A stretch of DNA of 64,000 nt, taken from Dehalococcoidia bacterium (GTDB lineage: Bacteria > Chloroflexota > Dehalococcoidia > SHYD01 > SHYC01). The DNA is taken from the NCBI GenBank assembly GCA_009693005.1, contig SHYC01000001.1:3580-67579 (forward strand). The letters are read 5' to 3'. The translations under genes and the position numbers were made by a program. Positions within the stretch are counted from its first letter, which is position 1. Every line of letters starts with the position of its first letter. This document shows positions 1 to 64,000 of the stretch, piece after piece. Below the pieces are notes generated by a model. It was given only the letters and a program-made list of their open reading frames with translations, was not told the DNA's origin and searched no databases.

Positions 1-477
1 TTCGTTGGCAAGGCGGACGTCCATCAACCATTCAGGCGGCACGCCGTAGCTCAGAAGAGCTGCTTCAGATAATCCGGCGAAAAGCGCGGGCTTCGGCGGT
101 GCTGGCTGTTCCACCTCGACATACTTTGGGATAACAATCTCTTCAACCCGCTCTCGAATCTCCACCAGCTGTGCCGCACCGGTTTTTGGATGCGTTTCCA
201 GCTTACGCCGGTCCGCCCACTGGTAGGCCGCATCGTGGTGACCGGCATAACAGAGTAACAGGCTGGCTTCGGTACGATGTACTATCAGTCGGAGGTCACT
301 GCTGACGCGCACGGACCAGAAATTCTTGTCCTTAGCGTTGTCAATTCTATGGAAGTTCATTCCGGGGTTGGCCGCGTTGAGCTGTAGGTCAAAGGCAGTC
401 GTCTTGACGGCCTTCTGTTCCTCGCCGGTCAACCTGGTAAGGCTATCGGTGAAAGTGTCCGCGATGAGAAAGTCCAT
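1..477 (-). CDS. Hypothetical protein, 5' portion only. ATG at 477, and the ORF runs past the window start. Residues 40-90 weakly resemble a RelE/ParE-fold toxin. Co-directional with, and 8 nt downstream of, the Mod-like gene.
   Basis: Manual reverse-strand translation gives an uninterrupted 159-codon reading frame from ATG 475-477 to position 1 (MDFLIADTFTDSLTRLTGEEQKAVKTTAFDLQLNAANPGMNFHRIDNAKDKNFWSVRVSSDLRLIVHRTEASLLLCYAGHHDAAYQW...). A GGAG lies about 10 nt upstream. It is absent from the ORF track only because it has no stop inside the window. Confidence 0.45.
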   Translation of the reverse strand, partial: MDFLIADTFTDSLTRLTGEEQKAVKTTAFDLQLNAANPGMNFHRIDNAKDKNFWSVRVSSDLRLIVHRTEASLLLCYAGHHDAAYQWADRRKLETHPKTGAAQLVEIRERVEEIVIPKYVEVEQPAPPKPALFAGLSEAALLSYGVPPEWLMDVRLANE

Positions 478-484
478 CGATGGT

Positions 485-1378
485 CTACTCCACCCGGAAC
501 ACCTTCATTACCTCGTCGCCGAGATGATTGATCACCTTGACCGCGATCCGTCCCGAGGCGGGCTTGTCGAAGGGCCGGGAGGTGTCGCTGTTCAGCGTGG
601 CCCAGGCTTCCTCGTTGATTTCCGCCTTCAGGGTAGTCTTAAGCGCGCTATAGGGATCGTTTGCACCCAGGAAGTAGGCGTGGCGGACGAAGAAGCTCTC
701 CTCGTTGTAGTCGGTGTCGATGAACCAGCAGGCGATGCCGTCCGCGCCGTCGCTGCGGACTTCGCCGGTGTTGGGGTGGAACACGTCCACGCCATTGACC
801 TTCACCCGCACCTGACCGTCGTAAGTAGGCAAGAGCGTGATGTCCGGCTCGCCGAAGATGACAAACAGGTTGCCCTTGCCGGTGTTCTTGAGGTCACCGG
901 CCATGTGCAGATCAGCGTTCATCCGTGCCTTGAGAACGGGGACGCGACCGAGTTTTGCGAACTCTGTAGTGTGGGCCTCGTAGTTGAAAGCGCAAGCGAT
1001 TAATACGTCGAACCCGGAGTCGCCGGCTTCTCTTGCCGCCTGCACCAGGTCTGGTCGGGTGACGGTTCCGAACTCCGGGCCGATGAAGATGGCGGCGCGC
1101 TTTTCGACGCCCGCTTCGGCTTCGATGTACCTGCCTTCCGCGCAGACCAGATCGCCCGGCCAGGGGGTGAGCGAGCTAAAGGTGATCTTATCGTCCTTAT
1201 GGGCCTGCTGGACACCTGAGGTCTTCAAATTCTCTAGGATCATTTGGGGAAAGGTCTGCCGCGAATCGTAGCCGGGGCCTGTTTCCGCAAGACCGTCAAT
1301 CAGTTCGCCATCCTCGTCCACCCCAAGCACTCGGTGGGGCGACAGGCTCTCGACGGTGAAGGGCCCGGCCACCCGCAC
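485..1378 (-). CDS. C-terminal ~300 aa continuation of the Type III Mod-like methyltransferase. It is in the same reading frame as ORF 1421..3292 and separated from it only by an in-frame TAG plus 14 sense codons. It is either the distal part of a nonsense-disrupted ~935 aa methyltransferase or a separate downstream protein.
   Basis: Frame continuity was checked by hand: ...SIAAKA-TAG-FEHLYDKPYSDNKK-VRVAGPFTVE.... There is no ATG start (the track starts it at GTG). The sequence ends ...GRIAVKVINHLGDEVMKVFRVE. Confidence 0.5.
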   Translation of the reverse strand: MRVAGPFTVESLSPHRVLGVDEDGELIDGLAETGPGYDSRQTFPQMILENLKTSGVQQAHKDDKITFSSLTPWPGDLVCAEGRYIEAEAGVEKRAAIFIGPEFGTVTRPDLVQAAREAGDSGFDVLIACAFNYEAHTTEFAKLGRVPVLKARMNADLHMAGDLKNTGKGNLFVIFGEPDITLLPTYDGQVRVKVNGVDVFHPNTGEVRSDGADGIACWFIDTDYNEESFFVRHAYFLGANDPYSALKTTLKAEINEEAWATLNSDTSRPFDKPASGRIAVKVINHLGDEVMKVFRVE

Positions 1379-1420
1379 CTTCTTATTATCTGAGTAGGGC
1401 TTATCGTACAGGTGTTCAAA

Positions 1421-3292
1421 CTAGGCCTTGGCGGCGATGGAGGCGTCGATCTCTTTCTGCCGGGCGCTGCGAGCGAACCACCAATCCGCATGGAGCTTCT
1501 TCGCTGATTCCGGCCACGACGGCTCGGCTTTTCTTGGAATCTCCCATTCTTCCCAGGATTTTTTCAGAGCAATGTTCAGCTTCTGTCGCAACGGGTCCAG
1601 CGTTTCCTGCCAGTTGTCCCAGATGACATCAATCTCTACGTTAGCAGTGATAGATTTCAACATAATGTGGGGGACCCGGTCGTACACGAAGCCTTGGCGC
1701 ACGTTGTTGTGAACCGTCTGCGAGGAGGGTGTGTTGCGCATAATCTCTGCCTCTTTGATCTGACCTTCACGTGAATCAGCAAGCAAGTAATATGGATACC
1801 GCGCGCCCATGATACGAGCACGAGCGAGTGCCAGCGCGACACGGGAGGTATCGATAGTGATCCACCGGCGTCCCCATTGCTCTGCGACAAAAGCGGTTGT
1901 CCCTGCGCCACAGGTAGGGTCTAGAACCAAGTCCCCCGGATCAGTCGCCATCATGATGCATTTCTGTACTTGGCGGGTTGACGTTTGAACCACATATATC
2001 TTTTCATACGAGGTGCTCGCCGAACCCGAGTCGGTCCAAATGTTGCTCATAGTGGACAACGGGTTGTCCTCATGGAACGCCACTAAGTAGGGTAGCGTTC
2101 CGTGTAGGACCAGGCGATCGGCTTTGATTAGGGTGTTCATGCCATCCTGATTCGTTCGCCAGCTCTTCTTGTTCCTATGGATATGCGTTCCTTGAAGCTC
2201 AAAATCGAACATACAAGTCGGGGTGTATCCAGAGGATAGCATCCCTTGCGGAGAATACAGCTTCCACTCTCTTGGAAGAGATTCGAGATTGTCTAATTCT
2301 TCCCTAGCAAGCTTTCGGCGCTCGCCACTCGGAAGTTCAGCGTAGTCATAGCGAGATTCAGATCCCTTTGCTTTCATGTCGAATATCGGTCGGAACTTGA
2401 TGCTGCCTTTGGACTTTGCATACCAGATGACGTAGTCCGTAACGTTGGCCATTCCGCCGGTTCCCAGTGGCGACAGCTTCTTTAGAGTGATTAGCGAAAA
2501 GAAGTTCTGATCACCAAAAATCTCGTCCATAAGTGCGCGGATACGATGAACGTTTTCATCACCGATCTGAACGAATATCGATCCGGATTCAGCCAGCAGA
2601 TCGCGAGCGACTGTTAAGCGATCTCTTAGGTACGTCAGATAGGAGTGAACTCCATCCCGCCAGGTGTCTCGGAACGCCTTCACTTGTTCGGGCTCCCGCG
2701 TGATATGTTCGGCATTCCCATCTTTCACATCGCGGCTTGTTGTAGACCACTGGAAGTTGGAGTCAAACCTGATGCCGTAGGGCGGGTCCATATAGATACA
2801 CTGCACCTTGCTGCGCAGTCCTTCCCGCTCCGCCAGGCTGGCCATAACTTGCAGGGAGTCGCCTAGGATCATGCGGTTGGACCAGTTCTGGTCGTGCTGG
2901 TAGAAGTCGGTCCTGTCAGCTCCTTCAGGCATACCGTTAAAGTCCCCAAACAAGTCTAGCTGGTCACCGTCTGCGGGCCCGCCTGCTTTGCTATGGCGCA
3001 GCAGGTCATCGATGAGCACCTTGGGATGCACCTTCTCCTGGATGTAGAGAGGTGGCGCGTGGACCACCAGATCGCTCCAGTCCTGCGCATCCTTGCCGCG
3101 CCACACAAGCTGCGGATCGAGATCGCGGTTGCGCCGCTCGTATGCCACCCGGACGGGATTCTCTTGATCCTTCTCGATAACAGACTGGTACTCCGCGGTC
3201 GGGATGTTCTTCCGCGTAGCCTCGTCGTGGACGAGGGTTTCAATGGATTTAGCGGTGTACTTTCTCGCTCTGGCTTTAGGACTACTAGCCAT
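1421..3292 (-). CDS. mod: Type III restriction-modification Mod subunit: beta-class N6-adenine DNA methyltransferase. Motif IV (DPPY) precedes motif I (VLDPTCGAGTT).
   Basis: 623 aa ORF. Motifs present: NRMILGDSLQVM, CIYMDPPYG and a C-terminal VLDPTCGAGTTAFVAEQWGRRWITID. A GAGGGA ribosome-binding site lies 11 nt after the res stop. The gene ends in TAG at 1421-1423. Confidence 0.85.
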   Translation of the reverse strand: MASSPKARARKYTAKSIETLVHDEATRKNIPTAEYQSVIEKDQENPVRVAYERRNRDLDPQLVWRGKDAQDWSDLVVHAPPLYIQEKVHPKVLIDDLLRHSKAGGPADGDQLDLFGDFNGMPEGADRTDFYQHDQNWSNRMILGDSLQVMASLAEREGLRSKVQCIYMDPPYGIRFDSNFQWSTTSRDVKDGNAEHITREPEQVKAFRDTWRDGVHSYLTYLRDRLTVARDLLAESGSIFVQIGDENVHRIRALMDEIFGDQNFFSLITLKKLSPLGTGGMANVTDYVIWYAKSKGSIKFRPIFDMKAKGSESRYDYAELPSGERRKLAREELDNLESLPREWKLYSPQGMLSSGYTPTCMFDFELQGTHIHRNKKSWRTNQDGMNTLIKADRLVLHGTLPYLVAFHEDNPLSTMSNIWTDSGSASTSYEKIYVVQTSTRQVQKCIMMATDPGDLVLDPTCGAGTTAFVAEQWGRRWITIDTSRVALALARARIMGARYPYYLLADSREGQIKEAEIMRNTPSSQTVHNNVRQGFVYDRVPHIMLKSITANVEIDVIWDNWQETLDPLRQKLNIALKKSWEEWEIPRKAEPSWPESAKKLHADWWFARSARQKEIDASIAAKA

Positions 3293-3303
3293 ACCTGTCC
3301 CTC

Positions 3304-5130
3304 TTAAGCCACCGGCTGCGCTGCGACGGCTTCGATGATCTTATTGAACTCGCCTTCCACCTTGGCCTCGAAATCGGCCTCGATCTGATAGACTTCGGTT
3401 AACTCGGCGAAGGCCCAACGGCCCTGGGCGCCCAGATGGTTCACACCTGGTACCCAGTAGGTATCCATGGTAGCCTTCTTCTCCTTCGCATCTTCCCGGC
3501 GATAGCCCTTGATTTCAACAATCAGGTGCAGGAGGTCGTCATCACCGTGACCGTCATCCACCAGCACGATGAAATCGGGAAGATACTTGCGCGTCTCTGA
3601 GCCAAAGCGATACGGAACCTCTAGTCCGAGCCCTTGATTCTTCACGTAGGCTCTAACACGGGGATGGGCCTCAGCGACCCGGCAGAATTCGGCTTCCCAA
3701 TCGCTGTCCAGGACGACCCAGTTGAGATGGCAGCGCCGCGGATCGGTCTGCCAACGGCGCTTCTTCGATGTGTTGAAGTTGACGTGCATTGTAGAGCCAA
3801 CGGGATTGTAAGGGTCGGGGAGTGCTTTGATGGGGCGTTCGCCCACCAACGCTCGGGTGATGCCAGCGGTGATCCGTTCGCAGGCTATGTCGGCCAATTC
3901 CTGGTACATGAGCTGGGCGGGGTAGCTGCCTCCTTTGCAGAGGAGGCAGCTGTCTAGCCAGTCTTTGGTGATGCGTTTTAGCTGACCGAACAAGTGGAGC
4001 TTGGGTTCTTCTCCAGGGTCGCGCCATTTGGTGTAGAGCAAGCGCTTGGTAACGTGGAAGAGCAGTGTAGAAGGCCGCATGTCTTCAAGGTGTTCCAGAT
4101 TCAGATCAACTTCTTCTCCGATGATACCAGCGTTCCTAGTGATGGATGGGCCAACAAGATCAGGAGTGAGTTCCAAGATTGAGTCAGCGTTGAACTCGGC
4201 TCTCAGACGCTCCTCCGGCAATTCCACGCGATAGCCTTCAACGCGCGGGAAGCGGATTTCGAGTGCATCACGCTCGGGCCGGACAGCCCTGACCTGAATA
4301 GTCTGGCGGGGCGGCTGCGGCGGCGCAACAACGGGTTTGGCCGTAAAGTCAAACGGGATGCCCAGCACGTCCGCATATTCAACGTTGAAGAGACCTTCAT
4401 CCGGACCTTCCTCGATCAAGTCGTAAGACTGGCGCCGCAAGGCCCGGCCAATGACTTGTTCGCAGAGAAGCTGGGTCCCGAAGGCGCGTACTCCCAACAC
4501 GTGGGTGACGGTGTTAGTATCCCAACCTTCGGTGAGCATGGAGACCGATACTACGCAGCGGATAGATTCGCCCAACCGATCGGGCTTGCCGACGGTGTTC
4601 ATGACCTCCCGCAGTAGGTCATTGTCTGTGATATTATCGGCCTGCCGCGGATCGCCGGTTCGTTCTACGATCTCACGGCGGAACCGTTCTATCTCATCGG
4701 CTGCCATGGCGCGGAAGTTATCGTCCAGCGCTTCGCCGGATTCGAGCTGCGCGCTATCTATCAGCAGCGTATTCGGTCGGGCGAAGGGGTTGCCGTACTC
4801 ATCGAAGTTGCGGAACAGCTCAAGCCGGCCATTTACCAGGGTGGTTGAAGCATCTTCGTTCTGCCGGGTGAAGCCCGAAACGTAATCGTAAACTAGCTTG
4901 GATATGGAGGTATTCTGACAAACTATTATGAAGCAAGGCGGGACAATAATACCGCTCGCCTGCCATAGGTCAAATGTCTTCCTATAATGCCCATAGAGCG
5001 CTTCCAAAGCTGTCTGGAGCTCAACGGGCAGGCCTGAGCGGGTCAAGCGGCCCTGAGTTGATGCGGTTCTTCTTTGGCATCCGGGTCCGAATATGCTCCC
5101 ACAGATTGCGGAATCGGGGCATTTGTCCAC
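3304..5130 (-). CDS. res: Type III-like restriction endonuclease Res subunit, distal fragment: helicase C-terminal domain (motif VI QVIGRALRR) plus a C-terminal PD-(D/E)xK nuclease (PDFIV...VEIKG). It is out of frame with the upstream fragment.
   Basis: 608 aa ORF that overlaps ORF 5021..6376 in a different frame. The TAA stop is 11 nt upstream of the mod start. Confidence 0.75.
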   Translation of the reverse strand: MDKCPDSAICGSIFGPGCQRRTASTQGRLTRSGLPVELQTALEALYGHYRKTFDLWQASGIIVPPCFIIVCQNTSISKLVYDYVSGFTRQNEDASTTLVNGRLELFRNFDEYGNPFARPNTLLIDSAQLESGEALDDNFRAMAADEIERFRREIVERTGDPRQADNITDNDLLREVMNTVGKPDRLGESIRCVVSVSMLTEGWDTNTVTHVLGVRAFGTQLLCEQVIGRALRRQSYDLIEEGPDEGLFNVEYADVLGIPFDFTAKPVVAPPQPPRQTIQVRAVRPERDALEIRFPRVEGYRVELPEERLRAEFNADSILELTPDLVGPSITRNAGIIGEEVDLNLEHLEDMRPSTLLFHVTKRLLYTKWRDPGEEPKLHLFGQLKRITKDWLDSCLLCKGGSYPAQLMYQELADIACERITAGITRALVGERPIKALPDPYNPVGSTMHVNFNTSKKRRWQTDPRRCHLNWVVLDSDWEAEFCRVAEAHPRVRAYVKNQGLGLEVPYRFGSETRKYLPDFIVLVDDGHGDDDLLHLIVEIKGYRREDAKEKKATMDTYWVPGVNHLGAQGRWAFAELTEVYQIEADFEAKVEGEFNKIIEAVAAQPVA

Positions 5131-6376
5131 CGGGAATATTATCGGCTATGGGGACCCGCGGCAGTTTGACGATGCCGCACTCAATTGCGTCCATCAATGA
5201 AAAATCGCTCATCGTCCAGGGGAACAGCGTCCCTTCTGCGTAACCGGAACCCCGCAAGAAGAAAGGAGTGGCTGATAGGTCGATGACATGAGCGATTCCC
5301 AGCTTGCGGTTAACCATCTCTAATCCCGAAAGCCAAAGACGGGCGGCCTTGTTGTTCTCTTCAGCCTCCTTCTTGTCCTCGCCTTTCAGAATTTCCACCT
5401 CTTCGGCTCCGGGCTTCGCTCGATAGCAATGGTGCGCTTCATCGTTTATCACAAGGATGTTCTTTATACCCATTAGCTCGGGCATGACTCGCTGGATCAT
5501 CTGCCCTTCGGTCTCTAACGTGTTGAGCGCGTCTCCACGGCCCTGGAGCAGGGAACGACCGCCTCGGGAAAGTTCCATGCGGTCGCGGAGTCGGAAAGCA
5601 TGGTAGTTCGTGATGACGATCTTGGCTTTGTCCAGATCGCTCAGCATGTCGTTTGGCACCAGCTGCAGGGTTCGATAGTAGCTGTCCGGATCGTTGGGCT
5701 TGAGCACCCGCAGGCGGTCTCGAATCGTCAGGCCTGGGGTCACCATAAGGAAACCACGGGTGAACTTACTGCTGTTAGGCCGACGGACTGCGTTAATAGT
5801 CTGCCAGGCGATCATCATCGCCATAACCGCTGTTTTGCCGGAACCAGTGGCCATTTTCAACGCGATACGCAGCAAACCAGGGTTTGCGTCGTTGCTTGCG
5901 TTTGCGATGTGGTCAAGGAAAATGCGCCCGTCACGGCCGAGGTCCGGCGCAACTTCAGTCAGCCAAATGGCCGTTTCAACAGCTTCCACCTGGCAAAAGA
6001 AGGGCCGAAAGCTGTTGAACGAATATTGCCGCCAGTGCTGAAGCAAACGAGCGGTTTCCGGCGTGACGTGCCAGTCATTAGGATTGGGTATCGTACGCCA
6101 TTGGTCTACCCGGCGGCGCACCTCGTTAATGATTGCGGTGGCCTGATATTGCTGTTCAGCTGTGGAGAGACCTTTGCCTTCATCAAAAACGAATTGCGGC
6201 TGGTTTGCCGCAGTCCTGCGCTTTCGAGGTAGAGGAATCGGCGTGATGAACTCCGCAATGCGGCGACTTTCTGCCATCTTGCCAGTTGGTTGTCCTTCCG
6301 TGTCGAGTTCCCAATGACGGGAAGGATACGTGTACGGCGCGTTGATGATTGGATGGTCGAAGAACTGGTCACTCAT
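5021..6376 (-). CDS. res: Type III-like restriction endonuclease Res subunit, proximal fragment: SF2 helicase motifs I (ATGSGKT), II (DEAHH) and III (SAT). Frameshifted relative to 3304..5130.
   Basis: 451 aa ORF with ATG at 6374-6376. It carries Walker A and the DEAH box, and ends ...NSGPLDPLRPAR inside the overlap with the downstream fragment. Confidence 0.75.
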   Translation of the reverse strand: MSDQFFDHPIINAPYTYPSRHWELDTEGQPTGKMAESRRIAEFITPIPLPRKRRTAANQPQFVFDEGKGLSTAEQQYQATAIINEVRRRVDQWRTIPNPNDWHVTPETARLLQHWRQYSFNSFRPFFCQVEAVETAIWLTEVAPDLGRDGRIFLDHIANASNDANPGLLRIALKMATGSGKTAVMAMMIAWQTINAVRRPNSSKFTRGFLMVTPGLTIRDRLRVLKPNDPDSYYRTLQLVPNDMLSDLDKAKIVITNYHAFRLRDRMELSRGGRSLLQGRGDALNTLETEGQMIQRVMPELMGIKNILVINDEAHHCYRAKPGAEEVEILKGEDKKEAEENNKAARLWLSGLEMVNRKLGIAHVIDLSATPFFLRGSGYAEGTLFPWTMSDFSLMDAIECGIVKLPRVPIADNIPGGQMPRFRNLWEHIRTRMPKKNRINSGPLDPLRPAR

Positions 6377-6419
6377 GCTTCACCGTTTTCGGTCGGGCCC
6401 AATCGCCTCTCACAATCAC

Positions 6420-6650
6420 TATTGCAATATCGTGGCTCCGGTCGACGTGACTTAATGTCCCACAAATAGAACATGGAGATGACTTCATTATAACGGAGAA
6501 TCGCCCTGAACAAGACCACAGCCCTCTTGCCAAATTCTACAGCAAGCAAGTGGGATCAGGCAATGTACGTCTTCCTCGCCGAGAAGCGGCGGCGCTCCGG
6601 CTCCGACCGTACCGTACAAGGCTACAGGGGTTCATGCGCATCGCCGCATC
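6420..6650 (+). repeat. Direct repeat copy 1: a degenerate 5' fragment of a tyrosine recombinase (integrase) gene with its upstream leader. About 85-90 percent identical to 7845-8132.
   Basis: Aligned by eye: cgacgtgacttaatgtcccacaaatagaacatggagatgacttcattataacggagaatcgccctgaacaagaccacagccctcttgcc... matches the second copy. Copy 1 has lost the GTG start and has a weaker ribosome-binding site. Confidence 0.6.
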
Positions 6651-6802
6651 CAATATAATGGAGCGCCATTTGACTGATGGTGAGGAGCGTAATTGAACGC
6701 ATATATGTGATCATACACTATGCTCTTGCCGCTGCCCTGGTTGTGCCAGATGATGCCACCTTTCTTCTCTTCGAACAGCTGGTTGTCTTCCCACACCAAT
6801 AC

Positions 6803-7333
6803 TCATGACTCATCCCTTGGTCTGAAGCCAAGTCTACGCCTCGGTTGCGTTGGCGGCACCATCAGTTGGCGGATCGCGTCGAAGACTGCCTTAAACTGCT
6901 CGTCGTAGCGCTCCTCTATCTCGTCGAGCCGGCGCGCTAGGTCTCGGTTAGACGCCAGCATCTCGCGCAGACGCACGAAAGCGCGCATGATCTCAATGTT
7001 GACCTGCACTGCGCGCTGGCTGCGCAGGACGCTGGAGAGCATTGATACGCCTTGCTCAGTGAAGGCGTAAGGCGGGTACCGGCGTCCGCCCCGGCCTGGG
7101 TTGTTTGAGGTCACAAATTGTGACCTCAAACGGTCAAACTCCTCTTTGGTGAGCCGAAACATGAAGTCCTCTGGGAATCGCGCTTTGTTGCGCCCAACAG
7201 CCTGTACCAAGACCTTCGTCTCGACACCGTACAACTCCGCGAGGTCGGAGTCCAGCATCACCTTCTCGCCGCGGATAAGAAGAATCGAGCGCTCTATGCG
7301 CTCTGCCGGTACGAGACTTCGGTTATCTGCCAA
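6803..7333 (-). CDS. ORF6N (KilA-N-like) domain protein
   Basis: 176 aa. Shows the characteristic ORF6N N-terminus ([46 protein letters not shown]). The first in-frame start is TTG. Confidence 0.7.
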
Positions 7334-7431
7334 CGCCCAACTCCTGGAGGTTGCTTCGGATGGCTGGATATAGTACCGTCACGATGTTAGCTCCACTCCC
7401 CGCTGCTTAAAGTCGCGCAGCGCGCCGGCGT

Positions 7432-7749
7432 TCACGGTCGCTCATAGACTGTGACGCCTTCGCTTAATGCCGGCTTCAATATGGTACCGGGGAGATCGCC
7501 GCGGCGGGTAATCTCCTCAGGCGTGGTTACGATCACATCTTTTGGGGCTGGCATGTCAGCGAGGGCGCGCAGCATGGCGAGGGTCATCTGCATGCGATCT
7601 GTGCCGTCCGGCATGACCACCAGGAGATCGTAGTCGCTGTCCCATCGCACGTCTCCGCGAGCGCGCAAGCCAAACAGTATTATACGAATGGGCTGAAAAC
7701 CCTCTACCAGACGCTGTACCATGATAGAGAGAACATCGGTGGTTGTCAT
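7432..7749 (-). CDS. Minimal nucleotidyltransferase (MNT) family protein with a GxRxRGDxxxDSDYDLLV motif. No cognate HEPN partner is adjacent.
   Basis: LFGLRARGDVRWDSDYDLLVV motif. The start is set at the ATG preceded by GGAGGAATAAG (MTTTDVLSIMVQ...). The ORF track extends it 28 codons upstream, which I think is spurious. Confidence 0.7.
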   Translation of the reverse strand: MTTTDVLSIMVQRLVEGFQPIRIILFGLRARGDVRWDSDYDLLVVMPDGTDRMQMTLAMLRALADMPAPKDVIVTTPEEITRRGDLPGTILKPALSEGVTVYERP

Positions 7750-7934
7750 CTTATTCCTCCAAATTAAAGCGCATGCGTACAGTTGCCAGTTGGTCGGCTC
7801 TAATAAGATATTCTCCATCACATCACCGCCCATCGACGGGATTCACCATTGCGCAACATCGTGTTGCCCATCGACTTGACTTAAGCGTCCGTGAATGGAA
7901 TATGGTGATGACTTAATTAGTAAGGAGAATCACC

Positions 7935-8132
7935 GTGAACAAGACCACAGCCCTCTTGCCAAAGTCTACAGCAGACAGGTGGGATCAGACAATGTATGCG
8001 TTTCTCGCCGAGAAGCAGCGGCGCTCCGGGTCGGACCGCACCGTGCAAGGGTACTCCGGAATGCTGCGCTATATCCTTGGGACCATGGGCAGGACTCCCG
8101 ACAAGATCTCGTCTCTCCACGGGTTTGATTGA
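7935..8132 (+). pseudogene. Truncated 5' fragment (about 65 codons) of a tyrosine recombinase/integrase gene; second copy of the direct repeat. AAGGAG ribosome-binding site plus a GTG start. The fragment stops 40 nt before the 3' end of nuoN.
   Basis: MNKTTALLPKSTADRWDQTMYAFLAEKQRRSGSDRTVQGYSGMLRYIL resembles the N-terminal core-binding (SAM-like) domain of XerC/D-type integrases. No catalytic domain follows. Confidence 0.5.
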
Positions 8133-8175
8133 TTGATTTTCCTGTATACTCACTCCGTTCAGAATGAAGTTACAA

Positions 8176-9618
8176 CTACGATAAGCCCAACACCCGCACT
8201 GCACCCTCTACCGCAGTTACCACCGGGGCCGGATAGACGCCAATCAGGATAACTGCCGCTAACAGCACGATCAAAGTCCCAACGGTCAGCGCAGGCATAG
8301 GAAGCCTGCTCATATCCTGCGGCTGGGATATATACATCTGCCTGACCACCTGTATGTAATAGTAAAGAGAGATGAGGCTGTTTGTCACGGCTATAGCCAC
8401 CAGCCATAGAAGGCCGCTATTGGCAGCGGCGGTGAACAGATAGAATTTGGTGACAAAACCAGCGAAAAACGGCAGCCCGGCCAGTGAAAATAGGGCAATG
8501 GTCATAGACAACGCCAAAAATGGCGCTCTTTCTGCAAGGCCCGCGTAATCACTAATTTCGTCCTTCCCGGTAAGATTAAAGTAAGCCGTAGCGCACATGA
8601 AAGCCACGAGATTGCTAGCGCCGTAGCCTGCCACATGAAGAAGTACCGCGCTTGCGGTGAAAGAGTTTAGCGCCACAAGCCCAATCAATAGATAGCCTAC
8701 CTGGGATATACTTGAGTAGGCCAACAGTCTCATCATATTGTGCTGCTGTATGGCTACCAGATTTCCTATGGTCATCGACACTACCGCGATAACTGCCACA
8801 ACAATACCCCACTCCGCCGCAACAGGAGCGAGAGCGCCGGAGAAAAATCTCAGTAACAGCGCGAAGCCTGCGGCCTTCGAGGCTACGGATATGAGGGCGG
8901 TTACGGGTATCGGAGCGCCCTCGTAGACGTCTGGAGTCCACATGTGGAAGGGGACCGCAGCCACTTTGAAACCCAGGCCGGCAGTTATAAGGACCAGCGC
9001 CATAACAAGCCCGCCACTCAGTCCATTGGTCGTTATTAATGTCTCCAACGCCTGCGCAATTCCCACGTAAGAAGTTGTCCCGGCAATGCCGTATAAAAAG
9101 CTGAAGCCATACAGCAGCAGCGCCGAGGCAAACGCGCTGAGGATTATATACTTAAGGCCAGCCTCGTTGGACTTAGGATTGTCTCGAGCGTATGAAACCA
9201 GCACGTAAAGACAAAAGTTCAACAGCTCCAGCGATATATACGCGGTGATTATCTCTCCGGCCTCGGCCATCCCGATCATTGCCAGAGTAGCGAATAGGAT
9301 TAGGCTATAATACTCACCCGGATACCTAAGCCTCTGGTGAACAAAGTCCACAGACATCAATACCACGCTAAGTGACATAAGCGGGAACAGGATACGAAAG
9401 AAGGTAGTGTAGTCGTCTACAATGACCATGCCATTGTAGAGGAAGCCCTGTATATCAGAGCCAGACACAGAGATAACTACAGCCAGGACCAATACCAAAG
9501 CGGTAATGGCGGCAAGAGCCCTCTTGCTTTCCCGCGGCAGGAAGAGGTCACCCACCAGCACAACAAATGCTGAGATAGCCAAAAAGAGCTCCGGAGTGAT
9601 GAGAGATAGATTAATCAT
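8176..9618 (-). CDS. nuoN: NADH-quinone oxidoreductase subunit N
   Basis: 480 aa polytopic membrane protein with the NuoN/ND2 pattern. It overlaps nuoM by 4 nt. The stop is TAG. Confidence 0.9.
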   Translation of the reverse strand: MINLSLITPELFLAISAFVVLVGDLFLPRESKRALAAITALVLVLAVVISVSGSDIQGFLYNGMVIVDDYTTFFRILFPLMSLSVVLMSVDFVHQRLRYPGEYYSLILFATLAMIGMAEAGEIITAYISLELLNFCLYVLVSYARDNPKSNEAGLKYIILSAFASALLLYGFSFLYGIAGTTSYVGIAQALETLITTNGLSGGLVMALVLITAGLGFKVAAVPFHMWTPDVYEGAPIPVTALISVASKAAGFALLLRFFSGALAPVAAEWGIVVAVIAVVSMTIGNLVAIQQHNMMRLLAYSSISQVGYLLIGLVALNSFTASAVLLHVAGYGASNLVAFMCATAYFNLTGKDEISDYAGLAERAPFLALSMTIALFSLAGLPFFAGFVTKFYLFTAAANSGLLWLVAIAVTNSLISLYYYIQVVRQMYISQPQDMSRLPMPALTVGTLIVLLAAVILIGVYPAPVVTAVEGAVRVLGLS

Positions 9619-11111
9619 CCTGCGCCTGCTGCAAGGCCGATTCTTAGGATAAGAGGCGCGACGCCGCTGTTAATAACGGCCATCACGGGGCTGGGGTAAA
9701 GTCCAATAAAGAGCAAAGTAAAGACCAGGATAGCCATTCCGATTCCCTGTATCAGTGGGGCATCCTGCATCTGCGACCAGCGTTCATTCAGAGGACCAAA
9801 AAATACCGTTGCTATAAGCCTCAGGATATATACCGCAGTTATCGCAGCGCCTATCACTCCCAAGACGCCAAAGACAGGATATTTCTCGAACGTAGCAACG
9901 AATATCAGGAACTCGGCCACAAAGCCGCTGAAGCCGGGCAAGCCCAAAGAGGTAAGCCCGGCTACAGCAAAAAAAGCGGCTACCACACCCATACGCCTGG
10001 CCAGGCCACCAAACACAGCTATCTCCCTGGTATGGGCCTGGTCATAGATGACGCCGACCGCGGCGAAAAAGAGGGCCGTCATGATGCCGTGGGAAAACAT
10101 CTGGAGGACTGCGGCGCTGAGGCCGATGGGCAAAAGAGTAGCCATCCCCATTAACACATATCCCATGTGGCTGACGCTGGAATACCCGATAACGTATTTC
10201 AGGTCCTTCTGCCCCAACGCTGAGATCGCGCCATATATCACGTTGACAGTGGCCAGGACTATCAGCAGAGGCATCCAGGTGACAGCGCCCTGGGGCAGGA
10301 GGAGTATCCCAACCCGTATTATTCCATAAGCCCCAAGTTTCATTAGAACGCCGGCGTGCAGCATGCTTACCGCCGTAGGTGCAGCCACGTGACCATCCGG
10401 CGACCAGGTGTGGAAGGGCCAGAGGCCGGCAAGGACCCCAAAGCCTATTAAGATCAGCGGAAAGAAGAAATTCTGAAATTCCGTGGGGAAGGACACTTCT
10501 TGAAGGATAAGGATATCGAAGCTGCCGGTACCGGATTGAACGTACATAGCTAAGAGCGCCAGCCATACAGGGACGCTTCCGGCTACCAAGTATATAGTAA
10601 GCTTAAGGGCGCCGTACTCCTTGGTGCGTGCGAAGTTTCCAAAGTCACTGCTGCTGCCCCATATTCCTATGAGAGGATACATAGGGATGACGGCAAGCTC
10701 ATAAAAGAAGAAGAAGAAGAAAAGGTCTAAAGACTCAAATGTGCCATATACGCCCGCAACGAGGAAAAACAGAAGAATGAAATAGTCCTTCGCGCGATAG
10801 CTCGTCTTCCAGGAGATCAGGACGGCAGAAAAGATGACTATCCCGGTAAGGAGCACCATAGGAGAGGAGATGCCATCTACGCCGAGGTGTAGGGAGACTC
10901 CAAGCTGAGGCAGCCACTTGTAACGCTCTTCCAGTTGGTAACCGGGCAGCGAGGGGTTAAAGATCAGGAACTGATACAACGACAGAGCCAGGCTGCAAAA
11001 CGCGGTCAGTAGAGCCGTCCGCTTAATAGCTCGGTCCCAGGTGGATGGCATAGCCATTATCGCCAATGCGCCAAGGACGGGCAAGAAAATGGTTAGAGAG
11101 AGGATAGGCAC
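9615..11111 (-). CDS. nuoM: NADH-quinone oxidoreductase subunit M
   Basis: 498 aa, NuoM/ND4 family (WLPQLGVSLHLGVDGISSPMVLLT...). Confidence 0.9.
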   Translation of the reverse strand: MPILSLTIFLPVLGALAIMAMPSTWDRAIKRTALLTAFCSLALSLYQFLIFNPSLPGYQLEERYKWLPQLGVSLHLGVDGISSPMVLLTGIVIFSAVLISWKTSYRAKDYFILLFFLVAGVYGTFESLDLFFFFFFYELAVIPMYPLIGIWGSSSDFGNFARTKEYGALKLTIYLVAGSVPVWLALLAMYVQSGTGSFDILILQEVSFPTEFQNFFFPLILIGFGVLAGLWPFHTWSPDGHVAAPTAVSMLHAGVLMKLGAYGIIRVGILLLPQGAVTWMPLLIVLATVNVIYGAISALGQKDLKYVIGYSSVSHMGYVLMGMATLLPIGLSAAVLQMFSHGIMTALFFAAVGVIYDQAHTREIAVFGGLARRMGVVAAFFAVAGLTSLGLPGFSGFVAEFLIFVATFEKYPVFGVLGVIGAAITAVYILRLIATVFFGPLNERWSQMQDAPLIQGIGMAILVFTLLFIGLYPSPVMAVINSGVAPLILRIGLAAGAG

Positions 11112-11404
11112 CCTTTGGTTTCAAGACCTCCTGGCTACCAGCCGTTCAGGGATGACTGTCACTCGTAGTGTCTCCAAAGGCACCTCGCCCCGGCGAGAGG
11201 CTCTCGAACTACAGAATTTTGGCACCCAATAACGGACACTATCACAGACAGAGCTATAATGTCAAAAAGTTTACGCTCTACAACTATGCTGTTTATTCCT
11301 AAAACTGCGGTGAGGAATTTGTAGTATAATACACGGCTGTCGTCACGTTTTTAGATACGATCTCTAAGCACGATATTAATCACATAATAAGTTGGCTGAA
11401 CCAG

Positions 11405-12637
11405 ATGCAAAGACACTTTTCAATTCTCTCTACTGAATTCGAGCGAGGTCCATCTCTTAATAATACCGGGGTCCTGCCTTACCAACGGCTTAAGGAATTC
11501 GTTGGGGCAGGCTACATACGGGCGTCCGAACCCATCACCGAAGAGCAGCTCCAGCCCGCCAGCCTGGACCTAAGGCTGGGCACGGTTGGATACCAACTGC
11601 GCGCCAGCTTTTTACCGGGCAAATCGTCCACTGTTGAAAGTAAGCTTGAAGAGTTGGCGATACAGAAGCTTGACCTCACAACGCCAACTCTCCTGCAAAA
11701 GGGCGGGATATACCTCTTCAATTTACTTGAGGAGTTGAACCTGCCTGATAGAGTGTCGGGCAAGGCCAATCCTAAAAGCACTACAGGAAGACTCGACGTC
11801 TTCTCACGGCTTATCACGGACCATACTGATGAGTTCGAGCGCGTCGGGCCGGGATATAAAGGCGGACTGTACGCAGAAGTCGCTCCCAGGAGCTTCAACA
11901 TAATCGTGCAGGCGGGAGACCGTCTGAACCAATTGCGCCTAATACAAGGTAATATCGCCCCAACCGACGCAAATATAGACGCTCTCCAGGACCGAGCGAC
12001 ATTGGTGTACCTGCCGGATGGCACCCCCATACAGGCAGATTTATTTGACCGACGGCTCCCAACTCTCAGGGACGAAAAGGGCCGTTTCAAGGATCAGCAG
12101 GAAGATATATCTAACTTCCAACTTAGGCTTACCGTAGATTTAGGAAGCACCGGTAACGATAAAATAGTTGGGTTCAAGGCGGTCTATAATGCTCCGCCTA
12201 TAGAGCTGAATAAAGTTGACTACTACGATCCGCGGGATTTCTGGGAGCCGCTCTTCAGCCCGCAGAAGCGACAGATCATACTAAATCCCGGTGACTTCTA
12301 TTTATTGTGGTCCAGACAGAAGGTCAGCATTCGTAATGATTATGCGGCGGAAATGGTAGCATACGATCCCTCAATCGGCGAGTTGCGCATCCATTATGCC
12401 GGCTTCTTCGATCCTGGCTTCGGATACGGCCTTGGAGAAGTACAAGGAACGCGCGCCGTACTGGAAGTCCGCTCACACGATGTCCCCTTCTTACTCCAGG
12501 ATGAGCAGCGTGTAGGTAGTCTAATATACGAAAAACTTCTCGCTACTCCAGAGAAAGTCTACGGAGTCAATGCTGGTTCATCCTACCAGCACCAGACCAT
12601 GGGACTGAGCAAACAGTTCAAAAGCTGGCAAATCTGA
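11405..12637 (+). CDS. 2'-deoxycytidine 5'-triphosphate deaminase (DCD, PF06559-like) family protein with a dUTPase/dCTP-deaminase fold
   Basis: 410 aa. Contains LQPASLDLRLG and a second beta-barrel repeat, typical of the long DCD family. A 290 bp AT-rich leader lies upstream. Confidence 0.65.
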   Translation: MQRHFSILSTEFERGPSLNNTGVLPYQRLKEFVGAGYIRASEPITEEQLQPASLDLRLGTVGYQLRASFLPGKSSTVESKLEELAIQKLDLTTPTLLQKGGIYLFNLLEELNLPDRVSGKANPKSTTGRLDVFSRLITDHTDEFERVGPGYKGGLYAEVAPRSFNIIVQAGDRLNQLRLIQGNIAPTDANIDALQDRATLVYLPDGTPIQADLFDRRLPTLRDEKGRFKDQQEDISNFQLRLTVDLGSTGNDKIVGFKAVYNAPPIELNKVDYYDPRDFWEPLFSPQKRQIILNPGDFYLLWSRQKVSIRNDYAAEMVAYDPSIGELRIHYAGFFDPGFGYGLGEVQGTRAVLEVRSHDVPFLLQDEQRVGSLIYEKLLATPEKVYGVNAGSSYQHQTMGLSKQFKSWQI

Positions 12638-12670
12638 CTTATCGGACAGATTAGAGTTTTGGGTAGGCGC

Positions 12671-13222
12671 ATGAAGAGAATTGCCATAATCGGTTCGGGA
12701 GGCTCCGGGAAATCGACCCTTGCCAGACAGCTTGGAGCCATTCTCAGCTTAGAAGTTACCCACCTGGACTCTATCTTTTGGCGCCCAGGCTGGACAAAGA
12801 CCCCTCTTGAGGAATGGACAACGATACAGCAAGAGCTTGTCCAAAAAGAGACTTGGATTATGGACGGGAATTTTGGCGGAACCCAACATATCCGGCTCGA
12901 AGCGGCGGATACCGTGATTTTCCTGGACCTCCCCCGCCATACATGCTTATGGCGCATCATCAAAAGATGGTATCAATACGCAGGCAGGTCCAGACCAGAC
13001 CTGGCGCCAGGATGCCCGGAGAAGCTAGGCTTATCTTTCCTTGCCTGGATCTGGAATTATCGTAGGCGCAGCCGGCCTTCAATCTTGGAGAGACTCAAAA
13101 GATATGCTCAAGGAAGAAGAATAGTGGTCATCGGACATCCGCGCGAAGTCCGGCAATTCTTAAATGAGGCAGAGCTCGAGAAGGCAGCATCCAGCGCTCA
13201 GATTGCGCCGAAACCCTCGTGA
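12671..13222 (+). CDS. P-loop nucleotide/nucleoside kinase-like protein (AAA_18 / topology-modulation FlaR-like adenylate-kinase fold)
   Basis: Walker A IAIIGSGGSGKSTLARQL sits directly after an ATG at 12671. The track starts the ORF at TTG 12659. The gene lies 21-33 nt downstream of the DCD-like gene. Confidence 0.65.
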   Translation: MKRIAIIGSGGSGKSTLARQLGAILSLEVTHLDSIFWRPGWTKTPLEEWTTIQQELVQKETWIMDGNFGGTQHIRLEAADTVIFLDLPRHTCLWRIIKRWYQYAGRSRPDLAPGCPEKLGLSFLAWIWNYRRRSRPSILERLKRYAQGRRIVVIGHPREVRQFLNEAELEKAASSAQIAPKPS

Positions 13223-13251
13223 ATGATATAATCTAGCTTGTCAACTCTAAT

Positions 13252-13323
13252 GGGCTCGTAGCTCAGCGGCAGAGCGGCCGGCTCATAACCGGTTGGTCGT
13301 AGGTTCGAATCCTGCCGAGCCCA
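13252..13323 (+). tRNA. tRNA with CAU anticodon (Met; could be an elongator, an initiator, or a lysidine-modified Ile2)
   Basis: Cloverleaf drawn by hand: acceptor GGGCTCG/CGAGCCC, D arm GCTCAGCGGCAGAGC, anticodon loop CTCATAA, T arm GGTTCGAATCC, discriminator A. CCA is not encoded. Confidence 0.8.
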
Positions 13324-13636
13324 TACACGCCATAAACGCGAACAGGGGCGGATATTGCGGGTGCGGTTCTACCGAGACGATGCCTAGCCTCTAACTCACC
13401 GGTCTTCGCAGCATCAATCATCCTCTGAAATGCGAGAATCCCCTCCCTCGCAATTTGACCATGAACAATCTGTTGTCCACGCTGACATAGCCAGCGTCAT
13501 CATGTTCCAATAGCGATGCTTCAAGCAGAGTTATGATCAAACCCTTAAAGAACTCGATATCGGCCTCGCTGGGCGGTCAAAAAAGGCAGGTATTTCGGGT
13601 CATGGGCTGGCTACCACAGGCTCTATCTACCTCCTG

Positions 13637-16516
13637 CTATTCCTGCCCTCGCCGTGTGAGCCAGCGCAATACCAGCAATAGCGCGATGAGGAGCAGAAGC
13701 AAAGGGACAGGCCAACATATCCTGTTGGCGGTGCTTGGAAAGCCCGTCGGACCAGCAGCAGGACTGGCTGATACGGGCACCTCTGACGGCGTCAGGGTCA
13801 GAGACGGGATACCCGTGGCTTCAGGCGCAGGTGCCGGACTCTCAGCCGGATTGGGTGCAGTATCAGGCGACGGCTCCGGCTTCGGAGTCGCAGCCGGAGG
13901 GGCTGTCGCTTCAGGCGAGGGCGTCGGAGTCGGCATGACGTCAGGCGTAGCCTCGGGCGTCGGAGTGGCGGGAATGACCCCCCCGTGCCCTCGGCCAGCA
14001 GCCGGAGGCGGTGGCGCATTCAAGGAGTTGGTGTAGGTGCATTCCAGTGAGCCGTTGTCCGGCACCGCGACTACAACATTGGTTCCGGTCGTTGGTACCA
14101 GGCCGTTCTGGTCCGCACAGACCAGACTCACGTACCCCCAGTTCGGATTCGCCGGGTTTGGATTGTCTCCCCCTACCGTCACCGTCGTTAGAAAGCCCGG
14201 CGCGGTCTGGAAGACGATTGCTCCTGTGCTCCCGCTTCCTCCCACTGTGGTTACGCTCGGACTCCCGTCTTCATCCGGCATCCCCGTCCCTGAAGTCGTG
14301 GTGCTGTAGCTGTAATCGAAGGTTCCGTCCCCACCCACTGTTACCTTGTTTATGGTCAAGGTCCCTGCCCCCTGCGCTACGCCGAGTATGTTGGTGATCG
14401 TGCATACAACTTCAGCTCCCACGCTTAGCTCCAACGTGGCGTGGCCGTTACCATCCTGTCCTCCCGTGAACCCTGTTCCCGTGCACTCTACGTCTCCGCT
14501 GTAGTCATTCTCTGTAAGACCGCTGCTCCCCAGATTCCCACTCACCGTTTCACTAATCACTACCGTCCCTGCCATAACTTCCTGAACCCCAGTGCTCCCA
14601 TCTACACCCAGGTTCGATGCCGGTACGTTTTCGTCCAGTACCTCCGAGCCTCTCTGTACTCCGTCAATCATCAGCTTGAAGCTCCCAGGGTCCTTGGTCA
14701 CGAACGGCGGCGTGACCACAACCTTATTCACCGTCAGCTTCGGCGCTATGTCATCGCTGTTAATAGTGCAGGTCTTGCTCTCCCCCAGCACCAGGGTTAC
14801 CGACCCACCACAGTCAAAACTCCCCGCAGCATAGCCCGCCGGCCCTGTGCTTTCACTAAGTATGTAAGTCCCAGCCTCCACGTCCAGCTCGAAGCCGCCG
14901 GCTCCGGAGTACTCAACCGTCCCATCCGCCGTCAGAGTCCAGTCCGTCGCTAATGCCGTGCCACCGTTATCGTTGGTCACTGTCTTGACCAGATTCAGAC
15001 GCGCAGCGCCAACGGTCAACATGGCGGAGACCGCTGCCGCACTCTCACCAATGCTCGTCTTCAACGCGCCTGCCGCCAGGATATTTGTATATACTCCAGC
15101 GAGGGGCGCAGCCACATCGACCGTCACCGTACATCTCCCGGGTACTCCCGCGCTGCCTGCAAGAATTGACCCTCCGGTTAACGTCACCGTCCCTCCACCC
15201 GAACTGGCGCTCACCACTCCAGCGCCACAGGTCGTGGCCGCGTTCGTAGTCCCCGCGATAACTACCCCGGCGGGCAACGTGTCGACTAGCGGTGCAGTTA
15301 AAGGCGCGGCTGTAGGGTTGGGATTGCTCAATGCGATGCTCACGGTCGATATCCCACCTGCAGCAATTTTGGCCGGGCTGAACCCCTTGGCGAGTGTTGG
15401 AAGCACCGGAGGCGGTGGGATGCTGTTAGTGAACGTACAGGTAGTTACCCTACCATACTCAACAGTAATATCGCTTACGTTACTGCCGTTCCGGATGCCG
15501 GTCGCCTTGCCGCGCTCAAGCCCACACTCAACGGAGTCGAGCTGCCAGCCCGCGGGCACTATCTCGGCAACCGAGATGTTCGTCCCTGCCGTAGCCAAAA
15601 AAGCGCCGGTGGTTCCGGCTCCGGTAATTCTCTTGTGGATCGTGCCCGGCTCGACGGTGAAGTTGAAGAGCTGTGAAGTCCCATCCGGAACGACCTTCCT
15701 GATGTTGAGGAAGCCAGTGCCGGCGGCCATAAAGCAGTCAAACGGGTTGTTGTTGCCGACGTTACCCGCCGACGGGTAAGCGCACACGTTGACGAGCGTA
15801 GGGCTGGGATCCTGAATGGCAGGGTACTTCGTGCCCAAATCGGCGGCCAAAGATTGTAGATAGGCGTTGGTGATGTTGATATGCAGGGTCGAGTCGCTAG
15901 GATAAAAGTCGCCCGCTGGGAACGGGTCGTTGTCCGTGACCAGGTTCCCATTCGGGCTCGCAACGAGCAAGTTCAATGTCCCCGACGTAACATCCGTACC
16001 GCGACTGTACGGCTGCGGAGCGCTCGGCTGACCGCATCTGTCATCAAGCTTGTCATCGCATCGGAACACGAACGGCGACCCTCCGGTCGTCCAACCTTTC
16101 GGAACGCTACCGGGGACCTTGGTGGTCTGCGCTATCACCGGGTTTTGTGAAGTCCAGCTCGCCGCATTCTCGATCTGGCCGCACACCACGACGTCGATTT
16201 TGCCGTTGCCGTTAAAATCAAACAGAGCGCACGCGTCACCGGTCTGGCCCGCGAAGTCGACCGAGTCCCAGCTCCAGAACAGCTTGAAGAGGCTTAGAGA
16301 TGTGTCGTCCCGACCCATCCGGGTCAGGTCGACCTGGCCATTCACGTCATTGGCACCCGAGGTGTCGATAAGCGTGAAGAACCCGCTTGGGATCGTGATG
16401 GCGGGTGGAGCGGCGATTGCTATTTGTTTTGCGGCAAACGTGCCTAACAGCGCCATGATGCTCAACACCAGGAGCCCCAGTGCGCGTGGAAAACGATAAC
16501 TTTTTAGATTCTTCAT
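13637..16516 (-). CDS. Large cell-surface protein: signal peptide, multiple DUF11/Cna-B-like repeats (C-T-x-T-N motifs), a Pro/Thr/Ala-rich stalk, and a C-terminal hydrophobic anchor with a basic tail
   Basis: 959 aa. N-terminal MKNLKSYRFPRALGLLVLSIMALLGTFAA; repeats such as TCTFTNS, CTITNILG and ECTYTNS; C-terminus ...PSTANRICWPVPLLLLLIALLLVLRWLTRRGQE. Confidence 0.7.
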   Translation of the reverse strand: MKNLKSYRFPRALGLLVLSIMALLGTFAAKQIAIAAPPAITIPSGFFTLIDTSGANDVNGQVDLTRMGRDDTSLSLFKLFWSWDSVDFAGQTGDACALFDFNGNGKIDVVVCGQIENAASWTSQNPVIAQTTKVPGSVPKGWTTGGSPFVFRCDDKLDDRCGQPSAPQPYSRGTDVTSGTLNLLVASPNGNLVTDNDPFPAGDFYPSDSTLHINITNAYLQSLAADLGTKYPAIQDPSPTLVNVCAYPSAGNVGNNNPFDCFMAAGTGFLNIRKVVPDGTSQLFNFTVEPGTIHKRITGAGTTGAFLATAGTNISVAEIVPAGWQLDSVECGLERGKATGIRNGSNVSDITVEYGRVTTCTFTNSIPPPPVLPTLAKGFSPAKIAAGGISTVSIALSNPNPTAAPLTAPLVDTLPAGVVIAGTTNAATTCGAGVVSASSGGGTVTLTGGSILAGSAGVPGRCTVTVDVAAPLAGVYTNILAAGALKTSIGESAAAVSAMLTVGAARLNLVKTVTNDNGGTALATDWTLTADGTVEYSGAGGFELDVEAGTYILSESTGPAGYAAGSFDCGGSVTLVLGESKTCTINSDDIAPKLTVNKVVVTPPFVTKDPGSFKLMIDGVQRGSEVLDENVPASNLGVDGSTGVQEVMAGTVVISETVSGNLGSSGLTENDYSGDVECTGTGFTGGQDGNGHATLELSVGAEVVCTITNILGVAQGAGTLTINKVTVGGDGTFDYSYSTTTSGTGMPDEDGSPSVTTVGGSGSTGAIVFQTAPGFLTTVTVGGDNPNPANPNWGYVSLVCADQNGLVPTTGTNVVVAVPDNGSLECTYTNSLNAPPPPAAGRGHGGVIPATPTPEATPDVMPTPTPSPEATAPPAATPKPEPSPDTAPNPAESPAPAPEATGIPSLTLTPSEVPVSASPAAGPTGFPSTANRICWPVPLLLLLIALLLVLRWLTRRGQE

Positions 16517-16675
16517 GATAGTGAGTGCGGGTCCGTAATATTTTCAGAATTATTGGGGATACACGATCCTGCACACTACTGCGCAGGTCACCAATCTACC
16601 CGAGAGCGTTTAGTAACATCTCTTAATAAGCGTATATCTGATAAAGCATCGCTGTCAGTGAGATTGATCATATGT

Positions 16676-16713
16676 GACCTATCGGCGCTGTCATTTTCAT
16701 AGACCATCAACAC
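16676..16713 (+). repeat. 38 nt conserved intergenic motif, copy 1: GACCTATCGGCGCTGTCATTTTCATAGACCATCAACAC
   Basis: Near-identical to 63939-63976 (5 mismatches). It contains two direct GACC(T)ATC half-sites about 25 nt apart. Confidence 0.4.
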
Positions 16714-16935
16714 CGACGCACTTTGATATTGACAATAATCGGCGTAAAACTTACTATGTACGAAACCCTCGCAATAGGCGCCGGATTACACTTTCTGCGC
16801 ACTTTCACCAACTGCAGCGCGACCCCTTAAGGGGCTTGGGAAGGGAGACGGGGAATCATATAGACAGCTTGGCTACATGGCTAATCCACTTGCAAACACT
16901 CTATTGTTTATAATACCCAATTGGAGGATACGTCT

Positions 16936-18138
16936 ATGGCAGACGGAGCGCTTTCGGGCATAAAAGTCCTGGACCTGACCCACTACATCGCCGGGCCATT
17001 TTGCACCAAGTTTTTTTCGGACTTCGGGGCTGACGTATTGAAGGTGGAAAGACCCGGAACGGGAGATGGGGCAAGACGTACCGGCCCATTTTTTCATGAC
17101 GAGCCTCACCATGAGAAAAGCGCCCTCTTTCTCTTTTTGAATACCAATAAGAAGAGCATGACGCTAAACCTAAAGACCGAGGCTGGCGCAACTATCATAA
17201 AGGAGATGGTCAAAGAGGCCGATGTCCTGGTAGAGAACTTTCGTCCAGGATTCATGGACAGCGTTGGACTGGGATACGACGTGCTGGAGAAGATTAATCC
17301 CAGACTGGTGATGACCTCGATATCCAACTTCGGCCAGACCGGACCGTATCGCGACTACAAGGCCACGGATATGGTTGAATACGCTCTCAGCGGACTTATG
17401 TATGTAATAGGAGATTACGACAGAGAGCCTCTTCGACAGGGCGGCACTCCTGCGCAATACACGACCGGGGAGACCGCGGCTATCTCCACCTTCATGGCGC
17501 TCTCCTTTCAGGAGGAGACCGGGGGGGGTGACCACCTCGACATATCCATTCTCGACTCCATGGTCGCTCCCCAGTTTACCGCCTTGACACCCTACATATT
17601 CTCAGGCGGAGTGATGAGACGGCAACCCAAGATCGGTGGGAAATTTAACGGGAACAACGCGATGGCTACCCAGAACGGTTACGTTATCCCTGTGGTCATG
17701 GGAAATATGGAATGGACCATGTTCGCGCTCTCCGTCGACCTGCTTGATGAGCTTGATAATGAGAAGTTTGACACTCCGGCGGCCCGGGTAGAGAACTCGG
17801 CAGAGCTGGATGAAATATTGTTGAAGCAGTTCCAAAACAAAACAAAAGAGGAGCTATTTCATGAGACGCAGTCCTACGGTTCGGCCTTTGGCCTGGTGAT
17901 GAGCAGCGAAGACCTGGTCAATTGTCCTCATCTGAACGAACGGGGTTTTTTCGTAGAGATAGACCACCCTGCGACTGGCCCTCTTACTTATCCCGGGGCG
18001 CCCTTTAAGCTCAGCGATACCCCCTGGGCCGCCGGACGTGCGCCTCTTCTGGGAGAGCATAACAAGGAGGTATTTGTCGACAAGCTGGGATATTCCCTTG
18101 AGGACATGGACAGACTTAGCGAAGCAGGAATAATTTAG
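16936..18138 (+). CDS. CoA-transferase family III (CaiB/BaiF-type) protein
   Basis: LSGIKVLDLTHYIAGPFCTKFFSDFGADVLKVE N-terminus. GGAGGA ribosome-binding site 7 nt before ATG 16936. The track starts the ORF at TTG 16921. Confidence 0.85.
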   Translation: MADGALSGIKVLDLTHYIAGPFCTKFFSDFGADVLKVERPGTGDGARRTGPFFHDEPHHEKSALFLFLNTNKKSMTLNLKTEAGATIIKEMVKEADVLVENFRPGFMDSVGLGYDVLEKINPRLVMTSISNFGQTGPYRDYKATDMVEYALSGLMYVIGDYDREPLRQGGTPAQYTTGETAAISTFMALSFQEETGGGDHLDISILDSMVAPQFTALTPYIFSGGVMRRQPKIGGKFNGNNAMATQNGYVIPVVMGNMEWTMFALSVDLLDELDNEKFDTPAARVENSAELDEILLKQFQNKTKEELFHETQSYGSAFGLVMSSEDLVNCPHLNERGFFVEIDHPATGPLTYPGAPFKLSDTPWAAGRAPLLGEHNKEVFVDKLGYSLEDMDRLSEAGII

Positions 18139-18147
18139 GAGCTGGAC

Positions 18148-19506
18148 ATGGCAACGAAGTTACCGCTAGAAGGAATCAGAGTGCTGGACGCCTCCATCGT
18201 GTATGCCGGCCCCTACGCCGGGATGCTCTTGGGCGCTATGGGCGCGGAGGTGATTAAGATCGAGGCCATTCAGCGTCCTGACCAGGTCCGCGGGGCCGGC
18301 CTGGGACTTGGCGTTCCGGACAATAAGCCGGAAGGCAATTTCTGGAACCAGGGCGCTATCATTAATGCGACAAACAGGAACAAGAAAGACCTCACGTTAG
18401 ACCTCACCAATCCGAGGGGGATAGAGCTGTTCAAGGAGTTAGTCAAGGTAAGCGACATATTCTTGCAAAACTTTACTCCAAGGGTAGTGAAAAACTTTGG
18501 GCTGACCTATGACGTGCTAAGCGCCATCAATCCATCCCTTATCATGCTCTCCTCCTGCGGCTACGGTGCCACTGGCCCCTACTCCGACTACCGGGCCATG
18601 GGTATGAGCATGGAGGGCGCGATAGGTCTACTATATATTACCGGTTACGAAAACGGCCAGCCGTCAAGGGCAAGAGTGGCCTTTACGGACTTCCAGGCCG
18701 CTCGCTACAACACTCTTGCGATGCTGATTGCTTTACAGCACCGCCGAAAGACCGGCAGAGGCCAGCACATAGACATGGCGCAGTACGAGGCCGGCACATG
18801 GTGGATAGGCCCAGCCATCCTGGACTACACAATGAATGGACGCGTCCAGGACCGAACGGGCAACAAGCATCCCTTCATGGCCCCTCACGGCTGCTACAGA
18901 TGTAGAGGAAGCGACAACTGGGTTACTATAGCTGTAGGCTCAGATGATGAATGGAAGGCGTTATGTGAAACGTTTGAGCAGCCGGCCCTGGCGAATGACC
19001 CGCGCTTTGCAGATTCCCTCAGCCGCCTCAAGCATCAGGACGAGTTGGACGCGATAATAAACGAATGGACATCGCCGCGTGACCAAAACGAGGTGATGAA
19101 TCTGCTTCAGAGTAAGGGTGTAGCCGCCGGAGCGGTGCTCAATGCCAAGGGAGTCCTGTCAGACCCGCATCTCAAAGCGAGGAACATGTGGGAGAAGGTA
19201 ACTCACCGACCGGAGGCTACAAACGTCGGTACCAGGATATTCCCCAGAATGCCCTGGGTCAGCAAGAAGATCGATTTCCCGCCATCTACGCCAGCTCCTG
19301 TCCTCGGCCAGGACAATTACGAGATACTCAACGGAATTCTGGGCCTAACCGATGACCAAATAAATCAGCTGGAGTCAGACGCGGTCATCGGGACTGTCCC
19401 CCCAGACGCGATTGCGCCTCGAGTTGCTCCTGTCGAGCTAATGATACAGCAGGGTCTGATAGAGGAGTTCGATCCGAACTATATGGAGGTGTTGGGCCTG
19501 AAGTAA
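18148..19506 (+). CDS. CoA-transferase family III protein, second paralogue
   Basis: LEGIRVLDASIVYAGPYAGMLLGAMGAEVIKIE. AGGAG ribosome-binding site. Starts 10 nt after the previous gene. Confidence 0.85.
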   Translation: MATKLPLEGIRVLDASIVYAGPYAGMLLGAMGAEVIKIEAIQRPDQVRGAGLGLGVPDNKPEGNFWNQGAIINATNRNKKDLTLDLTNPRGIELFKELVKVSDIFLQNFTPRVVKNFGLTYDVLSAINPSLIMLSSCGYGATGPYSDYRAMGMSMEGAIGLLYITGYENGQPSRARVAFTDFQAARYNTLAMLIALQHRRKTGRGQHIDMAQYEAGTWWIGPAILDYTMNGRVQDRTGNKHPFMAPHGCYRCRGSDNWVTIAVGSDDEWKALCETFEQPALANDPRFADSLSRLKHQDELDAIINEWTSPRDQNEVMNLLQSKGVAAGAVLNAKGVLSDPHLKARNMWEKVTHRPEATNVGTRIFPRMPWVSKKIDFPPSTPAPVLGQDNYEILNGILGLTDDQINQLESDAVIGTVPPDAIAPRVAPVELMIQQGLIEEFDPNYMEVLGLK

Positions 19507-19598
19507 GCGGGTTCGCGAAGGCAGGGAGGGATATTATGTAGAGCTTAATCCATATTCACGGATTATATGGCGCCTTAAACAGGAAGGAGTGTGGGGGA

Positions 19599-21314
19599 AT
19601 GTACAATGTCAGGACGACAATCGGCGCTCTAGCAACTTATATTGTTTTAGTCCTTCTTTTAGTAGCCTGCGGGCCATCGGCTCAGTCTCCAAAGGCCGAC
19701 GGCGAAAAAGAGGTCCCGAAAACCCGCTCCGACACCGCCACGTTGGAGGATGGCCGCGTGCGGGGCGGGAAGTTCCAGTCCGGCGGCGGCTCTTTCGCTA
19801 ACCCCAACGATCCACATCTGGTAGCCACAGCCTCTGGCCGGGGCTTAGCAGTCCCAGTTACCGACCAGCTTGTAAAAATCAACATATACGATCCGAACTT
19901 TGGAATTATCCCAGACCTGGCGAAAAGCTGGGAGGTTGCCCCGGACGGATTGGCGTATACTTTCAAGCTCCAGCAAGGGGTCAAGTTCCATAGCGTGGCC
20001 CCAACCAACGGCAGAGAGTTCACATCAGAGGACGCTAAATACAGCCTCATGCGGATTACTGCCGACCCATCTGTGATAGTCGAAAAGTGGAAGGCGCGCT
20101 TCCAGCGGCGCCTTGAGTTTGGCAAAATCAAGAGCATCGAGACTCCGGACAAGTACACCCTTGTGGTTAAACTTGAGGAACCCTTCGCACCCTTTATGGA
20201 CTCCATCTCTCAATTCGGCACAGTGATGCTGCCCAGAGAGTTCATCGAGAAGTTCCCCGAAAAGATAATTCTGGAGGGCATGGTGGGCACTGGGCCGTTC
20301 ATAGCCGTAGACTACAGGGACCGGCTATTGGCCACCTACAAGAGAAACCCCGACTATTGGAAACAGGACTCGCAGGGACAGCAGCTACCCTATCTGGATG
20401 AGATGGCCTTCGTCGGCTTCTCCGACACCCAGGCGCAATTGGCCGCCTTCCGGGCCGGCCAATTGGATGCCACCGGCGGCACCGAGCTTAACGCGGGCGC
20501 AGTGGTCAGTATCGTCAAGGACAATCCTGGCACCAAGGTCGTCATTACACCAACTGCGGGAATCTTCAACTTTCGGCTCAATACGAAATTCCCGGCCTTC
20601 CAGGATGCTCGCGTGAGAAGAGCGATCCATCTGGCAGTAGACCGCTACCAATTCCTTGAGGTTATAGGTGAGGGAAGAGGAGTAATCTCCGGCCCAATAA
20701 CAGGAAACGTTGGTGGCCTAGGCAACACTACGGACTGGCTGCTCTCCCAGCCCGGCTATCGCAAGGATAAGACTCAGGACATGGAGGATGCCAAGCGATT
20801 GATGAAAGAAGCTGGCTACGAGAGCGGTTTCGAGATGGGAGGACTATTTGGGGCTGGAGGATCAATCGCGGATGAAGTAGCTCTGTTCCAGCAGCAATTC
20901 AAGCTTATCAATATTACCCTGAATGCGCAGATTGTGGATGGCGAAGGCGTGTGGATCCCCAGAGTAAGCGCATGGGACTTTGACACCGCCTATAGAGGCA
21001 CGGCAGTGAGCATCGACCCTGACAGTCTCCTTACTACCCATCTCTCCACCGGGGGCGGCAGGAACTATGGTAAGTACAGCGATCCGGTCATGGACGACCT
21101 CATCCGTAGGCAGAAAGCCATTGTCAACCCGGAGGAGCGGAAAAAGGCACTACAGGATGCTGAGAAGCGGATTATGGAGACGTCCCCCATAAGCTCCACC
21201 TATATCACTAAAAACATAAGCATGGCCCATTCTTGGGTACACAACGCCGGTAATGGCCCCCTCGCTTCCTCAGTCCCTTTGATGTTGGAACAGGCTTGGG
21301 TGGAAAAGCATTAA
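19599..21314 (+). CDS. ABC transporter substrate-binding lipoprotein, family 5 (peptide/opine/nickel type)
   Basis: 571 aa. Lipobox LLLVACG. SBP_bac_5-like architecture. Confidence 0.85.
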   Translation: MYNVRTTIGALATYIVLVLLLVACGPSAQSPKADGEKEVPKTRSDTATLEDGRVRGGKFQSGGGSFANPNDPHLVATASGRGLAVPVTDQLVKINIYDPNFGIIPDLAKSWEVAPDGLAYTFKLQQGVKFHSVAPTNGREFTSEDAKYSLMRITADPSVIVEKWKARFQRRLEFGKIKSIETPDKYTLVVKLEEPFAPFMDSISQFGTVMLPREFIEKFPEKIILEGMVGTGPFIAVDYRDRLLATYKRNPDYWKQDSQGQQLPYLDEMAFVGFSDTQAQLAAFRAGQLDATGGTELNAGAVVSIVKDNPGTKVVITPTAGIFNFRLNTKFPAFQDARVRRAIHLAVDRYQFLEVIGEGRGVISGPITGNVGGLGNTTDWLLSQPGYRKDKTQDMEDAKRLMKEAGYESGFEMGGLFGAGGSIADEVALFQQQFKLINITLNAQIVDGEGVWIPRVSAWDFDTAYRGTAVSIDPDSLLTTHLSTGGGRNYGKYSDPVMDDLIRRQKAIVNPEERKKALQDAEKRIMETSPISSTYITKNISMAHSWVHNAGNGPLASSVPLMLEQAWVEKH

Positions 21315-21489
21315 ACAAGAGTATATATCTGTGGACAATAAGTGAGTTTGGGGAGAGACTGGCTCCTCTTTCACGCACTCACGCGTCCAGGCTCCGCAGC
21401 GGTCAGCGGCGAGCAGGCATGGGTAGACAAGCATAAAACTAGAGTATATATTCATCAACAGATCAGAAGTGTTTGTGGAGGGATGCAGT

Positions 21490-22260
21490 ATGTCGGTACT
21501 TATCTACGAAAAGAAGGACCATATAGCGTATCTGACCCTTAACCGGCCGGAAGCTATGAATGCGCTTAATCGCGAACTCAGGACGGCCCTGGGTGAAGCC
21601 TGGGCAGACTTCGATGACGACAACGACATGTGGATCGCCATTGTAACCGGTGCTGGAGACAGGGCCTTCTGCGCGGGGATGGACCTGAAAGAGCGGGCAT
21701 CCATGGATGCAGCCGGGACGACTGGGCTGCAAGAGCGCGTACCGAGGAGGACGGCGAACCCAGGCGCCATTTGGAAGCCTATCATCGCTGCTATAAACGG
21801 GTTCTGCCTGGCTGGAGGCTTCAACATCGCGATGCAGGCTGATTTCCGCATCTGCGCCGATGATGCGCAGCTGGGAGTACGTGAGGTCAAGCGGGGCCTG
21901 ATGCCCGGCTGGTCGGTCAGCCTGCCCAAGCTGATTGGTCTTGCCCATGCGCTTGAGATAGTGCTCATGGGGGAGTACATCACGCCTCAACGTGCCTACG
22001 AAATGGGTTTCGTTAACAAGGTGGTGCCCAGGGCTGAGCTTATGAGCGAGACGCAGAAATGGGCGGAGGTTATGATTGAAAACGCTCCCTTATCCGTGCG
22101 CGGCCTCAAAGAAGCTCTGCACCGCGGCTTCACTCTGCCGACCCAGGAAGCCAACGTCGTCGCTAACCATATCCTGCACAAGGTAGCGGTGAGTGAGGAT
22201 ATCAAAGAAGGGCCGAAGGCCTTCGCAGAGAAGCGCAAGCCGGCGTGGAAGGGCAGATGA
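21490..22260 (+). CDS. Enoyl-CoA hydratase/isomerase (crotonase) family protein
   Basis: LTLNRPEAMNALN...AIVTGAGDRAFCAGMDLKE. GGAGGGA ribosome-binding site 6 nt before ATG 21490. The track starts at GTG 21469. Confidence 0.85.
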   Translation: MSVLIYEKKDHIAYLTLNRPEAMNALNRELRTALGEAWADFDDDNDMWIAIVTGAGDRAFCAGMDLKERASMDAAGTTGLQERVPRRTANPGAIWKPIIAAINGFCLAGGFNIAMQADFRICADDAQLGVREVKRGLMPGWSVSLPKLIGLAHALEIVLMGEYITPQRAYEMGFVNKVVPRAELMSETQKWAEVMIENAPLSVRGLKEALHRGFTLPTQEANVVANHILHKVAVSEDIKEGPKAFAEKRKPAWKGR

Positions 22261-22332
22261 TCCCAGAGTTTAGACAAAATTCGAGACAGTATCAATACGG
22301 TAAATCCATAAATATGTAAGGAGGATAAGTCG

Positions 22333-23097
22333 ATGGCAGCAGTAGAGTACGAGAAGCGTGGACACGTGGCCATTATAACCATCAACCGGCCCGAACGAAT
22401 GAATTCGCTGGGCGCGCTGGTGACGAATGGCCTCAACCAGTCCTTTGAGCAGGCAAACACGGATGACGACATCCGCGCCATTGTGTTAACAGGAGCGGGG
22501 GACCGCGCGTTCTGCGCCGGCGGCGACCTGAAGGACATGGCCGATAGGGCCGCCCTGGGAGAGGAGGCAACTCGCCCACAGGGAAGAGACATTATCGGCA
22601 GTTTCGAGCTGAAGAAGCCGGTGATAGCAGCCGTAAACGGCTACTGCCTGGGCGGCGGCTTGGGCATCGCCATGAGGTGCGATATCAGAGTCGCCTCTGA
22701 GAACGCCAGCTTCGGACTACCGGAGGTGAAGCGCGGCATTCACTCCCCAGCCTGGAACGCCGCTAACTTGCTCCCAGGTTCACTGGCCATGGAGATCGGG
22801 ATAGTGGGTGACCCAATAGATGCGAAGAGAGCTTACGAAGTGGGTCTGGTCAGTCGCCTCGTTCCGCAAGGACAAGCGCTAGAGGAGGGTATCAGAGTCG
22901 CTGAGGCGATCGCCGAGAACGCTCCGGTTGCAGTCAAGGTCATGATGAATGAGGTGCGCCGCATACTCCACCACCGCACCGACCCACTGGAAGACGTCGT
23001 CAGCTACGGCGTCAAAGAATGTTTTGACACGGAGGATTCCAAGGAGGGCGCGCGGGCCTTCGCGGAGAAGCGCAGGCCGGTATTCCACGGTAGATAA
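22333..23097 (+). CDS. Enoyl-CoA hydratase/isomerase family protein, second paralogue
   Basis: ITINRPERMNSLG...VLTGAGDRAFCAGGDLKD. GGAGGA ribosome-binding site. Confidence 0.85.
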   Translation: MAAVEYEKRGHVAIITINRPERMNSLGALVTNGLNQSFEQANTDDDIRAIVLTGAGDRAFCAGGDLKDMADRAALGEEATRPQGRDIIGSFELKKPVIAAVNGYCLGGGLGIAMRCDIRVASENASFGLPEVKRGIHSPAWNAANLLPGSLAMEIGIVGDPIDAKRAYEVGLVSRLVPQGQALEEGIRVAEAIAENAPVAVKVMMNEVRRILHHRTDPLEDVVSYGVKECFDTEDSKEGARAFAEKRRPVFHGR

Positions 23098-23199
23098 GAC
23101 CGGCGGATAAGCTCTTTAGGATGTATGACTCGGTTTGTAGAGACGCCACGTGTGGCGTCTCTACTGGTCTGGACAATTATCCTATGAAAGAATGCAGCC

Positions 23200-23571
23200 A
23201 TGAGACCTTCACGCGCTTTGACAGCTAACCTGCAATTTAATATAGACTACGAGAACAAAGAGTCTGTACAAGAACTGTTGGGCGGCGCAGGACAAACAGT
23301 CTTGGACCAGGTCCTGCACCTCGCCAACACTGTAAGCAAAAAACGCGGCTGGCCGCTGACCAAGGTACGGCTTCAGCGCTACAAAGATTATGAGCTGCCG
23401 AGCTGGGGATACATTCTGGTCATAATTGTCTTCGACTGTACATTTGAGGTTGCAGATGAATACCTGCATGAGTTCTATAAACACTCGGACAATTTGACCA
23501 GCCAACTGGACGGAAAAGAGAAAGAAGCAATCTATAGGCTTTTATCCTTTGACATCGAGAGCACGGCCTAG
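23200..23571 (+). CDS. Hypothetical small protein, A1 copy of a tandemly duplicated A-B module
   Basis: 123 aa (NLQFNIDYENKESVQELLG...KKRGWPLTKVRLQRYKDYELP...). Roughly 85 percent identical to 23794..24177. Confidence 0.5.
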   Translation: MRPSRALTANLQFNIDYENKESVQELLGGAGQTVLDQVLHLANTVSKKRGWPLTKVRLQRYKDYELPSWGYILVIIVFDCTFEVADEYLHEFYKHSDNLTSQLDGKEKEAIYRLLSFDIESTA

Positions 23572-23818
23572 CGTTCCACCTATAGACCCTAGAGATTACT
23601 TAGACTTAGCAAAGAGACTCGCCGCTCAATCGGACGTGGCATCGGTACGCACCGCTGCCGACAGAGCCTATTATGCGGCCTTTCTCTTTAGCACAGATCA
23701 ATGCCGCTCCTTCCCCATCTGCTTGCAAACTCTGGTCCCACGTGGAGCATTTGTCGAGTGGAATGGAAAAATACCTTATGATAGAATGCAGCCATGGGAC
23801 CTTCACGCTCTTCTATAA
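23549..23818 (+). pseudogene. Truncated HEPN-like gene, B1 copy. Only the first ~55 codons match B2; the remainder is read-through into the duplication junction.
   Basis: DPRDYLDLAKRLAAQSDVASVRTAADRAYYAAFLFS matches B2, then the sequence diverges into the start region of the next A copy. Confidence 0.4.
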
Positions 23819-24177
23819 CTAACCTGCAATTCAACATAGACTACGAGAACAAAGAGTCTATACAAGAACTGTTAGGAGACGTAGGGCAAACAGTCTTGGA
23901 CAAGGTCCTGCGCTTCGCTGAGGCTCTCAGCAAAAAACGCGGCTGGCCGCTCACCAAGGTGCGACTTCAGCGCTACACAGATTATGAGCTGCCTGGCCGG
24001 GAATACATTCTGGTAATAATGGTTTTTGATTGTACCTTTGATACCGCAGATAAATACCTTCATGAGTTTTGCAACAAGTTAGATCTACTAAGCAAAAAAA
24101 TGAGCGACGACGACCAGGTTGTGCTGAGGAGGCTCATCTTCTTTGACATCGCAACAACTGAGTTTCTCAAGGGTTGA
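23794..24177 (+). CDS. Hypothetical small protein, A2 copy
   Basis: 127 aa paralogue of 23200..23571. Confidence 0.5.
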   Translation: MGPSRSSITNLQFNIDYENKESIQELLGDVGQTVLDKVLRFAEALSKKRGWPLTKVRLQRYTDYELPGREYILVIMVFDCTFDTADKYLHEFCNKLDLLSKKMSDDDQVVLRRLIFFDIATTEFLKG

Positions 24178-24607
24178 TCCACGCACATATCTAGATCTCG
24201 CTAAAACTCTTGCTTCCCAGTCGGACGCAGCCTCAAGGCGTTCTGCCGTTGATAGGGCATATTATGCTGCATTTCTATTCAGCCGAGATGAGCTCGCTGC
24301 CAAAGTCTACATCACTCCTTACTATTCCACGGAGGATCATGGGTACATATCCGACAATTTGAGATTACATGTGGCTCTTGACATTGGCAACAGTGAAGAG
24401 CGGCTCAGACGCGCCAGAAACAGCATAACTTACAATACAAGAGTTATTACTTTAGACTTGTCGCTTCGGGCAATTATAGATATGGCGGAAAGGGTTATTC
24501 AGGCAGTAGCCACATTACGGGCCAGAAATCAGTATATGCGTGTACGTTGTGGCTATAGATCGCTTGTCTCGTTAAAGCATGATCATTCTAATCGTCTACG
24601 ACAATAG
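24143..24607 (+). CDS. HEPN-like domain protein, B2 copy. Its start overlaps the 3' end of A2, a toxin-antitoxin-like layout.
   Basis: An N-terminal helix with SAVDRAYYAAFLFS and a C-terminal LRRARNSITYN, which resembles the HEPN R-N-x3-Y variant of the Rx4-6H motif. The only start is TTG. Confidence 0.5.
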   Translation: MTSQQLSFSRVDPRTYLDLAKTLASQSDAASRRSAVDRAYYAAFLFSRDELAAKVYITPYYSTEDHGYISDNLRLHVALDIGNSEERLRRARNSITYNTRVITLDLSLRAIIDMAERVIQAVATLRARNQYMRVRCGYRSLVSLKHDHSNRLRQ

Positions 24608-25100
24608 AGGCGTAGCCATGGTGCCGCTGGCCCAAGCCATTGCCAGGGGCGCGGAAGCGGTGGCCGGCTCGCAGGTGTGGCTCAGGACTATAGACGAGGC
24701 CACGCCTGATGAGCTTTCGCAGTGCGATGCTCTCGTGCTTGGCTCTCCCAACTGGAGCGGCATGACGTCCAAGATGAAGGACTGGATGGACTCCGGCGAG
24801 GACTTCTGGGAGAAGAAGCTGCTGGTGGGCAAGGTGGGAGCGGCATTTACCTCCAGCCGCTTCCGCTCCGCCGGTAACGAGCAGACCCTTTTGCAGTTGG
24901 TGCACCTGTTTATGGCCAACGGCATGTTCCCGGTGGGGCTGCCCTGGGACCATAAGATGAGAGTATCATCGGCCTCATACTACGGCGCTGCATCGGTGGG
25001 ACAGCCCACAGAGGACGACCTGGCCCTTGCGGAAGCCCTGGGATCAAGGGTAGCGGAAGCCGCGGTACGCATAAGGCGGAGAGAACTGGGGGAGTTTTAG
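24579..25100 (+). CDS. Flavodoxin-like fold protein (WrbA / NAD(P)H-quinone oxidoreductase-like)
   Basis: MIILIVYDNRG...LVLGSPNWSGMTSKMKDWMD... Confidence 0.7.
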   Translation: MIILIVYDNRGVAMVPLAQAIARGAEAVAGSQVWLRTIDEATPDELSQCDALVLGSPNWSGMTSKMKDWMDSGEDFWEKKLLVGKVGAAFTSSRFRSAGNEQTLLQLVHLFMANGMFPVGLPWDHKMRVSSASYYGAASVGQPTEDDLALAEALGSRVAEAAVRIRRRELGEF

Positions 25101-28084
25101 GTTTGTCGGGAGGTCCTGCGCCTTTTAGCTGTCAGGACTACCAACAGAAAAAGCGGACTGGCGATGACCATACATAAAGTTATCGCCAGTCCGCCCAGTG
25201 TTACTAAAAGCCCTGCCTCCAAAAGCTTGGACTTATACTCAAACTCGACCGTATGCTGCCCCATAGGCACATGCGCAGTCTGGAATAACTGGTTAGCCCG
25301 CAGCACCTCAGTTTCACTTCCATCTATAGTTGCCGACCAACCGGGATAGTAGGACTCTGAGAATACCAAAATGGTGTCCTCACTAGCCGACACTTTTACC
25401 GATACTTTTCCCGGCTTGTATTCCATTACCTCCACAGTTTTTGCGTCTGTAATGTAACTGGGCTTATCCTCCGCCTCAACTTTGCCTTCCTTGTTTTTCC
25501 AGGCTGCGGCCGGGCGGTCTAGTACAACTCTACCCTCAATTCCTCCTGTAATAAGCCTAAAGGCATCTTTGCTGGAATTAGCGATAAGGTAATCTGTTGC
25601 CAGGTACACCCTGGGCAGCCATTTCATGTTTTCGTAGATCTTGAGGTCCCCATAATATATCGGCTTCCAGTCCGGGCTAATAGGAACGGATATACTGGCT
25701 CCAGTCCTTCCGTTAACCAGACTTACAGCGTTGATCACCACCGTACCCTTGTTATTACCAACCGGCTCTATTGAGATGAGCTGAGGATATGTAGGGGTCC
25801 CTAATTCTATCCTTGCCGTGTAGCTGTGTGAATCACGCGCGGAATCATATACGGAGCCTGATGAAGGCAAGCCGTGGAGCGCGCCCCTGTTGGGAGCATC
25901 AGGCGACAAAGCAGAGTCGGCGATCTCTATACCAGCCCTGATAGCATGGTTAGTCCGCTGCCCGTTGCCATCCTCAACTATCACCCTCGCGACGGCCTGA
26001 CCTTGCTGCACAGAGGCGCCATCCTCCAAGCGGGCAACAACTCCGAGGTACGTCGTCGCAAACTCCGGCAGAGCGTTAAGCGTTAGCGGACTAGAGGCGC
26101 TGATCAGTCGCTCAAAGGCCGGATCGTAGTAGACTCCATCTACCCATTGGTCCTTGATTCGATCATCCACAAGATATTTCACATTCAAGAGGCCTGCAAC
26201 TCCGCCGTCCGGCGCAGATTTCAGGCTGAATTGCAAAGGGATATCGACCAAGGCCGTTTCATCATCCATGCCCATCAACAACTGCTTGACCAACAAATAG
26301 CTCTTCAGCGGCAGGACCCCGCCATCGTAACCGTCCAGAGACGACAGTTTTAGCGTCATGCCCGTGTTTGGCAGCAAAACCTCTCGCTGCTTAAGTAGGG
26401 TAAAGTATCTGTATATACCGTCCTTATCCAAATACTTCTCAAGCACAGGCAAGAGTTCGTAGTAGTCGCCGGGAACGTACGATGTGTCTGCTACACTGAG
26501 GTAACGAAAAAGGCCATCCTGTGCCAAAAGGCTCGACATCGCCGGCCGTAAGGATGTGTAAGCCTGCTGTGGGACCATCTGATATACCGGGAGGTCCAGA
26601 CGCGCAAAGGACAGCTCGCCCAGAGTTAGGGACAGCGCCAAGGTGGTAAATACCCTGGACGGAGAAAGGGACCCCCATAAGGCCGCAACCAGCATGGCCA
26701 CTCCGGCCAACAAGGGCCATAACGCCAGCCCATAAGGAGATGGTGCAGTAAAAAAGACCCCTACTAATCGGTAAAATACCACCCATAACGCCGCAATAAT
26801 CGCAGTAATAGATAAGGCCGCAACCAGCCTTGTCCTTAACGGAGGCCGATTCAAACGAGAAGTAGCTAAGGCGCTAAATCCGAGTCCGGCCAGAACCGAT
26901 GCGGCAAAGGTGTATACGAATAACCATCGAGCTGGAACGCGGAGGAACGAGACGCCCGGGAGATGATAGTACATCCACTCAAAGACCGGTGTAGCCCTGC
27001 CAAAAGCCATCGCCAGTCCTAAGAGCAGGATTATCACAAAAAACCAGAGATGCCCGCTTGACCTGCGAGATACTATTGCGGCAACGACCAGCGCCAGAGG
27101 GAAAAATCCGATGTACGCTATATACTCATTGGGGGGATAACCTTCGAAAGCGGGCAGAAGGGCCCTGCCTACCTCCCAGGGTGGCAGAGAAAAAGTCGTT
27201 GCCTCTCGAAGAGAGAAACCGCCCGCCCGGATGGAGTATCTCGCCAGTTCTGCGGTTGGGAGTAATTGTATCCCAGCGATAACGACGCCCAATAACACGA
27301 TGACGCCCAAACACAAAAAAGCTGCTCGAAGGTCACGGAAATATCTAAAGGTTACTCTGGCAGAGCGCGGTACAAGTCTCTGGATACCATAAGAGTCCGC
27401 ATTCGAATGCGGCAATTGATGTAAACCTACATGCTCCCAGGTCTGGCACGCCGCCATAAACATGGTATAGGCGGACATCATTACCAAGCTCATGTAGGCC
27501 TCTTGCGGGTGCCCTGCCAGAAGCTGCATCGCCAGCGTCAGACCACCCAGTGCCATATACAGAGGCCTTCGCCGCCTGATGGATAAGTCTAGGCAAAGGA
27601 AGAGCAGGGGCAGCCACGCTGCGGCGTTGACCTGGTTGATGTGCCCCACCTGCGCGGCAAAAAAGCCGCTTAGCATGAACACCATGCCGGTATAAAATGA
27701 GGCTGCGCGCTCCAGCCTCATAGAAACCCGCGCGAATAGAAACATGAAAGCGCCCGCCATCCAAAGGTGAATGAGATAAGAAAGGGCAACGGCTTTTGGA
27801 ACGTCTAAGAAGGCGAGGGGCCAGTTGAGAGGGTAAAATACGGCGGTCTGTATGTTGGCTATAAAGGGGACGCCGCCAAAAATATAGGGGTCCCAAAGAG
27901 GGAGGCTGAGGGACCTCAAGGCTTCGGACCTCAGCTCCCAGATCGGATAAAAGTAAGTTACTAGATCGTAGTCGATCAGAACATTACGAGAAAATAGCAG
28001 CCCAGGGTGCAGGAAAAGACCAATTAGTCCAAGGAACAGTAGTAGAAGCAGGTCCTTATTGACCGTGCCGGAGGACTTGAACAT
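25097..28084 (-). CDS. YfhO-family polytopic membrane protein; a putative glycosyltransferase that uses undecaprenyl-phosphate-sugar donors
   Basis: 995 aa with many transmembrane segments. An N-terminal YfhO-like region (LVTYFYPIWELRSEALRSLSLPLWDPYIFGGVPF) and a large C-terminal extracytoplasmic domain. Confidence 0.7.
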   Translation of the reverse strand: MFKSSGTVNKDLLLLLFLGLIGLFLHPGLLFSRNVLIDYDLVTYFYPIWELRSEALRSLSLPLWDPYIFGGVPFIANIQTAVFYPLNWPLAFLDVPKAVALSYLIHLWMAGAFMFLFARVSMRLERAASFYTGMVFMLSGFFAAQVGHINQVNAAAWLPLLFLCLDLSIRRRRPLYMALGGLTLAMQLLAGHPQEAYMSLVMMSAYTMFMAACQTWEHVGLHQLPHSNADSYGIQRLVPRSARVTFRYFRDLRAAFLCLGVIVLLGVVIAGIQLLPTAELARYSIRAGGFSLREATTFSLPPWEVGRALLPAFEGYPPNEYIAYIGFFPLALVVAAIVSRRSSGHLWFFVIILLLGLAMAFGRATPVFEWMYYHLPGVSFLRVPARWLFVYTFAASVLAGLGFSALATSRLNRPPLRTRLVAALSITAIIAALWVVFYRLVGVFFTAPSPYGLALWPLLAGVAMLVAALWGSLSPSRVFTTLALSLTLGELSFARLDLPVYQMVPQQAYTSLRPAMSSLLAQDGLFRYLSVADTSYVPGDYYELLPVLEKYLDKDGIYRYFTLLKQREVLLPNTGMTLKLSSLDGYDGGVLPLKSYLLVKQLLMGMDDETALVDIPLQFSLKSAPDGGVAGLLNVKYLVDDRIKDQWVDGVYYDPAFERLISASSPLTLNALPEFATTYLGVVARLEDGASVQQGQAVARVIVEDGNGQRTNHAIRAGIEIADSALSPDAPNRGALHGLPSSGSVYDSARDSHSYTARIELGTPTYPQLISIEPVGNNKGTVVINAVSLVNGRTGASISVPISPDWKPIYYGDLKIYENMKWLPRVYLATDYLIANSSKDAFRLITGGIEGRVVLDRPAAAWKNKEGKVEAEDKPSYITDAKTVEVMEYKPGKVSVKVSASEDTILVFSESYYPGWSATIDGSETEVLRANQLFQTAHVPMGQHTVEFEYKSKLLEAGLLVTLGGLAITLCMVIASPLFLLVVLTAKRRRTSRQT

Positions 28085-28097
28085 TCTATTTGCTTAT

Positions 28098-28523
28098 CTA
28101 TCGGGAGTATCTATAGCCGTCCTCGTCACGAGGCGGCTTTTCATCGGGAAACTCGCGATGGCTCAGATAGCACCACTCTCTCCACGTATTCGGAAAGTCT
28201 TTGCAGTGCTCCGGACGGTCCTTATATATCGTGCAAAGTTTGTCCTTACCCAGGAAGGTGCACGGAGTCGCGTGCATGACCCATCCGGGACTTTTCACGC
28301 CATTTTGGTCACGAACGTAGTCCATAATAGTAGGCTGCTCGACGTGCATTTTGTCAGCAAGGCGGAGCATGCGTTCAGCCTCCTCCTCGCTCAACTCAAC
28401 AAAGCCCCATGAGCAGCAGGCCGCCCTGCACACCGTAGAACATAGGGCCTTATCAGTCACTACTTCAAGCCGCGGCTTAACCGGACGACGTCTTGCAGCC
28501 ATATCGCGTACCATACCTTTCAT
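28098..28523 (-). CDS. YkgJ-family cysteine-cluster protein (CxxCxxCC putative Zn/Fe-chelating domain)
   Basis: CSTVCRAACCS motif; 141 aa. Confidence 0.7.
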   Translation of the reverse strand: MKGMVRDMAARRRPVKPRLEVVTDKALCSTVCRAACCSWGFVELSEEEAERMLRLADKMHVEQPTIMDYVRDQNGVKSPGWVMHATPCTFLGKDKLCTIYKDRPEHCKDFPNTWREWCYLSHREFPDEKPPRDEDGYRYSR

Positions 28524-28640
28524 GCCTACTTAGTTTAAGGACTTATTCGCACTAAGAGCGAGAGGCGCTCCCTACCTAACTTCTCTCCTGGAGGGACAGC
28601 ATTTCCACCTAATAGGAAGACTGTGGAAAAATCAACTGAG

Positions 28641-29321
28641 CTACGGAAAAAACCTGAACCTTATTAGAGTCGATACTACTGAGAAGCCGTCCCTCCACCG
28701 TATCTTCTTACCTTCGGTAGTCTGCCGTCCCCGGTATGAGATAGGAATCTCCTTGATATTATAACCCATCCTCAGGATTTTAGCGGTGATCTCGGGGTCA
28801 AAGCCCCACCTGGTTGATTCCAAGTCCAGGCGTTTCGCTACCTCTGAAGTGAACACCTTATAGCAGGTCTCTACGTCGGTAAGCTTGGCGCCCAACAGGA
28901 GGTTGGCAATAAGGGTAATCATGCGGTTGCCCAGGTCGTAGCTCCACCCCATGTGCAGTCTGTTTCCTCTAAAACGGGAGCCGTACACCACCTTGGCGTC
29001 TCCATTCAAGATCGGGGCCAGCAGCTTTGGGTAGTCCGCGGGGTCATATTCCAGGTCGGCATCCTGGATAACAATAATATCCCCTCTCGCTTCTTTAAGG
29101 CCGGTGCGTACGGCTGCTCCCTTGCCAATATTCCGAGGATGCCGCAGAAATATTGTGCCTGCTACTTTAGCCTCTTCCAGCAGTATATCAGCCGAGCCGT
29201 CGGAGGAGCAGTCGTCTATGCAGATGATCTCCTTCTCAATAGGCACCGCCCGGACCTGGGATAGCAGCTCTCTTATTGTAGCGACCTCGTTATACACCGG
29301 GACAACAACCGAAAGCAGCAT
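28641..29321 (-). CDS. Glycosyltransferase family 2 (DPM1/CsbB-like polyprenyl-phosphate sugar synthase)
   Basis: LSVVVPVYNE...DDCSSDGS...IQDADLEYDP motifs. Confidence 0.85.
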   Translation of the reverse strand: MLLSVVVPVYNEVATIRELLSQVRAVPIEKEIICIDDCSSDGSADILLEEAKVAGTIFLRHPRNIGKGAAVRTGLKEARGDIIVIQDADLEYDPADYPKLLAPILNGDAKVVYGSRFRGNRLHMGWSYDLGNRMITLIANLLLGAKLTDVETCYKVFTSEVAKRLDLESTRWGFDPEITAKILRMGYNIKEIPISYRGRQTTEGKKIRWRDGFSVVSTLIRFRFFP

Positions 29322-29404
29322 AATCTCCCTTCAGCATGAACAATGCGTATGCTGAATTTACTAAGTCTCTTACGTACTCGAAAATAGAATTGAAACGGTC
29401 ATAA

Positions 29405-30184
29405 CTAGACCTCTATCCGATACTTAGATAGGTCTGTTATCCCCATCTCATTCATCGCCTGTATATCGGTCAAGGCGTGACCCGTGTACTCAGAAGGATC
29501 GTGGGATATTATGTACAGTGCAGCGTCAGCCACTACATCAGTGCTAAGCCAGTCCGGTTGTACACCCTTGTAAACGTAACGCATACCCTCGGAGTCCCGC
29601 TGCCCTTCAGGCCACAAGCAGTTGACCGCTATATTATGCTCGGCCAACTCTTTGGCGAGTCCGGCCGAAAAGATAGTGATACCCATCTTATGTACCTGCT
29701 GGGCAATGGAGCCTGTCCCGATGTTCTTCAGGTCTACCGGAGGCGAAATGTTGATAACATGCCCCCACCTCTGCTGGACCATAGTCGGCAGCACAGCCCT
29801 TGTACATACGAAGGTAGCCCGCAGGTTCACCTGGTTCATGAGGTCCCATCTGCGTATTGGCGTATCCAGAATTGGAGCGCGGAACAGGGCGGCAGCGTTA
29901 TTGACCAAGATATCGATTCTCCCGAACTCTTGAAGAGTACTTTGAACCATGTTCTCTACATCCTCATCATTGCTCACATCTGTCCTGACCGCCAGCACTC
30001 TGCTTCCTACTCTCGAAATCTGCTCCGCGCTCTGATGAATGGTACCATCGAGGGGGCCACCTTCGGACTCTGTTCTTGCCGCAACCACCACATTGGCCCC
30101 AGCCCGTGCCAGAGCAAGAGCTATGGCCCGCCCAATGCCCCGGCTAGCGCCGGTAACTATCGCGACTCTATCTTTTAATTCCAT
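29405..30184 (-). CDS. SDR-family oxidoreductase
   Basis: VAIVTGASRGIGRAIALALARAGANVVVAAR Rossmann motif. Confidence 0.85.
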   Translation of the reverse strand: MELKDRVAIVTGASRGIGRAIALALARAGANVVVAARTESEGGPLDGTIHQSAEQISRVGSRVLAVRTDVSNDEDVENMVQSTLQEFGRIDILVNNAAALFRAPILDTPIRRWDLMNQVNLRATFVCTRAVLPTMVQQRWGHVINISPPVDLKNIGTGSIAQQVHKMGITIFSAGLAKELAEHNIAVNCLWPEGQRDSEGMRYVYKGVQPDWLSTDVVADAALYIISHDPSEYTGHALTDIQAMNEMGITDLSKYRIEV

Positions 30185-31202
30185 CTTTGGCGTACAACCC
30201 CTCCAGCTCAGATTTCGGCTCTCGCTCCATCAACTGTCGGGCAGCAATTCTTATATCGTAACCCTCAAACAATATCTTGTACATACCCTCTGTGATAGGC
30301 ATACTCACGCCCAGATCATTCGCCAGCTGTCTGGTAGCCCTGGTGGTAGGTATGCCCTCCGCAACGCTGCCCATTTCGGTCAGTATTTCAGCCAGCGGCC
30401 GTCCTTTAGCCAGCTCCTCACCAACCCGCCGGTTACGACTCAGTGGGCTAGAGCTGGTAGCCACCAGGTCGCCAAGACCGGCCAAGCCCAAAAAGGTAAG
30501 GGGACTAGCTCCGGCGGCTACTCCAAGCCTGGTTATCTCTGCCAGCCCTCTGGTAAGAAAAGCCGCTTTGGCGTTATGGCCGTATCCCCATCCATCGCTT
30601 ATCCCAGCCCCAAGAGCAATAATGTTCTTCAGCGCTCCCGCCAGCTCTACTCCAATTACGTCCGAACTGGAATAGGCTCGAAAGTTATTGGTCATAACCG
30701 TATTTCTTACCTGATCTGCTGTCTCTATGCTTGAGCACGCCACTACTGTAGCGGAAGGTTGACCGATAGCGATCTCTCTGGACAGATTAGGTCCGGAAAG
30801 TACGCATACACGGCTCGGATCTGCTATACCGGAATCCTCATGTATTACTGAGGACATTCTGAGTCCGGTATCCATCTCAATACCCTTGGAAGCGCTCATA
30901 ATAACGGCAGATTTCGGGACAAATTCCCGTATGATACGGATATTGCGCCTCATAGTCTGAGACGGCACCGCGATGATGACCAGTTGACTGGCCTCCAGTG
31001 CCTCGTCCAAAGCCGCGGTTACAATGAGGGAGGGGGGGAACATGATGCCGGGAAGCCGCTTTGCGTATTCCCTCTCGCTATTGAGCACATCCGCCTCAGC
31101 ATCACTACGGGCCAAAAGGTATATGCGGGGATACTTTTTAGCCAGGACAACCGCCAGCGTAGTACCCCATGCCGTGGTGCCTACAACAGTGACTTTTTCC
31201 AT
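30168..31202 (-). CDS. gpsA: NAD(P)H-dependent glycerol-3-phosphate dehydrogenase
   Basis: 344 aa with the GpsA N-terminus. Sits in the conserved der-plsY-gpsA arrangement. Confidence 0.9.
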   Translation of the reverse strand: MEKVTVVGTTAWGTTLAVVLAKKYPRIYLLARSDAEADVLNSEREYAKRLPGIMFPPSLIVTAALDEALEASQLVIIAVPSQTMRRNIRIIREFVPKSAVIMSASKGIEMDTGLRMSSVIHEDSGIADPSRVCVLSGPNLSREIAIGQPSATVVACSSIETADQVRNTVMTNNFRAYSSSDVIGVELAGALKNIIALGAGISDGWGYGHNAKAAFLTRGLAEITRLGVAAGASPLTFLGLAGLGDLVATSSSPLSRNRRVGEELAKGRPLAEILTEMGSVAEGIPTTRATRQLANDLGVSMPITEGMYKILFEGYDIRIAARQLMEREPKSELEGLYAKDGIKR

Positions 31203-31239
31203 AAGAGTAAGCTAGCCCCCATCACTACCCGAAATAATA

Positions 31240-31845
31240 CTATATTTGGTCTCCCAGCTTGTGCTCTCTCCCTTTCAGTAACCTTTCCAGGTTGCCACGG
31301 TGTTTGAACAGTATCATGCTCGTCCCAATAACAACATAGGTGAAGTGCGGGGAAGATATATTACCTAGCAAGAAAAGAAGAGCTGTTACGATCATCACAA
31401 GCGACGTCCCTATAATGGAGCCAAGGGACACGTACCTACTAGCCACCATTACGGCCACGCCCAAGGCGATAATGATGGTCGCCAGCCATGGAGACAGCAA
31501 GATAAAGCCTCCTAGTCCTGTGGCTACGCCGCGGCCACCACGAAAGCCCATATAAATCGACCAATTATGTCCGGCCAGGGCACCCAAAGCGGCCAGTATC
31601 TTGAGCACCTCAACGTCGGTAAAAGCGGCGACGGCCACGACAGGCAGCATCCCCTTAAAAAAGTCGCCCACCAATACTGCGGCAGACGCTTTCGGACCAA
31701 GCACCCTTAAAGCATTGGTGGCGCCGGTGTTGCCGCTGCCGTAGCGTCGTATGTCTATCCCCCTTACCGCTTTCCCCATCAAAAGCCCGGTTGGGATAGA
31801 CCCAAGCAGATAGCTCGCCACTAGAACAACGATGTAGGTTAACAC
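31240..31845 (-). CDS. plsY: Glycerol-3-phosphate acyltransferase PlsY
   Basis: LGSIPTGLLMGKA...GSGNTGATNALR signature. Confidence 0.9.
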   Translation of the reverse strand: MLTYIVVLVASYLLGSIPTGLLMGKAVRGIDIRRYGSGNTGATNALRVLGPKASAAVLVGDFFKGMLPVVAVAAFTDVEVLKILAALGALAGHNWSIYMGFRGGRGVATGLGGFILLSPWLATIIIALGVAVMVASRYVSLGSIIGTSLVMIVTALLFLLGNISSPHFTYVVIGTSMILFKHRGNLERLLKGREHKLGDQI

Positions 31846-33161
31846 TACCTTCCCTCGCGGCCCCTGAAGATAACGTGCAAAGGTGTTCCCTGGTATCCAA
31901 AGATGGCGCGTATGCGGTTTTCTACATACCTTCTATGGCTAAAATGGAGCAAAGACGCATCATTGACAAATAGCACGAAGGTGGGCGGAGAAGTTTGGAC
32001 TTGAGTCGCATAATACAACCGGGCCTGGCGGCCACCTATGGATGGAGTGTGGTGGGAGAAGGCGTCATGGGCTATGTCATTTAGCACCGCAGTTGGAACT
32101 CTTTTTCTTCTCTCTTCACCCACAGCAACCACTTGTTCGAGCATCTTGTCTATGCCACGGCCATATTTGGCAGAGACAAACACAACCGGGACGCTGGGCA
32201 AGAAGCGCATCCGCTGTCTGACAATCGCAAGGGCTTCGTCACGCTCTACGCTCAACTCTTCAGAGAGATCCCACTTGTTAACAGCAACTACGATACTTTT
32301 GTACGACTCCTGTGCATATCCCGCCACGTGCATATCCTGGGCCGTCATAAGATCCACGGGCTCAGTGACAACCACAGCCACGTCGGCTCGCTCAATCGCT
32401 CTCATGGAGCGCATAACACTGTAGCGCTCTATACCCTGGTCGACCTTGCCCCGTCTTCGCAACCCTGCGGTATCTATAAGGACCATCTTGTGCGCTGAGT
32501 AGTCAAAAGCGGTGTCTATTGCATCTCTGGTGGTGCCAGGGATCGGGCTAACTATAACCCTTTCTTCACCGATGATAGCGTTTATGAGCATGGACTTGCC
32601 CACATTCGGCCTGCCGACAATAGCAACCTTCAACTGCTCCTCAGCTGGTTCGGCCGTTACCTGAGGCAACAGCGAAGTTACCTCTTCCATCAGCTCCCTG
32701 ATCCCGATGCCATGATGAGCGCTGATGGGAATTGGGTCTCCCAGGGACAGCTGATAAAACTCAACCGCGTTCTTTTCCCTTGCGGGATTGTCGACCTTAT
32801 TTACAGCCAGCACGACAGGCCGCCCCGACATTCTCAATATCTTTGCGGTCTCATAATCCGAAGCAATGGCGCCTGTCACGACATCGACAACAAAGATAAT
32901 AACGTCGGCGTTTCTTATCGCTATCTCAGCCTGTCCCAATGACATCGCTGTGATATCATCCTTGGCTTCCACATCTATACCGCCGGTATCCAGAAGAGTA
33001 AACGCGTATCTATCCCACGAAATATCGAGGCTCAGGCGGTCCCGTGTTGTGCCCGGGATCTCTGATACTATCGCAATGTTTTCTTTCACCAGGCGATTAA
33101 AGAGCGTGGACTTACCCGTGTTGGGCCGTCCCACTATAGCTACAACTGGCAATCTGTCCAT
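31845..33161 (-). CDS. der: Ribosome-biogenesis GTPase Der (EngA), with two tandem G domains
   Basis: VVAIVGRPNTGKSTLFNRL and a second VAIVGRPNVGKSMLINA. Confidence 0.9.
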   Translation of the reverse strand: MDRLPVVAIVGRPNTGKSTLFNRLVKENIAIVSEIPGTTRDRLSLDISWDRYAFTLLDTGGIDVEAKDDITAMSLGQAEIAIRNADVIIFVVDVVTGAIASDYETAKILRMSGRPVVLAVNKVDNPAREKNAVEFYQLSLGDPIPISAHHGIGIRELMEEVTSLLPQVTAEPAEEQLKVAIVGRPNVGKSMLINAIIGEERVIVSPIPGTTRDAIDTAFDYSAHKMVLIDTAGLRRRGKVDQGIERYSVMRSMRAIERADVAVVVTEPVDLMTAQDMHVAGYAQESYKSIVVAVNKWDLSEELSVERDEALAIVRQRMRFLPSVPVVFVSAKYGRGIDKMLEQVVAVGEERRKRVPTAVLNDIAHDAFSHHTPSIGGRQARLYYATQVQTSPPTFVLFVNDASLLHFSHRRYVENRIRAIFGYQGTPLHVIFRGREGR

Positions 33162-33441
33162 TATCTAGTTCCTTTGAAATATAGGCGTTTGTTTACGCTA
33201 CAAAAGACACAGGGCATTTTGATCTATCGTGGCGCAGGCGCAATCCGGGCGTGACCAGAGTTGCTGGAACTGTATTGTATCATCTTTGCTGCAGCATTAG
33301 GCGGCCGTCGCCCACGGTCTTTTCGGGCCGAGACAAAGCCTGAGAACACTCACCCTAACTCCTACCGTAAAGCGAGTCTTGCTCTTGTTACAAACTCTGG
33401 GCACACTCTGGAAGCCCAGGCGCTCCATTACAAACATGAAG

Positions 33442-34704
33442 TTATTTAATAGTTACCTGGACCTTGTCAGGAGAAAGCTTTACCAGCGTAAGATTAGGAG
33501 GCAGTGACAAACTGACATCTACAGTAAACGTGCCAACTCCCTTGTTCTCGAGGCGTAAAGATACCGGAATATCAGCCTGAGTGAGCTTAGACAGTACCGG
33601 CGCCGGCCCTGCCAGAGTGACCTCTATCGCTGATACATCTAAGATAGCAGCGCGACCGGCGGCCAGTCCAGGTAACCCTGGTGTTATCTGAAAGATCCTT
33701 ACGCCATCGGCCGGCAGCACTTTGATATCCACGCGTATTTGGGTGGAAGTGACGAGACGCAGCTCATTCGGCAAATTGAGGGGCAATAGTTGAGATATGT
33801 CACTTATGGACCCCGAGATGTCAAGTGGTCGCGTCTTCAAAAAGCTGATGGTCTGCAGAAGGTCCCTTGGTCCGACTATGGCGACCGTGGCCGGAGAGAC
33901 ACTCACGGATGAAACCCAGTAACCGTTTTGAGGCCCGCCAACAACATTCGGAAGTACCGGTACCTCCAGAAAGTCCACCTCTCTGCTAATCGGGATCTGA
34001 AGAGCGATGGTCGGCGGGTCAACGCGGACTTGTTGTACATCGTAACCGCTCCCAGTGCCTGGAACGAGCAGTATAACTTGCCGCAGGTCAGACTTCAACC
34101 CCTTCAGATCGACATCAGCAGACACCAGGTCAACAAGTTCCACAAGCCTGGCTGGGCCGGATATGTTAGCTACATTTATGGGCAGGTCCACTTGTGACAC
34201 AATGTACCCTTGAGGAGGCCCATCAGTTATGTTCAGCCTTACAGGCACACTCTTGCTTTTAATGACGTCCAGCTCTACTCCAACCCTGGCAGGCAGAACA
34301 TCTCTTACGATCACTCTGGAATCTTTAGAGTGCAGTCGCACCGGGACATCACGCTTACCCTGCCCCAGCTCGGACAGGTCTATACTGGCTTCGAATGTGT
34401 TGGCGTCTACGCCTTTCCATATGTCCTGAGGCGCGGAAATTCTGACCGATACCCGCTCAAGTTCTCCCACCGACGCCAGGCCTGTTGGCACATTTACCGG
34501 CTGCACTGTTATCAACTCGGACACAATCCCGTCTCTCGGAGGGTTTTGCTCGCTCGTTACAAAAACCCAAAGCACGGTGGATAACGCCAAGGACAGAAAG
34601 CCGATGCCCAAATTGCTTTGGACGGAATGGGCAAACCCAACAACCGCAAAAATCGACCATTTCCACAGCTGTACCAGCAAGTCAGGTGCACTACGGAATT
34701 TCAT
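33442..34704 (-). CDS. cdaR: YbbR-domain protein CdaR (regulator of diadenylate cyclase)
   Basis: 420 aa with repeated YbbR-like modules. Overlaps the cdaA stop by 4 nt. Confidence 0.75.
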   Translation of the reverse strand: MKFRSAPDLLVQLWKWSIFAVVGFAHSVQSNLGIGFLSLALSTVLWVFVTSEQNPPRDGIVSELITVQPVNVPTGLASVGELERVSVRISAPQDIWKGVDANTFEASIDLSELGQGKRDVPVRLHSKDSRVIVRDVLPARVGVELDVIKSKSVPVRLNITDGPPQGYIVSQVDLPINVANISGPARLVELVDLVSADVDLKGLKSDLRQVILLVPGTGSGYDVQQVRVDPPTIALQIPISREVDFLEVPVLPNVVGGPQNGYWVSSVSVSPATVAIVGPRDLLQTISFLKTRPLDISGSISDISQLLPLNLPNELRLVTSTQIRVDIKVLPADGVRIFQITPGLPGLAAGRAAILDVSAIEVTLAGPAPVLSKLTQADIPVSLRLENKGVGTFTVDVSLSLPPNLTLVKLSPDKVQVTIK

Positions 34705-35519
34705 GATCTGCTTAGAACCGCGCCATTGGTATTATTTACCGGTGCTGATCCGTATAGTGTACCGAGCAGACCTCTAAGCTTTGACACATCGAGATCGGTC
34801 TCCAGCTGACCATTGGTCGCAATAGATATTCTTCCGGTCTCCTCCGAGACAACCACGGCTACAGCGTCGCTGCGCTCTGATATTCCAACTGCGGCCCGGT
34901 GCCTTGTGCCAAAGAGATGTCCACTCGTATTATCAGAGAGTGGCAACACGCATCTGGCAGCCACTACCCGTCCCCGGCGTATTATCACCGCGCCATCATG
35001 CAAAGGTGAATTGGGAAGAAAGAGCCCAACGAGCAGACCGGACGAAGGTTCTGCGTCCAGCGTGACGCCCCGTTCTACAAAGTCCTGTAAGCCAGTCTCC
35101 TTCTCCAGAACCATCAATGCGCCGTGTCTTCTTTGGGAAAGAGTGGCGCAGGCATCGCTGACGCTTTCGATAGTGTGTGACACCGCGGTATCCGGAGTGT
35201 TCATTACTGTGAATCTCCTGCCAACCTGTTCAAGGACTCTACGTAGCTCGGGCTGGAAGAGGACCGGAATAATAACGAGGAGGGCAGGAAGGGAATTCTT
35301 TAGTAGCCAGCTTAAGACAGTCAATTCAAAGACGCTGCTGATAACAAACCCTATTACCAGTACCGCGGCGACCCCTCGCAAAAGCGTGACGGCAGTAGTG
35401 CCTTTAAGCAGAATCATTACCCAGTACAGGATAAAGGCTATCGTTATGATGTCGATAATGCTGCGCAGGCTAAAGCGGGCTATTATGAGTCCTACATCTA
35501 CAGGCAGAAAGTTAGGCAT
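34701..35519 (-). CDS. cdaA: Diadenylate cyclase CdaA (DisA_N domain; c-di-AMP synthase)
   Basis: N-terminal transmembrane helices followed by DisA_N motifs (DGAVII, TRHRAA). Confidence 0.85.
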   Translation of the reverse strand: MPNFLPVDVGLIIARFSLRSIIDIITIAFILYWVMILLKGTTAVTLLRGVAAVLVIGFVISSVFELTVLSWLLKNSLPALLVIIPVLFQPELRRVLEQVGRRFTVMNTPDTAVSHTIESVSDACATLSQRRHGALMVLEKETGLQDFVERGVTLDAEPSSGLLVGLFLPNSPLHDGAVIIRRGRVVAARCVLPLSDNTSGHLFGTRHRAAVGISERSDAVAVVVSEETGRISIATNGQLETDLDVSKLRGLLGTLYGSAPVNNTNGAVLSRS

Positions 35520-35706
35520 GGCGACTTGCCTCGGGATTACGCTTTCGTGAACTATTATCTACATCCATTAGATTATCCCGAACATAGGATTGGCACAGTC
35601 GTTGCTGGGCCGGCATGAGAGGCCGAAGTTGAAGTTGGTATTCCCCCGGGCGACCGGACAGCTTCAACCTCCGTGGTGCCGGCAAAGATGCTTGCGGTTT
35701 GGCTGT

Positions 35707-36627
35707 CTATCCACGACTGCTCAACAACACAAGCAGTAAAGCCTTCTGAACGTGTAACCGGTTCTCCGCCTGGCGAAATACCTCCGAATTCGGGGAATAC
35801 AAAACCCCGTCGGCCACCTCTTCCCCATGATGCGCGGGCAGTGGATGCATGAATATGGAATCCGGATTCGCTTTGGAAAGCATTGACGGCGTCACCTGAA
35901 AGCCGGCAAACACTTTTCGTCGCTCATCCCTTTCCGCTTCCTGGCCCATGCTGGTCCAAACGTCGGTGTAAATAACATCGGCGGATTCCGTGACCTCCTG
36001 GGGATCGCTGGTACAAATGATTTTGGATCCGCTGGCCCCGGCCATCTCCTCCGCCCTGGCCAATATTCCCTCGTGAATACCGTATCCTGCCGGGGAGGCT
36101 ATCCGAAAGTTCATGCCTACCCTGGCTGCCATAAAAAGCAGGCTATTGGCCACATTGTTACCATCGCCGACATACGCTAGTGTAACACCCTTAATGCCTC
36201 CTTTGACCTCGTAGATGGTCATGAGATCAGCCAGCGCCTGGCAGGGGTGTTCCTCATCGGACAACGCGTTGATTACGGGAATCGTGGCATACTCCGCCAT
36301 CTCCGTAAGAGTACGATGCGAAAAGGTCCGTGCAGCTATTCCACTGACATAGCGGCTCAGCACATGGGCAACGTCTCTCACCGACTCACGGCTCCCTATA
36401 CCTACCTCCTCAGGAGACAAGTACACCACATGGCCGCCAAGCTGCCACATAGCTATATCAAAACTGATTCTTGTCCTGAGAGAAGGCTTCTCAAAAATAA
36501 GCGCCAGAGAGCGTTCTGCGAGCTCTCTGCTATTCGTGTTTTTCTTCTTCAGCGAAACAGCGGTCTCTATGAGGCTCATTATTTCACCTGCGCTGAGGTC
36601 TGCGATGGACAAAAAGTCCTTTTTCAC
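35707..36627 (-). CDS. argF: Ornithine carbamoyltransferase
   Basis: SLRTR, HPCQ, DVWTSMG and HPLPA motifs. 306 aa. Confidence 0.8.
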   Translation of the reverse strand: MKKDFLSIADLSAGEIMSLIETAVSLKKKNTNSRELAERSLALIFEKPSLRTRISFDIAMWQLGGHVVYLSPEEVGIGSRESVRDVAHVLSRYVSGIAARTFSHRTLTEMAEYATIPVINALSDEEHPCQALADLMTIYEVKGGIKGVTLAYVGDGNNVANSLLFMAARVGMNFRIASPAGYGIHEGILARAEEMAGASGSKIICTSDPQEVTESADVIYTDVWTSMGQEAERDERRKVFAGFQVTPSMLSKANPDSIFMHPLPAHHGEEVADGVLYSPNSEVFRQAENRLHVQKALLLVLLSSRG

Positions 36628-36675
36628 CTGGTCACCCGTACCTTAGATACTCGTAGCTGTATTGAAACTGTCATT

Positions 36676-36701
36676 CTGAGGAGCCCTTCGAGAGCCTCAG
36701 G
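36676..36701 (-). terminator. Candidate stem-loop (CTGAGG...CCTCAG) downstream of rsmI
   Basis: 6-7 bp GC-rich stem. On the minus strand it is followed by AATGACAGTTTCAATA. It is weakly U-rich. Confidence 0.3.
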
Positions 36702-36728
36702 ACACGCTCGGAACGACGGCTGGAAATC

Positions 36729-37403
36729 TTACGCCCTCTCCACCACGCCTTCGACCACTAGAGTAAACTCTCCTCTGGGCTGCTTAAAATGCTCCATGGC
36801 CTCGCTTACTCTGCCCCTGTACACCTCTTCATAAATTTTCGTCATCTCTCTGCATACTGCGATTCTTCGGTCTCCCAGGACATCCAGGATATCTTCCAAA
36901 CTCTTAATGAGCCTATGTGGGGACTCAAGCAGCACCAGAGTGCCTGCATCCTCACAATTCGAGGCCAATACTTTACGCCGCTCCCCCTTCTTCCTCGGCA
37001 GAAAGCCCAGGTATATAAAGCGATGGGTGGTCAGGCCCGACACAGCCAGCGCTGCTATCGGCGCCGAGGGACCAGGCACGGGAATAATATTTATTCCCTC
37101 TTCGATGGCAGCCTTAATCAGCGGATACCCCGGATCGTTTATCCCAGGCGTGCCGGCTTCCGACACCAGCGCCACAGCCTTATCCTCAGCCAAAACTCTA
37201 AGTATCTGCTCAACCTTGCCCTTTCCACTATGGGCATGAAAACTGGTAAGCGGCGTATGTATATCGTAAGCGGAGAGCAGCCTCCGCGTTTTTCTCGTGT
37301 CCTCGGCAGCTATCAGGTCCGCTTCTCTTAGAATGCGAAGGGCCCTAAGGGTAATATCCTCGAGATTGCCTATTGGAGTTGCCACAACATAGAGCGCTGC
37401 CAA
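36729..37403 (-). CDS. rsmI: 16S rRNA (cytidine1402-2'-O)-methyltransferase
   Basis: LYVVATPIGNLEDITLRALRILREADLIAAEDTR signature. Confidence 0.85.
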   Translation of the reverse strand: MAALYVVATPIGNLEDITLRALRILREADLIAAEDTRKTRRLLSAYDIHTPLTSFHAHSGKGKVEQILRVLAEDKAVALVSEAGTPGINDPGYPLIKAAIEEGINIIPVPGPSAPIAALAVSGLTTHRFIYLGFLPRKKGERRKVLASNCEDAGTLVLLESPHRLIKSLEDILDVLGDRRIAVCREMTKIYEEVYRGRVSEAMEHFKQPRGEFTLVVEGVVERA

Positions 37404-37468
37404 AGTATAAAGTCTCCACGCTTTGGATTATACCATCGGCAATTAACATTTAAGAAGCGTTACCAAAC

Positions 37469-37503
37469 AAACAAGCCCCTCCTTCATGGGATGGGGCTTG
37501 TTT
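37469..37503 (-). terminator. Rho-independent terminator-like perfect hairpin AAACAAGCCCC-(13 nt loop)-GGGGCTTGTTT. It is bidirectionally symmetric.
   Basis: 11 bp perfect stem, read directly. It lies downstream of the large minus-strand PQQ/YVTN gene and upstream of the rsmI start. Confidence 0.5.
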
Positions 37504-37578
37504 ACAATATCCTTGGCCCACTGGAACTGACTTTCATTATACTACATGCCCATAATGAAGTCTTGCCAGGCCTCCGAG

Positions 37579-37845
37579 CTACTGGTGTATTCTCTCCCTG
37601 ATCAAGTGAGCAGTATGCTCGGAACCAACAACCATCTTCAGTGTTGTTTTTAGCGCTAGCCAATCGCCTGAGAATTCGCAGAAGCGTCTTAGGCTGGACC
37701 AAACATCGTTTGGAGACTTACTCGCCTCCGCTTGCTGTGTGACCGTGGCTTTGGCGTCATCTTCCTCATTTGGGGCCATCTCTATCACGGACACTTGAAC
37801 GTCCATCAACACTATGGCGTCTGGAAGCTGCTTGCAGTAGTCCAC
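37579..37845 (-). CDS. Hypothetical small protein. Low confidence: it overlaps the 3' end of the upstream gene by 34 nt.
   Basis: 88 aa ORF only; no recognisable motif. Confidence 0.25.
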   Translation of the reverse strand: MDYCKQLPDAIVLMDVQVSVIEMAPNEEDDAKATVTQQAEASKSPNDVWSSLRRFCEFSGDWLALKTTLKMVVGSEHTAHLIRERIHQ

Positions 37846-40673
37846 TCCACCGGTGTGCCGTCTCCCTGCACTCTTGGACGTACCCTCCAGTAATATGTAG
37901 AGCCTGGTTGGAGAGGGTACGCCGTCGGTATTATGTAACTATTGGGCGGAGTAGAGGCTGCGCCGTGACGGATCTCCCAGTAGCGGAAGGAACCTGTGCC
38001 GAACTCTACGTTCTCGCTCACCTGCACCTCGTAGTAAAAGATGCTGCTGTTGCTGTTGGTCCAGCGCAGGGTTGGGGTGCGGTTACCTACCTTGCTGCCC
38101 GCGACTGGGTCTACCAACGTGACGGTGTTTGCGGATGGCGGCGCGGTCTTAAAGGTCTTTCCAGTGGACCATGGTCCCCAAAGAGGACTATTCTCGGTAA
38201 GGGCTGCAGTAGCGTAAGACACGCGTAGCTTCCATGTATAGGTCATCCCCGGCAAGATTACATAGTTTCCAATACCCACTACCGGTGGCTGCACGGTATA
38301 ACTCGGCTCAATGTTGCGTATAAGGTTTATGTTCGGCCCGTCGTTGTTGGCAGGAGTTATCTGTATTTGATATTGGGTTGCCCCTGAAACCGTTCCCCAT
38401 GAGAGCGCAGTTCCCAGAGTTGCCAGTATTGTTCCATCGGGAGGCCCGCCGGCCGCCGGCGCCTTGAGCGCAATAATCGGCAAGATAGAGATATTTCCGG
38501 AGCCGCTATTGACTACATAAAGCCTCGCACCATCCTGGTTCACGGCAAGGTTGACTGGTGCAGCACCCGCGCTCATGGTCGCCAGCAACGCGTTGTTTGT
38601 CCCGTCCATCACCGTTACGTCGTTGCCACCTCTATTGGCTACGTAAACAAGGTTACCCTTACGGAACACTGCGACACTGCGAGGCGAATTCCCCGCTGGC
38701 ACCGTTGCCGCTACAGAGTGAGTAGCCAAATCTACGACGGAGATAGAGCTTCCCACGCTGTTTGCCACGTACATACGGTTGGTATCCGGGTTCAACGCGA
38801 GGCTTGTTGGACCGTTCCCCACGTTGATCGAGGCTACCACGGCGTTGCTGAAGCCGTTTATTACCGACACGCTGTTACTGCCTTGGTTTGCTACGTATAG
38901 GATGTTGGCAGCAACGTTGTACGCTGCGGCGGAAGGTCCCAACCCTACCTTGATCGTATCGGTTACGGTATTGGTGGCCCCGTTTATGACGGAGATGTTG
39001 TTGCTGCCCTGATTACTGGCATACACCGTATTGGTGACAGGATTGCCCGTCACAGCCACGGGGAGCGTGCCAACGGTGATGGAGCTTTTGACCGTGTTGG
39101 TGTTGCCGTCGATGACTGAGATGGAATTGCTCCCCTGATTAGCAACATAAATCGTATTGGTTGTGGAGTTGACCCAAACTCCAGAGGGACTCACGCCCAC
39201 CGGTACTGTGATCAGCATCTTGTTAGTAGCGGCATCGACGACTGACAGGCTCTTATCTTCCATGTTTGTAACATAGGCCATGCCGGTCGAGGCGCTTACA
39301 TCAACGGCGCTTGGGGTGCTCCCCACCGCTACCGTCGCAAGCGGGCCTGGGCCTTCAGGCAGTTGAGTTGGAGTCGGTGTGGGAGTGGCCGTGGGTGTCG
39401 GTGACGCCGTCGCTGTGGGAGTTGGCGTGGCAGTGGCGGTAGGGCTGACCGTGGGTGTCGGAGTGTTCGCCAGTACGCTCCCGAAAGCGGTCAGCGTGCC
39501 CTCTTGAGTTATCGCATATACACTGCCGTTGGCGACAATCGGGGACGATTGGGTCGGTGCAACCGAATAGGACCAGAGATCGTTTCCGTTGCCGGCATCC
39601 AACGCATATAGGCGCTGATCATAAGATGAAATGAATACCTTGCCACCGGCCACCGCCGGCGACGCATACACCGGGCCTCCGGTCGCTTTTTGCCAGCGCA
39701 CGGAACCGCCAACTGCGTCCAGAGCTACCACTGAGCCATCCAACGACCCCACGTAAACTACACCGTTGGCCACCGCTGGTGAAGACCGTATTCCCAACAG
39801 AGTTGCAAATACATTCTCAAATTTTTCCCCGCCGCCTGAATCTGGCACATTCGCCACTGTAATTAGCGATTTCCAAACCAACGTGCCATTGTTTGTGTTA
39901 ACTGCATACACGGTGCCATTGTCTGCACCGGCGTAAACTGTACTGCCAAGCACGGCAGGAGAGGATTGAATTGCACTTCCGGCCGAGTACTGCCAGCGTA
40001 CCGTGCCTGAATTGGGATCCAGGCAGTAAATCGAGCCACTCATTGTGCCAATATATAGGCCGTCTCCCGTAACCGCGGGAGAGGATACAATAGAGACGCC
40101 AATGGTGTTCGTCCACGCGACTGTTCCCGTAACCGAGTCCAAGGCGTAGATGCGCCCTTCAGAAGTGGCAAAGTACACCCGGCCGTTTCTAATCGAAGGA
40201 GAGGAGGCAACAGTACCGCCAACTGTATGGACCCACCGGACCGATCCATTCAACGCGTCAAGAGCATAAACGGTTCCGGCGCTATTTCCGAAGTATACGA
40301 TACCGTCTGATACTGCAGGAGTGGAGGAAATTGGAGATCCAGTCGGGTAGCTCCAGCGCTGGCCGCCGGTATCTGCGCTGATAGCTAGCAGCCGGCCATC
40401 GCTGGTGCCGAAATATACCGAACCGTCGGCAACGCTCGGTGAAGCAAATCCCTGGCTCCCGGATGAGAGGAGGTGGTTCCACTTAACCGCGATTGGAACG
40501 CTGATTGGCCCCTGGTCGCTATTGTATCCGGAATGTTCCGGCGTACGGCGGAACATCGGCCAGTCTCCACTTTGGGCGGAACTCACGGTTGGTGCGGACA
40601 ATCGGAGGAATGACATGAGTCCGATAACAATGGATAATACGGTGCAGAACTGCAACGCTCGTTTAAGGGACAT
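37812..40673 (-). CDS. Secreted multi-domain beta-propeller protein: signal peptide, PQQ-like repeats, a Thr/Pro-rich linker, a YVTN-family beta-propeller, and C-terminal Fn3-like modules
   Basis: Start set at ATG 40673 (MSLKRALQF...), which is preceded by GGGAGG. Contains PQQ repeats (GSVYFGTSDGRLLAISADTGGQRW) and YVTN repeats (YVTNMEDKSLSVVD, YVANQGSNSISVID...). Confidence 0.75.
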   Translation of the reverse strand: MSLKRALQFCTVLSIVIGLMSFLRLSAPTVSSAQSGDWPMFRRTPEHSGYNSDQGPISVPIAVKWNHLLSSGSQGFASPSVADGSVYFGTSDGRLLAISADTGGQRWSYPTGSPISSTPAVSDGIVYFGNSAGTVYALDALNGSVRWVHTVGGTVASSPSIRNGRVYFATSEGRIYALDSVTGTVAWTNTIGVSIVSSPAVTGDGLYIGTMSGSIYCLDPNSGTVRWQYSAGSAIQSSPAVLGSTVYAGADNGTVYAVNTNNGTLVWKSLITVANVPDSGGGEKFENVFATLLGIRSSPAVANGVVYVGSLDGSVVALDAVGGSVRWQKATGGPVYASPAVAGGKVFISSYDQRLYALDAGNGNDLWSYSVAPTQSSPIVANGSVYAITQEGTLTAFGSVLANTPTPTVSPTATATPTPTATASPTPTATPTPTPTQLPEGPGPLATVAVGSTPSAVDVSASTGMAYVTNMEDKSLSVVDAATNKMLITVPVGVSPSGVWVNSTTNTIYVANQGSNSISVIDGNTNTVKSSITVGTLPVAVTGNPVTNTVYASNQGSNNISVINGATNTVTDTIKVGLGPSAAAYNVAANILYVANQGSNSVSVINGFSNAVVASINVGNGPTSLALNPDTNRMYVANSVGSSISVVDLATHSVAATVPAGNSPRSVAVFRKGNLVYVANRGGNDVTVMDGTNNALLATMSAGAAPVNLAVNQDGARLYVVNSGSGNISILPIIALKAPAAGGPPDGTILATLGTALSWGTVSGATQYQIQITPANNDGPNINLIRNIEPSYTVQPPVVGIGNYVILPGMTYTWKLRVSYATAALTENSPLWGPWSTGKTFKTAPPSANTVTLVDPVAGSKVGNRTPTLRWTNSNSSIFYYEVQVSENVEFGTGSFRYWEIRHGAASTPPNSYIIPTAYPLQPGSTYYWRVRPRVQGDGTPVEWTTASSFQTP

Positions 40674-41029
40674 GCTACACCCTCCCAAAAGTTTTACAAT
40701 CTCCCACAGTGTACACCAAGGTCGCCCACCTGTATCGATACACGTGACAGTAGCTGTTCAGACTCGCGGAGGAGATCTCGCCCTGCCCCACGACCATCGC
40801 CCCCTTTCACCCTCTACCTGGCCTGGGAAGGTGGTAGAGGTTAGTTTTCCGAGGGGACACCCCGCGGACTGTCTGGCAAAAGGACAGCCGCCCTTCTGCA
40901 CTTCCCGCGACTACGACGCCCTTGCGCGGATTTGCCCTCAAGAGTGAACAGTTACTCGTGACAGCCAGCGGCCTGGTCATTGTTCACGGCTACTAACTCT
41001 GTAGGTGCGGATCAGGCGCGACACGGTTA

Positions 41030-41076
41030 TTCAGCTTGCCAAACCTGGTTTCTGATATAGAACTAAAATAACAGAA
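41030..41076 (+). promoter_or_regulatory. Promoter-like element, copy 1 (TTGCCA-16 nt-TAGAAC). It is an imperfect direct repeat of 41481-41537.
   Basis: ttcagcttgccaaacctggtttctgatatagaactaaaataaca versus ttcagctcataagctttgcacatcctggtttctgatatagacttacaataaca. Confidence 0.35.
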
Positions 41077-41480
41077 CTGGCGCAGTCAGTACATCGGCAC
41101 GAACTACGTCGCCGGTGGAACAAGAGACTTGAAGGAGATAAGAAAAAGCCCCTCTACTTTCGTAGAAGGGCATTGCGAGTTCGCTTCTTATCGGAGTAGC
41201 CACTACCCAACGGCACAGCCGCATATTACAGCCTCATTCGCGCCTATGCTAAGTAGGCATCCGAGCTAGATGGGTGCCACGCCTTCACGGAGGCCGATAT
41301 ATCGACCTGCCAAACCATCCACATTACACGGTATACCGGGCTAGGGCGCCACATTGTCCACATCGATGCTGATCCTCCTTTGCGACGATCTCCTGCATAC
41401 ATACTATTATTACTGCGATCGGTTGTCAGTGATTCACGTCACGCGGGCAAAAACATTTTTAGCACTGGAGTAATAACGAT

Positions 41481-41537
41481 TCAGCTCATAAGCTTTGCAC
41501 ATCCTGGTTTCTGATATAGACTTACAATAACAATTTC
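41481..41537 (+). promoter_or_regulatory. Promoter-like element, copy 2 (TTGCAC-16 nt-TAGACT). It lies immediately upstream of the ribosome-binding site and ATG of the alcohol-dehydrogenase gene.
   Basis: Same repeat as copy 1. It ends 13 nt before AAGGAGG and ATG 41551. Confidence 0.4.
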
Positions 41538-41550
41538 AAGGAGGTTCCGG

Positions 41551-42501
41551 ATGAAGGCGGTATTTGTAGTTGAACAGGGCGGTCCTGAGAGCTTGGTCAT
41601 CGGAGATCTGCCTGAGCCTGAGATCGGGCCGGATGAAGTACTGGTTAGGGTCCGGGCGGCGGCTCTGAACCGTAGAGACATCTTCTATCGGGAGGGGTCT
41701 CACGGTCTAAAGGCCAATGAGCTGCCCTTTATCATAGGTCTGGACATGGCAGGGGAAGTGGCTGCGGTTGGCTCTGTTGTTAGAGGATTTAAGATAGGGG
41801 ACAGGGTCATGGGAGAGGCGATAGCCGGGGCTTACGCCGAGTATGCTCGCTGTCACCCAGCAGAGCTGGCGCTAATACCGGAGTGGCTATCCTATGAAGA
41901 AGCCGCTGCCATACCCGTGGTGTTCTGCACCTCATGGCACATGCTGCTCTGCAAAGCCGGGTTATCGCTTGGAGAGACTGCTCTTATCATGGCGGGTGGC
42001 AGCGGTCTTGGCAGCGCCGGCATCCAGATAGCAAAAAGAGCCGGGGCAGCGGTCATAACCACGGCTGGGAGCGCAGATAAGCTGGAGCGTGCCCTTGCGT
42101 TAGGGGCAGACTACGGCATAAATTACAAGGAAGAGGACCTTGCCCAGCGGGTAAAAGAGATAACCAATGGTCGGGGGGTGGACGTTGTGCTGGAGCACAT
42201 AGGAACGCCTGTGTGGGAAGGCTGCTTCGCCAGTATGGCAAATGGTGGGCGGTTCGTCATCTGCGGGGTATCGGCGGGCCACCGTGTACAGCTTCACCTG
42301 GGCCAGCTTTGGACCAGAGAATTGACGTTGTACGGGACGCGACAGGCGCCGCGGGAAGACCTTGCGAAGGTAGCAGAGCTGGTGGCGCAAAAGACTTTCA
42401 AAGCTGTGGTAGACCGAGTGTTCCCCCTGGAAGAGGTGGCGGAGGCCCACAAGCTCATGGAGTCTGATATGTTTTTTGGGAAGATTGTTCTGAAGGTGTA
42501 G
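41551..42501 (+). CDS. Zinc-type alcohol dehydrogenase / quinone oxidoreductase (MDR superfamily)
   Basis: 316 aa. Contains GGPESLVIGDLPEPEIGPDEVLVRVRAAALNRRD and the GGSGLGSAGIQIAK Rossmann motif. Confidence 0.85.
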   Translation: MKAVFVVEQGGPESLVIGDLPEPEIGPDEVLVRVRAAALNRRDIFYREGSHGLKANELPFIIGLDMAGEVAAVGSVVRGFKIGDRVMGEAIAGAYAEYARCHPAELALIPEWLSYEEAAAIPVVFCTSWHMLLCKAGLSLGETALIMAGGSGLGSAGIQIAKRAGAAVITTAGSADKLERALALGADYGINYKEEDLAQRVKEITNGRGVDVVLEHIGTPVWEGCFASMANGGRFVICGVSAGHRVQLHLGQLWTRELTLYGTRQAPREDLAKVAELVAQKTFKAVVDRVFPLEEVAEAHKLMESDMFFGKIVLKV

Positions 42502-42566
42502 TTGTTGGTTCTGGCTCAACTCAAGTTTCTCTGCAGCCACGCTGCTACCGAGTTGTGCCTGTCTGT

Positions 42567-42956
42567 ATGCATGGAGGTGAAGTGTTGAATCCACAGGAGA
42601 CCTTGAACTCTTTATCAGAGCGCTTCAAAGCAACAGCCAGCGTTAACACGGTCTTTGGCGAATCCAGGACCGTGGAAGGCAGAACGATTATTCCAGTATC
42701 TAAAGTAGCTTACGCCCTGGGCGCCGGTGGAGGCGAGGGCCGCCAATCGTTGTCAACCGAGACGGCTGGCGAGAGAGTAGGCTCGGGAGGCGGCGGCGGC
42801 GGGGCGGTCTTTGCCAGGCCGGTAGGCTTTCTGGTGGTGGACTCCGACGGTGAGCATTTCGTACCGGTCGGTTTAAGCAAAAGGCGGCTCATAGCGGCGT
42901 GTTTCGCGGGGTTTATGATGGGCCTAATGATACGTGGACAAGGCCGGAAGAATTAA
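42567..42956 (+). CDS. GerW/YtfJ-family protein (PF09579-like)
   Basis: IIPVSKVAYALGAGGGEG...GGGGGGAVFARPVGFLVV pattern. Start taken at ATG 42567. The track starts at GTG 42555. Confidence 0.6.
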   Translation: MHGGEVLNPQETLNSLSERFKATASVNTVFGESRTVEGRTIIPVSKVAYALGAGGGEGRQSLSTETAGERVGSGGGGGGAVFARPVGFLVVDSDGEHFVPVGLSKRRLIAACFAGFMMGLMIRGQGRKN

Positions 42957-43246
42957 GGGACTCCGAAAGCTAATGACTGCATTTTACTTAAGAATGATCC
43001 CTGGCAGAGTTGGCGGTAGTGGTCCTTTTTAGCCATGCTGGGCCGGCGCGCTTATAACTGCGGAAAACCCAAACCCGGGCATGGGAAACATTGAAGAATC
43101 TATGGCGGAAAGTTTGACCAAGCTGAAAGGCCGTTGTTATAATTTCCCATGTTACATGAACGCAGAGGTGAAGGTGACATGTGGGCTTTGGACAAAGTCC
43201 GGTGACGACGCCTTCCCTATTCTTGTTTTGGAGCGCAAACCGGTAT

Positions 43247-43825
43247 ATGGAAGAGCAAGACAGGGAGGTTGACCGGGAAGGGATAAAAAAGGCCGTTAAA
43301 GAGATCATCCTCGCGATAGGTGAGGACCTAACCCGGCCGGGGCTGGAGGATACTCCGGCGCGCATCGCGGAGATGTACGGTGAGCTGTTCTCCGGGCTGG
43401 GGAAAGACCCTGTAGCGGAGCTCTCCACCAGCTTTGAGGAAGGGCACCGCGAGATGGTGGTCCTCAAGGGCATACCTTTCTACTCCCTGTGCGAGCACCA
43501 CTTCCTCCCCTTTTTCGGGACTGCCGACGTGGGGTATATACCCAGCGGCTCAATACTGGGACTGAGCAAGGTGGCCCGTGCGTTGGAGGTGCTGGCCCGC
43601 AGACCGCAGGTGCAGGAGCGTCTCACAACACAACTGGCGGATGCGATGATGCGCGCGGTCAGCCCCGTGGGTGTGGCCGTGGTCGTGGAGGCTGAGCATT
43701 TGTGCATGATTATGCGTGGGGTCAAGAAACCCGGAAGCAACATTATCACCTCTGCCATGCGAGGACGCTTTGAAGAGGACCCGTCGGTGCGAGAGGAATT
43801 TTTCTTAATGCTGAAAAGGAGCTAA
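43247..43825 (+). CDS. folE: GTP cyclohydrolase I
   Basis: CEHHFLPF and VVEAEHLCMIMRGVKK motifs. Start at the internal ATG (MEEQDREV...), giving 192 aa. Confidence 0.9.
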   Translation: MEEQDREVDREGIKKAVKEIILAIGEDLTRPGLEDTPARIAEMYGELFSGLGKDPVAELSTSFEEGHREMVVLKGIPFYSLCEHHFLPFFGTADVGYIPSGSILGLSKVARALEVLARRPQVQERLTTQLADAMMRAVSPVGVAVVVEAEHLCMIMRGVKKPGSNIITSAMRGRFEEDPSVREEFFLMLKRS

Positions 43826-44806
43826 ATGGGCCTGTCTGTTAAAAATGAGGAGATCGGCAGTCTGGCAGGGCTGTGGGAAGAGCTGCGACCTTCATGTTCT
43901 TCCTACACCGTGTTCTCCATCCCTCAGTGGTATGCTGTTTGGTGGCAGTTCTTTGGGGATGGGAAAGAGTCTGTAGTCCTCTCTGTGCGCGATCGAGAGG
44001 AGCTGATCGGCCTAGCGCCGTTAATGAGGGATGGTGACTGTGTAAGCTTCATCGGTGATACTAACGTATCTGACTATATGGACTTTATTACAACGCAGGG
44101 CCGTGAGGAAGATGTTCTCTCGGCGGTTTTTGGGTACTTGAAGAGCCAGCGGTGGGGCCGCTTGGAGCTGCACTGTATACCAGAGAGTTCAGCTGCTCGC
44201 GGCTTTTTAGTGGACTTGTGCAAGAGTAACGGCTTTTCGACCTTTTTAGAGACTGAAGAGGTATGTCCGTTAATTAAACTGCCGCCGACCTGGGATGAAT
44301 ATCTGGGAGGGCTAAGCAGGAAGGACCGCCATGAACTGCGCCGCAAGCTCCGTCGTCTTGAAGGCGCGGGCACGGTTCACTACTATGCGGCCGAGGACAA
44401 TGAAGGACTACCGCTGGCGACGGAAGAGTTTCTTCGTTTACACAAGGAAAGCCGCGAGGATAAGGCAGCTTTTATGACGGATGAAATGCAAAACTTCTTT
44501 CGTGCGCTCACTGCAGAATTCGTCAGACTGGGGATCGGGAAGTTATACTTTATGGAGATAGACGGCAAAAAAGTCTCTGCAACCCTCTGCTTCGACTATG
44601 AGAATACCCTATATCTGTATAATAGCGGATATGATCCGTCGTTTTCGTATCTCAGCGTAGGGCTTCTGCTAAAGTCCCTTTGCATACGGGATGCTTTAGA
44701 AAATGGCAAGGCAATTTTCGATTTCCTGAGAGGCGATGAACCTTATAAGTACGACCTTGGCGGCCAGGACACAAGCATATATAAGCTTACGGTTACCAGA
44801 ACATAA
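43826..44806 (+). CDS. GNAT-fold acyltransferase of the FemAB/CelD-like (Acetyltransf_6) family
   Basis: 326 aa. The start codon directly follows the folE stop. AAGGAG ribosome-binding site. Confidence 0.65.
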   Translation: MGLSVKNEEIGSLAGLWEELRPSCSSYTVFSIPQWYAVWWQFFGDGKESVVLSVRDREELIGLAPLMRDGDCVSFIGDTNVSDYMDFITTQGREEDVLSAVFGYLKSQRWGRLELHCIPESSAARGFLVDLCKSNGFSTFLETEEVCPLIKLPPTWDEYLGGLSRKDRHELRRKLRRLEGAGTVHYYAAEDNEGLPLATEEFLRLHKESREDKAAFMTDEMQNFFRALTAEFVRLGIGKLYFMEIDGKKVSATLCFDYENTLYLYNSGYDPSFSYLSVGLLLKSLCIRDALENGKAIFDFLRGDEPYKYDLGGQDTSIYKLTVTRT

Positions 44807-45026
44807 GAAATTAGTACGATTCCGGGTGGAGCCCAAAGAAACGGACGTTGGCTGCCCGCCTTGCTGAGTCCGTACGCGGGACGGCTCTCGAATCCCGTCC
44901 TCTCTCCGAATGTCTCCGGAGGTGGCACTGGCGTCCGACTTGCCTGGGCGAGAGTTACATCGAAGGGAAAACGGTCTGCGACGGCCATTGTTCGACAGGC
45001 TTCAATAGTTAGCTGGAGATAGAGTT

Positions 45027-46262
45027 ATGAGGATCGCAGTAATAAGCGTTCACGGGTGTCCCCTCCTGCAGCCCGGCACCAGGGAAAGCGGAGGGATGAA
45101 TGTTTACGTTAAAGAGCTGTCACGTCATCTTGGCCGTAAGAACCTGCAGATAGATATTTACACCCGGTGGCATGACCCTGACGAATCCCAAGTTGTGCTA
45201 TTGTCCAAGAACGTCAGGGTGATACATATCGAAGCAGGCGGATTCAACGTGCTGGCGAAAGAACGGATCTACGATCACTTAACAGAATTCTTGTACAACC
45301 TGGAGTCCTTTCGAAAGGCCCGCAGCCTCGAATACGACGTCATCCACAGCCATTACTGGCTGTCAGGATGGGCCGGTACTGTCCTGCGGCGGCGCTGGAA
45401 GGTGCCTCATATCACCATGTTCCATACTCTGGGTGAGGTCAAAAACAATTCGAGAATCGGAGAGCATGAGTCTCAAACAAGGATTAGAGTAGAGAGACTA
45501 ATAGCATCGAAGGTAGACCGAATAGTGGCGGCCAGCCCTCAGGAGAAAGACCAGATGGTGCGGCTGTACGGCTCTGCCTCGGCCAGGATGCAGATAATTC
45601 CCTGTGGCGTTGACCTAAAGGAGTTCCGCCCCAGAAGCAAGAGCGCAGCCAGGCGCAGGCTTGGACTTGCGGATAAAAAGACTCTCCTGTTTGTGGGTCG
45701 TATCGATCCAATCAAGGGCGTAGACATAATGCTTGAATCCGTGTCAAAGTTGGCTGAGAACTACGACATTCAGGCTGTCATCGTCGGCGCGGAGCCCAAT
45801 GTTACTAACGGCAAGAGCAGCGGCTATCTTGAAGGTCTTGTTCACGATATGGGAATTGCAGACAAGGTAACCCTGGCTGGGTCTGTAGACCACAAGGAAC
45901 TTCCTCACTATTACAATGCGGCGGATATTTGCGTTATCCCTTCTTACTATGAGAGCTTTGGCATGGTTGCGATAGAGGCCATGGCCAGCGGTACACCTGT
46001 GGTAGCCTCAAGGGTTGGTGGTTTGCAGAGTACAGTCAGGGACTGGGAGACCGGCTACCTAATACCCTGGCACTGCGCCGACGCTTTTGTAGAGAGGATA
46101 GAGCTTCTCTTGGGAAACGAGGCGCTGCGGTTGAACTTCAGTAAAAAGGGCCGGGCCTCAGTTGCACAGTACGAGTGGGAGAGCGTGGCGGATGAGGTTT
46201 TGAGGCTCTACTATGATGTGATACAGAGCTCAAGCCAGATAGCGTCGGCTTCCATAGGATAG
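45027..46262 (+). CDS. GT4 glycosyltransferase of the MshA/BshA type (retaining; UDP-GlcNAc-dependent)
   Basis: N-terminus RIAVISVHGCPLLQPGTRESGGMNVYV closely matches the MshA signature. C-terminal EX7E region present. Confidence 0.8.
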   Translation: MRIAVISVHGCPLLQPGTRESGGMNVYVKELSRHLGRKNLQIDIYTRWHDPDESQVVLLSKNVRVIHIEAGGFNVLAKERIYDHLTEFLYNLESFRKARSLEYDVIHSHYWLSGWAGTVLRRRWKVPHITMFHTLGEVKNNSRIGEHESQTRIRVERLIASKVDRIVAASPQEKDQMVRLYGSASARMQIIPCGVDLKEFRPRSKSAARRRLGLADKKTLLFVGRIDPIKGVDIMLESVSKLAENYDIQAVIVGAEPNVTNGKSSGYLEGLVHDMGIADKVTLAGSVDHKELPHYYNAADICVIPSYYESFGMVAIEAMASGTPVVASRVGGLQSTVRDWETGYLIPWHCADAFVERIELLLGNEALRLNFSKKGRASVAQYEWESVADEVLRLYYDVIQSSSQIASASIG

Positions 46263-46329
46263 TTATGGACCACAATTGGTCCAGCGGGTAATAACAACTT
46301 TGGGGCAGTATGGCCCAGGAGGCTGATAG

Positions 46330-47094
46330 ATGGCTGATACATCACCTAACAGGGTCATGCTGGTAATGGCGCATCCCGATGATGCCGAGTTCGGCTCTGG
46401 CGGCACCATGGCCAAATGGGCGGCTTCAGGGCAGGAGATCATCTACGTGATCATTACCAGTGGAGACAAAGGCAGCGATGACCCTGGCATGACTCCGGAA
46501 AAGCTGGTGGAGACCAGAGAAGCAGAGCAGCGCACGGCGGCGAAGGTCCTTGAAGTCAAGGATGTAATATATCTGCGCTATCCGGACGGGGGCATAGAGG
46601 ACTCCGCGGAGTTGCGAGAAAAGATAGTGCGGCTGATGCGGGTGCATCAGCCGGATACCCTGGTTACCATGGACCCGCTGCGACGGTACAACCAGCATAG
46701 AGACCATCGCATGGCGGGTACGGTTGCCTTGGACGCGGCCTTCCCCTACTCAAGAAGCCATTTGTACTATCCACACCAAATTGCAGAGGGGCTTAAGCCC
46801 TGTAAAATATACGAAGCTTACATCGCAGGGGCTGAGAACCCTAACATCGAAATAGATATATCCGAGACGTTTGACACCAAAATGAAGGCTCTCCGCTGCC
46901 ATGTTAGCCAGGTGCCAAACCTGCCGGAGGACGAGTTTAGAAACCGCATGATAGAGATGGCAAAGCGGTTCTCAGATGGAGCAGAGGACGGCCATCTAAG
47001 GGAACGGTTCAGGCGCGTAGAGTGGCGCAGCCGAGACAGGGATGATAGGAAGCCCCCGGTATTACCCGATATGCCCAAAAAGCCGGACGCTTAG
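46330..47094 (+). CDS. PIG-L/LmbE-family N-acetylglucosaminyl deacetylase (MshB/BshB-like)
   Basis: MLVMAHPDDAEFGSGGTMAKW and HRDH motifs. AGGAGG ribosome-binding site. Confidence 0.8.
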   Translation: MADTSPNRVMLVMAHPDDAEFGSGGTMAKWAASGQEIIYVIITSGDKGSDDPGMTPEKLVETREAEQRTAAKVLEVKDVIYLRYPDGGIEDSAELREKIVRLMRVHQPDTLVTMDPLRRYNQHRDHRMAGTVALDAAFPYSRSHLYYPHQIAEGLKPCKIYEAYIAGAENPNIEIDISETFDTKMKALRCHVSQVPNLPEDEFRNRMIEMAKRFSDGAEDGHLRERFRRVEWRSRDRDDRKPPVLPDMPKKPDA

Positions 47095-47894
47095 TCGGTA
47101 TGCGGGTGTTGGAACAGGTGGTCCACATCCTCGGGGAATAGTACCCTCTCGTTAAACTCTTTAAACGCGAGTCTGATATTTGGCAGGTCTACTGAGGGCA
47201 CCTTCAGGAAAGTGGGCCTGCGACCCACCTCCGCCGGAGCGTGAGCGTCCGATCCCTGGACACAGGCGTAAGGTTTTGGATAGCCGCGCATCTCGCCTGC
47301 GTTCCACAACATTTTATCTCTGGGGTCTGTTATCTCTAAGGCGCTCAGGTGGTCGCTTTCGTGGATGCGTTTCTTGACGTCTCTGCCGATAAAGCTGCTG
47401 GCGATAAAGCCTCTTGGCTCTCTATCTACATGGGCGGCTATTGCAAGACCTCCCAGGTCCTCGACCAGGCGCGAGATCTCATCCATTGGCTGTTCTGTGC
47501 TGTAATAGGCGTCTCCCCTTTTGTCCACTTGCTCAAAGCCTATCGCGTTAAGGAAGCGGTCCAGCCAGTTGAGCGGCGTGTCAGGGTCAAAGACCGCCAG
47601 CATGTGGCAGCCCTGGGCCGTTATTTCCATACCCGGAAAGATGGTAAGCTTAGTCCCCTTGGCCGCTCTCTGCGCCGAGTCGATAAACGACGAGCTGTTA
47701 TGATCGGTTATCGCGATACCGTCCAGATCCGCGTAGATGGCTGCCAGCACGATGTCATCCGCTGTGGTGTGGCGGTTTAGCTCCGGGTACATATGGTCTT
47801 CGTAACAACGCGAAATCGGGGTGTGTATGTGGAAATCTACTTTTATGAGGGTACTGCCGTCGGGTGCAACTAAGTCGTGATTATTTTGTGACAT
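47091..47894 (-). CDS. PHP-domain metal-dependent phosphoesterase
   Basis: VDFHIHTPISRCY...ITDHNS...AHVDR histidine motifs. Confidence 0.75.
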   Translation of the reverse strand: MSQNNHDLVAPDGSTLIKVDFHIHTPISRCYEDHMYPELNRHTTADDIVLAAIYADLDGIAITDHNSSSFIDSAQRAAKGTKLTIFPGMEITAQGCHMLAVFDPDTPLNWLDRFLNAIGFEQVDKRGDAYYSTEQPMDEISRLVEDLGGLAIAAHVDREPRGFIASSFIGRDVKKRIHESDHLSALEITDPRDKMLWNAGEMRGYPKPYACVQGSDAHAPAEVGRRPTFLKVPSVDLPNIRLAFKEFNERVLFPEDVDHLFQHPHTD

Positions 47895-48049
47895 ATTCTT
47901 ACCTATCTAAGTATAGAGTTGTCATGACAAAGGGGATTGTATCAGATGATAGCAGTTGGCTGCAAGAATACGTCATGAGCGTCATTCTAGCCAAAATATA
48001 AGGAGAGTCTCTGAAAAACTCTCCTTGAAAATTAAAGGCATCTCTTAGC

Positions 48050-48367
48050 TTAAACCAACACGTTTTTTAATTCTTCCTCAGTTATGACAAACATATATAC
48101 AGCCTCATTGAGATCTACAGAGTCTTCCTTTGCTTTCTCATCCAACTCTTCTAGAGTAGGGGCTGTATATAGCTTCCCCTCATAAATTCCTGCCCACTCG
48201 TGAAGGTGCTCTTTGACTAGCTCAGGAAAGATAGCATTGAGCTTCTTGAAGTCGGCCCTATAACGCTGTAGGTCCCTTGCTATATCCTCCCGGAAGGCAG
48301 GGTCGTCAACCCGTTCTATGCTTGTCCCCTTGAAACGCAATAGTTCTTTTGGCAATCCAATCCTCAC
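48050..48367 (-). CDS. Hypothetical protein
   Basis: 105 aa ORF, acidic, no recognisable motif. Confidence 0.4.
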   Translation of the reverse strand: MRIGLPKELLRFKGTSIERVDDPAFREDIARDLQRYRADFKKLNAIFPELVKEHLHEWAGIYEGKLYTAPTLEELDEKAKEDSVDLNEAVYMFVITEEELKNVLV

Positions 48368-48521
48368 ATCCTTTTGTCTTCAAATATTCTGTTATCTTCC
48401 AGAAAGGATAACACTTAAGATTATTTGTTTACATCAGTAGACCGGGTACAGGTATCAAACGCCTACCTACAGGGTCAACGCCCAGCCTTAAGCCCTCCAA
48501 TGTATAAGCTCCAAGCAAGGA

Positions 48522-48785
48522 CTAGGCCATGTTATCACCGAACACAACTATCGTTGTCACACTACGGCCGTCGATACGTACTTGGGTATGTCCTATGTCC
48601 ATCCCGACAATGCTGTCATCCGCCAGTGTAAAGGGCCACCGTTCGTCTCTATTAACTCCCATCCGCGTTAAAAGTGAAGCGGGCACAAGAGTATAAGATG
48701 CTGTTGTGTCCACCAGAGCATCTATCTCTTCGTATACGGAGCCATCGGGTGTTCCAATCTCTATGGTGTAGTGGAATGTGCCCAT
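48522..48785 (-). CDS. Retropepsin-like (clan AA) aspartic-protease-fold small protein
   Basis: 87 aa with VDTTAS (a DTGAS-like motif) and a second GMDIG motif. Confidence 0.55.
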   Translation of the reverse strand: MGTFHYTIEIGTPDGSVYEEIDALVDTTASYTLVPASLLTRMGVNRDERWPFTLADDSIVGMDIGHTQVRIDGRSVTTIVVFGDNMA

Positions 48786-48797
48786 CAGGTATCCGGC

Positions 48798-49076
48798 TTA
48801 GCCCGGAATCATGCCTTCACCCACAAATAAGTTTCGCGCTTCATCAAGACTGGTATCCGGAGGCGGCAAGATCACGTCGGACTCTACCAGTTCGTCCGAC
48901 ATCAGAGGCTTGCCGTTTGTCCTCACGTACTGAAGCATTTCTGATAAAATGCGCTGGAACTCAGCAGCATCTCCCCTGGCAGTGACCTCCACCAGCTTAT
49001 TGTCCATTTCATTCAACTCATCCAGGGCTGAGCTAGGCATCCTGTACTGTTCCTCTGTCGCAATGCGTACTATCAT
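48798..49076 (-). CDS. PspA-associated small protein (PspAA-like). Overlaps the pspA stop by 4 nt.
   Basis: 92 aa. Position and size match PspA-associated partners; the sequence assignment is tentative. Confidence 0.45.
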   Translation of the reverse strand: MIVRIATEEQYRMPSSALDELNEMDNKLVEVTARGDAAEFQRILSEMLQYVRTNGKPLMSDELVESDVILPPPDTSLDEARNLFVGEGMIPG

Positions 49077-49807
49077 GAACCGGCTCCTAATTGAGGTCGT
49101 TCTCCACCAGCCGCGAGCTGGCGCTTCATCGCCTCCAGTTCTGTATCCACATTTTGGTTGGCGGAGAGCCTTGACAGCTCACGTGCCAGGGGGTCGTTTC
49201 CTCGGGAGGAGGCATCCTCAAGTAGGCCTGTCTCAGCCAGCTCATCGATAGCCTCAGCCCTCGCCTTCATCTTTTCTGTCTTGTCTTCAATTCTCTCCAT
49301 GGCCAGGTCAACGTTCGCCATCTCCTCTGACAGGCCCGTTACCGCCTCATTGATGCGTACCGATGCCTCTGCCGCCGAGTACTGCGCTTTTACGACCTCT
49401 TTACGAGTCCGGAAGGCGGTGACCTTGGCTTGCAGACGACTCTCCGCCAAAGTCAACTTCTCCTGTTCTTTTTCCAGATCGCCGATTTGAGGGCCCAGGT
49501 CGTTCAACTGTATCATGGCCAGTTGTTTGCGCTGCAGCGCCATTTTTGCCAAGTCTTCTCTCCCCGCATTAAGGGCTTGCCGCGCCTGCTCCTCGGCCTT
49601 TGCAGCGTCAGCCTGTATCTTGTTGGCCTGAAGCTCCAGCCTGCGCCTGGAGGTCACCACCTCAACCACCCCCTGCTTTACTTTTCGCAGCATCTCCAGC
49701 TGTTTTTCGTAGGAATACTCTATGGTCTCACTGGGGTTCTCCGACTGGTCAAGGATTTTCGTGAGCTTTGCCTGTATGACCATAGACATTCTAGATAAAA
49801 GTCCCAT
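49073..49807 (-). CDS. pspA: PspA/IM30/Vipp1-family membrane-stress coiled-coil protein
   Basis: 244 aa. N-terminus MGLLSRMSMVIQAKLTKILDQSENPSETIEYSYEKQLEMLRKV, typical of PspA. Confidence 0.85.
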   Translation of the reverse strand: MGLLSRMSMVIQAKLTKILDQSENPSETIEYSYEKQLEMLRKVKQGVVEVVTSRRRLELQANKIQADAAKAEEQARQALNAGREDLAKMALQRKQLAMIQLNDLGPQIGDLEKEQEKLTLAESRLQAKVTAFRTRKEVVKAQYSAAEASVRINEAVTGLSEEMANVDLAMERIEDKTEKMKARAEAIDELAETGLLEDASSRGNDPLARELSRLSANQNVDTELEAMKRQLAAGGERPQLGAGS

Positions 49808-49846
49808 TTCATTCCCCCTAATTCGGTTATGCGCTAATATTTACTA

Positions 49847-50095
49847 TTGTACCACCAACTATCGGATAGCATGAAGATCATTAGCCGTGATAGGATGGAT
49901 AATTATGCGAAGGATGTTGTGACGGGAGCAGAAGCAGGTCTTATCAGGTCCCGGGTACTTGAGGAGATAGACCAAAGCCCCACTACCATTGAGCGAGTGA
50001 GTGTTACTGACGAAGCGAGAGCTAGAGAGATTATCCGTCAGTATGATGACAAAAACTCCTCTCTCACTGATGCTACTAATACCTATTATCTATAA
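49847..50095 (+). CDS. Hypothetical small protein upstream of the methyltransferase-helicase locus
   Basis: 82 aa ORF only. Confidence 0.3.
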   Translation: MYHQLSDSMKIISRDRMDNYAKDVVTGAEAGLIRSRVLEEIDQSPTTIERVSVTDEARAREIIRQYDDKNSSLTDATNTYYL

Positions 50096-50169
50096 ACGGG
50101 TTATATGGTAAACTCCTGATATGGCAGTAGCAACACCGATCGAGTTGACCGACAGCGAACTGAGCGCAG

Positions 50170-50823
50170 ATGGATAAGCAGGTTGTCTCCAAGCAGCGGG
50201 TTACCGATCATGGCGAGGTGTTGACCGGAAGGCGGGAGGTCAACGCCATGCTGGATTTGGTGAAGTCCGAGACCGAACGGATAGACGCGCGTTTCCTCGA
50301 ACCCGCCTGTGGGACCGGCAACTTCCTGGCCGAAATCCTCGAACGCAAGCTCCGCGTGGTCGAGACGCGCTACAGGAAGAGCCGACTTGAGTTCGAACGC
50401 TATGCCATTCTCGCCGTCTCATCCATCTACGGCATCGACAAACTCGAAGACAACGTCCAGCAGTGTCGCCAGCGGCTCTTCGGGAAATTCGATATAAGCT
50501 ACACGCGCTTGTTCAAAGGCAAGTCAAGCGACGGCTGCCGTGAATCCGTGCGCTTCATTCTTGAACGGAATATCATTCACGGCGACGCCCTTTCCCTCAC
50601 AACCGAGGGCTACAACCCGAGGCCGATTGCTTTCTCCGAATGGTCGCCGGTCAATGGCAGCATGCTGAAGCGGCGGGACTTCACCTTCCACGAGTTGCTC
50701 GAGCATGAAGCACTCAAGGAACCACGCGTTTCCGATCTCGGCAAGAAGGTTTTCATCCCGACGCCGCAGAAGGAATACCCGCCTACCCATTTCTTGAGGG
50801 TGGCAGATGTTGTCGAGCAGTAA
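50170..50823 (+). CDS. Short, degenerate N6-adenine-methyltransferase-like protein. It keeps motif X and motif I (FLEPACGTGNFL) but has NPRP in place of NPPY and no target-recognition domain. It is a paralogue of the N-terminal half of the downstream methyltransferase.
   Basis: 217 aa. Hand-aligned to the downstream gene: EVLTGRREVNAMLDLV/EVFTPPQLVNRILDLL and FLEPACGTGNFLAEIL/FLDPGCKSGVFLREIA. Its stop lies 17 nt after the ATG of the next gene. Confidence 0.6.
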   Translation: MDKQVVSKQRVTDHGEVLTGRREVNAMLDLVKSETERIDARFLEPACGTGNFLAEILERKLRVVETRYRKSRLEFERYAILAVSSIYGIDKLEDNVQQCRQRLFGKFDISYTRLFKGKSSDGCRESVRFILERNIIHGDALSLTTEGYNPRPIAFSEWSPVNGSMLKRRDFTFHELLEHEALKEPRVSDLGKKVFIPTPQKEYPPTHFLRVADVVEQ

Positions 50824-52111
50824 CTACAACCCGGACGTGCTCACCTGCATTGCCAACCTGAGCAGTGACGAAGTCTTCACGCCCCCGCAACTGGTGAACC
50901 GGATTCTAGACCTGCTGCCGGAGGACCTCTGGAGAGACAAGAAGGCCACGTTCCTCGATCCCGGCTGCAAGTCGGGCGTGTTCCTGCGCGAGATCGCCAA
51001 GCGCCTCGACAGGGGACTCGAACAGCAATTCCCCGACCGCCAGAAGCGGATGAACCACATCTTCCAGAACCAGCTCTTCGGACTCGCCATCACAGAATTG
51101 ACCGCCCTGCTTTCGCGCCGGTCCGTGTATTGCTCCAAGACGGCCAACGGTAAGTATTCCGTCTGCGAGGCGTTCGACAACCCTGAAGGTAACATCCGTT
51201 TCGGGCGCGTGGAACACGCCTGGGAGAACGGCCGTTGCCGGTACTGCGGGGCCAACGAGGAGAACTACAAGCGTGGCGGCGAACTGGAAAGCCACGCCTA
51301 CGATTTCATTCACACCGACAAGCCGGAGAGAATCTTCAACATGAAATTCGACGTTATCATCGGCAATCCGCCCTACCAGTTGAGCGATGGGGGGTTTGGG
51401 CGAAGCGCATCACCCATCTATCAGAACTTCGTTCAGCAGGCACAAAAGCTAAACCCGCGATTCCTGACCATGATCATTCCCTCGCGATGGTTCGCCGGTG
51501 GCAAGGGATTGAACGATTTTCGAGCCGAAATGCTCGGCGACGACAGAATCCGAAGGATTGTGGACTACGAAGACGCCTCCGAAGTATTTCCGGGCGTGGA
51601 TATAGCGGGGGGAATTTGCTACTTCCTTTGGGAGCGCGACTCCCGCGGTCCATGCGAAGTTACCAATGTTCACAACGAGGAGCGCGTGGTTTCGGTACGG
51701 CCTCTCAACGAGTTTCCAAGGTTGATTAGGCATAGCGAAGCAGTCCCAATCATTCGTAAGGTGTTGGCGAACAAAGAAGCCCGAATGAGCGAGCAAGTGA
51801 CAAGCAGGAAACCATTCGGTCTCGCAACAAATATCCGCCCACTGAAGTCCGGCGACATTACTCTTCGCTGGCAGAATGGAGATGGCCCTTACGAACGTAA
51901 GGACATTAAAGTTGGAGTTGAGATAATCGACCTCTGGAAAACTATTACATCCTACGTTGGCTACGACCATGCGGGAAGCCCCGGCAGCGACGGCCGCCGC
52001 CGGATATTTTCAAAGATCGACATCCTACCTCCTAAGACAATCTGCACAGAGACTTACCTTGTGGTCGGCGCATTTAAGGAGAGAGCGCAAGCCGAGAATC
52101 TGGCCCGGTAA
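50807..52111 (+). CDS. Gamma-class N6-adenine DNA methyltransferase of the Eco57I/TaqI family. Motif I LDPGCKSG and motif IV IIGNPPYQ are present. A four-cysteine insert (C-x10-C-x24-C-x2-C) sits between motifs I and IV. The gene ends at an in-frame TAA, and 67 more in-frame codons follow.
   Basis: 434 aa ORF. The start overlaps the upstream gene. The C-terminal region resembles a TaqI-like specificity domain. Confidence 0.8.
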   Translation: MLSSSNYNPDVLTCIANLSSDEVFTPPQLVNRILDLLPEDLWRDKKATFLDPGCKSGVFLREIAKRLDRGLEQQFPDRQKRMNHIFQNQLFGLAITELTALLSRRSVYCSKTANGKYSVCEAFDNPEGNIRFGRVEHAWENGRCRYCGANEENYKRGGELESHAYDFIHTDKPERIFNMKFDVIIGNPPYQLSDGGFGRSASPIYQNFVQQAQKLNPRFLTMIIPSRWFAGGKGLNDFRAEMLGDDRIRRIVDYEDASEVFPGVDIAGGICYFLWERDSRGPCEVTNVHNEERVVSVRPLNEFPRLIRHSEAVPIIRKVLANKEARMSEQVTSRKPFGLATNIRPLKSGDITLRWQNGDGPYERKDIKVGVEIIDLWKTITSYVGYDHAGSPGSDGRRRIFSKIDILPPKTICTETYLVVGAFKERAQAENLAR

Positions 52112-52315
52112 ATGAAAACGCGCTTCTTCAGATTCCTCGTTGCGCAATTCATGTATTCGCATCACATCACGAAAGATTCGTACGCGTTTGTCCCCATCAT
52201 TGACATGGGTTTTGCCTGGACAGACGAAACGCTCTACAAGCGCTACGGACTGACGAAGGACGAAATCGCCTTCATCGAGTCGAAGATCCGCCCGATGGAG
52301 GCGAAGGGTGAGTAA
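52112..52315 (+). CDS. 67-codon ORF in the same frame as, and contiguous with, the methyltransferase stop. It is probably the methyltransferase C-terminus, separated from it by a nonsense codon. Its 3' end overlaps the helicase GTG start.
   Basis: ...AENLAR-TAA-MKTRFFRFLVAQF...YGLTKDEIAFIESKIRPMEAKGE. Same frame as 50807..52111, confirmed by coordinate arithmetic. A GGAGG for the next gene lies inside it. Confidence 0.5.
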   Translation: MKTRFFRFLVAQFMYSHHITKDSYAFVPIIDMGFAWTDETLYKRYGLTKDEIAFIESKIRPMEAKGE

Positions 52316-54845
52316 CAGCTTCTTCCCGCCGCGCCCGGCATCGCGGCCCACGATCTACGCCTACGGGGATACGAACCCGCAGTATGCGGGCTTGCTCAAG
52401 GTCGGCTACACGACAGTGGACGCGCAATCCCGCGTGGCACAGCAGTACCCAACGCGGCGCCCTGGCCAGCCGCCGTACCGGATTGTTCTCGCAGAGTCCG
52501 CCATGCGCAATGACGGAACGGTGTTTACCGACCATGATGTACACCGGATGCTGCGGCTCAACGGCGTCAAGAATCCGGAAGGTGAGTGGTTCCGGTGTAC
52601 GGACACCGATGTCAAGGCGGCCATCATCGCCGTGAGAACAGGCCAACTGAATGAGGAGAATCGATCGCTGGATTTCAGTATGCGGCCGGAGCAGGAAGCG
52701 GCGGTCGAGAAGACCGCGGCCTACTTCGCCAGTTGGCGTAAGGAGAAGGGCAATCGCAACAAGCCGCCGCACTTTCTCTGGAACGCCAAGATGCGTTTTG
52801 GGAAGACCTTCGCCGCGTACCAGTTGGCGAAAAGCATGGGCTGGAGGAAGGTGCTCGTTCTCACTTTCAAACCGGCTGTACAAGGCGCCTGGGAAGAGGA
52901 CCTGAACCAACACGTCGATTTCAAGGGCTGGCAGTTCATCAAACCCGGTGGGCTGACTTACGAACAGGCGGACAGGACACGGCCGTTCGTCTGTTTCGGG
53001 TCGTTTCAAGACTACCTGGGCCGGAATTCCAGCACGGGCGGCATCAAGACGAAAAACGAATGGGTGCACGCCACGAATTGGGATTGCGTGATTCTTGACG
53101 AATACCACTACGGGGCTTGGCGAGAGAACGCGAAGGAACTTTTTGAGGCCGAGGACAAGCAGGAGGTCGAGTTCGGCGAGGGGGAAGGCATCAAGGACTT
53201 CGACGAAGACATCATGCCGATCACCACGGACGGCTACCTCTATCTCTCCGGCACCCCATTCCGTGCCATCGCTTCCGGCGAGTTCATCGAGGAGCAGATA
53301 TTCAACTGGACCTATTCCGATGAACAGCGGGCAAAGCGGGATTGGCAACGCCCCAACAACCCCTACGCCGCGCTGCCCCGAATGGTGCTCCTGACCTACC
53401 AAATCCCGGACGCGATTCGGGAAGTCGCTATGCAGGGCGAATTCAACGAGTTCGACTTGAACGTCTTCTTCTCCGCCGAGGGCATCGGCAACAAGGCGAA
53501 GTTCAAGTATGAGGACGAGGTTCAGAAGTGGCTGGACCTGATAAGGGGTTCGTTCCTGCCGACCAGCATTGACAACCTGAAACTCGGAGCGCAAAAGCCG
53601 CCGATGCCGTTCTCGGACGCGCGACTGCTCAACGTGCTGTCGCACACGTTCTGGTTTCTGCCCAGCGTGGCGGCGTGTGACGCTATGCGCAACCTGCTGG
53701 CGAAGAAGCAGAAACGATTCTATCACGACTATAAAGTCATCGTGGCGGCGGGGAGCGCCGCAGGAATCGGTGTCGCAGCCTTGCCGCCTGTTCAGGAAGC
53801 GATGGGAGATCCGCTCACTACGAGGACCATCACCCTCTCCTGCGCAAAATTGACCACGGGAGTGACGGTGAGACCCTGGACGGGCATTCTCATGCTCCGC
53901 AATTCCTCCACTCCGGAGACCTACTTTCAGGCGGTCTTCCGCGTGCAGTCGCCCTGGACGGTTCGAAACCCAGATGGTGCGTCCCCGAACGAAGAGCAGA
54001 TCATCAAGGAGGAGTGCTACGTATTCGACTTCGCCCCGGACCGGGCGTTGCGGCAGATCGCCGATTACAGTTGCCGATTGAACGTCGACGAGGCGAACCA
54101 GGAAAAGAAGGTGGAAGAGTTCATCAGCTTCCTGCCGGTCTTGGCCTACGACGGCAGTTCGATGAAGCAGATTGACGCCGCCGGCATTCTCGACATGGCG
54201 ATGAGCGGCACGACGGCAACCCTGCTGGCGCGGCGCTGGGAAAGCGCCTTGCTGGTGAATGTGGACAACGACACCCTGCGCCGCCTGATGGACAACAAAA
54301 AGGCGCTGGATGCCCTCATGAGCATCGAGGGCTTTCGCAATCTCAATCAGGAAATTGAGACGATCATCAACAAGTCGGAGGCCGTGAAGAAAGCACGCAA
54401 GGCGGCCAACGACGCGGAGGTGTCCGCCAATGAGAAGAAAGAGCTGACCGCGGAAGAGAAGGAATACAAGAGTCTGCGGAAGCAGATTCAGGAAAAGCTC
54501 ATCAAGTTCGCGACGCGAGTTCCTATCTTCATGTATTTGACCGACTACCGCGAACGAAGCCTCAAGGATGTCATTACACAACTGGAGCCGGGTCTGTTCA
54601 AGAAGGTCACCGGGTTGATGGTAAAGGACTTCGAGTTACTTGTGAGCCTTGGTGTCTTCAACAGCGCGTTAATGAACGACGCGGTTTACAAGTTCAAACG
54701 CTACGAGGACGCGAGCCTGAGCTACACAGGGATCAACAAGCACGAAGGCGAAGACGTCGGGTTGTACGACACCGTGTTGAGCCGTAATGACTACCAGGCG
54801 ACTTTCGTCAATGAGGCGGTCGAAGGCTACGACGGCACGAGGTGA
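52308..54845 (+). CDS. Fusion protein: an N-terminal T5orf172/GIY-YIG-like domain (IYAYGD...GLLKVGYTT...GEWFRCT) plus an SF2 helicase (motif I FGKT, motif II DEYH, motif VI QAVFRVQSP) and a C-terminal coiled-coil region
   Basis: 845 aa. GTG start 7 nt after a GGAGG, overlapping the preceding ORF. Helicase motifs were read by eye. Confidence 0.8.
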   Translation: MSNSFFPPRPASRPTIYAYGDTNPQYAGLLKVGYTTVDAQSRVAQQYPTRRPGQPPYRIVLAESAMRNDGTVFTDHDVHRMLRLNGVKNPEGEWFRCTDTDVKAAIIAVRTGQLNEENRSLDFSMRPEQEAAVEKTAAYFASWRKEKGNRNKPPHFLWNAKMRFGKTFAAYQLAKSMGWRKVLVLTFKPAVQGAWEEDLNQHVDFKGWQFIKPGGLTYEQADRTRPFVCFGSFQDYLGRNSSTGGIKTKNEWVHATNWDCVILDEYHYGAWRENAKELFEAEDKQEVEFGEGEGIKDFDEDIMPITTDGYLYLSGTPFRAIASGEFIEEQIFNWTYSDEQRAKRDWQRPNNPYAALPRMVLLTYQIPDAIREVAMQGEFNEFDLNVFFSAEGIGNKAKFKYEDEVQKWLDLIRGSFLPTSIDNLKLGAQKPPMPFSDARLLNVLSHTFWFLPSVAACDAMRNLLAKKQKRFYHDYKVIVAAGSAAGIGVAALPPVQEAMGDPLTTRTITLSCAKLTTGVTVRPWTGILMLRNSSTPETYFQAVFRVQSPWTVRNPDGASPNEEQIIKEECYVFDFAPDRALRQIADYSCRLNVDEANQEKKVEEFISFLPVLAYDGSSMKQIDAAGILDMAMSGTTATLLARRWESALLVNVDNDTLRRLMDNKKALDALMSIEGFRNLNQEIETIINKSEAVKKARKAANDAEVSANEKKELTAEEKEYKSLRKQIQEKLIKFATRVPIFMYLTDYRERSLKDVITQLEPGLFKKVTGLMVKDFELLVSLGVFNSALMNDAVYKFKRYEDASLSYTGINKHEGEDVGLYDTVLSRNDYQATFVNEAVEGYDGTR

Positions 54846-54902
54846 ACCCAGTGAACCGGCTAGCAACCGATTGACGCAGACGGTTTTGCCGTAATGGAAC
54901 GT

Positions 54903-55238
54903 CTAGGCATCTCTTACGCGTTTACTTTTGATCGCAACTTCGCTCAGTGTGGCTTGACCGTTCTCAAAGCATAACCGCTGCGGCTGCAACCGGTCGGTCA
55001 AGTGCCGCAAAACAACATAAGGCCGACTAAAGAACTCCCTAATTCTCGCCTCAGATTCGTCAGAGGCGTAGCCATCCAGATATGCCACCTCCGCCTCAGC
55101 CATCGTTGAAACGACGATCTCAACATCGCCCCTGTTCGCGGCTGCAATGATAAGATCACATTCCGTCTCAAGCAGCTGATACCCAGCCAGATATCCTAGG
55201 ATGATGTTGCTACACCAAAGCCGTCGAGGAATCGCCAT
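54903..55238 (-). CDS. Hypothetical protein; weak resemblance to PIN-like nucleases, not established
   Basis: 111 aa with a DLIIAAANRGDVEIVVS segment. Canonical PIN motif order is not preserved. Confidence 0.35.
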   Translation of the reverse strand: MAIPRRLWCSNIILGYLAGYQLLETECDLIIAAANRGDVEIVVSTMAEAEVAYLDGYASDESEARIREFFSRPYVVLRHLTDRLQPQRLCFENGQATLSEVAIKSKRVRDA

Positions 55239-55250
55239 TATGGGTTTCTC

Positions 55251-56042
55251 CTACCCAACGCGCACCGAGCGAAGAAACTCTACAGGGTTTCTTGCCGCTT
55301 CCTGATCAGGAATTGAGCCAAACTCGGCCTTAGGCGGGCTGTAATCCGGCGTGTTGTCCTCAATGTCGGAGATATTCGTTATGGAGCGCGGTACTCCATT
55401 CCTGAAGTAGTAGACCATGCCCCTAACTAACACCCGTCTGTCCAAGAATCCACTGACACGTCCAATCCAATCCGAGTTCTTTGGAAAGAAGCAACGAACG
55501 GGTGCACGACTTACACGATCCCATATGGTGAGGGTAGAAGAGCCGTGAAGATTAATTGCCTCTAGGTTCCCCTCAAGAGAACCGAGGTTATTGTAACTCT
55601 CAGCAAGAATCCTATTGGCCTTCTCACGAATGTCATCGCGGATGGTGGCCGCTTGCATCTTTTCAACAGAGACTACAATAGCCTTGGCCCGATCTCTTCC
55701 GGCGAACAGGCGATTCATTCGCTTCAGATCGTCTAAGGCCGCCTCGTTAAAGTACCTCGGAGGCTCGCTCGCCCCTGCGGTCACAACTGCAAGCCCCTGA
55801 GCGATGGCATCAACCGTCTCAGAATCACCCAAGAGAGAGCGAATTGTGACCGTTGGAGCACTGGAATGAAGCTCGTCAATCACCCAACGCCGAGGACTCT
55901 TTTCGTGAGTGACAGCATAATCTACGTCTCTGATAAGGCGCTCAATGTCCTCTATCGCCTTTCGGAATAGACTCAGAGACGCAGACTCAGCATCAGGCTG
56001 TATAGTGAACGTAATTCCATTCTGCATCATGCCCTCCTGCAA
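55251..56042 (-). CDS. Hypothetical protein
   Basis: 263 aa ORF with no recognisable motif, 12 nt upstream of the previous gene. Confidence 0.45.
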   Translation of the reverse strand: MQEGMMQNGITFTIQPDAESASLSLFRKAIEDIERLIRDVDYAVTHEKSPRRWVIDELHSSAPTVTIRSLLGDSETVDAIAQGLAVVTAGASEPPRYFNEAALDDLKRMNRLFAGRDRAKAIVVSVEKMQAATIRDDIREKANRILAESYNNLGSLEGNLEAINLHGSSTLTIWDRVSRAPVRCFFPKNSDWIGRVSGFLDRRVLVRGMVYYFRNGVPRSITNISDIEDNTPDYSPPKAEFGSIPDQEAARNPVEFLRSVRVG

Positions 56043-56215
56043 CCCCTAATGGGTGCAGATACCCCCTTAGGGGTATACACTAGATTTAGGTAAAAGTCCA
56101 GCGCATACGTTTGGTATGCAGGGAGTATTAACTTGGCTAGGAGGGGGCCGAACTCAAAGAGGTTTGGCCTTTTCTGTCCCCGCAAGTCTGTTAGGAATCA
56201 AACAAGCTACTAAAG

Positions 56216-56899
56216 TTACATCTGTCCCAGGCTGTTCGGGCGGAACACCTCGGCTGTTGCCTTCCAGTACTCCCCGAGCTCTTTTGCCCAGGTCTCGGTC
56301 TCCTCCACCACCTGTCCTTCCTCTACCTCCTGGCTTAGGCCAATCAGGTTAGCGTTCATATCGGACAGGCGCGTTATCAGTCCGTCAAGGGCGTTCTTCT
56401 GCTCCTCTTCCAGCTTGCGGAGGGCTTCCACGTTTTGAGGGCTGGCGTTTACCAGAGGGCCTTTGCCCTGGTCCAAGTCTACCAGACCCTGCGCCAGGAT
56501 TTTATGTCTTTGGATACGTGCGGCAAGGCCGGGCAAGACCTCTTTATCGATGCTGTTGATCATGACTTTAACATCGGACTTCACGCCCTCGATGGACAGA
56601 TGTTGTATCTGTCTTTCCAGGGCGTCTCGTCTTTCCAGGGCACCGATAAAATACGGCTCATTGGAGACCGCGCTGTAAAGAAGTATGCGCCGGTATACCA
56701 TCGGTTCGACCTGTGTTGCCGCCATCCCCAGCCAGCTTACCAGTGATATTGCGGCTGGTATGTACCAGGAGGAGGCAAAGGCAGCCAGTGGAGGCAGGTT
56801 AAGCACAGCCAGCACCAATAATACGCCAGCTATGCCAAACCACTTCGCCGGCGAAGCCAAACCAGCTTTTAGTATCGCGCTCAGGGTCCTTAAGGCCAT
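56216..56899 (-). CDS. Hypothetical membrane protein (two N-terminal transmembrane helices plus a coiled-coil region)
   Basis: 227 aa. Begins 12 nt after the VWA gene. Confidence 0.45.
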   Translation of the reverse strand: MALRTLSAILKAGLASPAKWFGIAGVLLVLAVLNLPPLAAFASSWYIPAAISLVSWLGMAATQVEPMVYRRILLYSAVSNEPYFIGALERRDALERQIQHLSIEGVKSDVKVMINSIDKEVLPGLAARIQRHKILAQGLVDLDQGKGPLVNASPQNVEALRKLEEEQKNALDGLITRLSDMNANLIGLSQEVEEGQVVEETETWAKELGEYWKATAEVFRPNSLGQM

Positions 56900-56910
56900 A
56901 GTCAGTGGTC

Positions 56911-58860
56911 CTAGAAGTACTTGGAGAATAGTTCCAACACCTGGGCCAGTGCGTCGCCGCCCCCGCTTTGCGATCCACGAACAACAACACCGCCTGATGC
57001 CTCAGCAAATATACGAAGGGTCTCCCAGTCTGCTTCACCTATTCCTACGCTGAAGATATGCACGGGGTTGCCAGGTTTAGAAGCAGAGACAAAGCCTGCC
57101 CCTAAAAGGTCTTTCACACCAGGGCCGCCAGATACGCCAACTTTCACTTCCTGTTCCTGTTTGTTCTGGACCTGGATAAAGTCGGAAAGCCCTACTTGGC
57201 CGGCGTTGCCTGCTCCGTCGCTTAGTAAAACCACGCCTCGGATGGCTTCGCCGGGTACACCACTGTAGCTGCCTGCCATATCAACTCCACGTTTGGTCGC
57301 TTCGTATAGCGCGGCCTGACCGCTGGCCGTCAGAGTGTCTACGGCCTGGGCGATGGCAAAGCGTGTTTGTGACAGCGGCCCTATAGGCACCCTGGTCTCA
57401 ACTGCGCCGGAGAATGTCACAAGGCCAACGTGGGTGTTTGGGGACGCGGCGTCTATAAAGCGTTTAGCCCCTTGCTTGGCCTGATCAAGCCTTGTGCCGC
57501 TCATAGAGCCGGAGGTATCAAGGACCAGGACTGCTACTCCAGACTTTTTGACATCGCGCCAGCTATCCTGGATAGCCTTAGCAGACTCGCTGGGCAAGCG
57601 GCCCACCAGCGCTTTGGGCTGCTGTGGGTCTACACCAAGTTTGGGAGTAAGTACATCGGCAAAGGGGAGGGCTGTTCCGGGTCTGAACCCCCATTCCATA
57701 AACTTACGCTGTATCTCCTCGCTCCATAGATAGTCACCCAGGACTTTGGCGGCTTCCCTCTGTCCGTGTGTTACCCAGGGCTCATTTGGGATTGCAAATG
57801 GATTGTCGTGCCAGACCGTGCCCTCTTTGGGATAGATCGCTACCACGTTGTAGCCCAGGTCGGTGATAGGTCGCTGCTGTACCTGTCCGCCGGGCACCGA
57901 TTCGGCATTCACCTTGCCCTGATACAGCCAGGGCAGGGTGTACTCCTCTACGGGAGCAAAGTGCAGGAAGTGCGGTCCCTGGAACATCTTTGTTTGGAGC
58001 TTTAGGGTCTCCGGATAGTAGTGGTCTACAGTGGCCTGAAATCTTTTTACAAAGTCTCGAACTTCTGGCCTGTTTACATCGGATGGCCTGAATTGTTCCG
58101 CGGGCACCCCGGCCGCGGCCAGGGTCAATAGCTGGAGGGTGGAGCGAGCCGTGGAACTGACCGTTGGATCAGTAAAAGCGACCAGGGGCTTCTTTCCCCA
58201 CTCTACCTTCGCGGTAGGGCAAGCAGCCCATCCATCCGCGCTCTCGGCCAGGTTAAGTATCTCGGACCAGCCGATTGCCCGCTGCGGCCATCCGAGACAC
58301 TCCGCCATTTCCTTATAAGTAAAGATGACAACAGGGGTCCTGACAATGGACTTAAGGTTGTCCACATCGAAAACTTTGTGCCCGACCTCCAGGTTTACCT
58401 GGGCCAGCCAGTCTGAGGTAGATGGACTTACCACAGTAGGAGGCCCAATCGCGCTTGATGGAAACTCGGCATTCTGGTTCAGTTTGGCGATCAGGAGTTT
58501 GTACATGTCCCCTGAATTCACAGTTACCGAGCGGGCGTTAACAACGTAGCGACGGTTGTCAATACTAATGGTATGCTTGTCGGTGTTAAAGCGCTCCAGG
58601 GCGGGCTGCAAGATGTTCTGCTTCTCTCCTGAGGTCCATACCAGCACATCAACGGTATCCCCGGACCCTACCATCCCTGCCCGGCCGAGGAAGAAGCCGG
58701 CTATACCGATGACGAACAGGAGGGCGATAACTAATCTGAGATTGCGCTGCATATCCAACTCATTTGTAGCAAATAATATTTGGCTGTTCTGATGGTTGAA
58801 TATTACTGCCGGTACTGTAGTGTGTCGACGAGAGAGGCTGGCAATGAGACACTCAGTCAT
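56911..58860 (-). CDS. Extracytoplasmic protein with a solute-binding-like N-terminal region and a C-terminal von Willebrand factor A domain (MIDAS motif DTSGSMSG)
   Basis: 649 aa. VLVLDTSGSMSGTRLDQAKQGAKRFID...GLVTFSG...ALYEAT...VVLLSDGAGN. The true start may be the internal ATG (MQRNLRLVIALL, near position 58752). Confidence 0.7.
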   Translation of the reverse strand: MTECLIASLSRRHTTVPAVIFNHQNSQILFATNELDMQRNLRLVIALLFVIGIAGFFLGRAGMVGSGDTVDVLVWTSGEKQNILQPALERFNTDKHTISIDNRRYVVNARSVTVNSGDMYKLLIAKLNQNAEFPSSAIGPPTVVSPSTSDWLAQVNLEVGHKVFDVDNLKSIVRTPVVIFTYKEMAECLGWPQRAIGWSEILNLAESADGWAACPTAKVEWGKKPLVAFTDPTVSSTARSTLQLLTLAAAGVPAEQFRPSDVNRPEVRDFVKRFQATVDHYYPETLKLQTKMFQGPHFLHFAPVEEYTLPWLYQGKVNAESVPGGQVQQRPITDLGYNVVAIYPKEGTVWHDNPFAIPNEPWVTHGQREAAKVLGDYLWSEEIQRKFMEWGFRPGTALPFADVLTPKLGVDPQQPKALVGRLPSESAKAIQDSWRDVKKSGVAVLVLDTSGSMSGTRLDQAKQGAKRFIDAASPNTHVGLVTFSGAVETRVPIGPLSQTRFAIAQAVDTLTASGQAALYEATKRGVDMAGSYSGVPGEAIRGVVLLSDGAGNAGQVGLSDFIQVQNKQEQEVKVGVSGGPGVKDLLGAGFVSASKPGNPVHIFSVGIGEADWETLRIFAEASGGVVVRGSQSGGGDALAQVLELFSKYF

Positions 58861-59103
58861 CCGCTGTATATACTCACTGGTCGGGGTGTCATCGATTAAG
58901 AGCCGGAATGCCCGTGGTCAGACTTGAGAGAGTATTGGCAGTGAGTGTCTAGCTATAAGCACGGGCCTTGAACACCCTGGAGCTCTTGCCTAAAATAGCT
59001 GAGTCGTAACGCCATGCTGAGGTACACTGTTATTTTATTGGTCGCTCAATGTGATAAAATGGCTGGTATGACCGAATTTTGTACGAACTGAGAGGCCCAT
59101 TTC

Positions 59104-60468
59104 TTGAAAGGCCGCTACGAATTTATTTCTCCCGTTGATGAGCCCGAAGGTCGTTCCTTACTTAAACCACTTTTCTTTATGTTAAGCCTGGCGATATTCA
59201 TCGTCGGCGGTTTTTATCTTGGTAGTTGGGCGCTGGCTTACAACATAACGGGCATGGATACATTTCCTTCGCCGGCATTGCCCTCCCTTCCTGGGTTCCT
59301 GAGGCCGGCCAGGGTTGACGGTGATGACCAGGTGGTAGATTATGCCAATAAAGACCGTGTGAACATCTTGGTTCTGGGAGTCGACCGGCGGCCGGGCGAA
59401 TCAACGGAACTCGACCTCGTCCGAACCGATACTATGATGGTGGTATCCCTGGACCCCAAGAGCAAAACAGCTGGTTTGTTGAGCATCCCCAGAGACCTGT
59501 GGGTGCCAATACCGCTTACAGGTAACAGCGTTGTTTACGACCGCATCAACGCTGCCAACGTATATGGCGAGCTTTACGAGTATGACGGAGGCGGCACAGC
59601 GCTAGCGATGCGTACGGTTGAGTACAACATAGGAGTAAAGATCCACCACTACGTTAAGGTGGATTTTGAGGGCTTCAGCAAAATAGTGGATTCGCTTGGT
59701 GGTGTAACAGTAACCTTGGAGCGGCCGCTCATCGATCACGAGTATCCAACGCCAGACTACGGGACGATGAGCATATATATACCTGCCGGCGCTCAGCAGC
59801 TGGATGGTGAAAAAGCGCTTTGGTACGCTCGATCAAGGCATATGGACTCGGATCTGAGCCGCATCAAGCGACAGCAGCAAGTACTGCTGGCTATCCGCGA
59901 CAAAGTTCTCCAGCTAAACATAGTGATCAGGCTGCCAAAGCTCTGGACTGATTTCCGCAGCACCGTTGATACCGATCTCTCCCTTCCGGATATTATTGGG
60001 CTTGGGATGGTGGTAAAGGAGGTCAAAAAAGACTCAATATCTTCGTACGCCCTTGATGGTTCTACAGTGCGCGGCGTAACGACGGTCGATGGCGCGAGTA
60101 TACTAGTGCCGGTGCGAGATGAGATCAAGAAGGTGGTGGACCGGTATCTGTCAGATGACCCCCTGGTTAAGGAGAATGCTAAAGTGCTGATACTAAATGG
60201 TACGACCAAAGCTGGTTTGGCAACCAAGACTGCTCAGCGGCTAAAGAATTTGGGGTTTGATGACGATGATATTGAGATCGGCGATACCGGTGTGGATGGC
60301 ATAAGTGCAACCACCAATATATATGATCTGTCCGGCAAGAAGTATTCCATTGGGCTGCTGGCTGACGCGCTGAAGGTACCCCAAAGCCGAATTGTAATTA
60401 TAGGCAAGGACAACAGCCATCCGGAAGATATCAGGATAGTCTTAGGCGAAGACGCGCCTTTTGACTAG
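59104..60468 (+). CDS. LytR-CpsA-Psr (LCP) family cell-envelope phosphotransferase
   Basis: A transmembrane helix followed by ILVLGVDRRPGESTELDLVRTDTMMVVSLDP...LLSIPRDLWVPIP. The track starts at TTG 59104. An internal ATG at 59179 is an alternative start. Confidence 0.85.
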   Translation: MKGRYEFISPVDEPEGRSLLKPLFFMLSLAIFIVGGFYLGSWALAYNITGMDTFPSPALPSLPGFLRPARVDGDDQVVDYANKDRVNILVLGVDRRPGESTELDLVRTDTMMVVSLDPKSKTAGLLSIPRDLWVPIPLTGNSVVYDRINAANVYGELYEYDGGGTALAMRTVEYNIGVKIHHYVKVDFEGFSKIVDSLGGVTVTLERPLIDHEYPTPDYGTMSIYIPAGAQQLDGEKALWYARSRHMDSDLSRIKRQQQVLLAIRDKVLQLNIVIRLPKLWTDFRSTVDTDLSLPDIIGLGMVVKEVKKDSISSYALDGSTVRGVTTVDGASILVPVRDEIKKVVDRYLSDDPLVKENAKVLILNGTTKAGLATKTAQRLKNLGFDDDDIEIGDTGVDGISATTNIYDLSGKKYSIGLLADALKVPQSRIVIIGKDNSHPEDIRIVLGEDAPFD

Positions 60469-60746
60469 ATCTGCGCCTCTGCTGTAAGCAATACCGTTCT
60501 CTTGGCGAAGACCATAAGCAGGGTTGCCTTAGGTTCTCGAAGGCAACTATCTATCATCTCGAGAGCATCGAGGGGTGGGCTAGGCCGCACTATTTTCGTT
60601 CACTGGTGTGAAGACGCAAGCCCAAGGTTGGATTCCCTGGCAGTCTGGTATGTGAGGTGTAAGTAATGGAGAGATAAGACATCCCCAGCGGCTTTACTAA
60701 TGTTGATCTTTCGGCTCATCCAAGCTCCTTTGTACATCGCCTGGAT

Positions 60747-61478
60747 ATGACCGCGGAAGCGTTTGAGGCTTCGAAACGTCGCACCTACCAGTTGTTAAAT
60801 ATCCAGGAGGGCCACCGAATACTGGATGTTGGCTGTGGTACCGGGCAGGATGTTAGGTCCCTTGCGCAACTCGTTGGCAGTAGCGGTCGGGTTACTGGAA
60901 TAGATAGCAGCGAGGCCATGGTCTCCGAGGCACTAAAACGGATGGAAGGTGAAGCTCTTCCGGTTGAATATCTGTCGGGCGACGCTCACAATTTAGACTT
61001 TCCCGACCAAGCCTTTGATGGATGTCGGGCGTACCATGTCCTCATGCATCTGGAAGACCCAAGGAAAGCGCTGGCGGAGGTGGTTCGGGTAACAAGGTCT
61101 GGAGGGCGAATAGTCCTGTGTGAACCTGATCTTGAGACCTGGATGATTGATGCCCCTAACCGCTCGGTGACCCGGAGGATTCTGAACTTCCGTTGCGATG
61201 GCTTTCGTAGTGGATGGGTCGGACGCCAACTGCCTGCTCTCTTTTCGGAAATCGGGATCACGGACATATCTATTGAGCCGGTCACGCTCGAATGGACCGA
61301 CTATGCGTGGACAGACCAGCGCTTTGGGCTACACACCATTGCGGAGCGCGCTAAGGAAGCGGGCGTGGTATCAGCAGATGAGGCTGCAGAGTGGCTGGGA
61401 TACCTCGAAGAAGCAGGACGCACGGGTCGTTTCTTCGCCGCCTTCACAATGTTCACCGTGAGTGGCCACAAACCATGA
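60747..61478 (+). CDS. Class I SAM-dependent methyltransferase (Methyltransf_11/UbiE-like)
   Basis: ILDVGCGTGQDVRSLA motif I. 243 aa. Confidence 0.75.
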   Translation: MTAEAFEASKRRTYQLLNIQEGHRILDVGCGTGQDVRSLAQLVGSSGRVTGIDSSEAMVSEALKRMEGEALPVEYLSGDAHNLDFPDQAFDGCRAYHVLMHLEDPRKALAEVVRVTRSGGRIVLCEPDLETWMIDAPNRSVTRRILNFRCDGFRSGWVGRQLPALFSEIGITDISIEPVTLEWTDYAWTDQRFGLHTIAERAKEAGVVSADEAAEWLGYLEEAGRTGRFFAAFTMFTVSGHKP

Positions 61479-61638
61479 CTGAACAAGGGTTATGATAATA
61501 ATAGTGTGAATCTGCCATACCCAAATGGCGTCTTCACAACCAATGGCCTTGTATCATCGCAAGTCTTCGCTGACAACCGAACAAGCGCCCGTATTTTCAA
61601 CCCTTGGGTTGAAGGGGCAAGCCTGCAAGCTTCATTCT

Positions 61639-63663
<2,025 letters not shown>

Positions 63664-63938
63664 CTACGTCTCCTTGGACATCGGAAAGTGCATGGTTAGT
63701 ATAGCATAGGGAATTTTGAGCAAGAAGATATACGAAAGCAGACGGAAATGACTGATCGAGTTATCGCAAAGTCCGTGAGAAGAGCTCGCAGATGCCCCCG
63801 CCATGCTCACAAGCCCCTCCAACACCCGGTTTAACACCTGTAGTCTTCTTTACTCTCCCTGACTCTCCGCGCACGGAGTCCGCAAGGCTGACAATAGCGA
63901 TCATTCTTTCATGGATCGAAGATACTCGACCTATCGGC

Positions 63939-63976
63939 ACTGACACTTTCATAGACCATTAACATTGTGATGCAGA
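63939..63976 (+). repeat. 38 nt conserved intergenic motif, copy 2: GACCTATCGGCACTGACACTTTCATAGACCATTAACAT
   Basis: Matches 16676-16713 at 33 of 38 positions. It lies about 280 bp upstream of the ligA start, on the opposite strand. Confidence 0.4.
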
Positions 63977-64000
63977 TCGCTCCAGGATATAGTAGTGCTA

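Follow-up and report, generated by a model that had tools for sequence, protein, structure and literature searches.

A probably inactivated copy of a widespread Type III-like restriction-modification module in a Dehalococcoidia metagenome-assembled genome

Positions 1 to 6376 of the window (the whole 64,000-nucleotide stretch of DNA that was analysed) very likely hold, on the minus strand, a copy, inactivated by mutation, of a widespread Type III-like restriction-modification module of three genes. It resides in a metagenome-assembled genome (MAG) of a member of Dehalococcoidia. The locus is an ordinary, recently inactivated member of an already catalogued family, the BPTD_3080 type, and its correct annotation is two pseudogenes of such a system plus a helicase gene, not four genes or a recoded gene. 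The initial annotation, made from the sequence alone, had described a Type III-like res/mod operon with both genes disrupted; domain matches and alignments with homologues support this description, and all of the minus-strand open reading frames (ORFs) that it delimited were confirmed.

The res and mod pseudogenes and the third gene

The first gene (3304..6376, minus strand) is a pseudogene of a BPTD_3080-family restriction endonuclease, as identified with the NCBIfam profile NF046055 and Pfam. It consists of two overlapping minus-strand ORFs in different frames, one at 5021..6376 (451 aa, Pfam domain ResIII) and the other at 3304..5130 (608 aa, Pfam domain RE_endonuc). On NF046055, the NCBIfam equivalog "BPTD_3080 family restriction endonuclease" with a curated cut-off of 800 bits, the N-terminal ORF covers model positions 1-423 and the C-terminal one positions 424-969, and the scores of the two as encoded (628 and 713 bits) each fall below the cut-off. 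A profile search with a fused Res translation, one of the checks suggested in the initial annotation, exceeded it: with base 5033 deleted, a 1023-aa Res is obtained that contains no further stop and scores 1355 bits, covering positions 1-969 of the 970 in the model. An intact member of the family would have a single reading frame of about 1020 aa, whereas that of the window is split at 5031-5034; a 1022-aa homologue is 74% and 81% identical to the two ORFs, respectively.

The lesion itself is one extra base (a +1 insertion) within GGCC at 5031..5034 (minus strand), as mapped by DNA and protein alignment with the related loci L001 and L003, and the frameshift postulated initially from the overlapping ORFs is thus real. 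In the alignment with homologues, the frame changes from 0 after ...GPLDPL to +1 at LPVELQT..., with the window reading CTCAGGCCTGCC and L001 reading CTGAGCCTGCC, and removal of one base restores DPLSLPVELQ, the homologues having DPLSLPVRLQ. The Res pieces together retain the motifs GSGKT (5831-5845), DEAH (5432-5443), PD (3574-3579) and EIK (3508-3516), which, along with the ResIII and RE_endonuc domains, point to the architecture of a superfamily 2 (SF2) helicase-like ATPase that ends in a PD-(D/E)xK nuclease at the C-terminus; the same set, i.e. Walker A, DEAH and a C-terminal PD...EIK motif, has been described for Type III Res proteins (PMC8259958). The PADLOC REase_III models match Res weakly (E=4e-5), and a search of PDB sequences with Res returned no chain at E<=1, whether the query was one sequence or a family profile. 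The window Res deviates at 8 of 356 near-invariant columns, the mean for homologues being 3.4, an excess that is not significant, as eight or more such changes are also found in 4 of 60 intact homologues.

The second gene (485..3292, minus strand), which starts 11 nt past the Res stop on the same strand, is recognised by homologues and profiles as a pseudogene of a beta-class N6/N4 DNA methyltransferase of the Type III kind, about 935 aa long. Its pieces are an ORF at 1421..3292 (623 aa, Pfam domain N6_N4_Mtase) and an ORF at 485..1378 that follows in the same frame after the TAG at 1421..1423 (minus strand). This TAG occupies codon 624, replacing a conserved Glu or Asp, and beyond it the frame stays open for 311 sense codons. 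The best-scoring 120 homologues listed are all continuous (913-1104 aa, 68-82% identity), and the "300-aa continuation" of the initial annotation can for this reason be regarded as Mod's own C-terminal domain; the same homologues run counter to the refuting condition set at the outset, that the 623-aa and 297-aa products are always encoded by separate genes. One of 931 aa spans the TAG in alignment at 82% identity. Homologues read AKA-E/D-FEYLYDKPY at this position, and the corresponding codons in the related loci compared are GAG (32), GAC (18), GAT (8), GAA (7) and others (2), i.e. Glu or Asp codons at 65 of 67 matched sites; a single G-to-T change converts GAG to TAG. An exact-pattern scan of JGI metagenome contigs gave 0 matches; the pattern had N in place of the TAG so that an unbroken allele from this lineage would be caught. 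The comparison with loci in related genomes, likewise suggested initially, finds homologues intact at both lesion positions. Since homologues align across both lesions at high identity, these are best interpreted as true gene disruptions and not chance ORF patterns.

The catalytic part of Mod is easily recognised. The motif DPPY (2777-2788, aa 169-172) precedes DPTCGAGTT (1895-1921, aa 458-466), and the order of motif IV before motif I with the target-recognition domain in between is that of the beta class. The family profile matches the Mod proteins of EcoP15I (4zcf_A, E=1.3e-21) and Helicobacter pylori (6k0w_B, E=2.6e-22) over positions 120-464, and the PADLOC model MTase_III PDLC03632 fits a homologue of the window Mod along its full length (1475 bits). 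The C-terminal domain, about 310 aa long, is specific to the family and ranks among the best-conserved parts of Mod, with many invariant columns; it matches positions 479-743 of 743 of PHROG 67 ("DNA methyltransferase"), and a family profile search of structures found no solved relative of it. For an intact Mod homologue, AlphaFold2 with 40 sequences of 71-86% identity gave a model too poor for fold searching, with a mean pLDDT of 53.9 and a pTM of 0.31. Of 349 near-invariant columns, the window Mod deviates at 1, against a mean of 3.4 for homologues, and the TAG aside it bears no sign of relaxed constraint, a pattern that would also fit an erroneous base.

The operon continues with an ORF running from 477 to 1 (1..477, minus strand), which is cut by the edge of the window. 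The initial annotation was right that a partial open frame exists here, and did not recognise it as the N-terminus of a UvrD-like helicase: its 159 codons encode a sequence 77% identical to residues 1-159 of a 690-aa UvrD-family protein encoded downstream of Mod in L001, PHROG 1967 ("DNA helicase") matches it, and a full 690-aa gene with UvrD Pfam domains is present on a second (ENA) assembly. The N-terminal region of the helicase resembles a RelE/HigB toxin, the HigB-like match being weak (E=0.025). An Rfam scan of positions 1-9000 gave no match, and promoter and terminator scans performed no better than chance.

Nature and consequences of the two lesions

By homology, the Mod subunit of the intact module would methylate a short DNA motif that it recognises, and unmethylated DNA would be cut by Res in an ATP-dependent manner, a mechanism that we infer from EcoP15I-type enzymes, for Res at the level of motifs and Pfam domains only. 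The one-nucleotide insertion splits Res between the two helicase lobes, and restriction would presumably be lost as a result, whereas the GAG-to-TAG change would truncate Mod after residue 623 and remove the conserved C-terminal domain. The two lesions, the family membership and the conserved gene order are directly observed, whereas the inactivation and the sequence of events are, like the mechanism, deduced. Res was probably lost before Mod, as suggested by its more numerous changes at near-invariant sites, and the Mod stop looks very recent. The locus has little significance beyond annotation, being one more instance of the usual fate of a horizontally acquired restriction system, with R apparently lost before M.

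It is conceivable, if unlikely, that only restriction is dead and that methylation survives, with the 623-aa Mod acting as an orphan methyltransferase, unaided or assisted by a 295-aa C-terminal piece that is translated on its own. The fragment keeps the whole catalytic core and the target-recognition region, both DPPY and the AdoMet motif precede the stop, the EcoP15I-like region ends near aa 464, and 623 aa is a canonical size for a Type III Mod (the EcoP15I Mod chain has 644 aa). The 311 codons downstream of the TAG are intact, gene calling yields a 295-aa ORF among them, and this ORF has a GTG start at 1372 behind the Shine-Dalgarno-like string AAGAAGGTG, with CAGATAATAAGAAGGTGCGGGTGG preceding it; moreover, among BPTD_3080-type loci it is more common for R to be lost and M retained. 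However, the Shine-Dalgarno-like string is simply made up of the conserved KKV codons, and the high conservation of the C-terminal domain implies that this domain is necessary. Rather improbable, too, is the notion that the organism has intact res and mod genes and that the two lesions are errors of sequencing, assembly or consensus calling, or minority alleles in the MAG. The source is indeed a metagenome-assembled genome, each lesion concerns one nucleotide, the rest of Mod is conserved to the same degree as in any intact homologue, and the AGGCCT common to both lesions (see below) could indicate a systematic error tied to sequence context. On the other hand, an ENA assembly, in which the locus lies on an 11,139-bp contig with boundaries other than those of the 72,890-bp NCBI contig, has the same split ORFs (451, 580, 623 and 295 aa), although both assemblies may go back to one set of reads. 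Over 5739-7409, a span that stops short of both lesions, the window is 100% identical to a Logan single-run contig, ten housekeeping-type ORFs checked within the window are full length, and there is no long homopolymer at the frameshift. With about 15% of related Res genes genuinely broken in other genomes, a real pseudogene is the simpler prior.

The frames of both genes remain open past the lesions, which invites an explanation in terms of regulated expression, with a programmed +1 frameshift in res, a TAG in mod that is read through or reassigned, or else reversible phase variation, as known from Type III systems of some pathogens (PMC1976455). This we consider hardly credible. Phase variability, one of the alternatives offered in the initial annotation, finds no substrate here: positions 1-8200 contain no tandem or simple-sequence repeat, and the only homopolymer of at least 6 bases in the operon is a T6 at 1559-1564, away from both lesions, the Res lesion lying in the context CTCAGGCCTGCC. 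At CTC AGG CCT, no slippery or hungry-codon arrangement that would re-pair in the +1 frame can be recognised, and none of 59 intact Res and 77 intact Mod genes has the lesions of the window, so that a recoding site is not conserved. The other initial proposal, a Mod of about 935 aa whose expression needs nonsense suppression, was correct as to the ancestral protein and not as to suppression: no other terminator is as common in the window as TAG, in which 20 of 40 long ORFs end, and the only tRNA found there is tRNA-Met, with no suppressor tRNA. Phase variation and nonsense suppression are therefore both unsupported, given the lack of repeats at the lesions, the use of TAG as a normal terminator and the lack of conservation of the lesions. 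Elsewhere in the window, we also considered two same-frame ORF pairs as candidate cases of TAG reassignment (16921-18138/18148-19506 and 43181-43825/43826-44806), which proved to be separate genes with their own starts and domains, and a methyltransferase pair (50170-50823 and 50807-52111) as a candidate frameshifted gene, in which each member has its own AdoMet-binding motif and the second its own start.

Decay, the remaining one of the initially proposed alternatives, fits the lesions as mapped against intact homologues, and one oddity accompanies it. Both lesions create the palindrome AGGCCT, a hexamer with an approximately two-fold depletion in the window. The chance of two lesions sharing a palindromic hexamer is about 1e-4, and two independent random mutations would not be expected to do so. 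It seems very improbable, all the same, that the lesions were produced not by independent mutations but by a sequence-directed process (for instance a mutagenic or repair function linked to a host system specific for AGGCCT) or by a systematic context-specific error.

The BPTD_3080-type family and its known relatives

The module family occurs in at least 595 species-level genomes from many phyla, at about 70-80% identity. Its decay is common, as attested by related genes broken at positions other than those of the window lesions: Res is broken in 11-12 of about 71 full-length related genes (~15%; 59 intact) and Mod in 3 of 80 (~4%; 77 intact), with both genes broken in two related loci (L046 and L079). 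The order res before mod, which the initial annotation regarded as a reversed layout, is no anomaly; in each of 79 related loci Res precedes Mod, and the annotated plasmids p1NCPPB4222 of Pseudomonas avellanae and pAQ5 of Picosynechococcus PCC 7002 have the same layout, which is thus fixed in the BPTD_3080-type family. A UvrD-like gene lies downstream of Mod in 56 of 82 related loci. The window copy shares with other members the domain content, the repaired protein lengths, the res-mod-helicase order and the tight spacing, at 68-82% identity, and differs from them by the frameshift in res and the premature TAG in mod. In addition, many members carry cargo between res and mod (Fic, toxin-antitoxin pairs, DinD-like or ORF6N genes), whereas these two genes are adjacent in the window and an ORF6N gene is located upstream.

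Compared with EcoP1I and EcoP15I, which form Mod2Res1 complexes, the two-subunit logic is the same, and the window Mod is likewise of the beta class, with the same order of DPPY, target-recognition domain and AdoMet motif as in EcoP15I. The differences concern the gene order (res-mod as opposed to the classical mod-res), the extra C-terminal domain of about 310 aa in Mod, and the UvrD-like third gene usually added in the BPTD_3080 type. The order of mod followed by res is typical of Type III systems and lies outside their formal definition. A third helicase-type gene consistently accompanies a Type III-like pair also in the Eco86II/BspHIV group, in which the order is mod-res and the extra gene lies 5' of mod and encodes an ATPase of the SF2 class (Murray et al. 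2021, PMC8259958), whereas the extra gene of the window encodes a UvrD (SF1) helicase and is located 3' of mod. The literature searched, including that on res/mod order and on the Bordetella pertussis methylome, yielded no biochemical characterisation of any BPTD_3080-type member. Bpe564I of B. pertussis (AGCCGCC), listed as a putative m4C Type III system (PMC8259958), may be the BPTD_3080 system and offers a lead; were the two identical, the chemistry of the family would be known. With its fixed res-mod-UvrD order, variable cargo slots and long Mod, the family is more interesting than its copy in the window.

The surrounding defence island

The setting of the module is a small degraded defence island adjoining nuoN; among 82 related loci, there is none that is intact and orthologously placed beside nuoN. 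Upstream of Res lies an ORF6N/Rha-like gene (6803..7333, minus strand; Pfam ORF6N, E=2e-35; PADLOC PDC-S05), homologues of which are found between Res and Mod in L046 and L078. Genes of this kind are accessory genes typical of defence islands. The same island includes a gene for an antitoxin-type, MntA-like nucleotidyltransferase (7432..7833, minus strand; Pfam NTP_transf_2, with a weak match to NCBIfam MntA_antitoxin). A plus-strand ORF at 7935-8132 was considered as the N-terminus of a tyrosine recombinase and discarded, having no match in Pfam, PHROGs or a plasmid tblastn search. The borders of the locus are formed by a helicase-gene remnant and a duplicated truncated sequence. The remnant (6632..6799, minus strand), 55 aa of another helicase-type restriction subunit with motif I (GGIIWHNQGSGKS) only, is matched by Pfam SWI2_SNF2 (E=8e-6) and ResIII (E=0.012), and the gene calls of two other assemblies also include it, with a length of 54 aa.

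A probably degraded member of a known family

The minus-strand ORFs listed in the initial annotation for positions 1-6376 are all present in the window, namely two ORFs representing Res (5021..6376, 451 aa, Pfam ResIII; 3304..5130, 608 aa, Pfam RE_endonuc), the Mod ORF (1421..3292, 623 aa, Pfam N6_N4_Mtase), its 297-aa continuation (485..1378), and another open frame running from 477 to the window edge. The reading of these genes as a Type III-like, broken system is also correct, with full-length family matches after repair and a lesion in each gene. As a pseudogenised copy, the locus belongs to a family that NCBIfam and PADLOC already curate.

Intact Res homologues of 1022-1025 aa are encoded directly 5' of Mod in the related loci L001-L003, and these align to the window Res in one frame over residues 1-447 and in another over residues 430-1018. 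Aligned as DNA, the window (CTCAGGCCTGCC) is one base longer than L001 (CTGAGCCTGCC), which places the lesion within GGCC at 5031-5034. With one base removed, Res becomes a 1023-aa product with no further stop, reading ...GPLDPLSLPVELQ... as in the relatives, and matches positions 1-969 of the 970 of the NCBIfam model NF046055 (BPTD_3080 family restriction endonuclease) with 1355 bits (cut-off 800), the unrepaired ORFs covering positions 1-423 and 424-969. A Walker A motif (GSGKT), DEAH and a C-terminal PD...EIK were found in Res; a comparison with solved structures gave no match by sequence.

Beyond the TAG at 1421-1423, the frame of the 623-aa Mod ORF stays open for 311 further sense codons, to 485. 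When the conceptual 935-aa read-through product is used as the query, the best 120 Mod matches listed are all continuous proteins (913-1104 aa, 68-82% identity; query coverage 87-100%, and at least 98% in all but one), so the 297-aa ORF is not a separate gene. The matches span many phyla, including Smithella, Methylotenera, Pelotomaculum, Nitrospira and Pirellulaceae, and the closest intact Mod among those listed, from an unrelated MAG, is only 82% identical. The TAG is aligned to Glu/Asp within the strongly conserved block AKA-[E/D]-FEYLYDKPY..VRVAGPFTVESLSPHR; given the codons occupying this site in the fetched homologous loci (GAG 32, GAC 18, GAT 8, GAA 7), the simplest event is a single GAG-to-TAG change. 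What had been described as a 300-aa continuation is the C-terminal domain of Mod itself. The C-terminal part of Mod matches PHROG 67 ("DNA methyltransferase", positions 479-743), and a full-length homologue matches the PADLOC Type III methyltransferase model PDLC03632 end to end (1475 bits). Positions 120-464 of the Mod family profile align with EcoP15I Mod (4zcf_A, E=1e-21) and with the Mod of an H. pylori Type III system (6k0w_B, E=3e-22). The stop comes after both the catalytic DPPY (aa 169-172) and the AdoMet motif, DPTCGAGTT (aa 458-466); the domain lost by truncation is highly conserved in the family.

By homology with EcoP15I-type systems, in an intact module a Mod dimer would recognise a short asymmetric motif and methylate it on one strand, and an ATP-dependent Res would cut unmethylated DNA; we found no biochemical study of any BPTD_3080-type family member in the literature searched. 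The Res of the window, split between its helicase lobes, should be inactive. The truncated Mod would lose the C-terminal domain and retain the catalytic core and recognition region, and residual orphan methylation by it is possible; re-initiation at GTG 1372, behind AAGAAGGTG, might help such putative activity.

Gene order and cargo in related loci

The order of the two genes, initially considered unusual, turns out to be that of the family. In a comparison set of 82 related loci, mostly GTDB species representatives (a scan of which confirmed at least 595 relatives), all 79 loci that have both genes on the contig show Res 5' of Mod and on its strand, and a UvrD-like gene then follows in 56 of the 82. 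Annotations show this layout also on a Pseudomonas avellanae plasmid (BPTD_3080 endonuclease, 959-aa methyltransferase and 697-aa "3'-5' exonuclease") and on pAQ5 of Picosynechococcus PCC 7002, though the identity of the latter is only ~45%. Res-before-mod is therefore the normal family layout and implies no rearrangement. Over its first 159 residues, the 690-aa UvrD-family helicase encoded 3' of Mod in L001 shares 77% identity with the product of the frame 477..1, and a second public assembly of the locus carries the complete 690-aa helicase gene. The N-terminal ~90 aa of this helicase (window 1-477, minus strand; L001 14369-16441) show a weak RelE/HigB-toxin-like match (Pfam E=0.025).

In about half of the related loci, res and mod are separated by unrelated cargo of 0.7-2.2 kb (Fic-like, DinD-like, DUF1016-like, Schlafen-like or ORF6N; in pAQ5, a UPF0175/DUF3368 pair at 9112-9856), and further cargo occurs between mod and the helicase gene, such as the RT_UG14 reverse transcriptase of L001 (12962-14362). 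Type I RM operons have similar cargo slots.

Origin of the two lesions

The evidence says that the lesions are neither regulated nor programmed. The proposal of phase variation is not supported, as window positions 1-8200 contain no tandem or simple-sequence repeats, the sole homopolymer of at least six bases in the operon being T6 at 1559-1564. Nor are the lesions conserved. Mod is intact in 77 of 80 related genes and Res in 59 of ~71 full-length ones; the 11-12 broken Res genes differ in their break sites; that of L082, for example, falls in an A7 run, and L057 has lost a G ~30 codons 5' of the window's lesion. Nonsense suppression, also suggested before, is likewise not supported: more of the long non-overlapping ORFs in the window end in TAG than in any other stop codon (20 of 40, nuoN included), and the sole tRNA there is tRNA-Met. 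Other same-frame neighbour ORFs split by one stop were considered as recoded genes and are clearly separate genes.

When compared with the homologues, each of the two lesions gives rise to a palindromic AGGCCT (1423-1428 and 5030-5035), a hexamer that occurs only 10 times in the window versus 21 +/- 4.3 expected. Enumeration of every nonsense substitution in Mod combined with every 1-nt insertion in Res puts the chance of any hexamer common to both lesions at no more than 1.4%, and that of a palindromic one, a post-hoc figure, at ~1e-4. Deamination products include neither a G-to-T change nor an insertion. The sharing of AGGCCT is a post-hoc observation without a mechanism and stays unexplained. 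It is the main reason why we keep a small residual probability for a sequencing or assembly artefact, which we consider unlikely. Mod departs from near-invariant family columns at only 1 of 349 (homologue mean 3.4), so its stop looks either very recent or erroneous. Against an artefact, the ten housekeeping-type ORFs that were checked in other parts of the window are all full length, and the ENA assembly ERZ1305449 carries split ORFs of 451, 580, 623 and 295 aa on a contig of 11,139 bp, whose boundaries are unlike those of the window contig; two assemblies thus agree on the split ORFs. The NuoN of the window is MSQ14245.1, encoded on a 72,890-bp contig of a "Dehalococcoidia bacterium" MAG, and no NCBI record in the searched collection contains the split Mod and Res proteins. 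A Logan contig (run SRR8561391), 100% identical to 5739-7409, spans neither lesion.

Returning to genuine decay, Res departs from near-invariant columns at 8 of 356 (homologue mean 3.4, maximum 10; 4 of 60 homologues reach 8), which weakly suggests that it was released from selection earlier than Mod. This would be the usual order, since loss of M before R is lethal and restriction systems hence usually decay R first.

Surroundings of the operon

Directly 5' of Res, a 55-aa minus-strand ORF at 6632-6799 (Pfam SWI2_SNF2) retains helicase motif I only (GGIIWHNQGSGKS) and is apparently what is left of a second helicase-type restriction subunit after its deletion; further 5' come an ORF6N gene, an MntA-like nucleotidyltransferase gene and then nuoN. 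The ORF6N-MntA segment is bracketed by a direct repeat of ~215-240 bp (6400-6640 and 7825-8070; 82% identical according to blastn, with a mean column identity of 88% when aligned), each copy of which holds the first ~45 codons of one short plus-strand ORF (MNKTTALLPKSTADRWDQTMYAFLAEKQRRSGSDRTVQGY...). We suspected a recombinase N-terminus here, and no tool supported it. Taken together, this looks like a defence island that is small, was acquired horizontally and has degraded.

A second defence-like cluster lies on the plus strand at 50170-54845 and comprises a 217-aa MmeI_Mtase-like ORF, a 434-aa Eco57I-type methyltransferase and an 845-aa T5orf172 + ResIII helicase protein; although the first two overlap by 17 nt, they appear to be two genes rather than a single frameshifted one. 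Elsewhere on the plus strand, a pair of neighbouring small paralogous ORFs (23200-23571, 123 aa, and 23794-24177, 127 aa) share near-identical N-terminal halves (…NLQFNIDYENKES.QELLG…) and are followed by a 154-aa ORF.

Follow-up and report, generated by a model that had tools for sequence, protein, structure and literature searches.

Two short, related pieces of a recombinase gene lie in direct orientation close to nuoN in a 64,000-nucleotide stretch of Dehalococcoidia DNA (hereafter the window), and they raise the question of what they are and how two of them came to stand side by side. An earlier note had placed a direct repeat here. When the window was compared with itself by blastn, the two copies (Table 1) matched at 80.7% identity over 212 columns (E 2e-52), far above chance, and an ungapped repeat search recovered 6424-6625 and 7853-8054 at 81% with a spacing of 1429. 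No third copy was found by blastn in the 64-kb window, and the pair are the sole copies there. The overall identity of about 81% replaces the 85-90% given before, and the repeat stops at 6625 and 8054 instead of filling 6420-6650 and 7845-8132. The stretches 6626-6650 and 8055-8132 are unrepeated, their local alignment score being no better than that of shuffles, and a shared ending, TTTGAYTGAT, was dropped as an extension of the repeat, as it equals shuffled sequence. The match begins 92 nt 5′ of the start codon, so that it covers a promoter-like motif and the leader as well as coding sequence, with 86.7% identity across the 120 coding nt and about 72% across the 92 nt upstream.

Table 1 Features at and around the two recombinase gene fragments (positions in the window)
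Feature	Positions	Strand	Basis and remarks
Type III methyltransferase gene mod	485-3292	-	tblastn and PADLOC; in-frame TAG at 1421-1423
Type III restriction gene res	3304-6376	-	tblastn; Pfam ResIII, RE_endonuc; frameshift in the 5021-5130 overlap
Repeat copy 1, dead stub of recombinase gene 1	6416-6625	+	blastn, tblastn, sequence reading
hsdR remnant	6713-6769	-	NCBIfam, PADLOC, tblastn; 19 codons around helicase motif I (GGIIWHNQGSGKS)
Intact ORF6N-domain gene (PADLOC candidate PDC-S05)	6803-7333	-	Pfam 2e-35; PADLOC 3.5e-60
hsdM 3′ end remnant	7326-7380	-	About the last 16 codons; overlaps the ORF6N start as in intact operons
Lone MNT (MntA-like nucleotidyltransferase) gene	7432-7833	-	Likely start 7752
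Repeat copy 2, portion common with copy 1	7843-8054	+	Promoter-like motif, leader and codons 1-40 of recombinase gene 2
Recombinase-proximal motif TTGACT-N19-TATGGT, copy 2	7876-7906	+	Sole exact match in the window
Copy 2 leader hairpin	7901-7937	+	UAUGGUGAU paired with AUCACCGUG; encloses Shine-Dalgarno AAGGAG (7922-7927) and the GTG start
Truncated recombinase ORF, copy 2	7935-8132	+	65 aa; family homology to about codon 62-64
Junction, end of truncated ORF to nuoN stop codon	8133-8175	.	43 nt; island/core boundary

Both copies are 5′ ends of tyrosine recombinase genes, as had been proposed. In tblastn with 52 full-length relatives as queries, copy 2 aligns over residues 2-62 (E 1e-17) and copy 1 over residues 5-46 (E 6e-10). 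Each stub contains only about half of the N-terminal SAM-like core-binding domain, recognised as PF02899 in longer relatives. The absence of a catalytic domain from both copies, also claimed before, extends to the entire window, where tblastn found no fragment of the R-H-R-Y domain or of any residues past ~64. The window copies are gene fragments and not enzymes, and their recombinase function is now nil.

The two fragments differ in how well their expression signals are preserved. Copy 1 consists of GTGACT (6447-6452), CATGGA (6472-6477), a leader and codons 1-40 (6506-6625), beginning with CTG at 6506-6508. Its start has changed from GTG to CTG, TTGACT has become GTGACT, TATGGT has become CATGGA, the copy ends at codon 40 and the leader fold is weak (z -1.8). 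With a CTG start and a degraded promoter motif and leader hairpin, copy 1 is dead, and the earlier description of it as the more decayed copy was right. Copy 2 retains all of these signals, namely the promoter motif, the leader hairpin, the AAGGAG and the GTG; the ribosome-binding site, the GTG start and the product of ~65 aa were correctly described, and the ORF ends 43 nt from the nuoN stop at 8176 (40 nt in the earlier note). Copy 2 may still be transcribed and translated as a 65-aa peptide; nothing points to any activity of this peptide.

Of 80 related loci, about half have the TTGACT-N19-TATGGT motif, placed ~55 nt 5′ of the start codon. It is not called by a standard sigma-70 scan because its spacer is 19 nt. 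The motif is promoter-like, and the same position in relatives behaves as a candidate recombination site. The leader hairpin of copy 2 has a predicted folding energy of -12.2 kcal/mol (z -4.4), and its helix is kept with compensatory changes across 18 relatives, pair 6-34 being GC in nine of them and CG in eight.

Between the repeats lie an ORF6N gene and a solitary MNT gene, in agreement with the first reading of this locus. The ORF6N protein is 84% identical to P0172, which is located between hsdM and hsdS of an intact Type I operon, and the nearest ORF6N relatives are found inside intact hsdM-ORF6N-hsdS-hsdR operons. At the DNA level, window positions 6765-7380 align with positions 7955-8565 of locus L168 at 80.5% identity, and the alignment extends into the 3′ end of L168 hsdM; a 16-letter peptide of the hsdM remnant matches the HsdM C-terminus. 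The hsdR remnant corresponds to positions 265-283 of 674 in the NCBIfam hsdR model and 262-285 of 1034 in PADLOC REase_I, and in tblastn it matches HsdR of L168 and L171 and not that of L004. A complete Type I R-M operon is not present, as hsdS is absent, hsdM is reduced to ~16 codons and hsdR to 19. The MNT gene is recognised by Pfam NTP_transf_2 (8.6e-7), NCBIfam MntA (9.8e-6) and PADLOC PDC-S09 (2e-9). No ORF or HEPN match was found beside it, including in 7334-7431, and because no HEPN gene adjoins it, it does not form an MNT-HEPN toxin-antitoxin pair. The 1.3 kb between the repeats had been taken for a discrete cassette; it is 1.2 kb of Type I R-M operon residue with partial genes. To judge from its sequence, the inter-repeat DNA is a wrecked Type I R-M operon and not a mobile unit.

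On the far side of copy 1 stands a Type III R-M system. One tblastn alignment to the 928-aa Mod of locus L056 spans 3244-491, and a single PADLOC MTase_III profile covers both mod ORFs (profile positions 74-658 and 674-983). With the 1103-aa Res of L056, tblastn aligned the res gene in two parts (query 116-527 and 523-1095); the gene is divergent from copy 1 across an intergenic gap of 130 nt. From its reading frames, the Type III system appears to be inactivated by the nonsense codon in mod and the frameshift in res. We note that both lesions could be assembly errors of the metagenome-assembled genome (MAG).

The repeats were said to mark boundaries, and they do: copy 1 separates the Type III R-M block from the block that follows, and copy 2 stands where the island meets nuoN. 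The junction itself gave no sign of a recombinase, a tRNA or a repeat. There is no tRNA or tmRNA gene or fragment at nuoN, the only tRNA in the window being a tRNA-Met at 13251, and the window contains no serine recombinase. In a NuoN scan of metagenome contigs, the best match was 52% identical, and a recombinase or tRNA was downstream in 0 of 80 loci. Bases 1-8175 can be described as a defence-system graveyard, in which the Type III R-M system is apparently inactivated, the Type I R-M system is in scraps and the MNT gene is without a partner.

Intact relatives indicate what such fragments once belonged to. Dehalococcoidia genomes and MAGs commonly contain full-length genes of the family (~310 aa), and in multiple copies (80 loci); one genome has at least seven family copies in which the recombinase gene is the only shared part. 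The full-length proteins carry Phage_integrase (PF00589, 1.4e-15 in the L056 relative) and Phage_int_SAM_1 domains. Against NCBIfam models, the L056 protein scores 93.7 bits for XerA (cut-off 220), 87.3 for XerC (335) and 86.6 for XerD (330); by its profile scores the family is Xer-like yet distinct from XerC, XerD and XerA orthologues. In many loci the recombinase gene begins a mobility module and is followed by a ~372-aa gene and a ~305-aa gene, both conserved and of unknown kind, and often by a large serine recombinase. A tRNA or tmRNA lies on the opposite strand 0.5-6 kb downstream in many module loci, where the serine recombinase ORF overlaps it; the two abut or overlap in L056, L009, L017, L038, L057 and others. 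In intact relatives, defence cargo is upstream of the recombinase gene and divergent from it, so that the recombinase, as the first module gene, stands at the inner edge of an island, between cargo and module. In L056, a full-length recombinase gene has homologues of the Type III R-M and ORF6N genes of the window immediately upstream, again divergently arranged. The R-M homologue is upstream in L020 as well, and in L004-L006 an intact Type I R-M operon diverges from a 48-aa stub that belongs to the same clade. As the module in intact relatives ends in a large serine recombinase, the tyrosine recombinase is only a candidate for the enzyme that integrates the islands.

Broken copies of the recombinase gene are also common elsewhere. 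Some stubs break off immediately behind the promoter motif, others at codons 26, 27, 37-42, 47, 62-64, 76-82, 97 and 159-205. Short stub lengths are over-represented in the family, an excess not predicted by purely random deletion and thus a point against the deletion history preferred below; an exhaustive HMMER search returned mostly short proteins, which reflects clustering and contig ends and is no proof that fragments outnumber intact genes. It had been expected that full-length homologues would define an att core shared by the fragments. The full-length genes were found and a single att core was not defined by them, and the breaks differ between the two window copies (codon 40 versus about 64) and scatter in other genomes. 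No conserved element follows the recombinase stop codon across the full-length loci, and a search of 21 related loci for a repeat of the tRNA 3′ half found none in their 10-kb flanks; the islands may exceed these flanks.

We consider it probable that deletions stripped two neighbouring islands of their mobility modules and that the stubs are what remains of two paralogous, Dehalococcoidia-specific, Xer-like tyrosine recombinase genes at their 5′ ends. The intact gene would have stood at the inner island edge, with cargo upstream and the mobility module downstream. Island 1 would have comprised the Type III R-M system and ended in stub 1, and island 2 the Type I R-M operon and the MNT gene, ending in stub 2 beside nuoN. 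Several independent deletions would then have removed both modules, along with the greater part of the Type I operon and of each recombinase gene, and point mutations would have led to the apparent inactivation of the Type III genes. The homology, the anatomy, the wrecked genes and the architecture of the relatives are observed; the tandem-island history and the order of deletions are what we infer. The locus had been called a scar of serial integrations or deletions at one attachment region; serial acquisition followed by deletion stands, and the single attachment region does not. Some observations speak against tandem islands. No close relative of this genome was found that would show the nuoN site empty or either island intact, and, with no tRNA or tmRNA beside nuoN, the disappearance of a target tRNA gene would have to be accounted for.

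Tandem genomic islands, each with a conserved integration module (the DsiB serine recombinase), have been described at ssrA of Dehalococcoides (McMurdie et al. 2011, PMC3146451). The window comes from the same bacterial class and would likewise have had stacked islands, each with a conserved module at one edge and variable cargo, and relatives such as L056 and L009 have a serine recombinase ORF overlapping the tRNA or tmRNA target; decay by deletion was noted at ssrA as well (PMC3146451). They differ in the module, which here consists of the tyrosine recombinase, the 372-aa and 305-aa genes and the serine recombinase, and there of DsiB, DsiA, RecF, ParB and Mom. They differ also in cargo, which is anti-phage defence here and reductive dehalogenases there, and in that the window contains neither serine recombinase nor tRNA/tmRNA target and no direct repeats of a tRNA 3′ end were found within 10 kb. 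Degenerate integrase pseudogenes are known from the borders of fixed genomic islands and of cryptic prophages. As in those cases, a truncated integrase without a catalytic domain marks the border of decaying acquired DNA, whereas here there are two related stubs in tandem, both 5′ ends with expression signals, from an uncharacterised family.

While the site is an ordinary scar, the intact relatives look like the core of an undescribed integron-like gene-cassette system. We raise as a possibility, and only tentatively, that the stubs are dead ends of such a platform in Dehalococcoidia: an Xer-like recombinase whose site overlaps its own promoter and leader, where short, mostly single-gene, defence-type cassettes oriented away from it are inserted and excised, the platform itself riding on islands integrated by the serine recombinase at tRNA or tmRNA genes. 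The defence genes upstream of each stub would then have been gathered by two such platforms before they died. For the window itself, the corresponding reading is that the repeats are relics of the platform, with the motif as the recombination site and the defence genes gathered through it and not as whole islands, which we regard as unlikely. In at least 17 loci, the motif recurs in the same orientation farther upstream, 0.35-3.6 kb from the recombinase gene and with as many as three consecutive copies, and 60 of 61 matches to the motif profile are on the strand of the gene. Locus L016 is L018 with a single 0.92-kb cassette and an additional copy of the site, the insertion falling precisely at the site; L033 and L081 have this cassette too, beginning with the identical nucleotide but preceded by a different left half-site; and in the pairs L027/L032 and L023/L027 the left flank and site are common and divergence begins directly past the site. 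A second, palindromic site class (CACACSATSAGGTCATMGTGTG) has ~20 mostly co-oriented sites. Genes between sites are mostly on the opposite strand and defence-like (TIR, trypsin-like, nucleotidyltransferase, DUF4145, HSDR_N+RAMA).

Against this reading, the window repeats reach 40 codons into the gene, an extent not predicted for a site-bounded cassette, partial genes lie between them, and neither distal-type nor palindromic sites are detectable in the window. Site-bounded arrays exist in related loci, and the window has no cassette array, its only repeated element being the stub pair. The clean junctions come from three to four locus pairs compared by sequence alone, and the motif also resembles an ordinary promoter. 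A 10-8-10 dyad at the distal sites, striking in L016, is at most a candidate architecture: arm complementarity over 19 sites equals the cross-pairing control, and dyad symmetry does not rise above that control.

The relatives share with integrons (IntI, attI, attC) a tyrosine recombinase gene with a site next to a promoter and short, mostly single-gene cassettes, many defence-type, oriented away from that gene with conserved sites between them. They differ in the recombinase, which scores 31.6 bits with the integron-integrase model TIGR02249 (cut-off 265) and is not of the IntI type, and in the sites, which are ~30-45 nt long, resemble each other and the proximal site, and do not look like attC-type hairpins with a GTTRRRY box. 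The window, with two stubs only, has no array at all. The pdif modules of Acinetobacter plasmids use host XerC/XerD sites in alternating orientation; these modules, and the integrase-less CIMEs accreted beside ICEs, are small recombinase-less units bounded by short sites and carrying toxin-antitoxin or defence-type genes. In the relatives, small site-bounded units likewise gather next to an element that supplies the enzyme, whereas, unlike at pdif, the sites are co-oriented and adjoin a dedicated Xer-like gene; the window itself shows nothing of the kind. A literature search linking integrons and Dehalococcoidia found no paper. The recombinase family is abundant, multi-copy and located exactly where island cargo begins, and its upstream motif marks precise cassette gain or loss in several genomes. 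If excision is active, a circular cassette junction such as ...GCGAATATGGT joined to GTGCGGCCCAGCCC would be expected at L016-, L018- or L033-type loci, and if cassette gain and loss holds, this would be a second, non-IntI route to integron-like capture, in a phylum where gene mobility is poorly understood.

In a local segmental duplication, one recombinase 5′ region would have been duplicated in place, by unequal recombination or by insertion of a 1.2-kb block with a long target duplication, and both copies would then have decayed. The copies are direct and only 1.43 kb apart, and each is the closest relative of the other (81-87% versus at most 74% for others, among everything retrieved), a relationship that also counts against tandem islands. 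However, the coding differences fall 3/4/9 by codon position, mostly at third positions, with a dN/dS of ~0.27 (0.27, based on 16 differences only), a pattern expected of two genes that diverged before losing their function; together with it, the 19% divergence indicates selection at the protein level. In addition, separate defence cargo diverges from each copy, as it does from intact genes, the truncation points are unequal, and paralogues of the family within one genome are typically 85-88% identical, which the window pair matches. From these comparisons, the two copies are probably not a local duplication, and we rate this origin as quite improbable.

An assembly artefact, with the MAG contig chimeric or mis-joined at a repeated recombinase sequence, is conceivable in a metagenome-assembled source whose family is multi-copy within genomes, but we regard it as very improbable: copies only 81% identical are too diverged for collapse or mis-joining, each has unique and biologically sensible flanks, and no composition break occurs at the repeats. 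The SSV-type ("suicidal") partition, in which the att site lies inside the recombinase ORF and integration splits the gene, the stubs being its N-terminal pieces, was rejected as largely refuted and is the least credible of all: the stub reads outward to the host junction with cargo upstream, as N-terminal fragments do at the right end of SSV-type integrated DNA (PMC7253208, PMC8371274), and N-terminal-only fragments are many in public data, but, unlike in the archaeal systems, the bacterial full-length genes are intact when integrated beside chromosomal genes and tRNAs, break points scatter with no fixed one, the window holds no C-terminal partner (the left end of the island being beyond it), and neither junction has tRNA-like sequence or a tRNA-derived core.

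For the window itself, the outcome is chiefly one of annotation. The 65-aa ORF has no Pfam match on its own and is identical to the NCBI hypothetical protein EXR50_00040 of a Dehalococcoidia MAG; this "hypothetical protein" is a recombinase pseudogene, and the 43 nt that follow it are the border between island and core.

The direct repeats in the window span 6416-6625 (copy 1) and 7843-8054 (copy 2) and are 80.7% identical over 212 aligned columns (blastn within the window, E 2e-52); the ungapped comparison of the repeat search gives 81% at a spacing of 1429 nt. The repeat starts 92 nt ahead of the start codon and breaks off sharply after codon 40; past 6625/8054, local alignment scores do not exceed those of shuffled sequence. 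Identity is 86.7% over the 120 coding bases and about 72% over the 92 upstream bases. The earlier note had recognized the repeat itself correctly, while its identity (85-90%) and extent (6420-6650 and 7845-8132) were somewhat generous. Searches with both copies found no third copy in the 64 kb, and base composition has no sharp step at either repeat.

Both copies are real 5′ fragments of an Xer-like tyrosine recombinase gene and lack the catalytic domain, as the earlier note had described, because, when 52 full-length proteins are searched against the window by tblastn, copy 2 aligns to their residues 2-62 (E 1e-17) and copy 1 to residues 5-46 (E 6e-10), and the remaining 250 residues leave no trace anywhere in the window. 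This match to recombinase N-termini rules out a dispersed element unrelated to integrases. Full-length homologues of the 65-residue fragment, for which the earlier note had proposed a search, exist in number: a scan of one genome per species gave 80 related loci (L numbers below), nearly all in metagenome-assembled genomes (MAGs) of Dehalococcoidia or other Chloroflexota, and the majority code for full-length proteins of 300-315 aa. The full-length protein of L056 matches Phage_integrase (1.4e-15) and Phage_int_SAM_1; its best NCBIfam matches, XerA, XerC and XerD, are all far under cut-offs, and it scores 31.6 bits against the integron-integrase model (cut-off 265). The copy 2 ORF alone has no Pfam match and is identical to an NCBI hypothetical protein from a Dehalococcoidia MAG.

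The ribosome-binding site, GTG start and ~65-aa ORF reported for copy 2 are all present, together with a promoter-like motif, and the ORF ends 43 nt short of the nuoN stop (8176). Copy 1 is the more decayed, as had been noted. Its start codon is CTG (6506), its hexamers are GTGACT and CATGGA, its Shine-Dalgarno sequence is ACGGAG, and its recombinase homology stops at codon 40; it is therefore clearly a dead gene stub, while copy 2 retains all signals. In the copy 2 leader (7901-7937), UAUGGUGAU pairs with AUCACCGUG in a hairpin that closes over the Shine-Dalgarno sequence and the start codon (-12.2 kcal/mol, z -4.4; copy 1, z -1.8). Relatives have the helix too, with compensatory changes: at pair 6-34, 9 sequences have GC and 8 have CG, and pair 7-33 occurs as GC, AU or CG. 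The hairpin is seen at, for example, L044 9933-9966 and L023 9970-10008, and the compensatory changes extend across subtypes. The helix joins the presumed transcript 5′ end (AUGGUG/C...) to the start-codon region (...C/GACCAUG), enclosing the Shine-Dalgarno sequence. The hairpin may provide translational control of the recombinase.

Features of the window and of related loci. A slash separates the two halves of a site; Y numbers are positions relative to the conserved YAFL tyrosine codon of the recombinase gene.
Feature	Position	Strand	Detail or evidence
Type III R-M system	485-6376	-	mod and res, both with lesions
hsdR remnant, 19 codons around helicase motif I, just past ORF6N stop	6713-6769	-	
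ORF6N gene, intact	6803-7333	-	Pfam 2e-35; PADLOC candidate PDC-S05 3.5e-60
hsdM remnant, last ~16 codons, overlaps ORF6N start	7326-7380	-	DNA alignment to L168
MNT gene, MntA-like	7432-7833		
Copy 2 promoter-like motif	TTGACT 7876-7881, 19 nt, TATGGT 7901-7906	+	sequence
Copy 2 leader, then AAGGAG	7922-7927	+	sequence
Copy 2 ORF, 65 codons	GTG start 7935, end 8132	+	
Module: tyrosine recombinase, 372-aa gene, 305-aa gene, often large serine recombinase over tRNA/tmRNA	L056 9938-15187; L020 9944-15137; L017, L038, L057, L010, L028, L029		
L018 site	L018 1941-1971		...TAATGCATCATGGT/CATGATTC
L016 distal and proximal sites	L016 9018-9062 and 9937-9981		...TAATGCATCATGGT/GTGCGGCCCAGCCC and ...AAGCGAATATGGT/CGTGATTC
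Palindromic CACACSATSAGGTCATMGTGTG, examples	L016 Y-3644, L023 Y-4396, L022 Y-790, L036 Y-153, L054 Y-1619		

The 16 coding differences between the copies fall 3/4/9 on codon positions 1/2/3, and dN/dS is 0.27 (Nei-Gojobori, on these 16 differences). This third-position bias and low ratio suggest, within such small numbers, that the stubs are likely two genes that diverged while coding for a working protein rather than a duplicated pseudogene. Within single genomes, paralogues of the family typically have 85-88% identity and nothing in common outside the gene, a picture with which the window pair agrees.

The earlier note had taken ORF6N and MNT for a cassette. The block between the repeats is instead a collapsed Type I R-M operon, since scraps of hsdR and hsdM flank the intact ORF6N gene. 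The hsdR remnant aligns with the NCBIfam hsdR model at positions 265-283 and with the PADLOC model REase_I at 262-285, and the DNA alignment with L168 (80.5% identity) extends into the 3′ end of the L168 hsdM gene. The nearest ORF6N relatives (79-84% identity) belong to intact Type I operons with the gene order hsdM-ORF6N-hsdS-...-hsdR; between the repeats, hsdS is absent, and only the scraps and ORF6N are left of such an operon. No HEPN partner was found for MNT. To the left of copy 1, mod has an in-frame TAG at 1421-1423 that splits it into two ORFs, consecutive parts of one methyltransferase profile, and res has a frameshift in the 5021-5130 overlap, near 5063-5130; the L056 and L020 homologues are intact single ORFs. 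The Type III system appears to be inactivated, and both lesions could in principle be assembly errors. A minus-strand ORF from near 470 (MDFLIADTFTDSLTRLTGEEQKAVKTTAFDLQ..., window 1-470) continues off the left end, so the island extends past the window start.

In relatives, the intact gene lies between two kinds of content. At L056, homologues of the window's Type III genes are found directly upstream of the full-length recombinase gene; they are divergent from it as in the window, and an ORF6N gene separates mod from res. At L020 they are also upstream, in the opposite orientation, alongside a TIR-domain gene. L004-L006 carry a 48-aa stub of the same clade as the window's, divergent from an intact Type I operon. 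At the same chromosomal site, L007 has a 48-aa stub divergent from different cargo, and the divergent neighbour of a further stub, P0015, is a gene for an SNF2-type helicase. Downstream, many loci have two conserved genes (about 372 and 305 aa; no match in Pfam, NCBIfam or PADLOC), with a large serine recombinase after them. Of 60 loci, 20 have a tRNA or tmRNA gene on the opposite strand, 0.5-6 kb beyond the recombinase gene. The serine-recombinase ORF overruns the tRNA in L056 and L009, an arrangement known from dsiB and attL of the Dehalococcoides tandem ssrA islands (PMC3146451). With cargo upstream and the mobility module downstream, the tyrosine-recombinase gene is, by gene order, the line between the two.

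From what is demonstrated, namely the truncated gene set in the window and the architecture in relatives, we infer each step of the following history, the best explanation for the window. Two islands would originally have lain side by side, the first comprising the Type III system and recombinase gene 1, the second MNT, a Type I operon and recombinase gene 2, followed by a module and a target next to nuoN. Deletions would have removed gene 1 from codon 41 on together with its module, and island 2 from its far end into hsdR; others would have taken hsdS and most of hsdR and hsdM, and another would have run from about codon 65 of gene 2 through its module to 43 nt from nuoN. The earlier proposal of serial integrations or deletions at one attachment region is thus partly supported: two recombinase stubs and truncated genes make a scar of serial acquisition and deletion, without a single att core or a true cassette. 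No close relative with the empty or intact state of the nuoN region was found, nor a tRNA remnant at the nuoN junction. SSV-type partition, with att inside the gene (as defined in PMC7253208), was rejected, as integrated genes of the family are intact, the breaks occur at scattered points and the window has no C-terminal partner. Chimeric assembly is unlikely given 81% identity and sensible unique flanks. The stubs themselves are ordinary, being integrase pseudogenes of a known kind at the borders of decaying defence islands.

They are of interest mainly as a pointer to a recombinase family, so far uncharacterised, that shows signs of an integron-like cassette system. Using a profile built from 34 proximal motifs (TTGACT-N19-TATGGT-like, just upstream of the gene), we found that at least 17 loci have further copies, as many as three in succession, 0.35-3.6 kb upstream, with 60 of 61 matches on the gene's strand. 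These distal copies are not random stubs, as likeness to any recombinase 5′ region ends 0-13 nt after ATGGT. L016 and L018 have the upstream region (91% identity) and recombinase gene in common, and to these L016 adds a 0.92-kb cassette, which carries a metallo-beta-lactamase-fold gene, and one extra site copy, exactly at the site. L033 and L081 have the L016-type cassette with the same first nucleotide and another left half (...CCATGAGGTCATCGT/), and the pairs L027/L032 and L023/L027 share the left flank and site and diverge right after it; the clean junction evidence comprises three or four locus pairs. Co-oriented short sites bound 0.4-2.5 kb cassettes in these seven loci and in L044 and L052. 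A second, palindromic class has about 20 sites, mostly co-oriented, upstream of the recombinase gene, and in L036 and L054 the element is about 25 nt from a TTGACTTC-type site. The inter-site genes, of which most are on the opposite strand, code among others for TIR, trypsin-like, nucleotidyltransferase, DUF4145 and HSDR_N+RAMA proteins.

This pattern is what site-specific cassette insertion and excision beside the recombinase gene would leave, and the proximal motif could be both promoter and site. The layout of cassettes, sites and recombinase gene is like that of integrons, but the recombinase is not of the IntI type, and the sites are short and similar to each other. None of the papers searched connects integrons with Dehalococcoidia, which is weak evidence of novelty. 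Because the window has no distal or palindromic sites and its repeats extend well into the coding region, the site arrays explain the recombinase family rather than the origin of the two stubs. A 10-8-10 dyad architecture of the sites failed a control.

Some further observations concern individual loci. The sole minus-strand profile match, in L053, is an inverted proximal site about 35-70 nt past the recombinase stop codon. A ~500-nt segment upstream of the L041 recombinase gene occurs three times in L048 (Y-6615, Y-4064, Y-1950) and is a repeated gene or element within the array. Broken recombinase genes are common elsewhere, in frameshifted, internally deleted and truncated forms; P0005, in L001, is internally deleted and retains 57 codons at the start and 11 at the end. 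At L001 10001-10260 and L086 10105-10260, unrelated stubs both lead into a shared sequence with repeated TGACAGCA words (TCTGACAGCAGTnnTGACAGCAA), possibly the terminus of a small mobile element.

What the first reader, a model, noticed from the sequence alone, without database searches (positions are those of the whole stretch)
49847..54845. Candidate novel NTP-dependent restriction or defence system: a decoy-like methyltransferase paralogue, an Eco57I-family methyltransferase, and a GIY-YIG(T5orf172)-helicase fusion
Three tightly coupled genes, with overlapping stops and starts and a ribosome-binding site embedded in the preceding ORF. (1) A 217 aa protein keeps the AdoMet-binding half of a gamma-class m6A methyltransferase but has NPRP in place of NPPY and no target-recognition domain. 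(2) A full gamma-class methyltransferase carries an unusual four-cysteine insert and ends at an in-frame TAA, followed by 67 further in-frame codons that look like its natural C-terminus. (3) An 845 aa protein fuses a T5orf172/GIY-YIG-like module to an SF2 DEYH helicase. Classical Type III Res has a C-terminal PD-ExK nuclease. CglI and NgoAVII-type systems use PLD nucleases on a separate subunit. An N-terminal GIY-YIG-like nuclease on the helicase, together with a truncated methyltransferase paralogue, does not match a described restriction-modification type as far as I can tell. It may also be a non-restriction abortive-infection system that uses methyltransferase-like sensing.
Basis: partly seen in the sequence, partly recalled or inferred. 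Interest (0 to 1): 0.8.

Follow-up and report, generated by a model that had tools for sequence, protein, structure and literature searches.

The report
DrdVI-type restriction-modification operon, methylase gene broken
The three genes are a copy of an already catalogued restriction-modification system (the REBASE "DrdVI" family: two methylase-like proteins plus a nuclease-helicase), very widespread in environmental microbes, and in this genome its main methylase gene carries a premature stop.

Summary
Three overlapping plus-strand genes are present. A (50170-50823, 217 aa) is a methyltransferase-like protein that lacks the catalytic motif. B (50807-52315) is an Eco57I-family m6A methyltransferase with an in-frame TAA at 52109-52111. 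C (52308-54845, 845 aa) fuses a T5orf172/GIY-YIG domain to an SF2 helicase.

The claim of novelty does not hold. The same trio, in the same order, lies on plasmid pDrdVI of Deinococcus wulumuqiensis NEB 479, at 43%, 47% and 57% protein identity. [quoted passage not shown] M1 and M2 cloned together methylate GCAGCC (m6A). MaeIV is a second member with a known motif. A PADLOC restriction-modification profile also matches B and C.

The family is very large: at least 587 species representatives across many bacterial phyla and some archaea, with 73-89% identity in C. Single-chain nuclease-helicase-methylase relatives exist and still keep a separate A gene next to them.

The most likely function is ATP-dependent restriction, resembling Type ISP or Type III enzymes. 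In this genome it is probably switched off by the stop codon, which replaces a Tyr conserved in 61 of 62 relatives.

Side finding: in some relatives the trio is an integron gene cassette.

The parts
50170..50823 (+). Gene A, the M1.DrdVI homologue (217 aa). It is a methyltransferase-like protein with canonical AdoMet-binding motifs: HGEV-T, FLEPACGxGNFL, YGID and IIHGDAL. It has no NPPY motif and no target-recognition domain. A conserved I-x-FSEWS element sits where motif IV would be.
   Evidence: It is 43% identical (E 4e-53) to the pDrdVI ORF at 2175-2813. hhalign places A 14-103 against B 20-107 with probability 97%. Motif conservation is shown. The gene is present upstream of B/C in nearly all related loci and next to fused C-B genes.
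50807..52315 (+). Gene B, the M2.DrdVI homologue. It is an Eco57I-family gamma-class N6-adenine methyltransferase, 502 codons long, with an invariant NPPY at residues 187-190. It has a conserved 4-Cys insert and a variable target-recognition region at about residues 281-460. It is interrupted by a nonsense codon.
   Evidence: Pfam Eco57I, E 6.6e-37. It is 47% identical (E 3e-167) to the pDrdVI ORF at 2822-4441. Conservation profile; motif columns.
52109..52111 (+). In-frame TAA inside gene B, at a codon that is Tyr in relatives. It splits B into 434 + 67 codons.
   Evidence: The column is Y in 61 of 62 relatives and F in one. The following Met is ancestral in this lineage (L103 reads ...GYMKTRFFRFLVAQF), so a single TAY>TAA change explains the stop. 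The closest relatives have an intact B of 504-509 aa.
52308..54845 (+). Gene C, the R.DrdVI homologue (845 aa). An N-terminal T5orf172/GIY-YIG nuclease-type domain (about residues 12-110; Y17, Y34, R42, E93 conserved) is fused to an SF2 helicase/translocase. The helicase has GKT at 165-167, DEYH at 264-267, SGTP at 314-317, and a highly conserved C-terminal region.
   Evidence: Pfam T5orf172, MUG113 and ResIII. It is 57% identical over 97% of its length to the pDrdVI gene. Invariant columns are. dN/dS is about 0.05-0.08.
54858..54908 (+). Weak: a degenerate relic of an integron attC-type site just after the C stop (GGCTAGC...GTCTAGGC). It is homologous to the 5' arm of the attC-like site that follows the trio in L001, L015 and L010.
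   Evidence: The blastn match to L001 runs 39 nt past the stop; alignment. It does NOT reach significance with the attC covariance model, so this is a relic at best.
50144..50150 (+). Weak: GTTGACC, at the position where relatives carry the GTTAGCC (R') box of the preceding attC, 20 nt before the A start (25-30 nt counted from the box's first base).
   Evidence: Alignments. It rests on sequence resemblance only.

Best explanation
The locus is a member of the DrdVI family of restriction-modification systems. REBASE files this family under Type IIG and calls it a 'split methylase' with a fused translocase-nuclease.

Shown for relatives:
- The M1+M2 pair (homologues of A and B), cloned together, methylates one adenine in a short asymmetric site. 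The site is GCAGCC for DrdVI and GCACY for MaeIV.

Inferred for this copy:
- B recognises its own site through the variable C-terminal region and methylates it with its NPPY active site.
- A, which keeps a canonical AdoMet-binding motif but no catalytic motif, is an obligatory partner of B. It would be a scaffold or AdoMet-binding subunit, not a second enzyme and not a decoy.
- C docks on the A/B recognition module at unmodified sites, uses ATP to move along DNA, and cuts with its N-terminal GIY-YIG-type domain. By analogy with Type ISP and Type III enzymes, cutting would follow the meeting of two enzymes or a block to movement.
- C has no recognisable DNA-specificity domain of its own. Loss of B should therefore silence both methylation and restriction, which would make B a safe off-switch.

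In this genome B carries a TAA at a conserved Tyr codon. The system is therefore most likely switched off or recently inactivated, unless the stop is an assembly error. A and C are still intact.
For: Family membership:
- The same three genes, in the same order and with overlapping ORFs, lie on pDrdVI. Identities are A 43% (E 4e-53), B 47% (E 3e-167) and C 57% over 97% of its length.
- PMC6430315 Table 1 gives M1-2.DrdVI, GCAGCC, m6A, IIG, cloned in E. coli and deposited in REBASE.
- PMC10113651 places M1/M2.MaeIV, motif GCACY, in the same 'split methylase/RM' family.

B and C work as one enzyme:
- Single-chain T5orf172-ResIII-Eco57I proteins exist: P0387, P0374 and P0377.
- PADLOC PDLC03626 (1359 positions) matches C at 174-803, B at 1009-1272 and the 67-aa tail at 1288-1359.

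A is a core component:
- It is present in nearly all loci with enough upstream DNA.
- It is still a separate gene beside the fused C-B gene in L090-L095, L097, L099 and L106.

Catalytic potential:
- NPPY is invariant in B.
- The GIY-YIG-type residues Y17, R42 and E93, and the helicase motifs GKT and DEYH, are invariant or nearly so in C.
- T5orf172 belongs to the GIY-YIG nuclease superfamily, and phage ICP1 Gp88, which carries this domain, is described as an origin-directed nuclease (PMC8263062).

Restriction-modification-like evolution:
- B residues 281-460 are variable while the rest is conserved.
- Relatives carry inserted genes between the core genes: Bro-N/DinD-like, YhcG/DUF1016, RhuM and Fic. 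Genes of this kind are reported between the core genes of Type I operons (PMC9881135).

Inactivation:
- The TAA sits at a Tyr column (61 of 62 relatives), and the closest relatives are intact.
- B is disrupted in about 6 of 63 other loci and C in about 3 of 80.
Against: - No restriction activity of DrdVI or any homologue is described in the papers I could read. Only methylation by M1+M2 is documented.
- Whether M1 is needed has not been reported. The two genes were always cloned together.
- A related but distinct trio in B. subtilis (DnmA-YeeB-YeeC) gave no phage protection.
- The translocation-and-collision step is an analogy only. Profile searches against solved structures found no close relative: no Type ISP or Type III enzyme was recovered and the best matches were weak (RapA, XPB).
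- Both AlphaFold models were unusable, with mean pLDDT of 38 and 44.
- The TAA may be a sequencing or assembly error in a metagenome-assembled genome.
Confidence: 0.8

Rival explanations
1. The TAA is an assembly or sequencing error, or a minority variant, and the system is fully active in the organism.
For: The contig is a metagenome-assembled Dehalococcoidia contig (P0001). A and C are perfectly intact. The stop is a single-base change from TAY.
Against: Nonsense or frameshift lesions in B also occur in independent relatives. L001, L002 and L003 share a TAG across three assemblies; L030 has a TGA; L027, L036 and L084 have frameshifts. Real inactivation of B is therefore common. No reads are available to check this copy.
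Confidence: 0.25
2. The split B is still functional. Translation stops at the TAA and restarts at the adjacent ATG (TAAATG), and the 434-aa and 67-aa pieces assemble into an active methylase.
For: The stop and an ATG are directly adjacent. The 67-aa tail is conserved and intact.
Against: The ATG is ancestral: Met occupies that column in 19 of 62 relatives, and L103 reads YMKTRFF. It was therefore not created together with the stop. The closest relatives all encode one uninterrupted protein. There is no precedent in the family.
Confidence: 0.08
3. This is not a restriction system. The locus would be a remnant whose methylase acts, or acted, as an orphan epigenetic methylase, or an abortive-infection device that uses methylase-like sensing.
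For: B. subtilis DnmA-YeeB-YeeC shows methylation but no restriction or phage protection. No published cleavage data for DrdVI were found.
Against: - Here the methylase is the broken gene, not the nuclease-helicase.
- C is under strong purifying selection (dN/dS about 0.05-0.08), with its catalytic residues invariant.
- B, C and their fusions always co-occur.
- The specificity region of B diversifies, as in restriction-modification systems.
- V. crassostreae DnmA/YeeB homologues do protect against some phages.
- No match to any abortive-infection or other defence model in PADLOC was found beyond the restriction-modification profiles and the T5orf172-only PDC-S57.
Confidence: 0.1

Closest known systems
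DrdVI system of Deinococcus wulumuqiensis NEB 479, plasmid pDrdVI (REBASE: M1.DrdVI, M2.DrdVI, DrdVI; motif GCAGCC, m6A; listed as Type IIG)
   Same: Same three proteins, in the same order, with overlapping ORFs. Identities are A/M1 43%, B/M2 47% and C/R 57%. C is a GIY-YIG domain fused to a translocase. M2 is Eco57I-type with the same Cys insert and the same Lys-containing motif I (FLDPxxKSGVFL).
   Different: The specificity region of B diverges, so the recognition sequence is probably not GCAGCC. B is 502 codons here against 539 in DrdVI, and it is interrupted by a TAA. This copy is chromosomal in a Dehalococcoidia genome, not on a plasmid.
MaeIV of Methanococcus aeolicus PL15/Hp (M1.MaeIV + M2.MaeIV; GCACY, m6A)
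   Same: [quoted passage not shown] M1 and M2 were cloned together and shown to methylate.
   Different: I did not have its sequence, so no direct comparison was made. It comes from an archaeal host.
Type ISP enzymes LlaGI and LlaBIII
   Same: Same set and order of modules: nuclease, SF2 helicase, gamma-class adenine methylase and specificity domain. Single-chain relatives of C-B reproduce that order in one polypeptide. The Type ISP authors themselves pointed to related enzymes with helicase subunits and GIY-YIG nucleases.
   Different: The nuclease is GIY-YIG/T5orf172, not Mrr/PD-(D/E)xK. Here the enzyme is split into separate R and M proteins, with an extra M1 protein that Type ISP enzymes lack. 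No sequence-level match to the solved LlaBIII/LlaGI chains was found.
DnmA(YeeA)-YeeB-YeeC of Bacillus subtilis and Vibrio crassostreae
   Same: An adenine methylase together with an SF2 helicase and a T5orf172/GIY-YIG protein in one conserved operon. It was proposed as a restriction-modification system in 2009.
   Different: There the methylase is a large MmeI-like protein, the helicase and T5orf172 are separate proteins, and the order is M-helicase-nuclease. There is no M1-like small protein. I made no direct sequence comparison.
Type III systems (EcoP15I Mod/Res)
   Same: A two-part logic of a methylase that finds the site and a Res-type SF2 ATPase-nuclease. C matches Pfam ResIII. The modified sites are asymmetric and methylated on one strand.
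   Different: From established knowledge, Type III Mod is a beta-class methylase that acts as a homodimer, and Res carries a C-terminal PD-(D/E)xK nuclease. Here the methylase is gamma-class Eco57I-type and the nuclease is an N-terminal GIY-YIG type.

Membership tests
DrdVI family (REBASE 'split methylase' + fused translocase-REase) | Small M1 methylase-like protein encoded immediately upstream of M2 | tested here: met
   A is 43% identical to the pDrdVI 212-aa ORF (E 4e-53) and occupies the same position.
DrdVI family (REBASE 'split methylase' + fused translocase-REase) | M2: an Eco57I-type N6-adenine methylase with NPPY and a C-terminal specificity region | tested here: met
   47% identity over the full length (E 3e-167). 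Pfam Eco57I. NPPY is invariant. In this copy a TAA interrupts the gene.
DrdVI family (REBASE 'split methylase' + fused translocase-REase) | R protein: a GIY-YIG-type nuclease domain fused to an SF2 translocase | tested here: met
   Pfam T5orf172 + ResIII. 57% identity over 97% of the pDrdVI gene. The description of DrdVI is in PMC4996451.
DrdVI family (REBASE 'split methylase' + fused translocase-REase) | m6A methylation of a short asymmetric site by M1+M2 | not testable with these tools
   Shown for DrdVI and MaeIV only. No methylome is available for this organism.
DrdVI family (REBASE 'split methylase' + fused translocase-REase) | Identity of the REBASE entries with the pDrdVI ORFs compared here | not testable with these tools
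   REBASE is not available. The assignment rests on pDrdVI carrying only this one methylase locus and on Table 1 of PMC6430315.
Type ISP (LlaGI/LlaBIII) | A single polypeptide carrying nuclease, helicase, methylase and specificity domain | tested here: not met
   There are three separate genes here. Single-chain relatives exist elsewhere.
Type ISP (LlaGI/LlaBIII) | Mrr-type PD-(D/E)xK nuclease domain | tested here: not met
   The N-terminus of C matches T5orf172/MUG113, which belong to the GIY-YIG superfamily.
Type ISP (LlaGI/LlaBIII) | ATP-driven translocation with cleavage on head-on collision | not testable with these tools
   This needs biochemistry.
Type III (EcoP15I-like) | Res subunit with an SF2 helicase followed by a C-terminal PD-(D/E)xK nuclease | tested here: not met
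   ResIII is matched, but the nuclease-type domain is N-terminal and of GIY-YIG type. No PD-(D/E)xK family was hit.
Type III (EcoP15I-like) | Beta-class Mod methylase | tested here: not met
   B has the gamma-class order (motif X, I ... NPPY, then the specificity region) and matches Eco57I/N6_Mtase.
Type IIG (strict definition: one polypeptide with both cleavage and methylation) | R and M activities in the same chain, with no NTP requirement | tested here: not met
   R and M are separate genes, and R has a conserved ATPase. REBASE and PADLOC nevertheless file the family under IIG.
Integron gene cassette | attC recombination site at the 3' end of the cassette | tested here: not met
   In the window there is no match with E below 1 to the attC model R1, only a relic. 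In relatives L001, L010, L015, L022 and L024 the feature is met, with further same-strand sites nearby.

The most novel reading that the evidence does not exclude
The small protein A (M1) is not a redundant half-methylase. It would be an obligatory, catalytically dead AdoMet-binding subunit. A keeps the canonical motif I (FLEPACGxGNFL), whereas the catalytic partner B has an invariant Lys in place of the first glycine of its own motif I. A might therefore supply or sense AdoMet for a composite A-B enzyme, or license the nuclease-helicase.

In addition, the whole 4.7-kb three-gene system moves as a single integron cassette. That would help explain its presence, at 73-89% identity, in hundreds of species of bacteria and in archaea.
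Probability: 0.3. Interest if true: 0.55.

Novelty: new member of a known kind. Interest (0 to 1): 0.3.

Why it matters
For genome annotation, the result turns a supposed new defence system into a recognisable DrdVI-type restriction-modification operon that is probably inactive here.

The family itself remains poorly studied. I found no published cleavage mechanism, no test of whether M1 is required, and no structure. Yet it is one of the most widespread and conserved restriction-type enzymes seen in environmental genomes. Its helicase-nuclease shows about 88% identity across phyla with synonymous sites near saturation.

The integron-cassette context in some relatives and the conserved pseudo-methylase partner are leads worth testing. 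They belong to the family, not specifically to this window.

Tried and rejected
- AlphaFold2 on A (alignment A1) and C (alignment A2) gave mean pLDDT of 38 and 44. The alignments were too shallow, the models are unusable, and I ran no fold search.
- Sequence and profile searches of A, B and C against PDB chains found nothing informative. There was one weak HsdM hit for A, weak RapA/XPB hits for the C profile, and none for B.
- NCBIfam gave no family-level match for any of the three proteins.
- PADLOC gave no match to non-restriction defence systems such as Hma, MADS, DISARM, BREX or Azaca. It returned only generic methylase-level hits and PDC-S57 for the T5orf172 domain.
- A search for an integron integrase, using an IntI1 sequence recalled from memory, found only a degenerate C-terminal remnant in L010 and weak generic recombinase hits. 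It found nothing in the window.
- The attC covariance model found no significant site in the window.
- I checked whether in-frame stops in B are a programmed feature. They are sporadic, at different positions and with different stop codons, in about 6 of 63 loci. I rejected the idea.
- I rejected 'NPRP replaces NPPY' because those residues are not conserved.


Full report
**1. What is in the sequence**

The region carries three plus-strand ORFs that overlap each other.
- A: 50170-50823, 217 aa.
- B: 50807-52111, 434 aa. A TAA follows, and then 67 more in-frame codons run to 52315.
- C: 52308-54845, 845 aa, with a GTG start.

The B start lies 17 nt inside A, and the C start lies 8 nt inside the tail of B. 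Both starts are preceded by purine-rich Shine-Dalgarno-like sequences.

The domain matches are as follows.
- Pfam matches B to Eco57I (E 6.6e-37).
- Pfam matches C to T5orf172 (E 5e-9), MUG113 and ResIII.
- Pfam matches A only weakly, to the N-terminal part of MmeI-type and other methylases.
- NCBIfam gave nothing at family level.

It has no family match, and homology with related loci begins only at about 50149. It is not part of the unit.

**2. The stop codon in B**

Relatives encode one uninterrupted methylase of 502-509 aa. In an alignment of 63 orthologues, the column of the TAA is Tyr in 61 of 62 relatives and Phe in one.
- The Met codon that follows is ancestral in this lineage. L103 reads ...GYMKTRFFRFLVAQF, against ...AR*MKTRFFRFLVAQF here.
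- A single TAY>TAA change therefore explains the stop.
- The closest relatives, whose C proteins are 90-91% identical, have an intact B.

Elsewhere, B is broken by different lesions in about 6 of 63 loci. These are a TAG in L001/2/3, a TGA in L030, and frameshifts in L027, L036, L046 and L084. C is broken in about 3 of 80 loci. The stops are sporadic decay, not a programmed feature.

**3. Family size and conservation**

C has more than 8000 cluster representatives in the large protein collection. The best 120 are all 86-100% identical, from Dehalococcoidia (this window, P0001), Nitrospira, Raymondbacteria, Terriglobia and others.
Identity was 73-89% across many bacterial phyla, candidate-phyla-radiation bacteria, and Woesearchaeota and Heimdallarchaeota bins.
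- At 50% clustering there are 1156 clusters with E below 1e-30, and full-length relatives go down to about 35% identity.
- DNA identity between the window and L001 or L004 is only about 80%. For C, dS is 0.8-1.3 and dN about 0.07. The similarity therefore reflects strong purifying selection rather than very recent transfer.

The A-B-C order is kept in nearly every locus that has enough upstream DNA.

**4. Evidence that the three proteins form one enzyme system**

Single polypeptides with T5orf172 + ResIII + Eco57I domains exist: P0387 (1327 aa), P0374 (1464 aa) and P0377 (1193 aa).
- The PADLOC profile PDLC03626 ('REase_MTase_IIG', 1359 positions) matches C at 174-803, B at 1009-1272 and the 67-aa tail at 1288-1359.
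- Beside these fused genes a separate A homologue of 227-237 aa, about 35-38% identical, is still present. It lies immediately upstream in L090-L095, L097 and L099, and immediately downstream in a Lactiplantibacillus plasmid.

A is therefore a core partner over the whole evolutionary range of the family.

**5. Anatomy of the proteins**

*Protein B*
- Motifs X (DEVFTPP) and IV (NPPY) are invariant.
- Motif I is unusual, FLDPx(C/S)K(S/T)GVFL, with an invariant Lys.
- The four Cys at 109, 120, 144 and 147 are conserved.
- Residues 1-240 and the last 60 or so are conserved, while 281-460 are variable. Mean pairwise column identity there is 0.22-0.5, against about 0.7-0.8 elsewhere. This is as expected for a specificity domain that changes between members.

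*Protein A*
- A is homologous to the first 100 residues of B. hhalign aligns A 14-103 with B 20-107 at probability 97%, E 5e-11.
- A keeps a canonical AdoMet-binding set: HGEV-T, FLEPACGxGNFL, YGID and IIHGDAL.
- Where motif IV should be, A has a nearly invariant I-x-F-S-E-W-S, followed by only about 55 more residues.

*Protein C*
- C keeps the GIY-YIG-type residues Y17, Y34, R42 and E93.
- C keeps the helicase motifs GKT, DEYH and SGTP, an LTTGVTV element, and a Q..FR motif VI. These hold across relatives down to 32% identity.

T5orf172 belongs to the GIY-YIG nuclease superfamily, and the T5orf172 protein Gp88 of phage ICP1 is described as an origin-directed nuclease (PMC8263062).

**6. Comparison with what is known**

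A translated search of plasmids found the same trio on pDrdVI of Deinococcus wulumuqiensis NEB 479:
- 'DNA methyltransferase' of 212 aa;
- 'Eco57I ... methylase domain-containing protein' of 539 aa;

They lie in the same order with overlapping ORFs. Identities to the window proteins are 43% (E 4e-53), 47% (E 3e-167) and 57% over 97% of the length.

Three published sources describe this system.
- The genome announcement lists for this plasmid 'M1-2.DrdVI, GCAGCC, 6mA, IIG'. The methylase genes were cloned in E. coli ER2796 and deposited in REBASE (PMC6430315).
[quoted passage not shown] The broader idea was also raised earlier. Methylase + helicase + GIY-YIG restriction systems, including single-chain forms, were discussed in 2009 for the YeeA/B/C group and in 2012 by the Type ISP authors.

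**7. How it most likely works**

*Shown in relatives:* M1+M2 together give site-specific m6A at a short asymmetric site.

*Inferred:*
- B reads the site and methylates it.
- A is a non-catalytic, AdoMet-binding partner of B.
- C binds the A/B module at unmodified sites, hydrolyses ATP to move on DNA, and cuts with its GIY-YIG-type domain.

The module order matches Type ISP enzymes, and the two-part logic matches Type III. The family fails defining features of both: it has a GIY-YIG nuclease instead of PD-(D/E)xK, a gamma-class rather than beta-class methylase, and an extra M1 protein. It also does not fit the strict definition of Type IIG, although REBASE and PADLOC file it there.

C has no evident specificity domain. 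A nonsense mutation in B should therefore silence both activities without killing the cell. This fits the observation that B lesions are tolerated in several genomes, including this one.

I found no published cleavage data for DrdVI, so the restriction step remains an inference.

**8. Side findings**

*Integron context in relatives*
- In several relatives the trio is bounded by about 60-nt imperfect hairpins, with GGCTAAC ... GTTAGCC ends.
- One such site starts 8-15 nt after the C stop. Another ends 25-30 nt before the A start.
- A covariance model built from ten such sites found ten further sites. All lie on the same strand as the trio and are spaced like cassette arrays. They are at L010 1382 and 2602; at L024 113, 10206, 13372, 13948 and 14394; at L017 3489 and 4672; and one borderline hit at L013 11481 (E 0.86).
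- L010 also holds a degenerate integron-integrase C-terminus.
- In those genomes the three-gene system is therefore an integron-type cassette.
- The window itself has no significant site. It has only a shortened relic after the C stop and a GTTGACC box before A.

*Inserted genes*
- Many relatives carry an extra gene between B and C, or between A and B.
- These are Bro-N/DinD-like, YhcG/DUF1016, RhuM, Fic, ORF6N, HARE-HTH and IS200-like genes.
- Genes of this kind are reported between the core genes of Type I operons (PMC9881135).

*Local neighbourhood*
- The window's neighbours are ordinary: a pspA/PspA-associated pair upstream on the minus strand, then unannotated ORFs, and then a VWA/solute-binding protein downstream.

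**9. Verdict**

It is not new. It is a further, probably inactivated, member of the DrdVI family.

What remains open concerns the family as a whole: the role of M1, the cleavage mechanism, and integron-mediated spread.

Noticed in passing
L010 1382-8088; L024 113-14455; L017 3489-4756; also L001 10551-10614, L015 4919-4978 and 10566-10629, L022 10543-10602, L019 1189-1251, L044 3432-3494: In several related genomes the A-B-C trio is flanked by attC-like sites (GGCTAAC...GTTAGCC, about 60 nt) and sits inside same-strand arrays of such sites. The whole three-gene system behaves there as one integron cassette of about 4.7-5.8 kb. All 20 matches to the model lie on the trio's strand.
   Followed up: partly
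L010 2-283: A degenerate remnant of an integron-integrase C-terminus (...MIYTHVLNKGGHGVQSPVDRL*), with stop codons just upstream. It lies at the start of a contig binned as Woesearchaeota.
   Followed up: no
L004 7400-8008; L015 7151-8008; L041 2996-4108; L027 6702-7982; L064 6916-8001; L061 647-1714; L045 5888-6478; L060 7087-8004; L062 5716-6312; L068 1138-1992: Many relatives carry an extra gene inserted between B and C or between A and B. These are Bro-N/DinD-like, YhcG/DUF1016, Fic, RhuM, ORF6N, HARE-HTH and IS200-like Y1 transposase genes. Genes of this kind are reported between the core genes of Type I restriction operons.
   Followed up: partly
window 52308-54845 compared with L004, L010 and L014: The nuclease-helicase is unusually conserved for a restriction enzyme. 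It shows about 88% protein identity across phyla with dS of 0.8-1.3 and dN of about 0.07. The C-terminal region, residues 600-820, is the most conserved part.
   Followed up: partly
window 50951-50986 (B residues 49-60): Motif I of the catalytic methylase B is FLDPx(C/S)K(S/T)GVFL. An invariant Lys sits where gamma-class methylases normally have the first glycine. The non-catalytic partner A has the canonical FLEPACGxGNFL.
   Followed up: no
L001 7631-7633; L030 6800-6802; L027, L036, L084 (B); L034 3289 and L047 8466 (C): Independent nonsense or frameshift lesions occur in the methylase gene B, and less often in C, in other genomes. In Nitrospira the TAG is shared by three separate assemblies.
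   Followed up: partly
It has no family match and is not conserved next to the trio elsewhere. By eye, its C-terminal residues (...YDDKNSSLTDATN...) resemble a fragment of a PIN-type toxin.
   Followed up: no
window 50122-50178: A short upstream ORF (MAVATPIELTDSELSADG*) overlaps the start codon of A. Its 3' part (GAACTGAGC) is shared with L001.
   Followed up: no
window 48798-49807 (minus strand): A PspA/IM30 gene and a PspA-associated gene lie directly upstream of the trio on the other strand. ORFs without family matches lie downstream at 54903-56899. The neighbourhood is not a recognisable defence island.
   Followed up: no
L106 (Lactiplantibacillus plantarum plasmid NZ_CP094390) 2425-11196: The fused 1465-aa form lies between an RNA-directed DNA polymerase gene and, downstream, the A-like 'DNA methyltransferase', a hypothetical gene and an AbiH gene. 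This looks like a plasmid-borne defence cluster. About 30 Enterococcus and 9 Lactococcus plasmids carry relatives.
   Followed up: no
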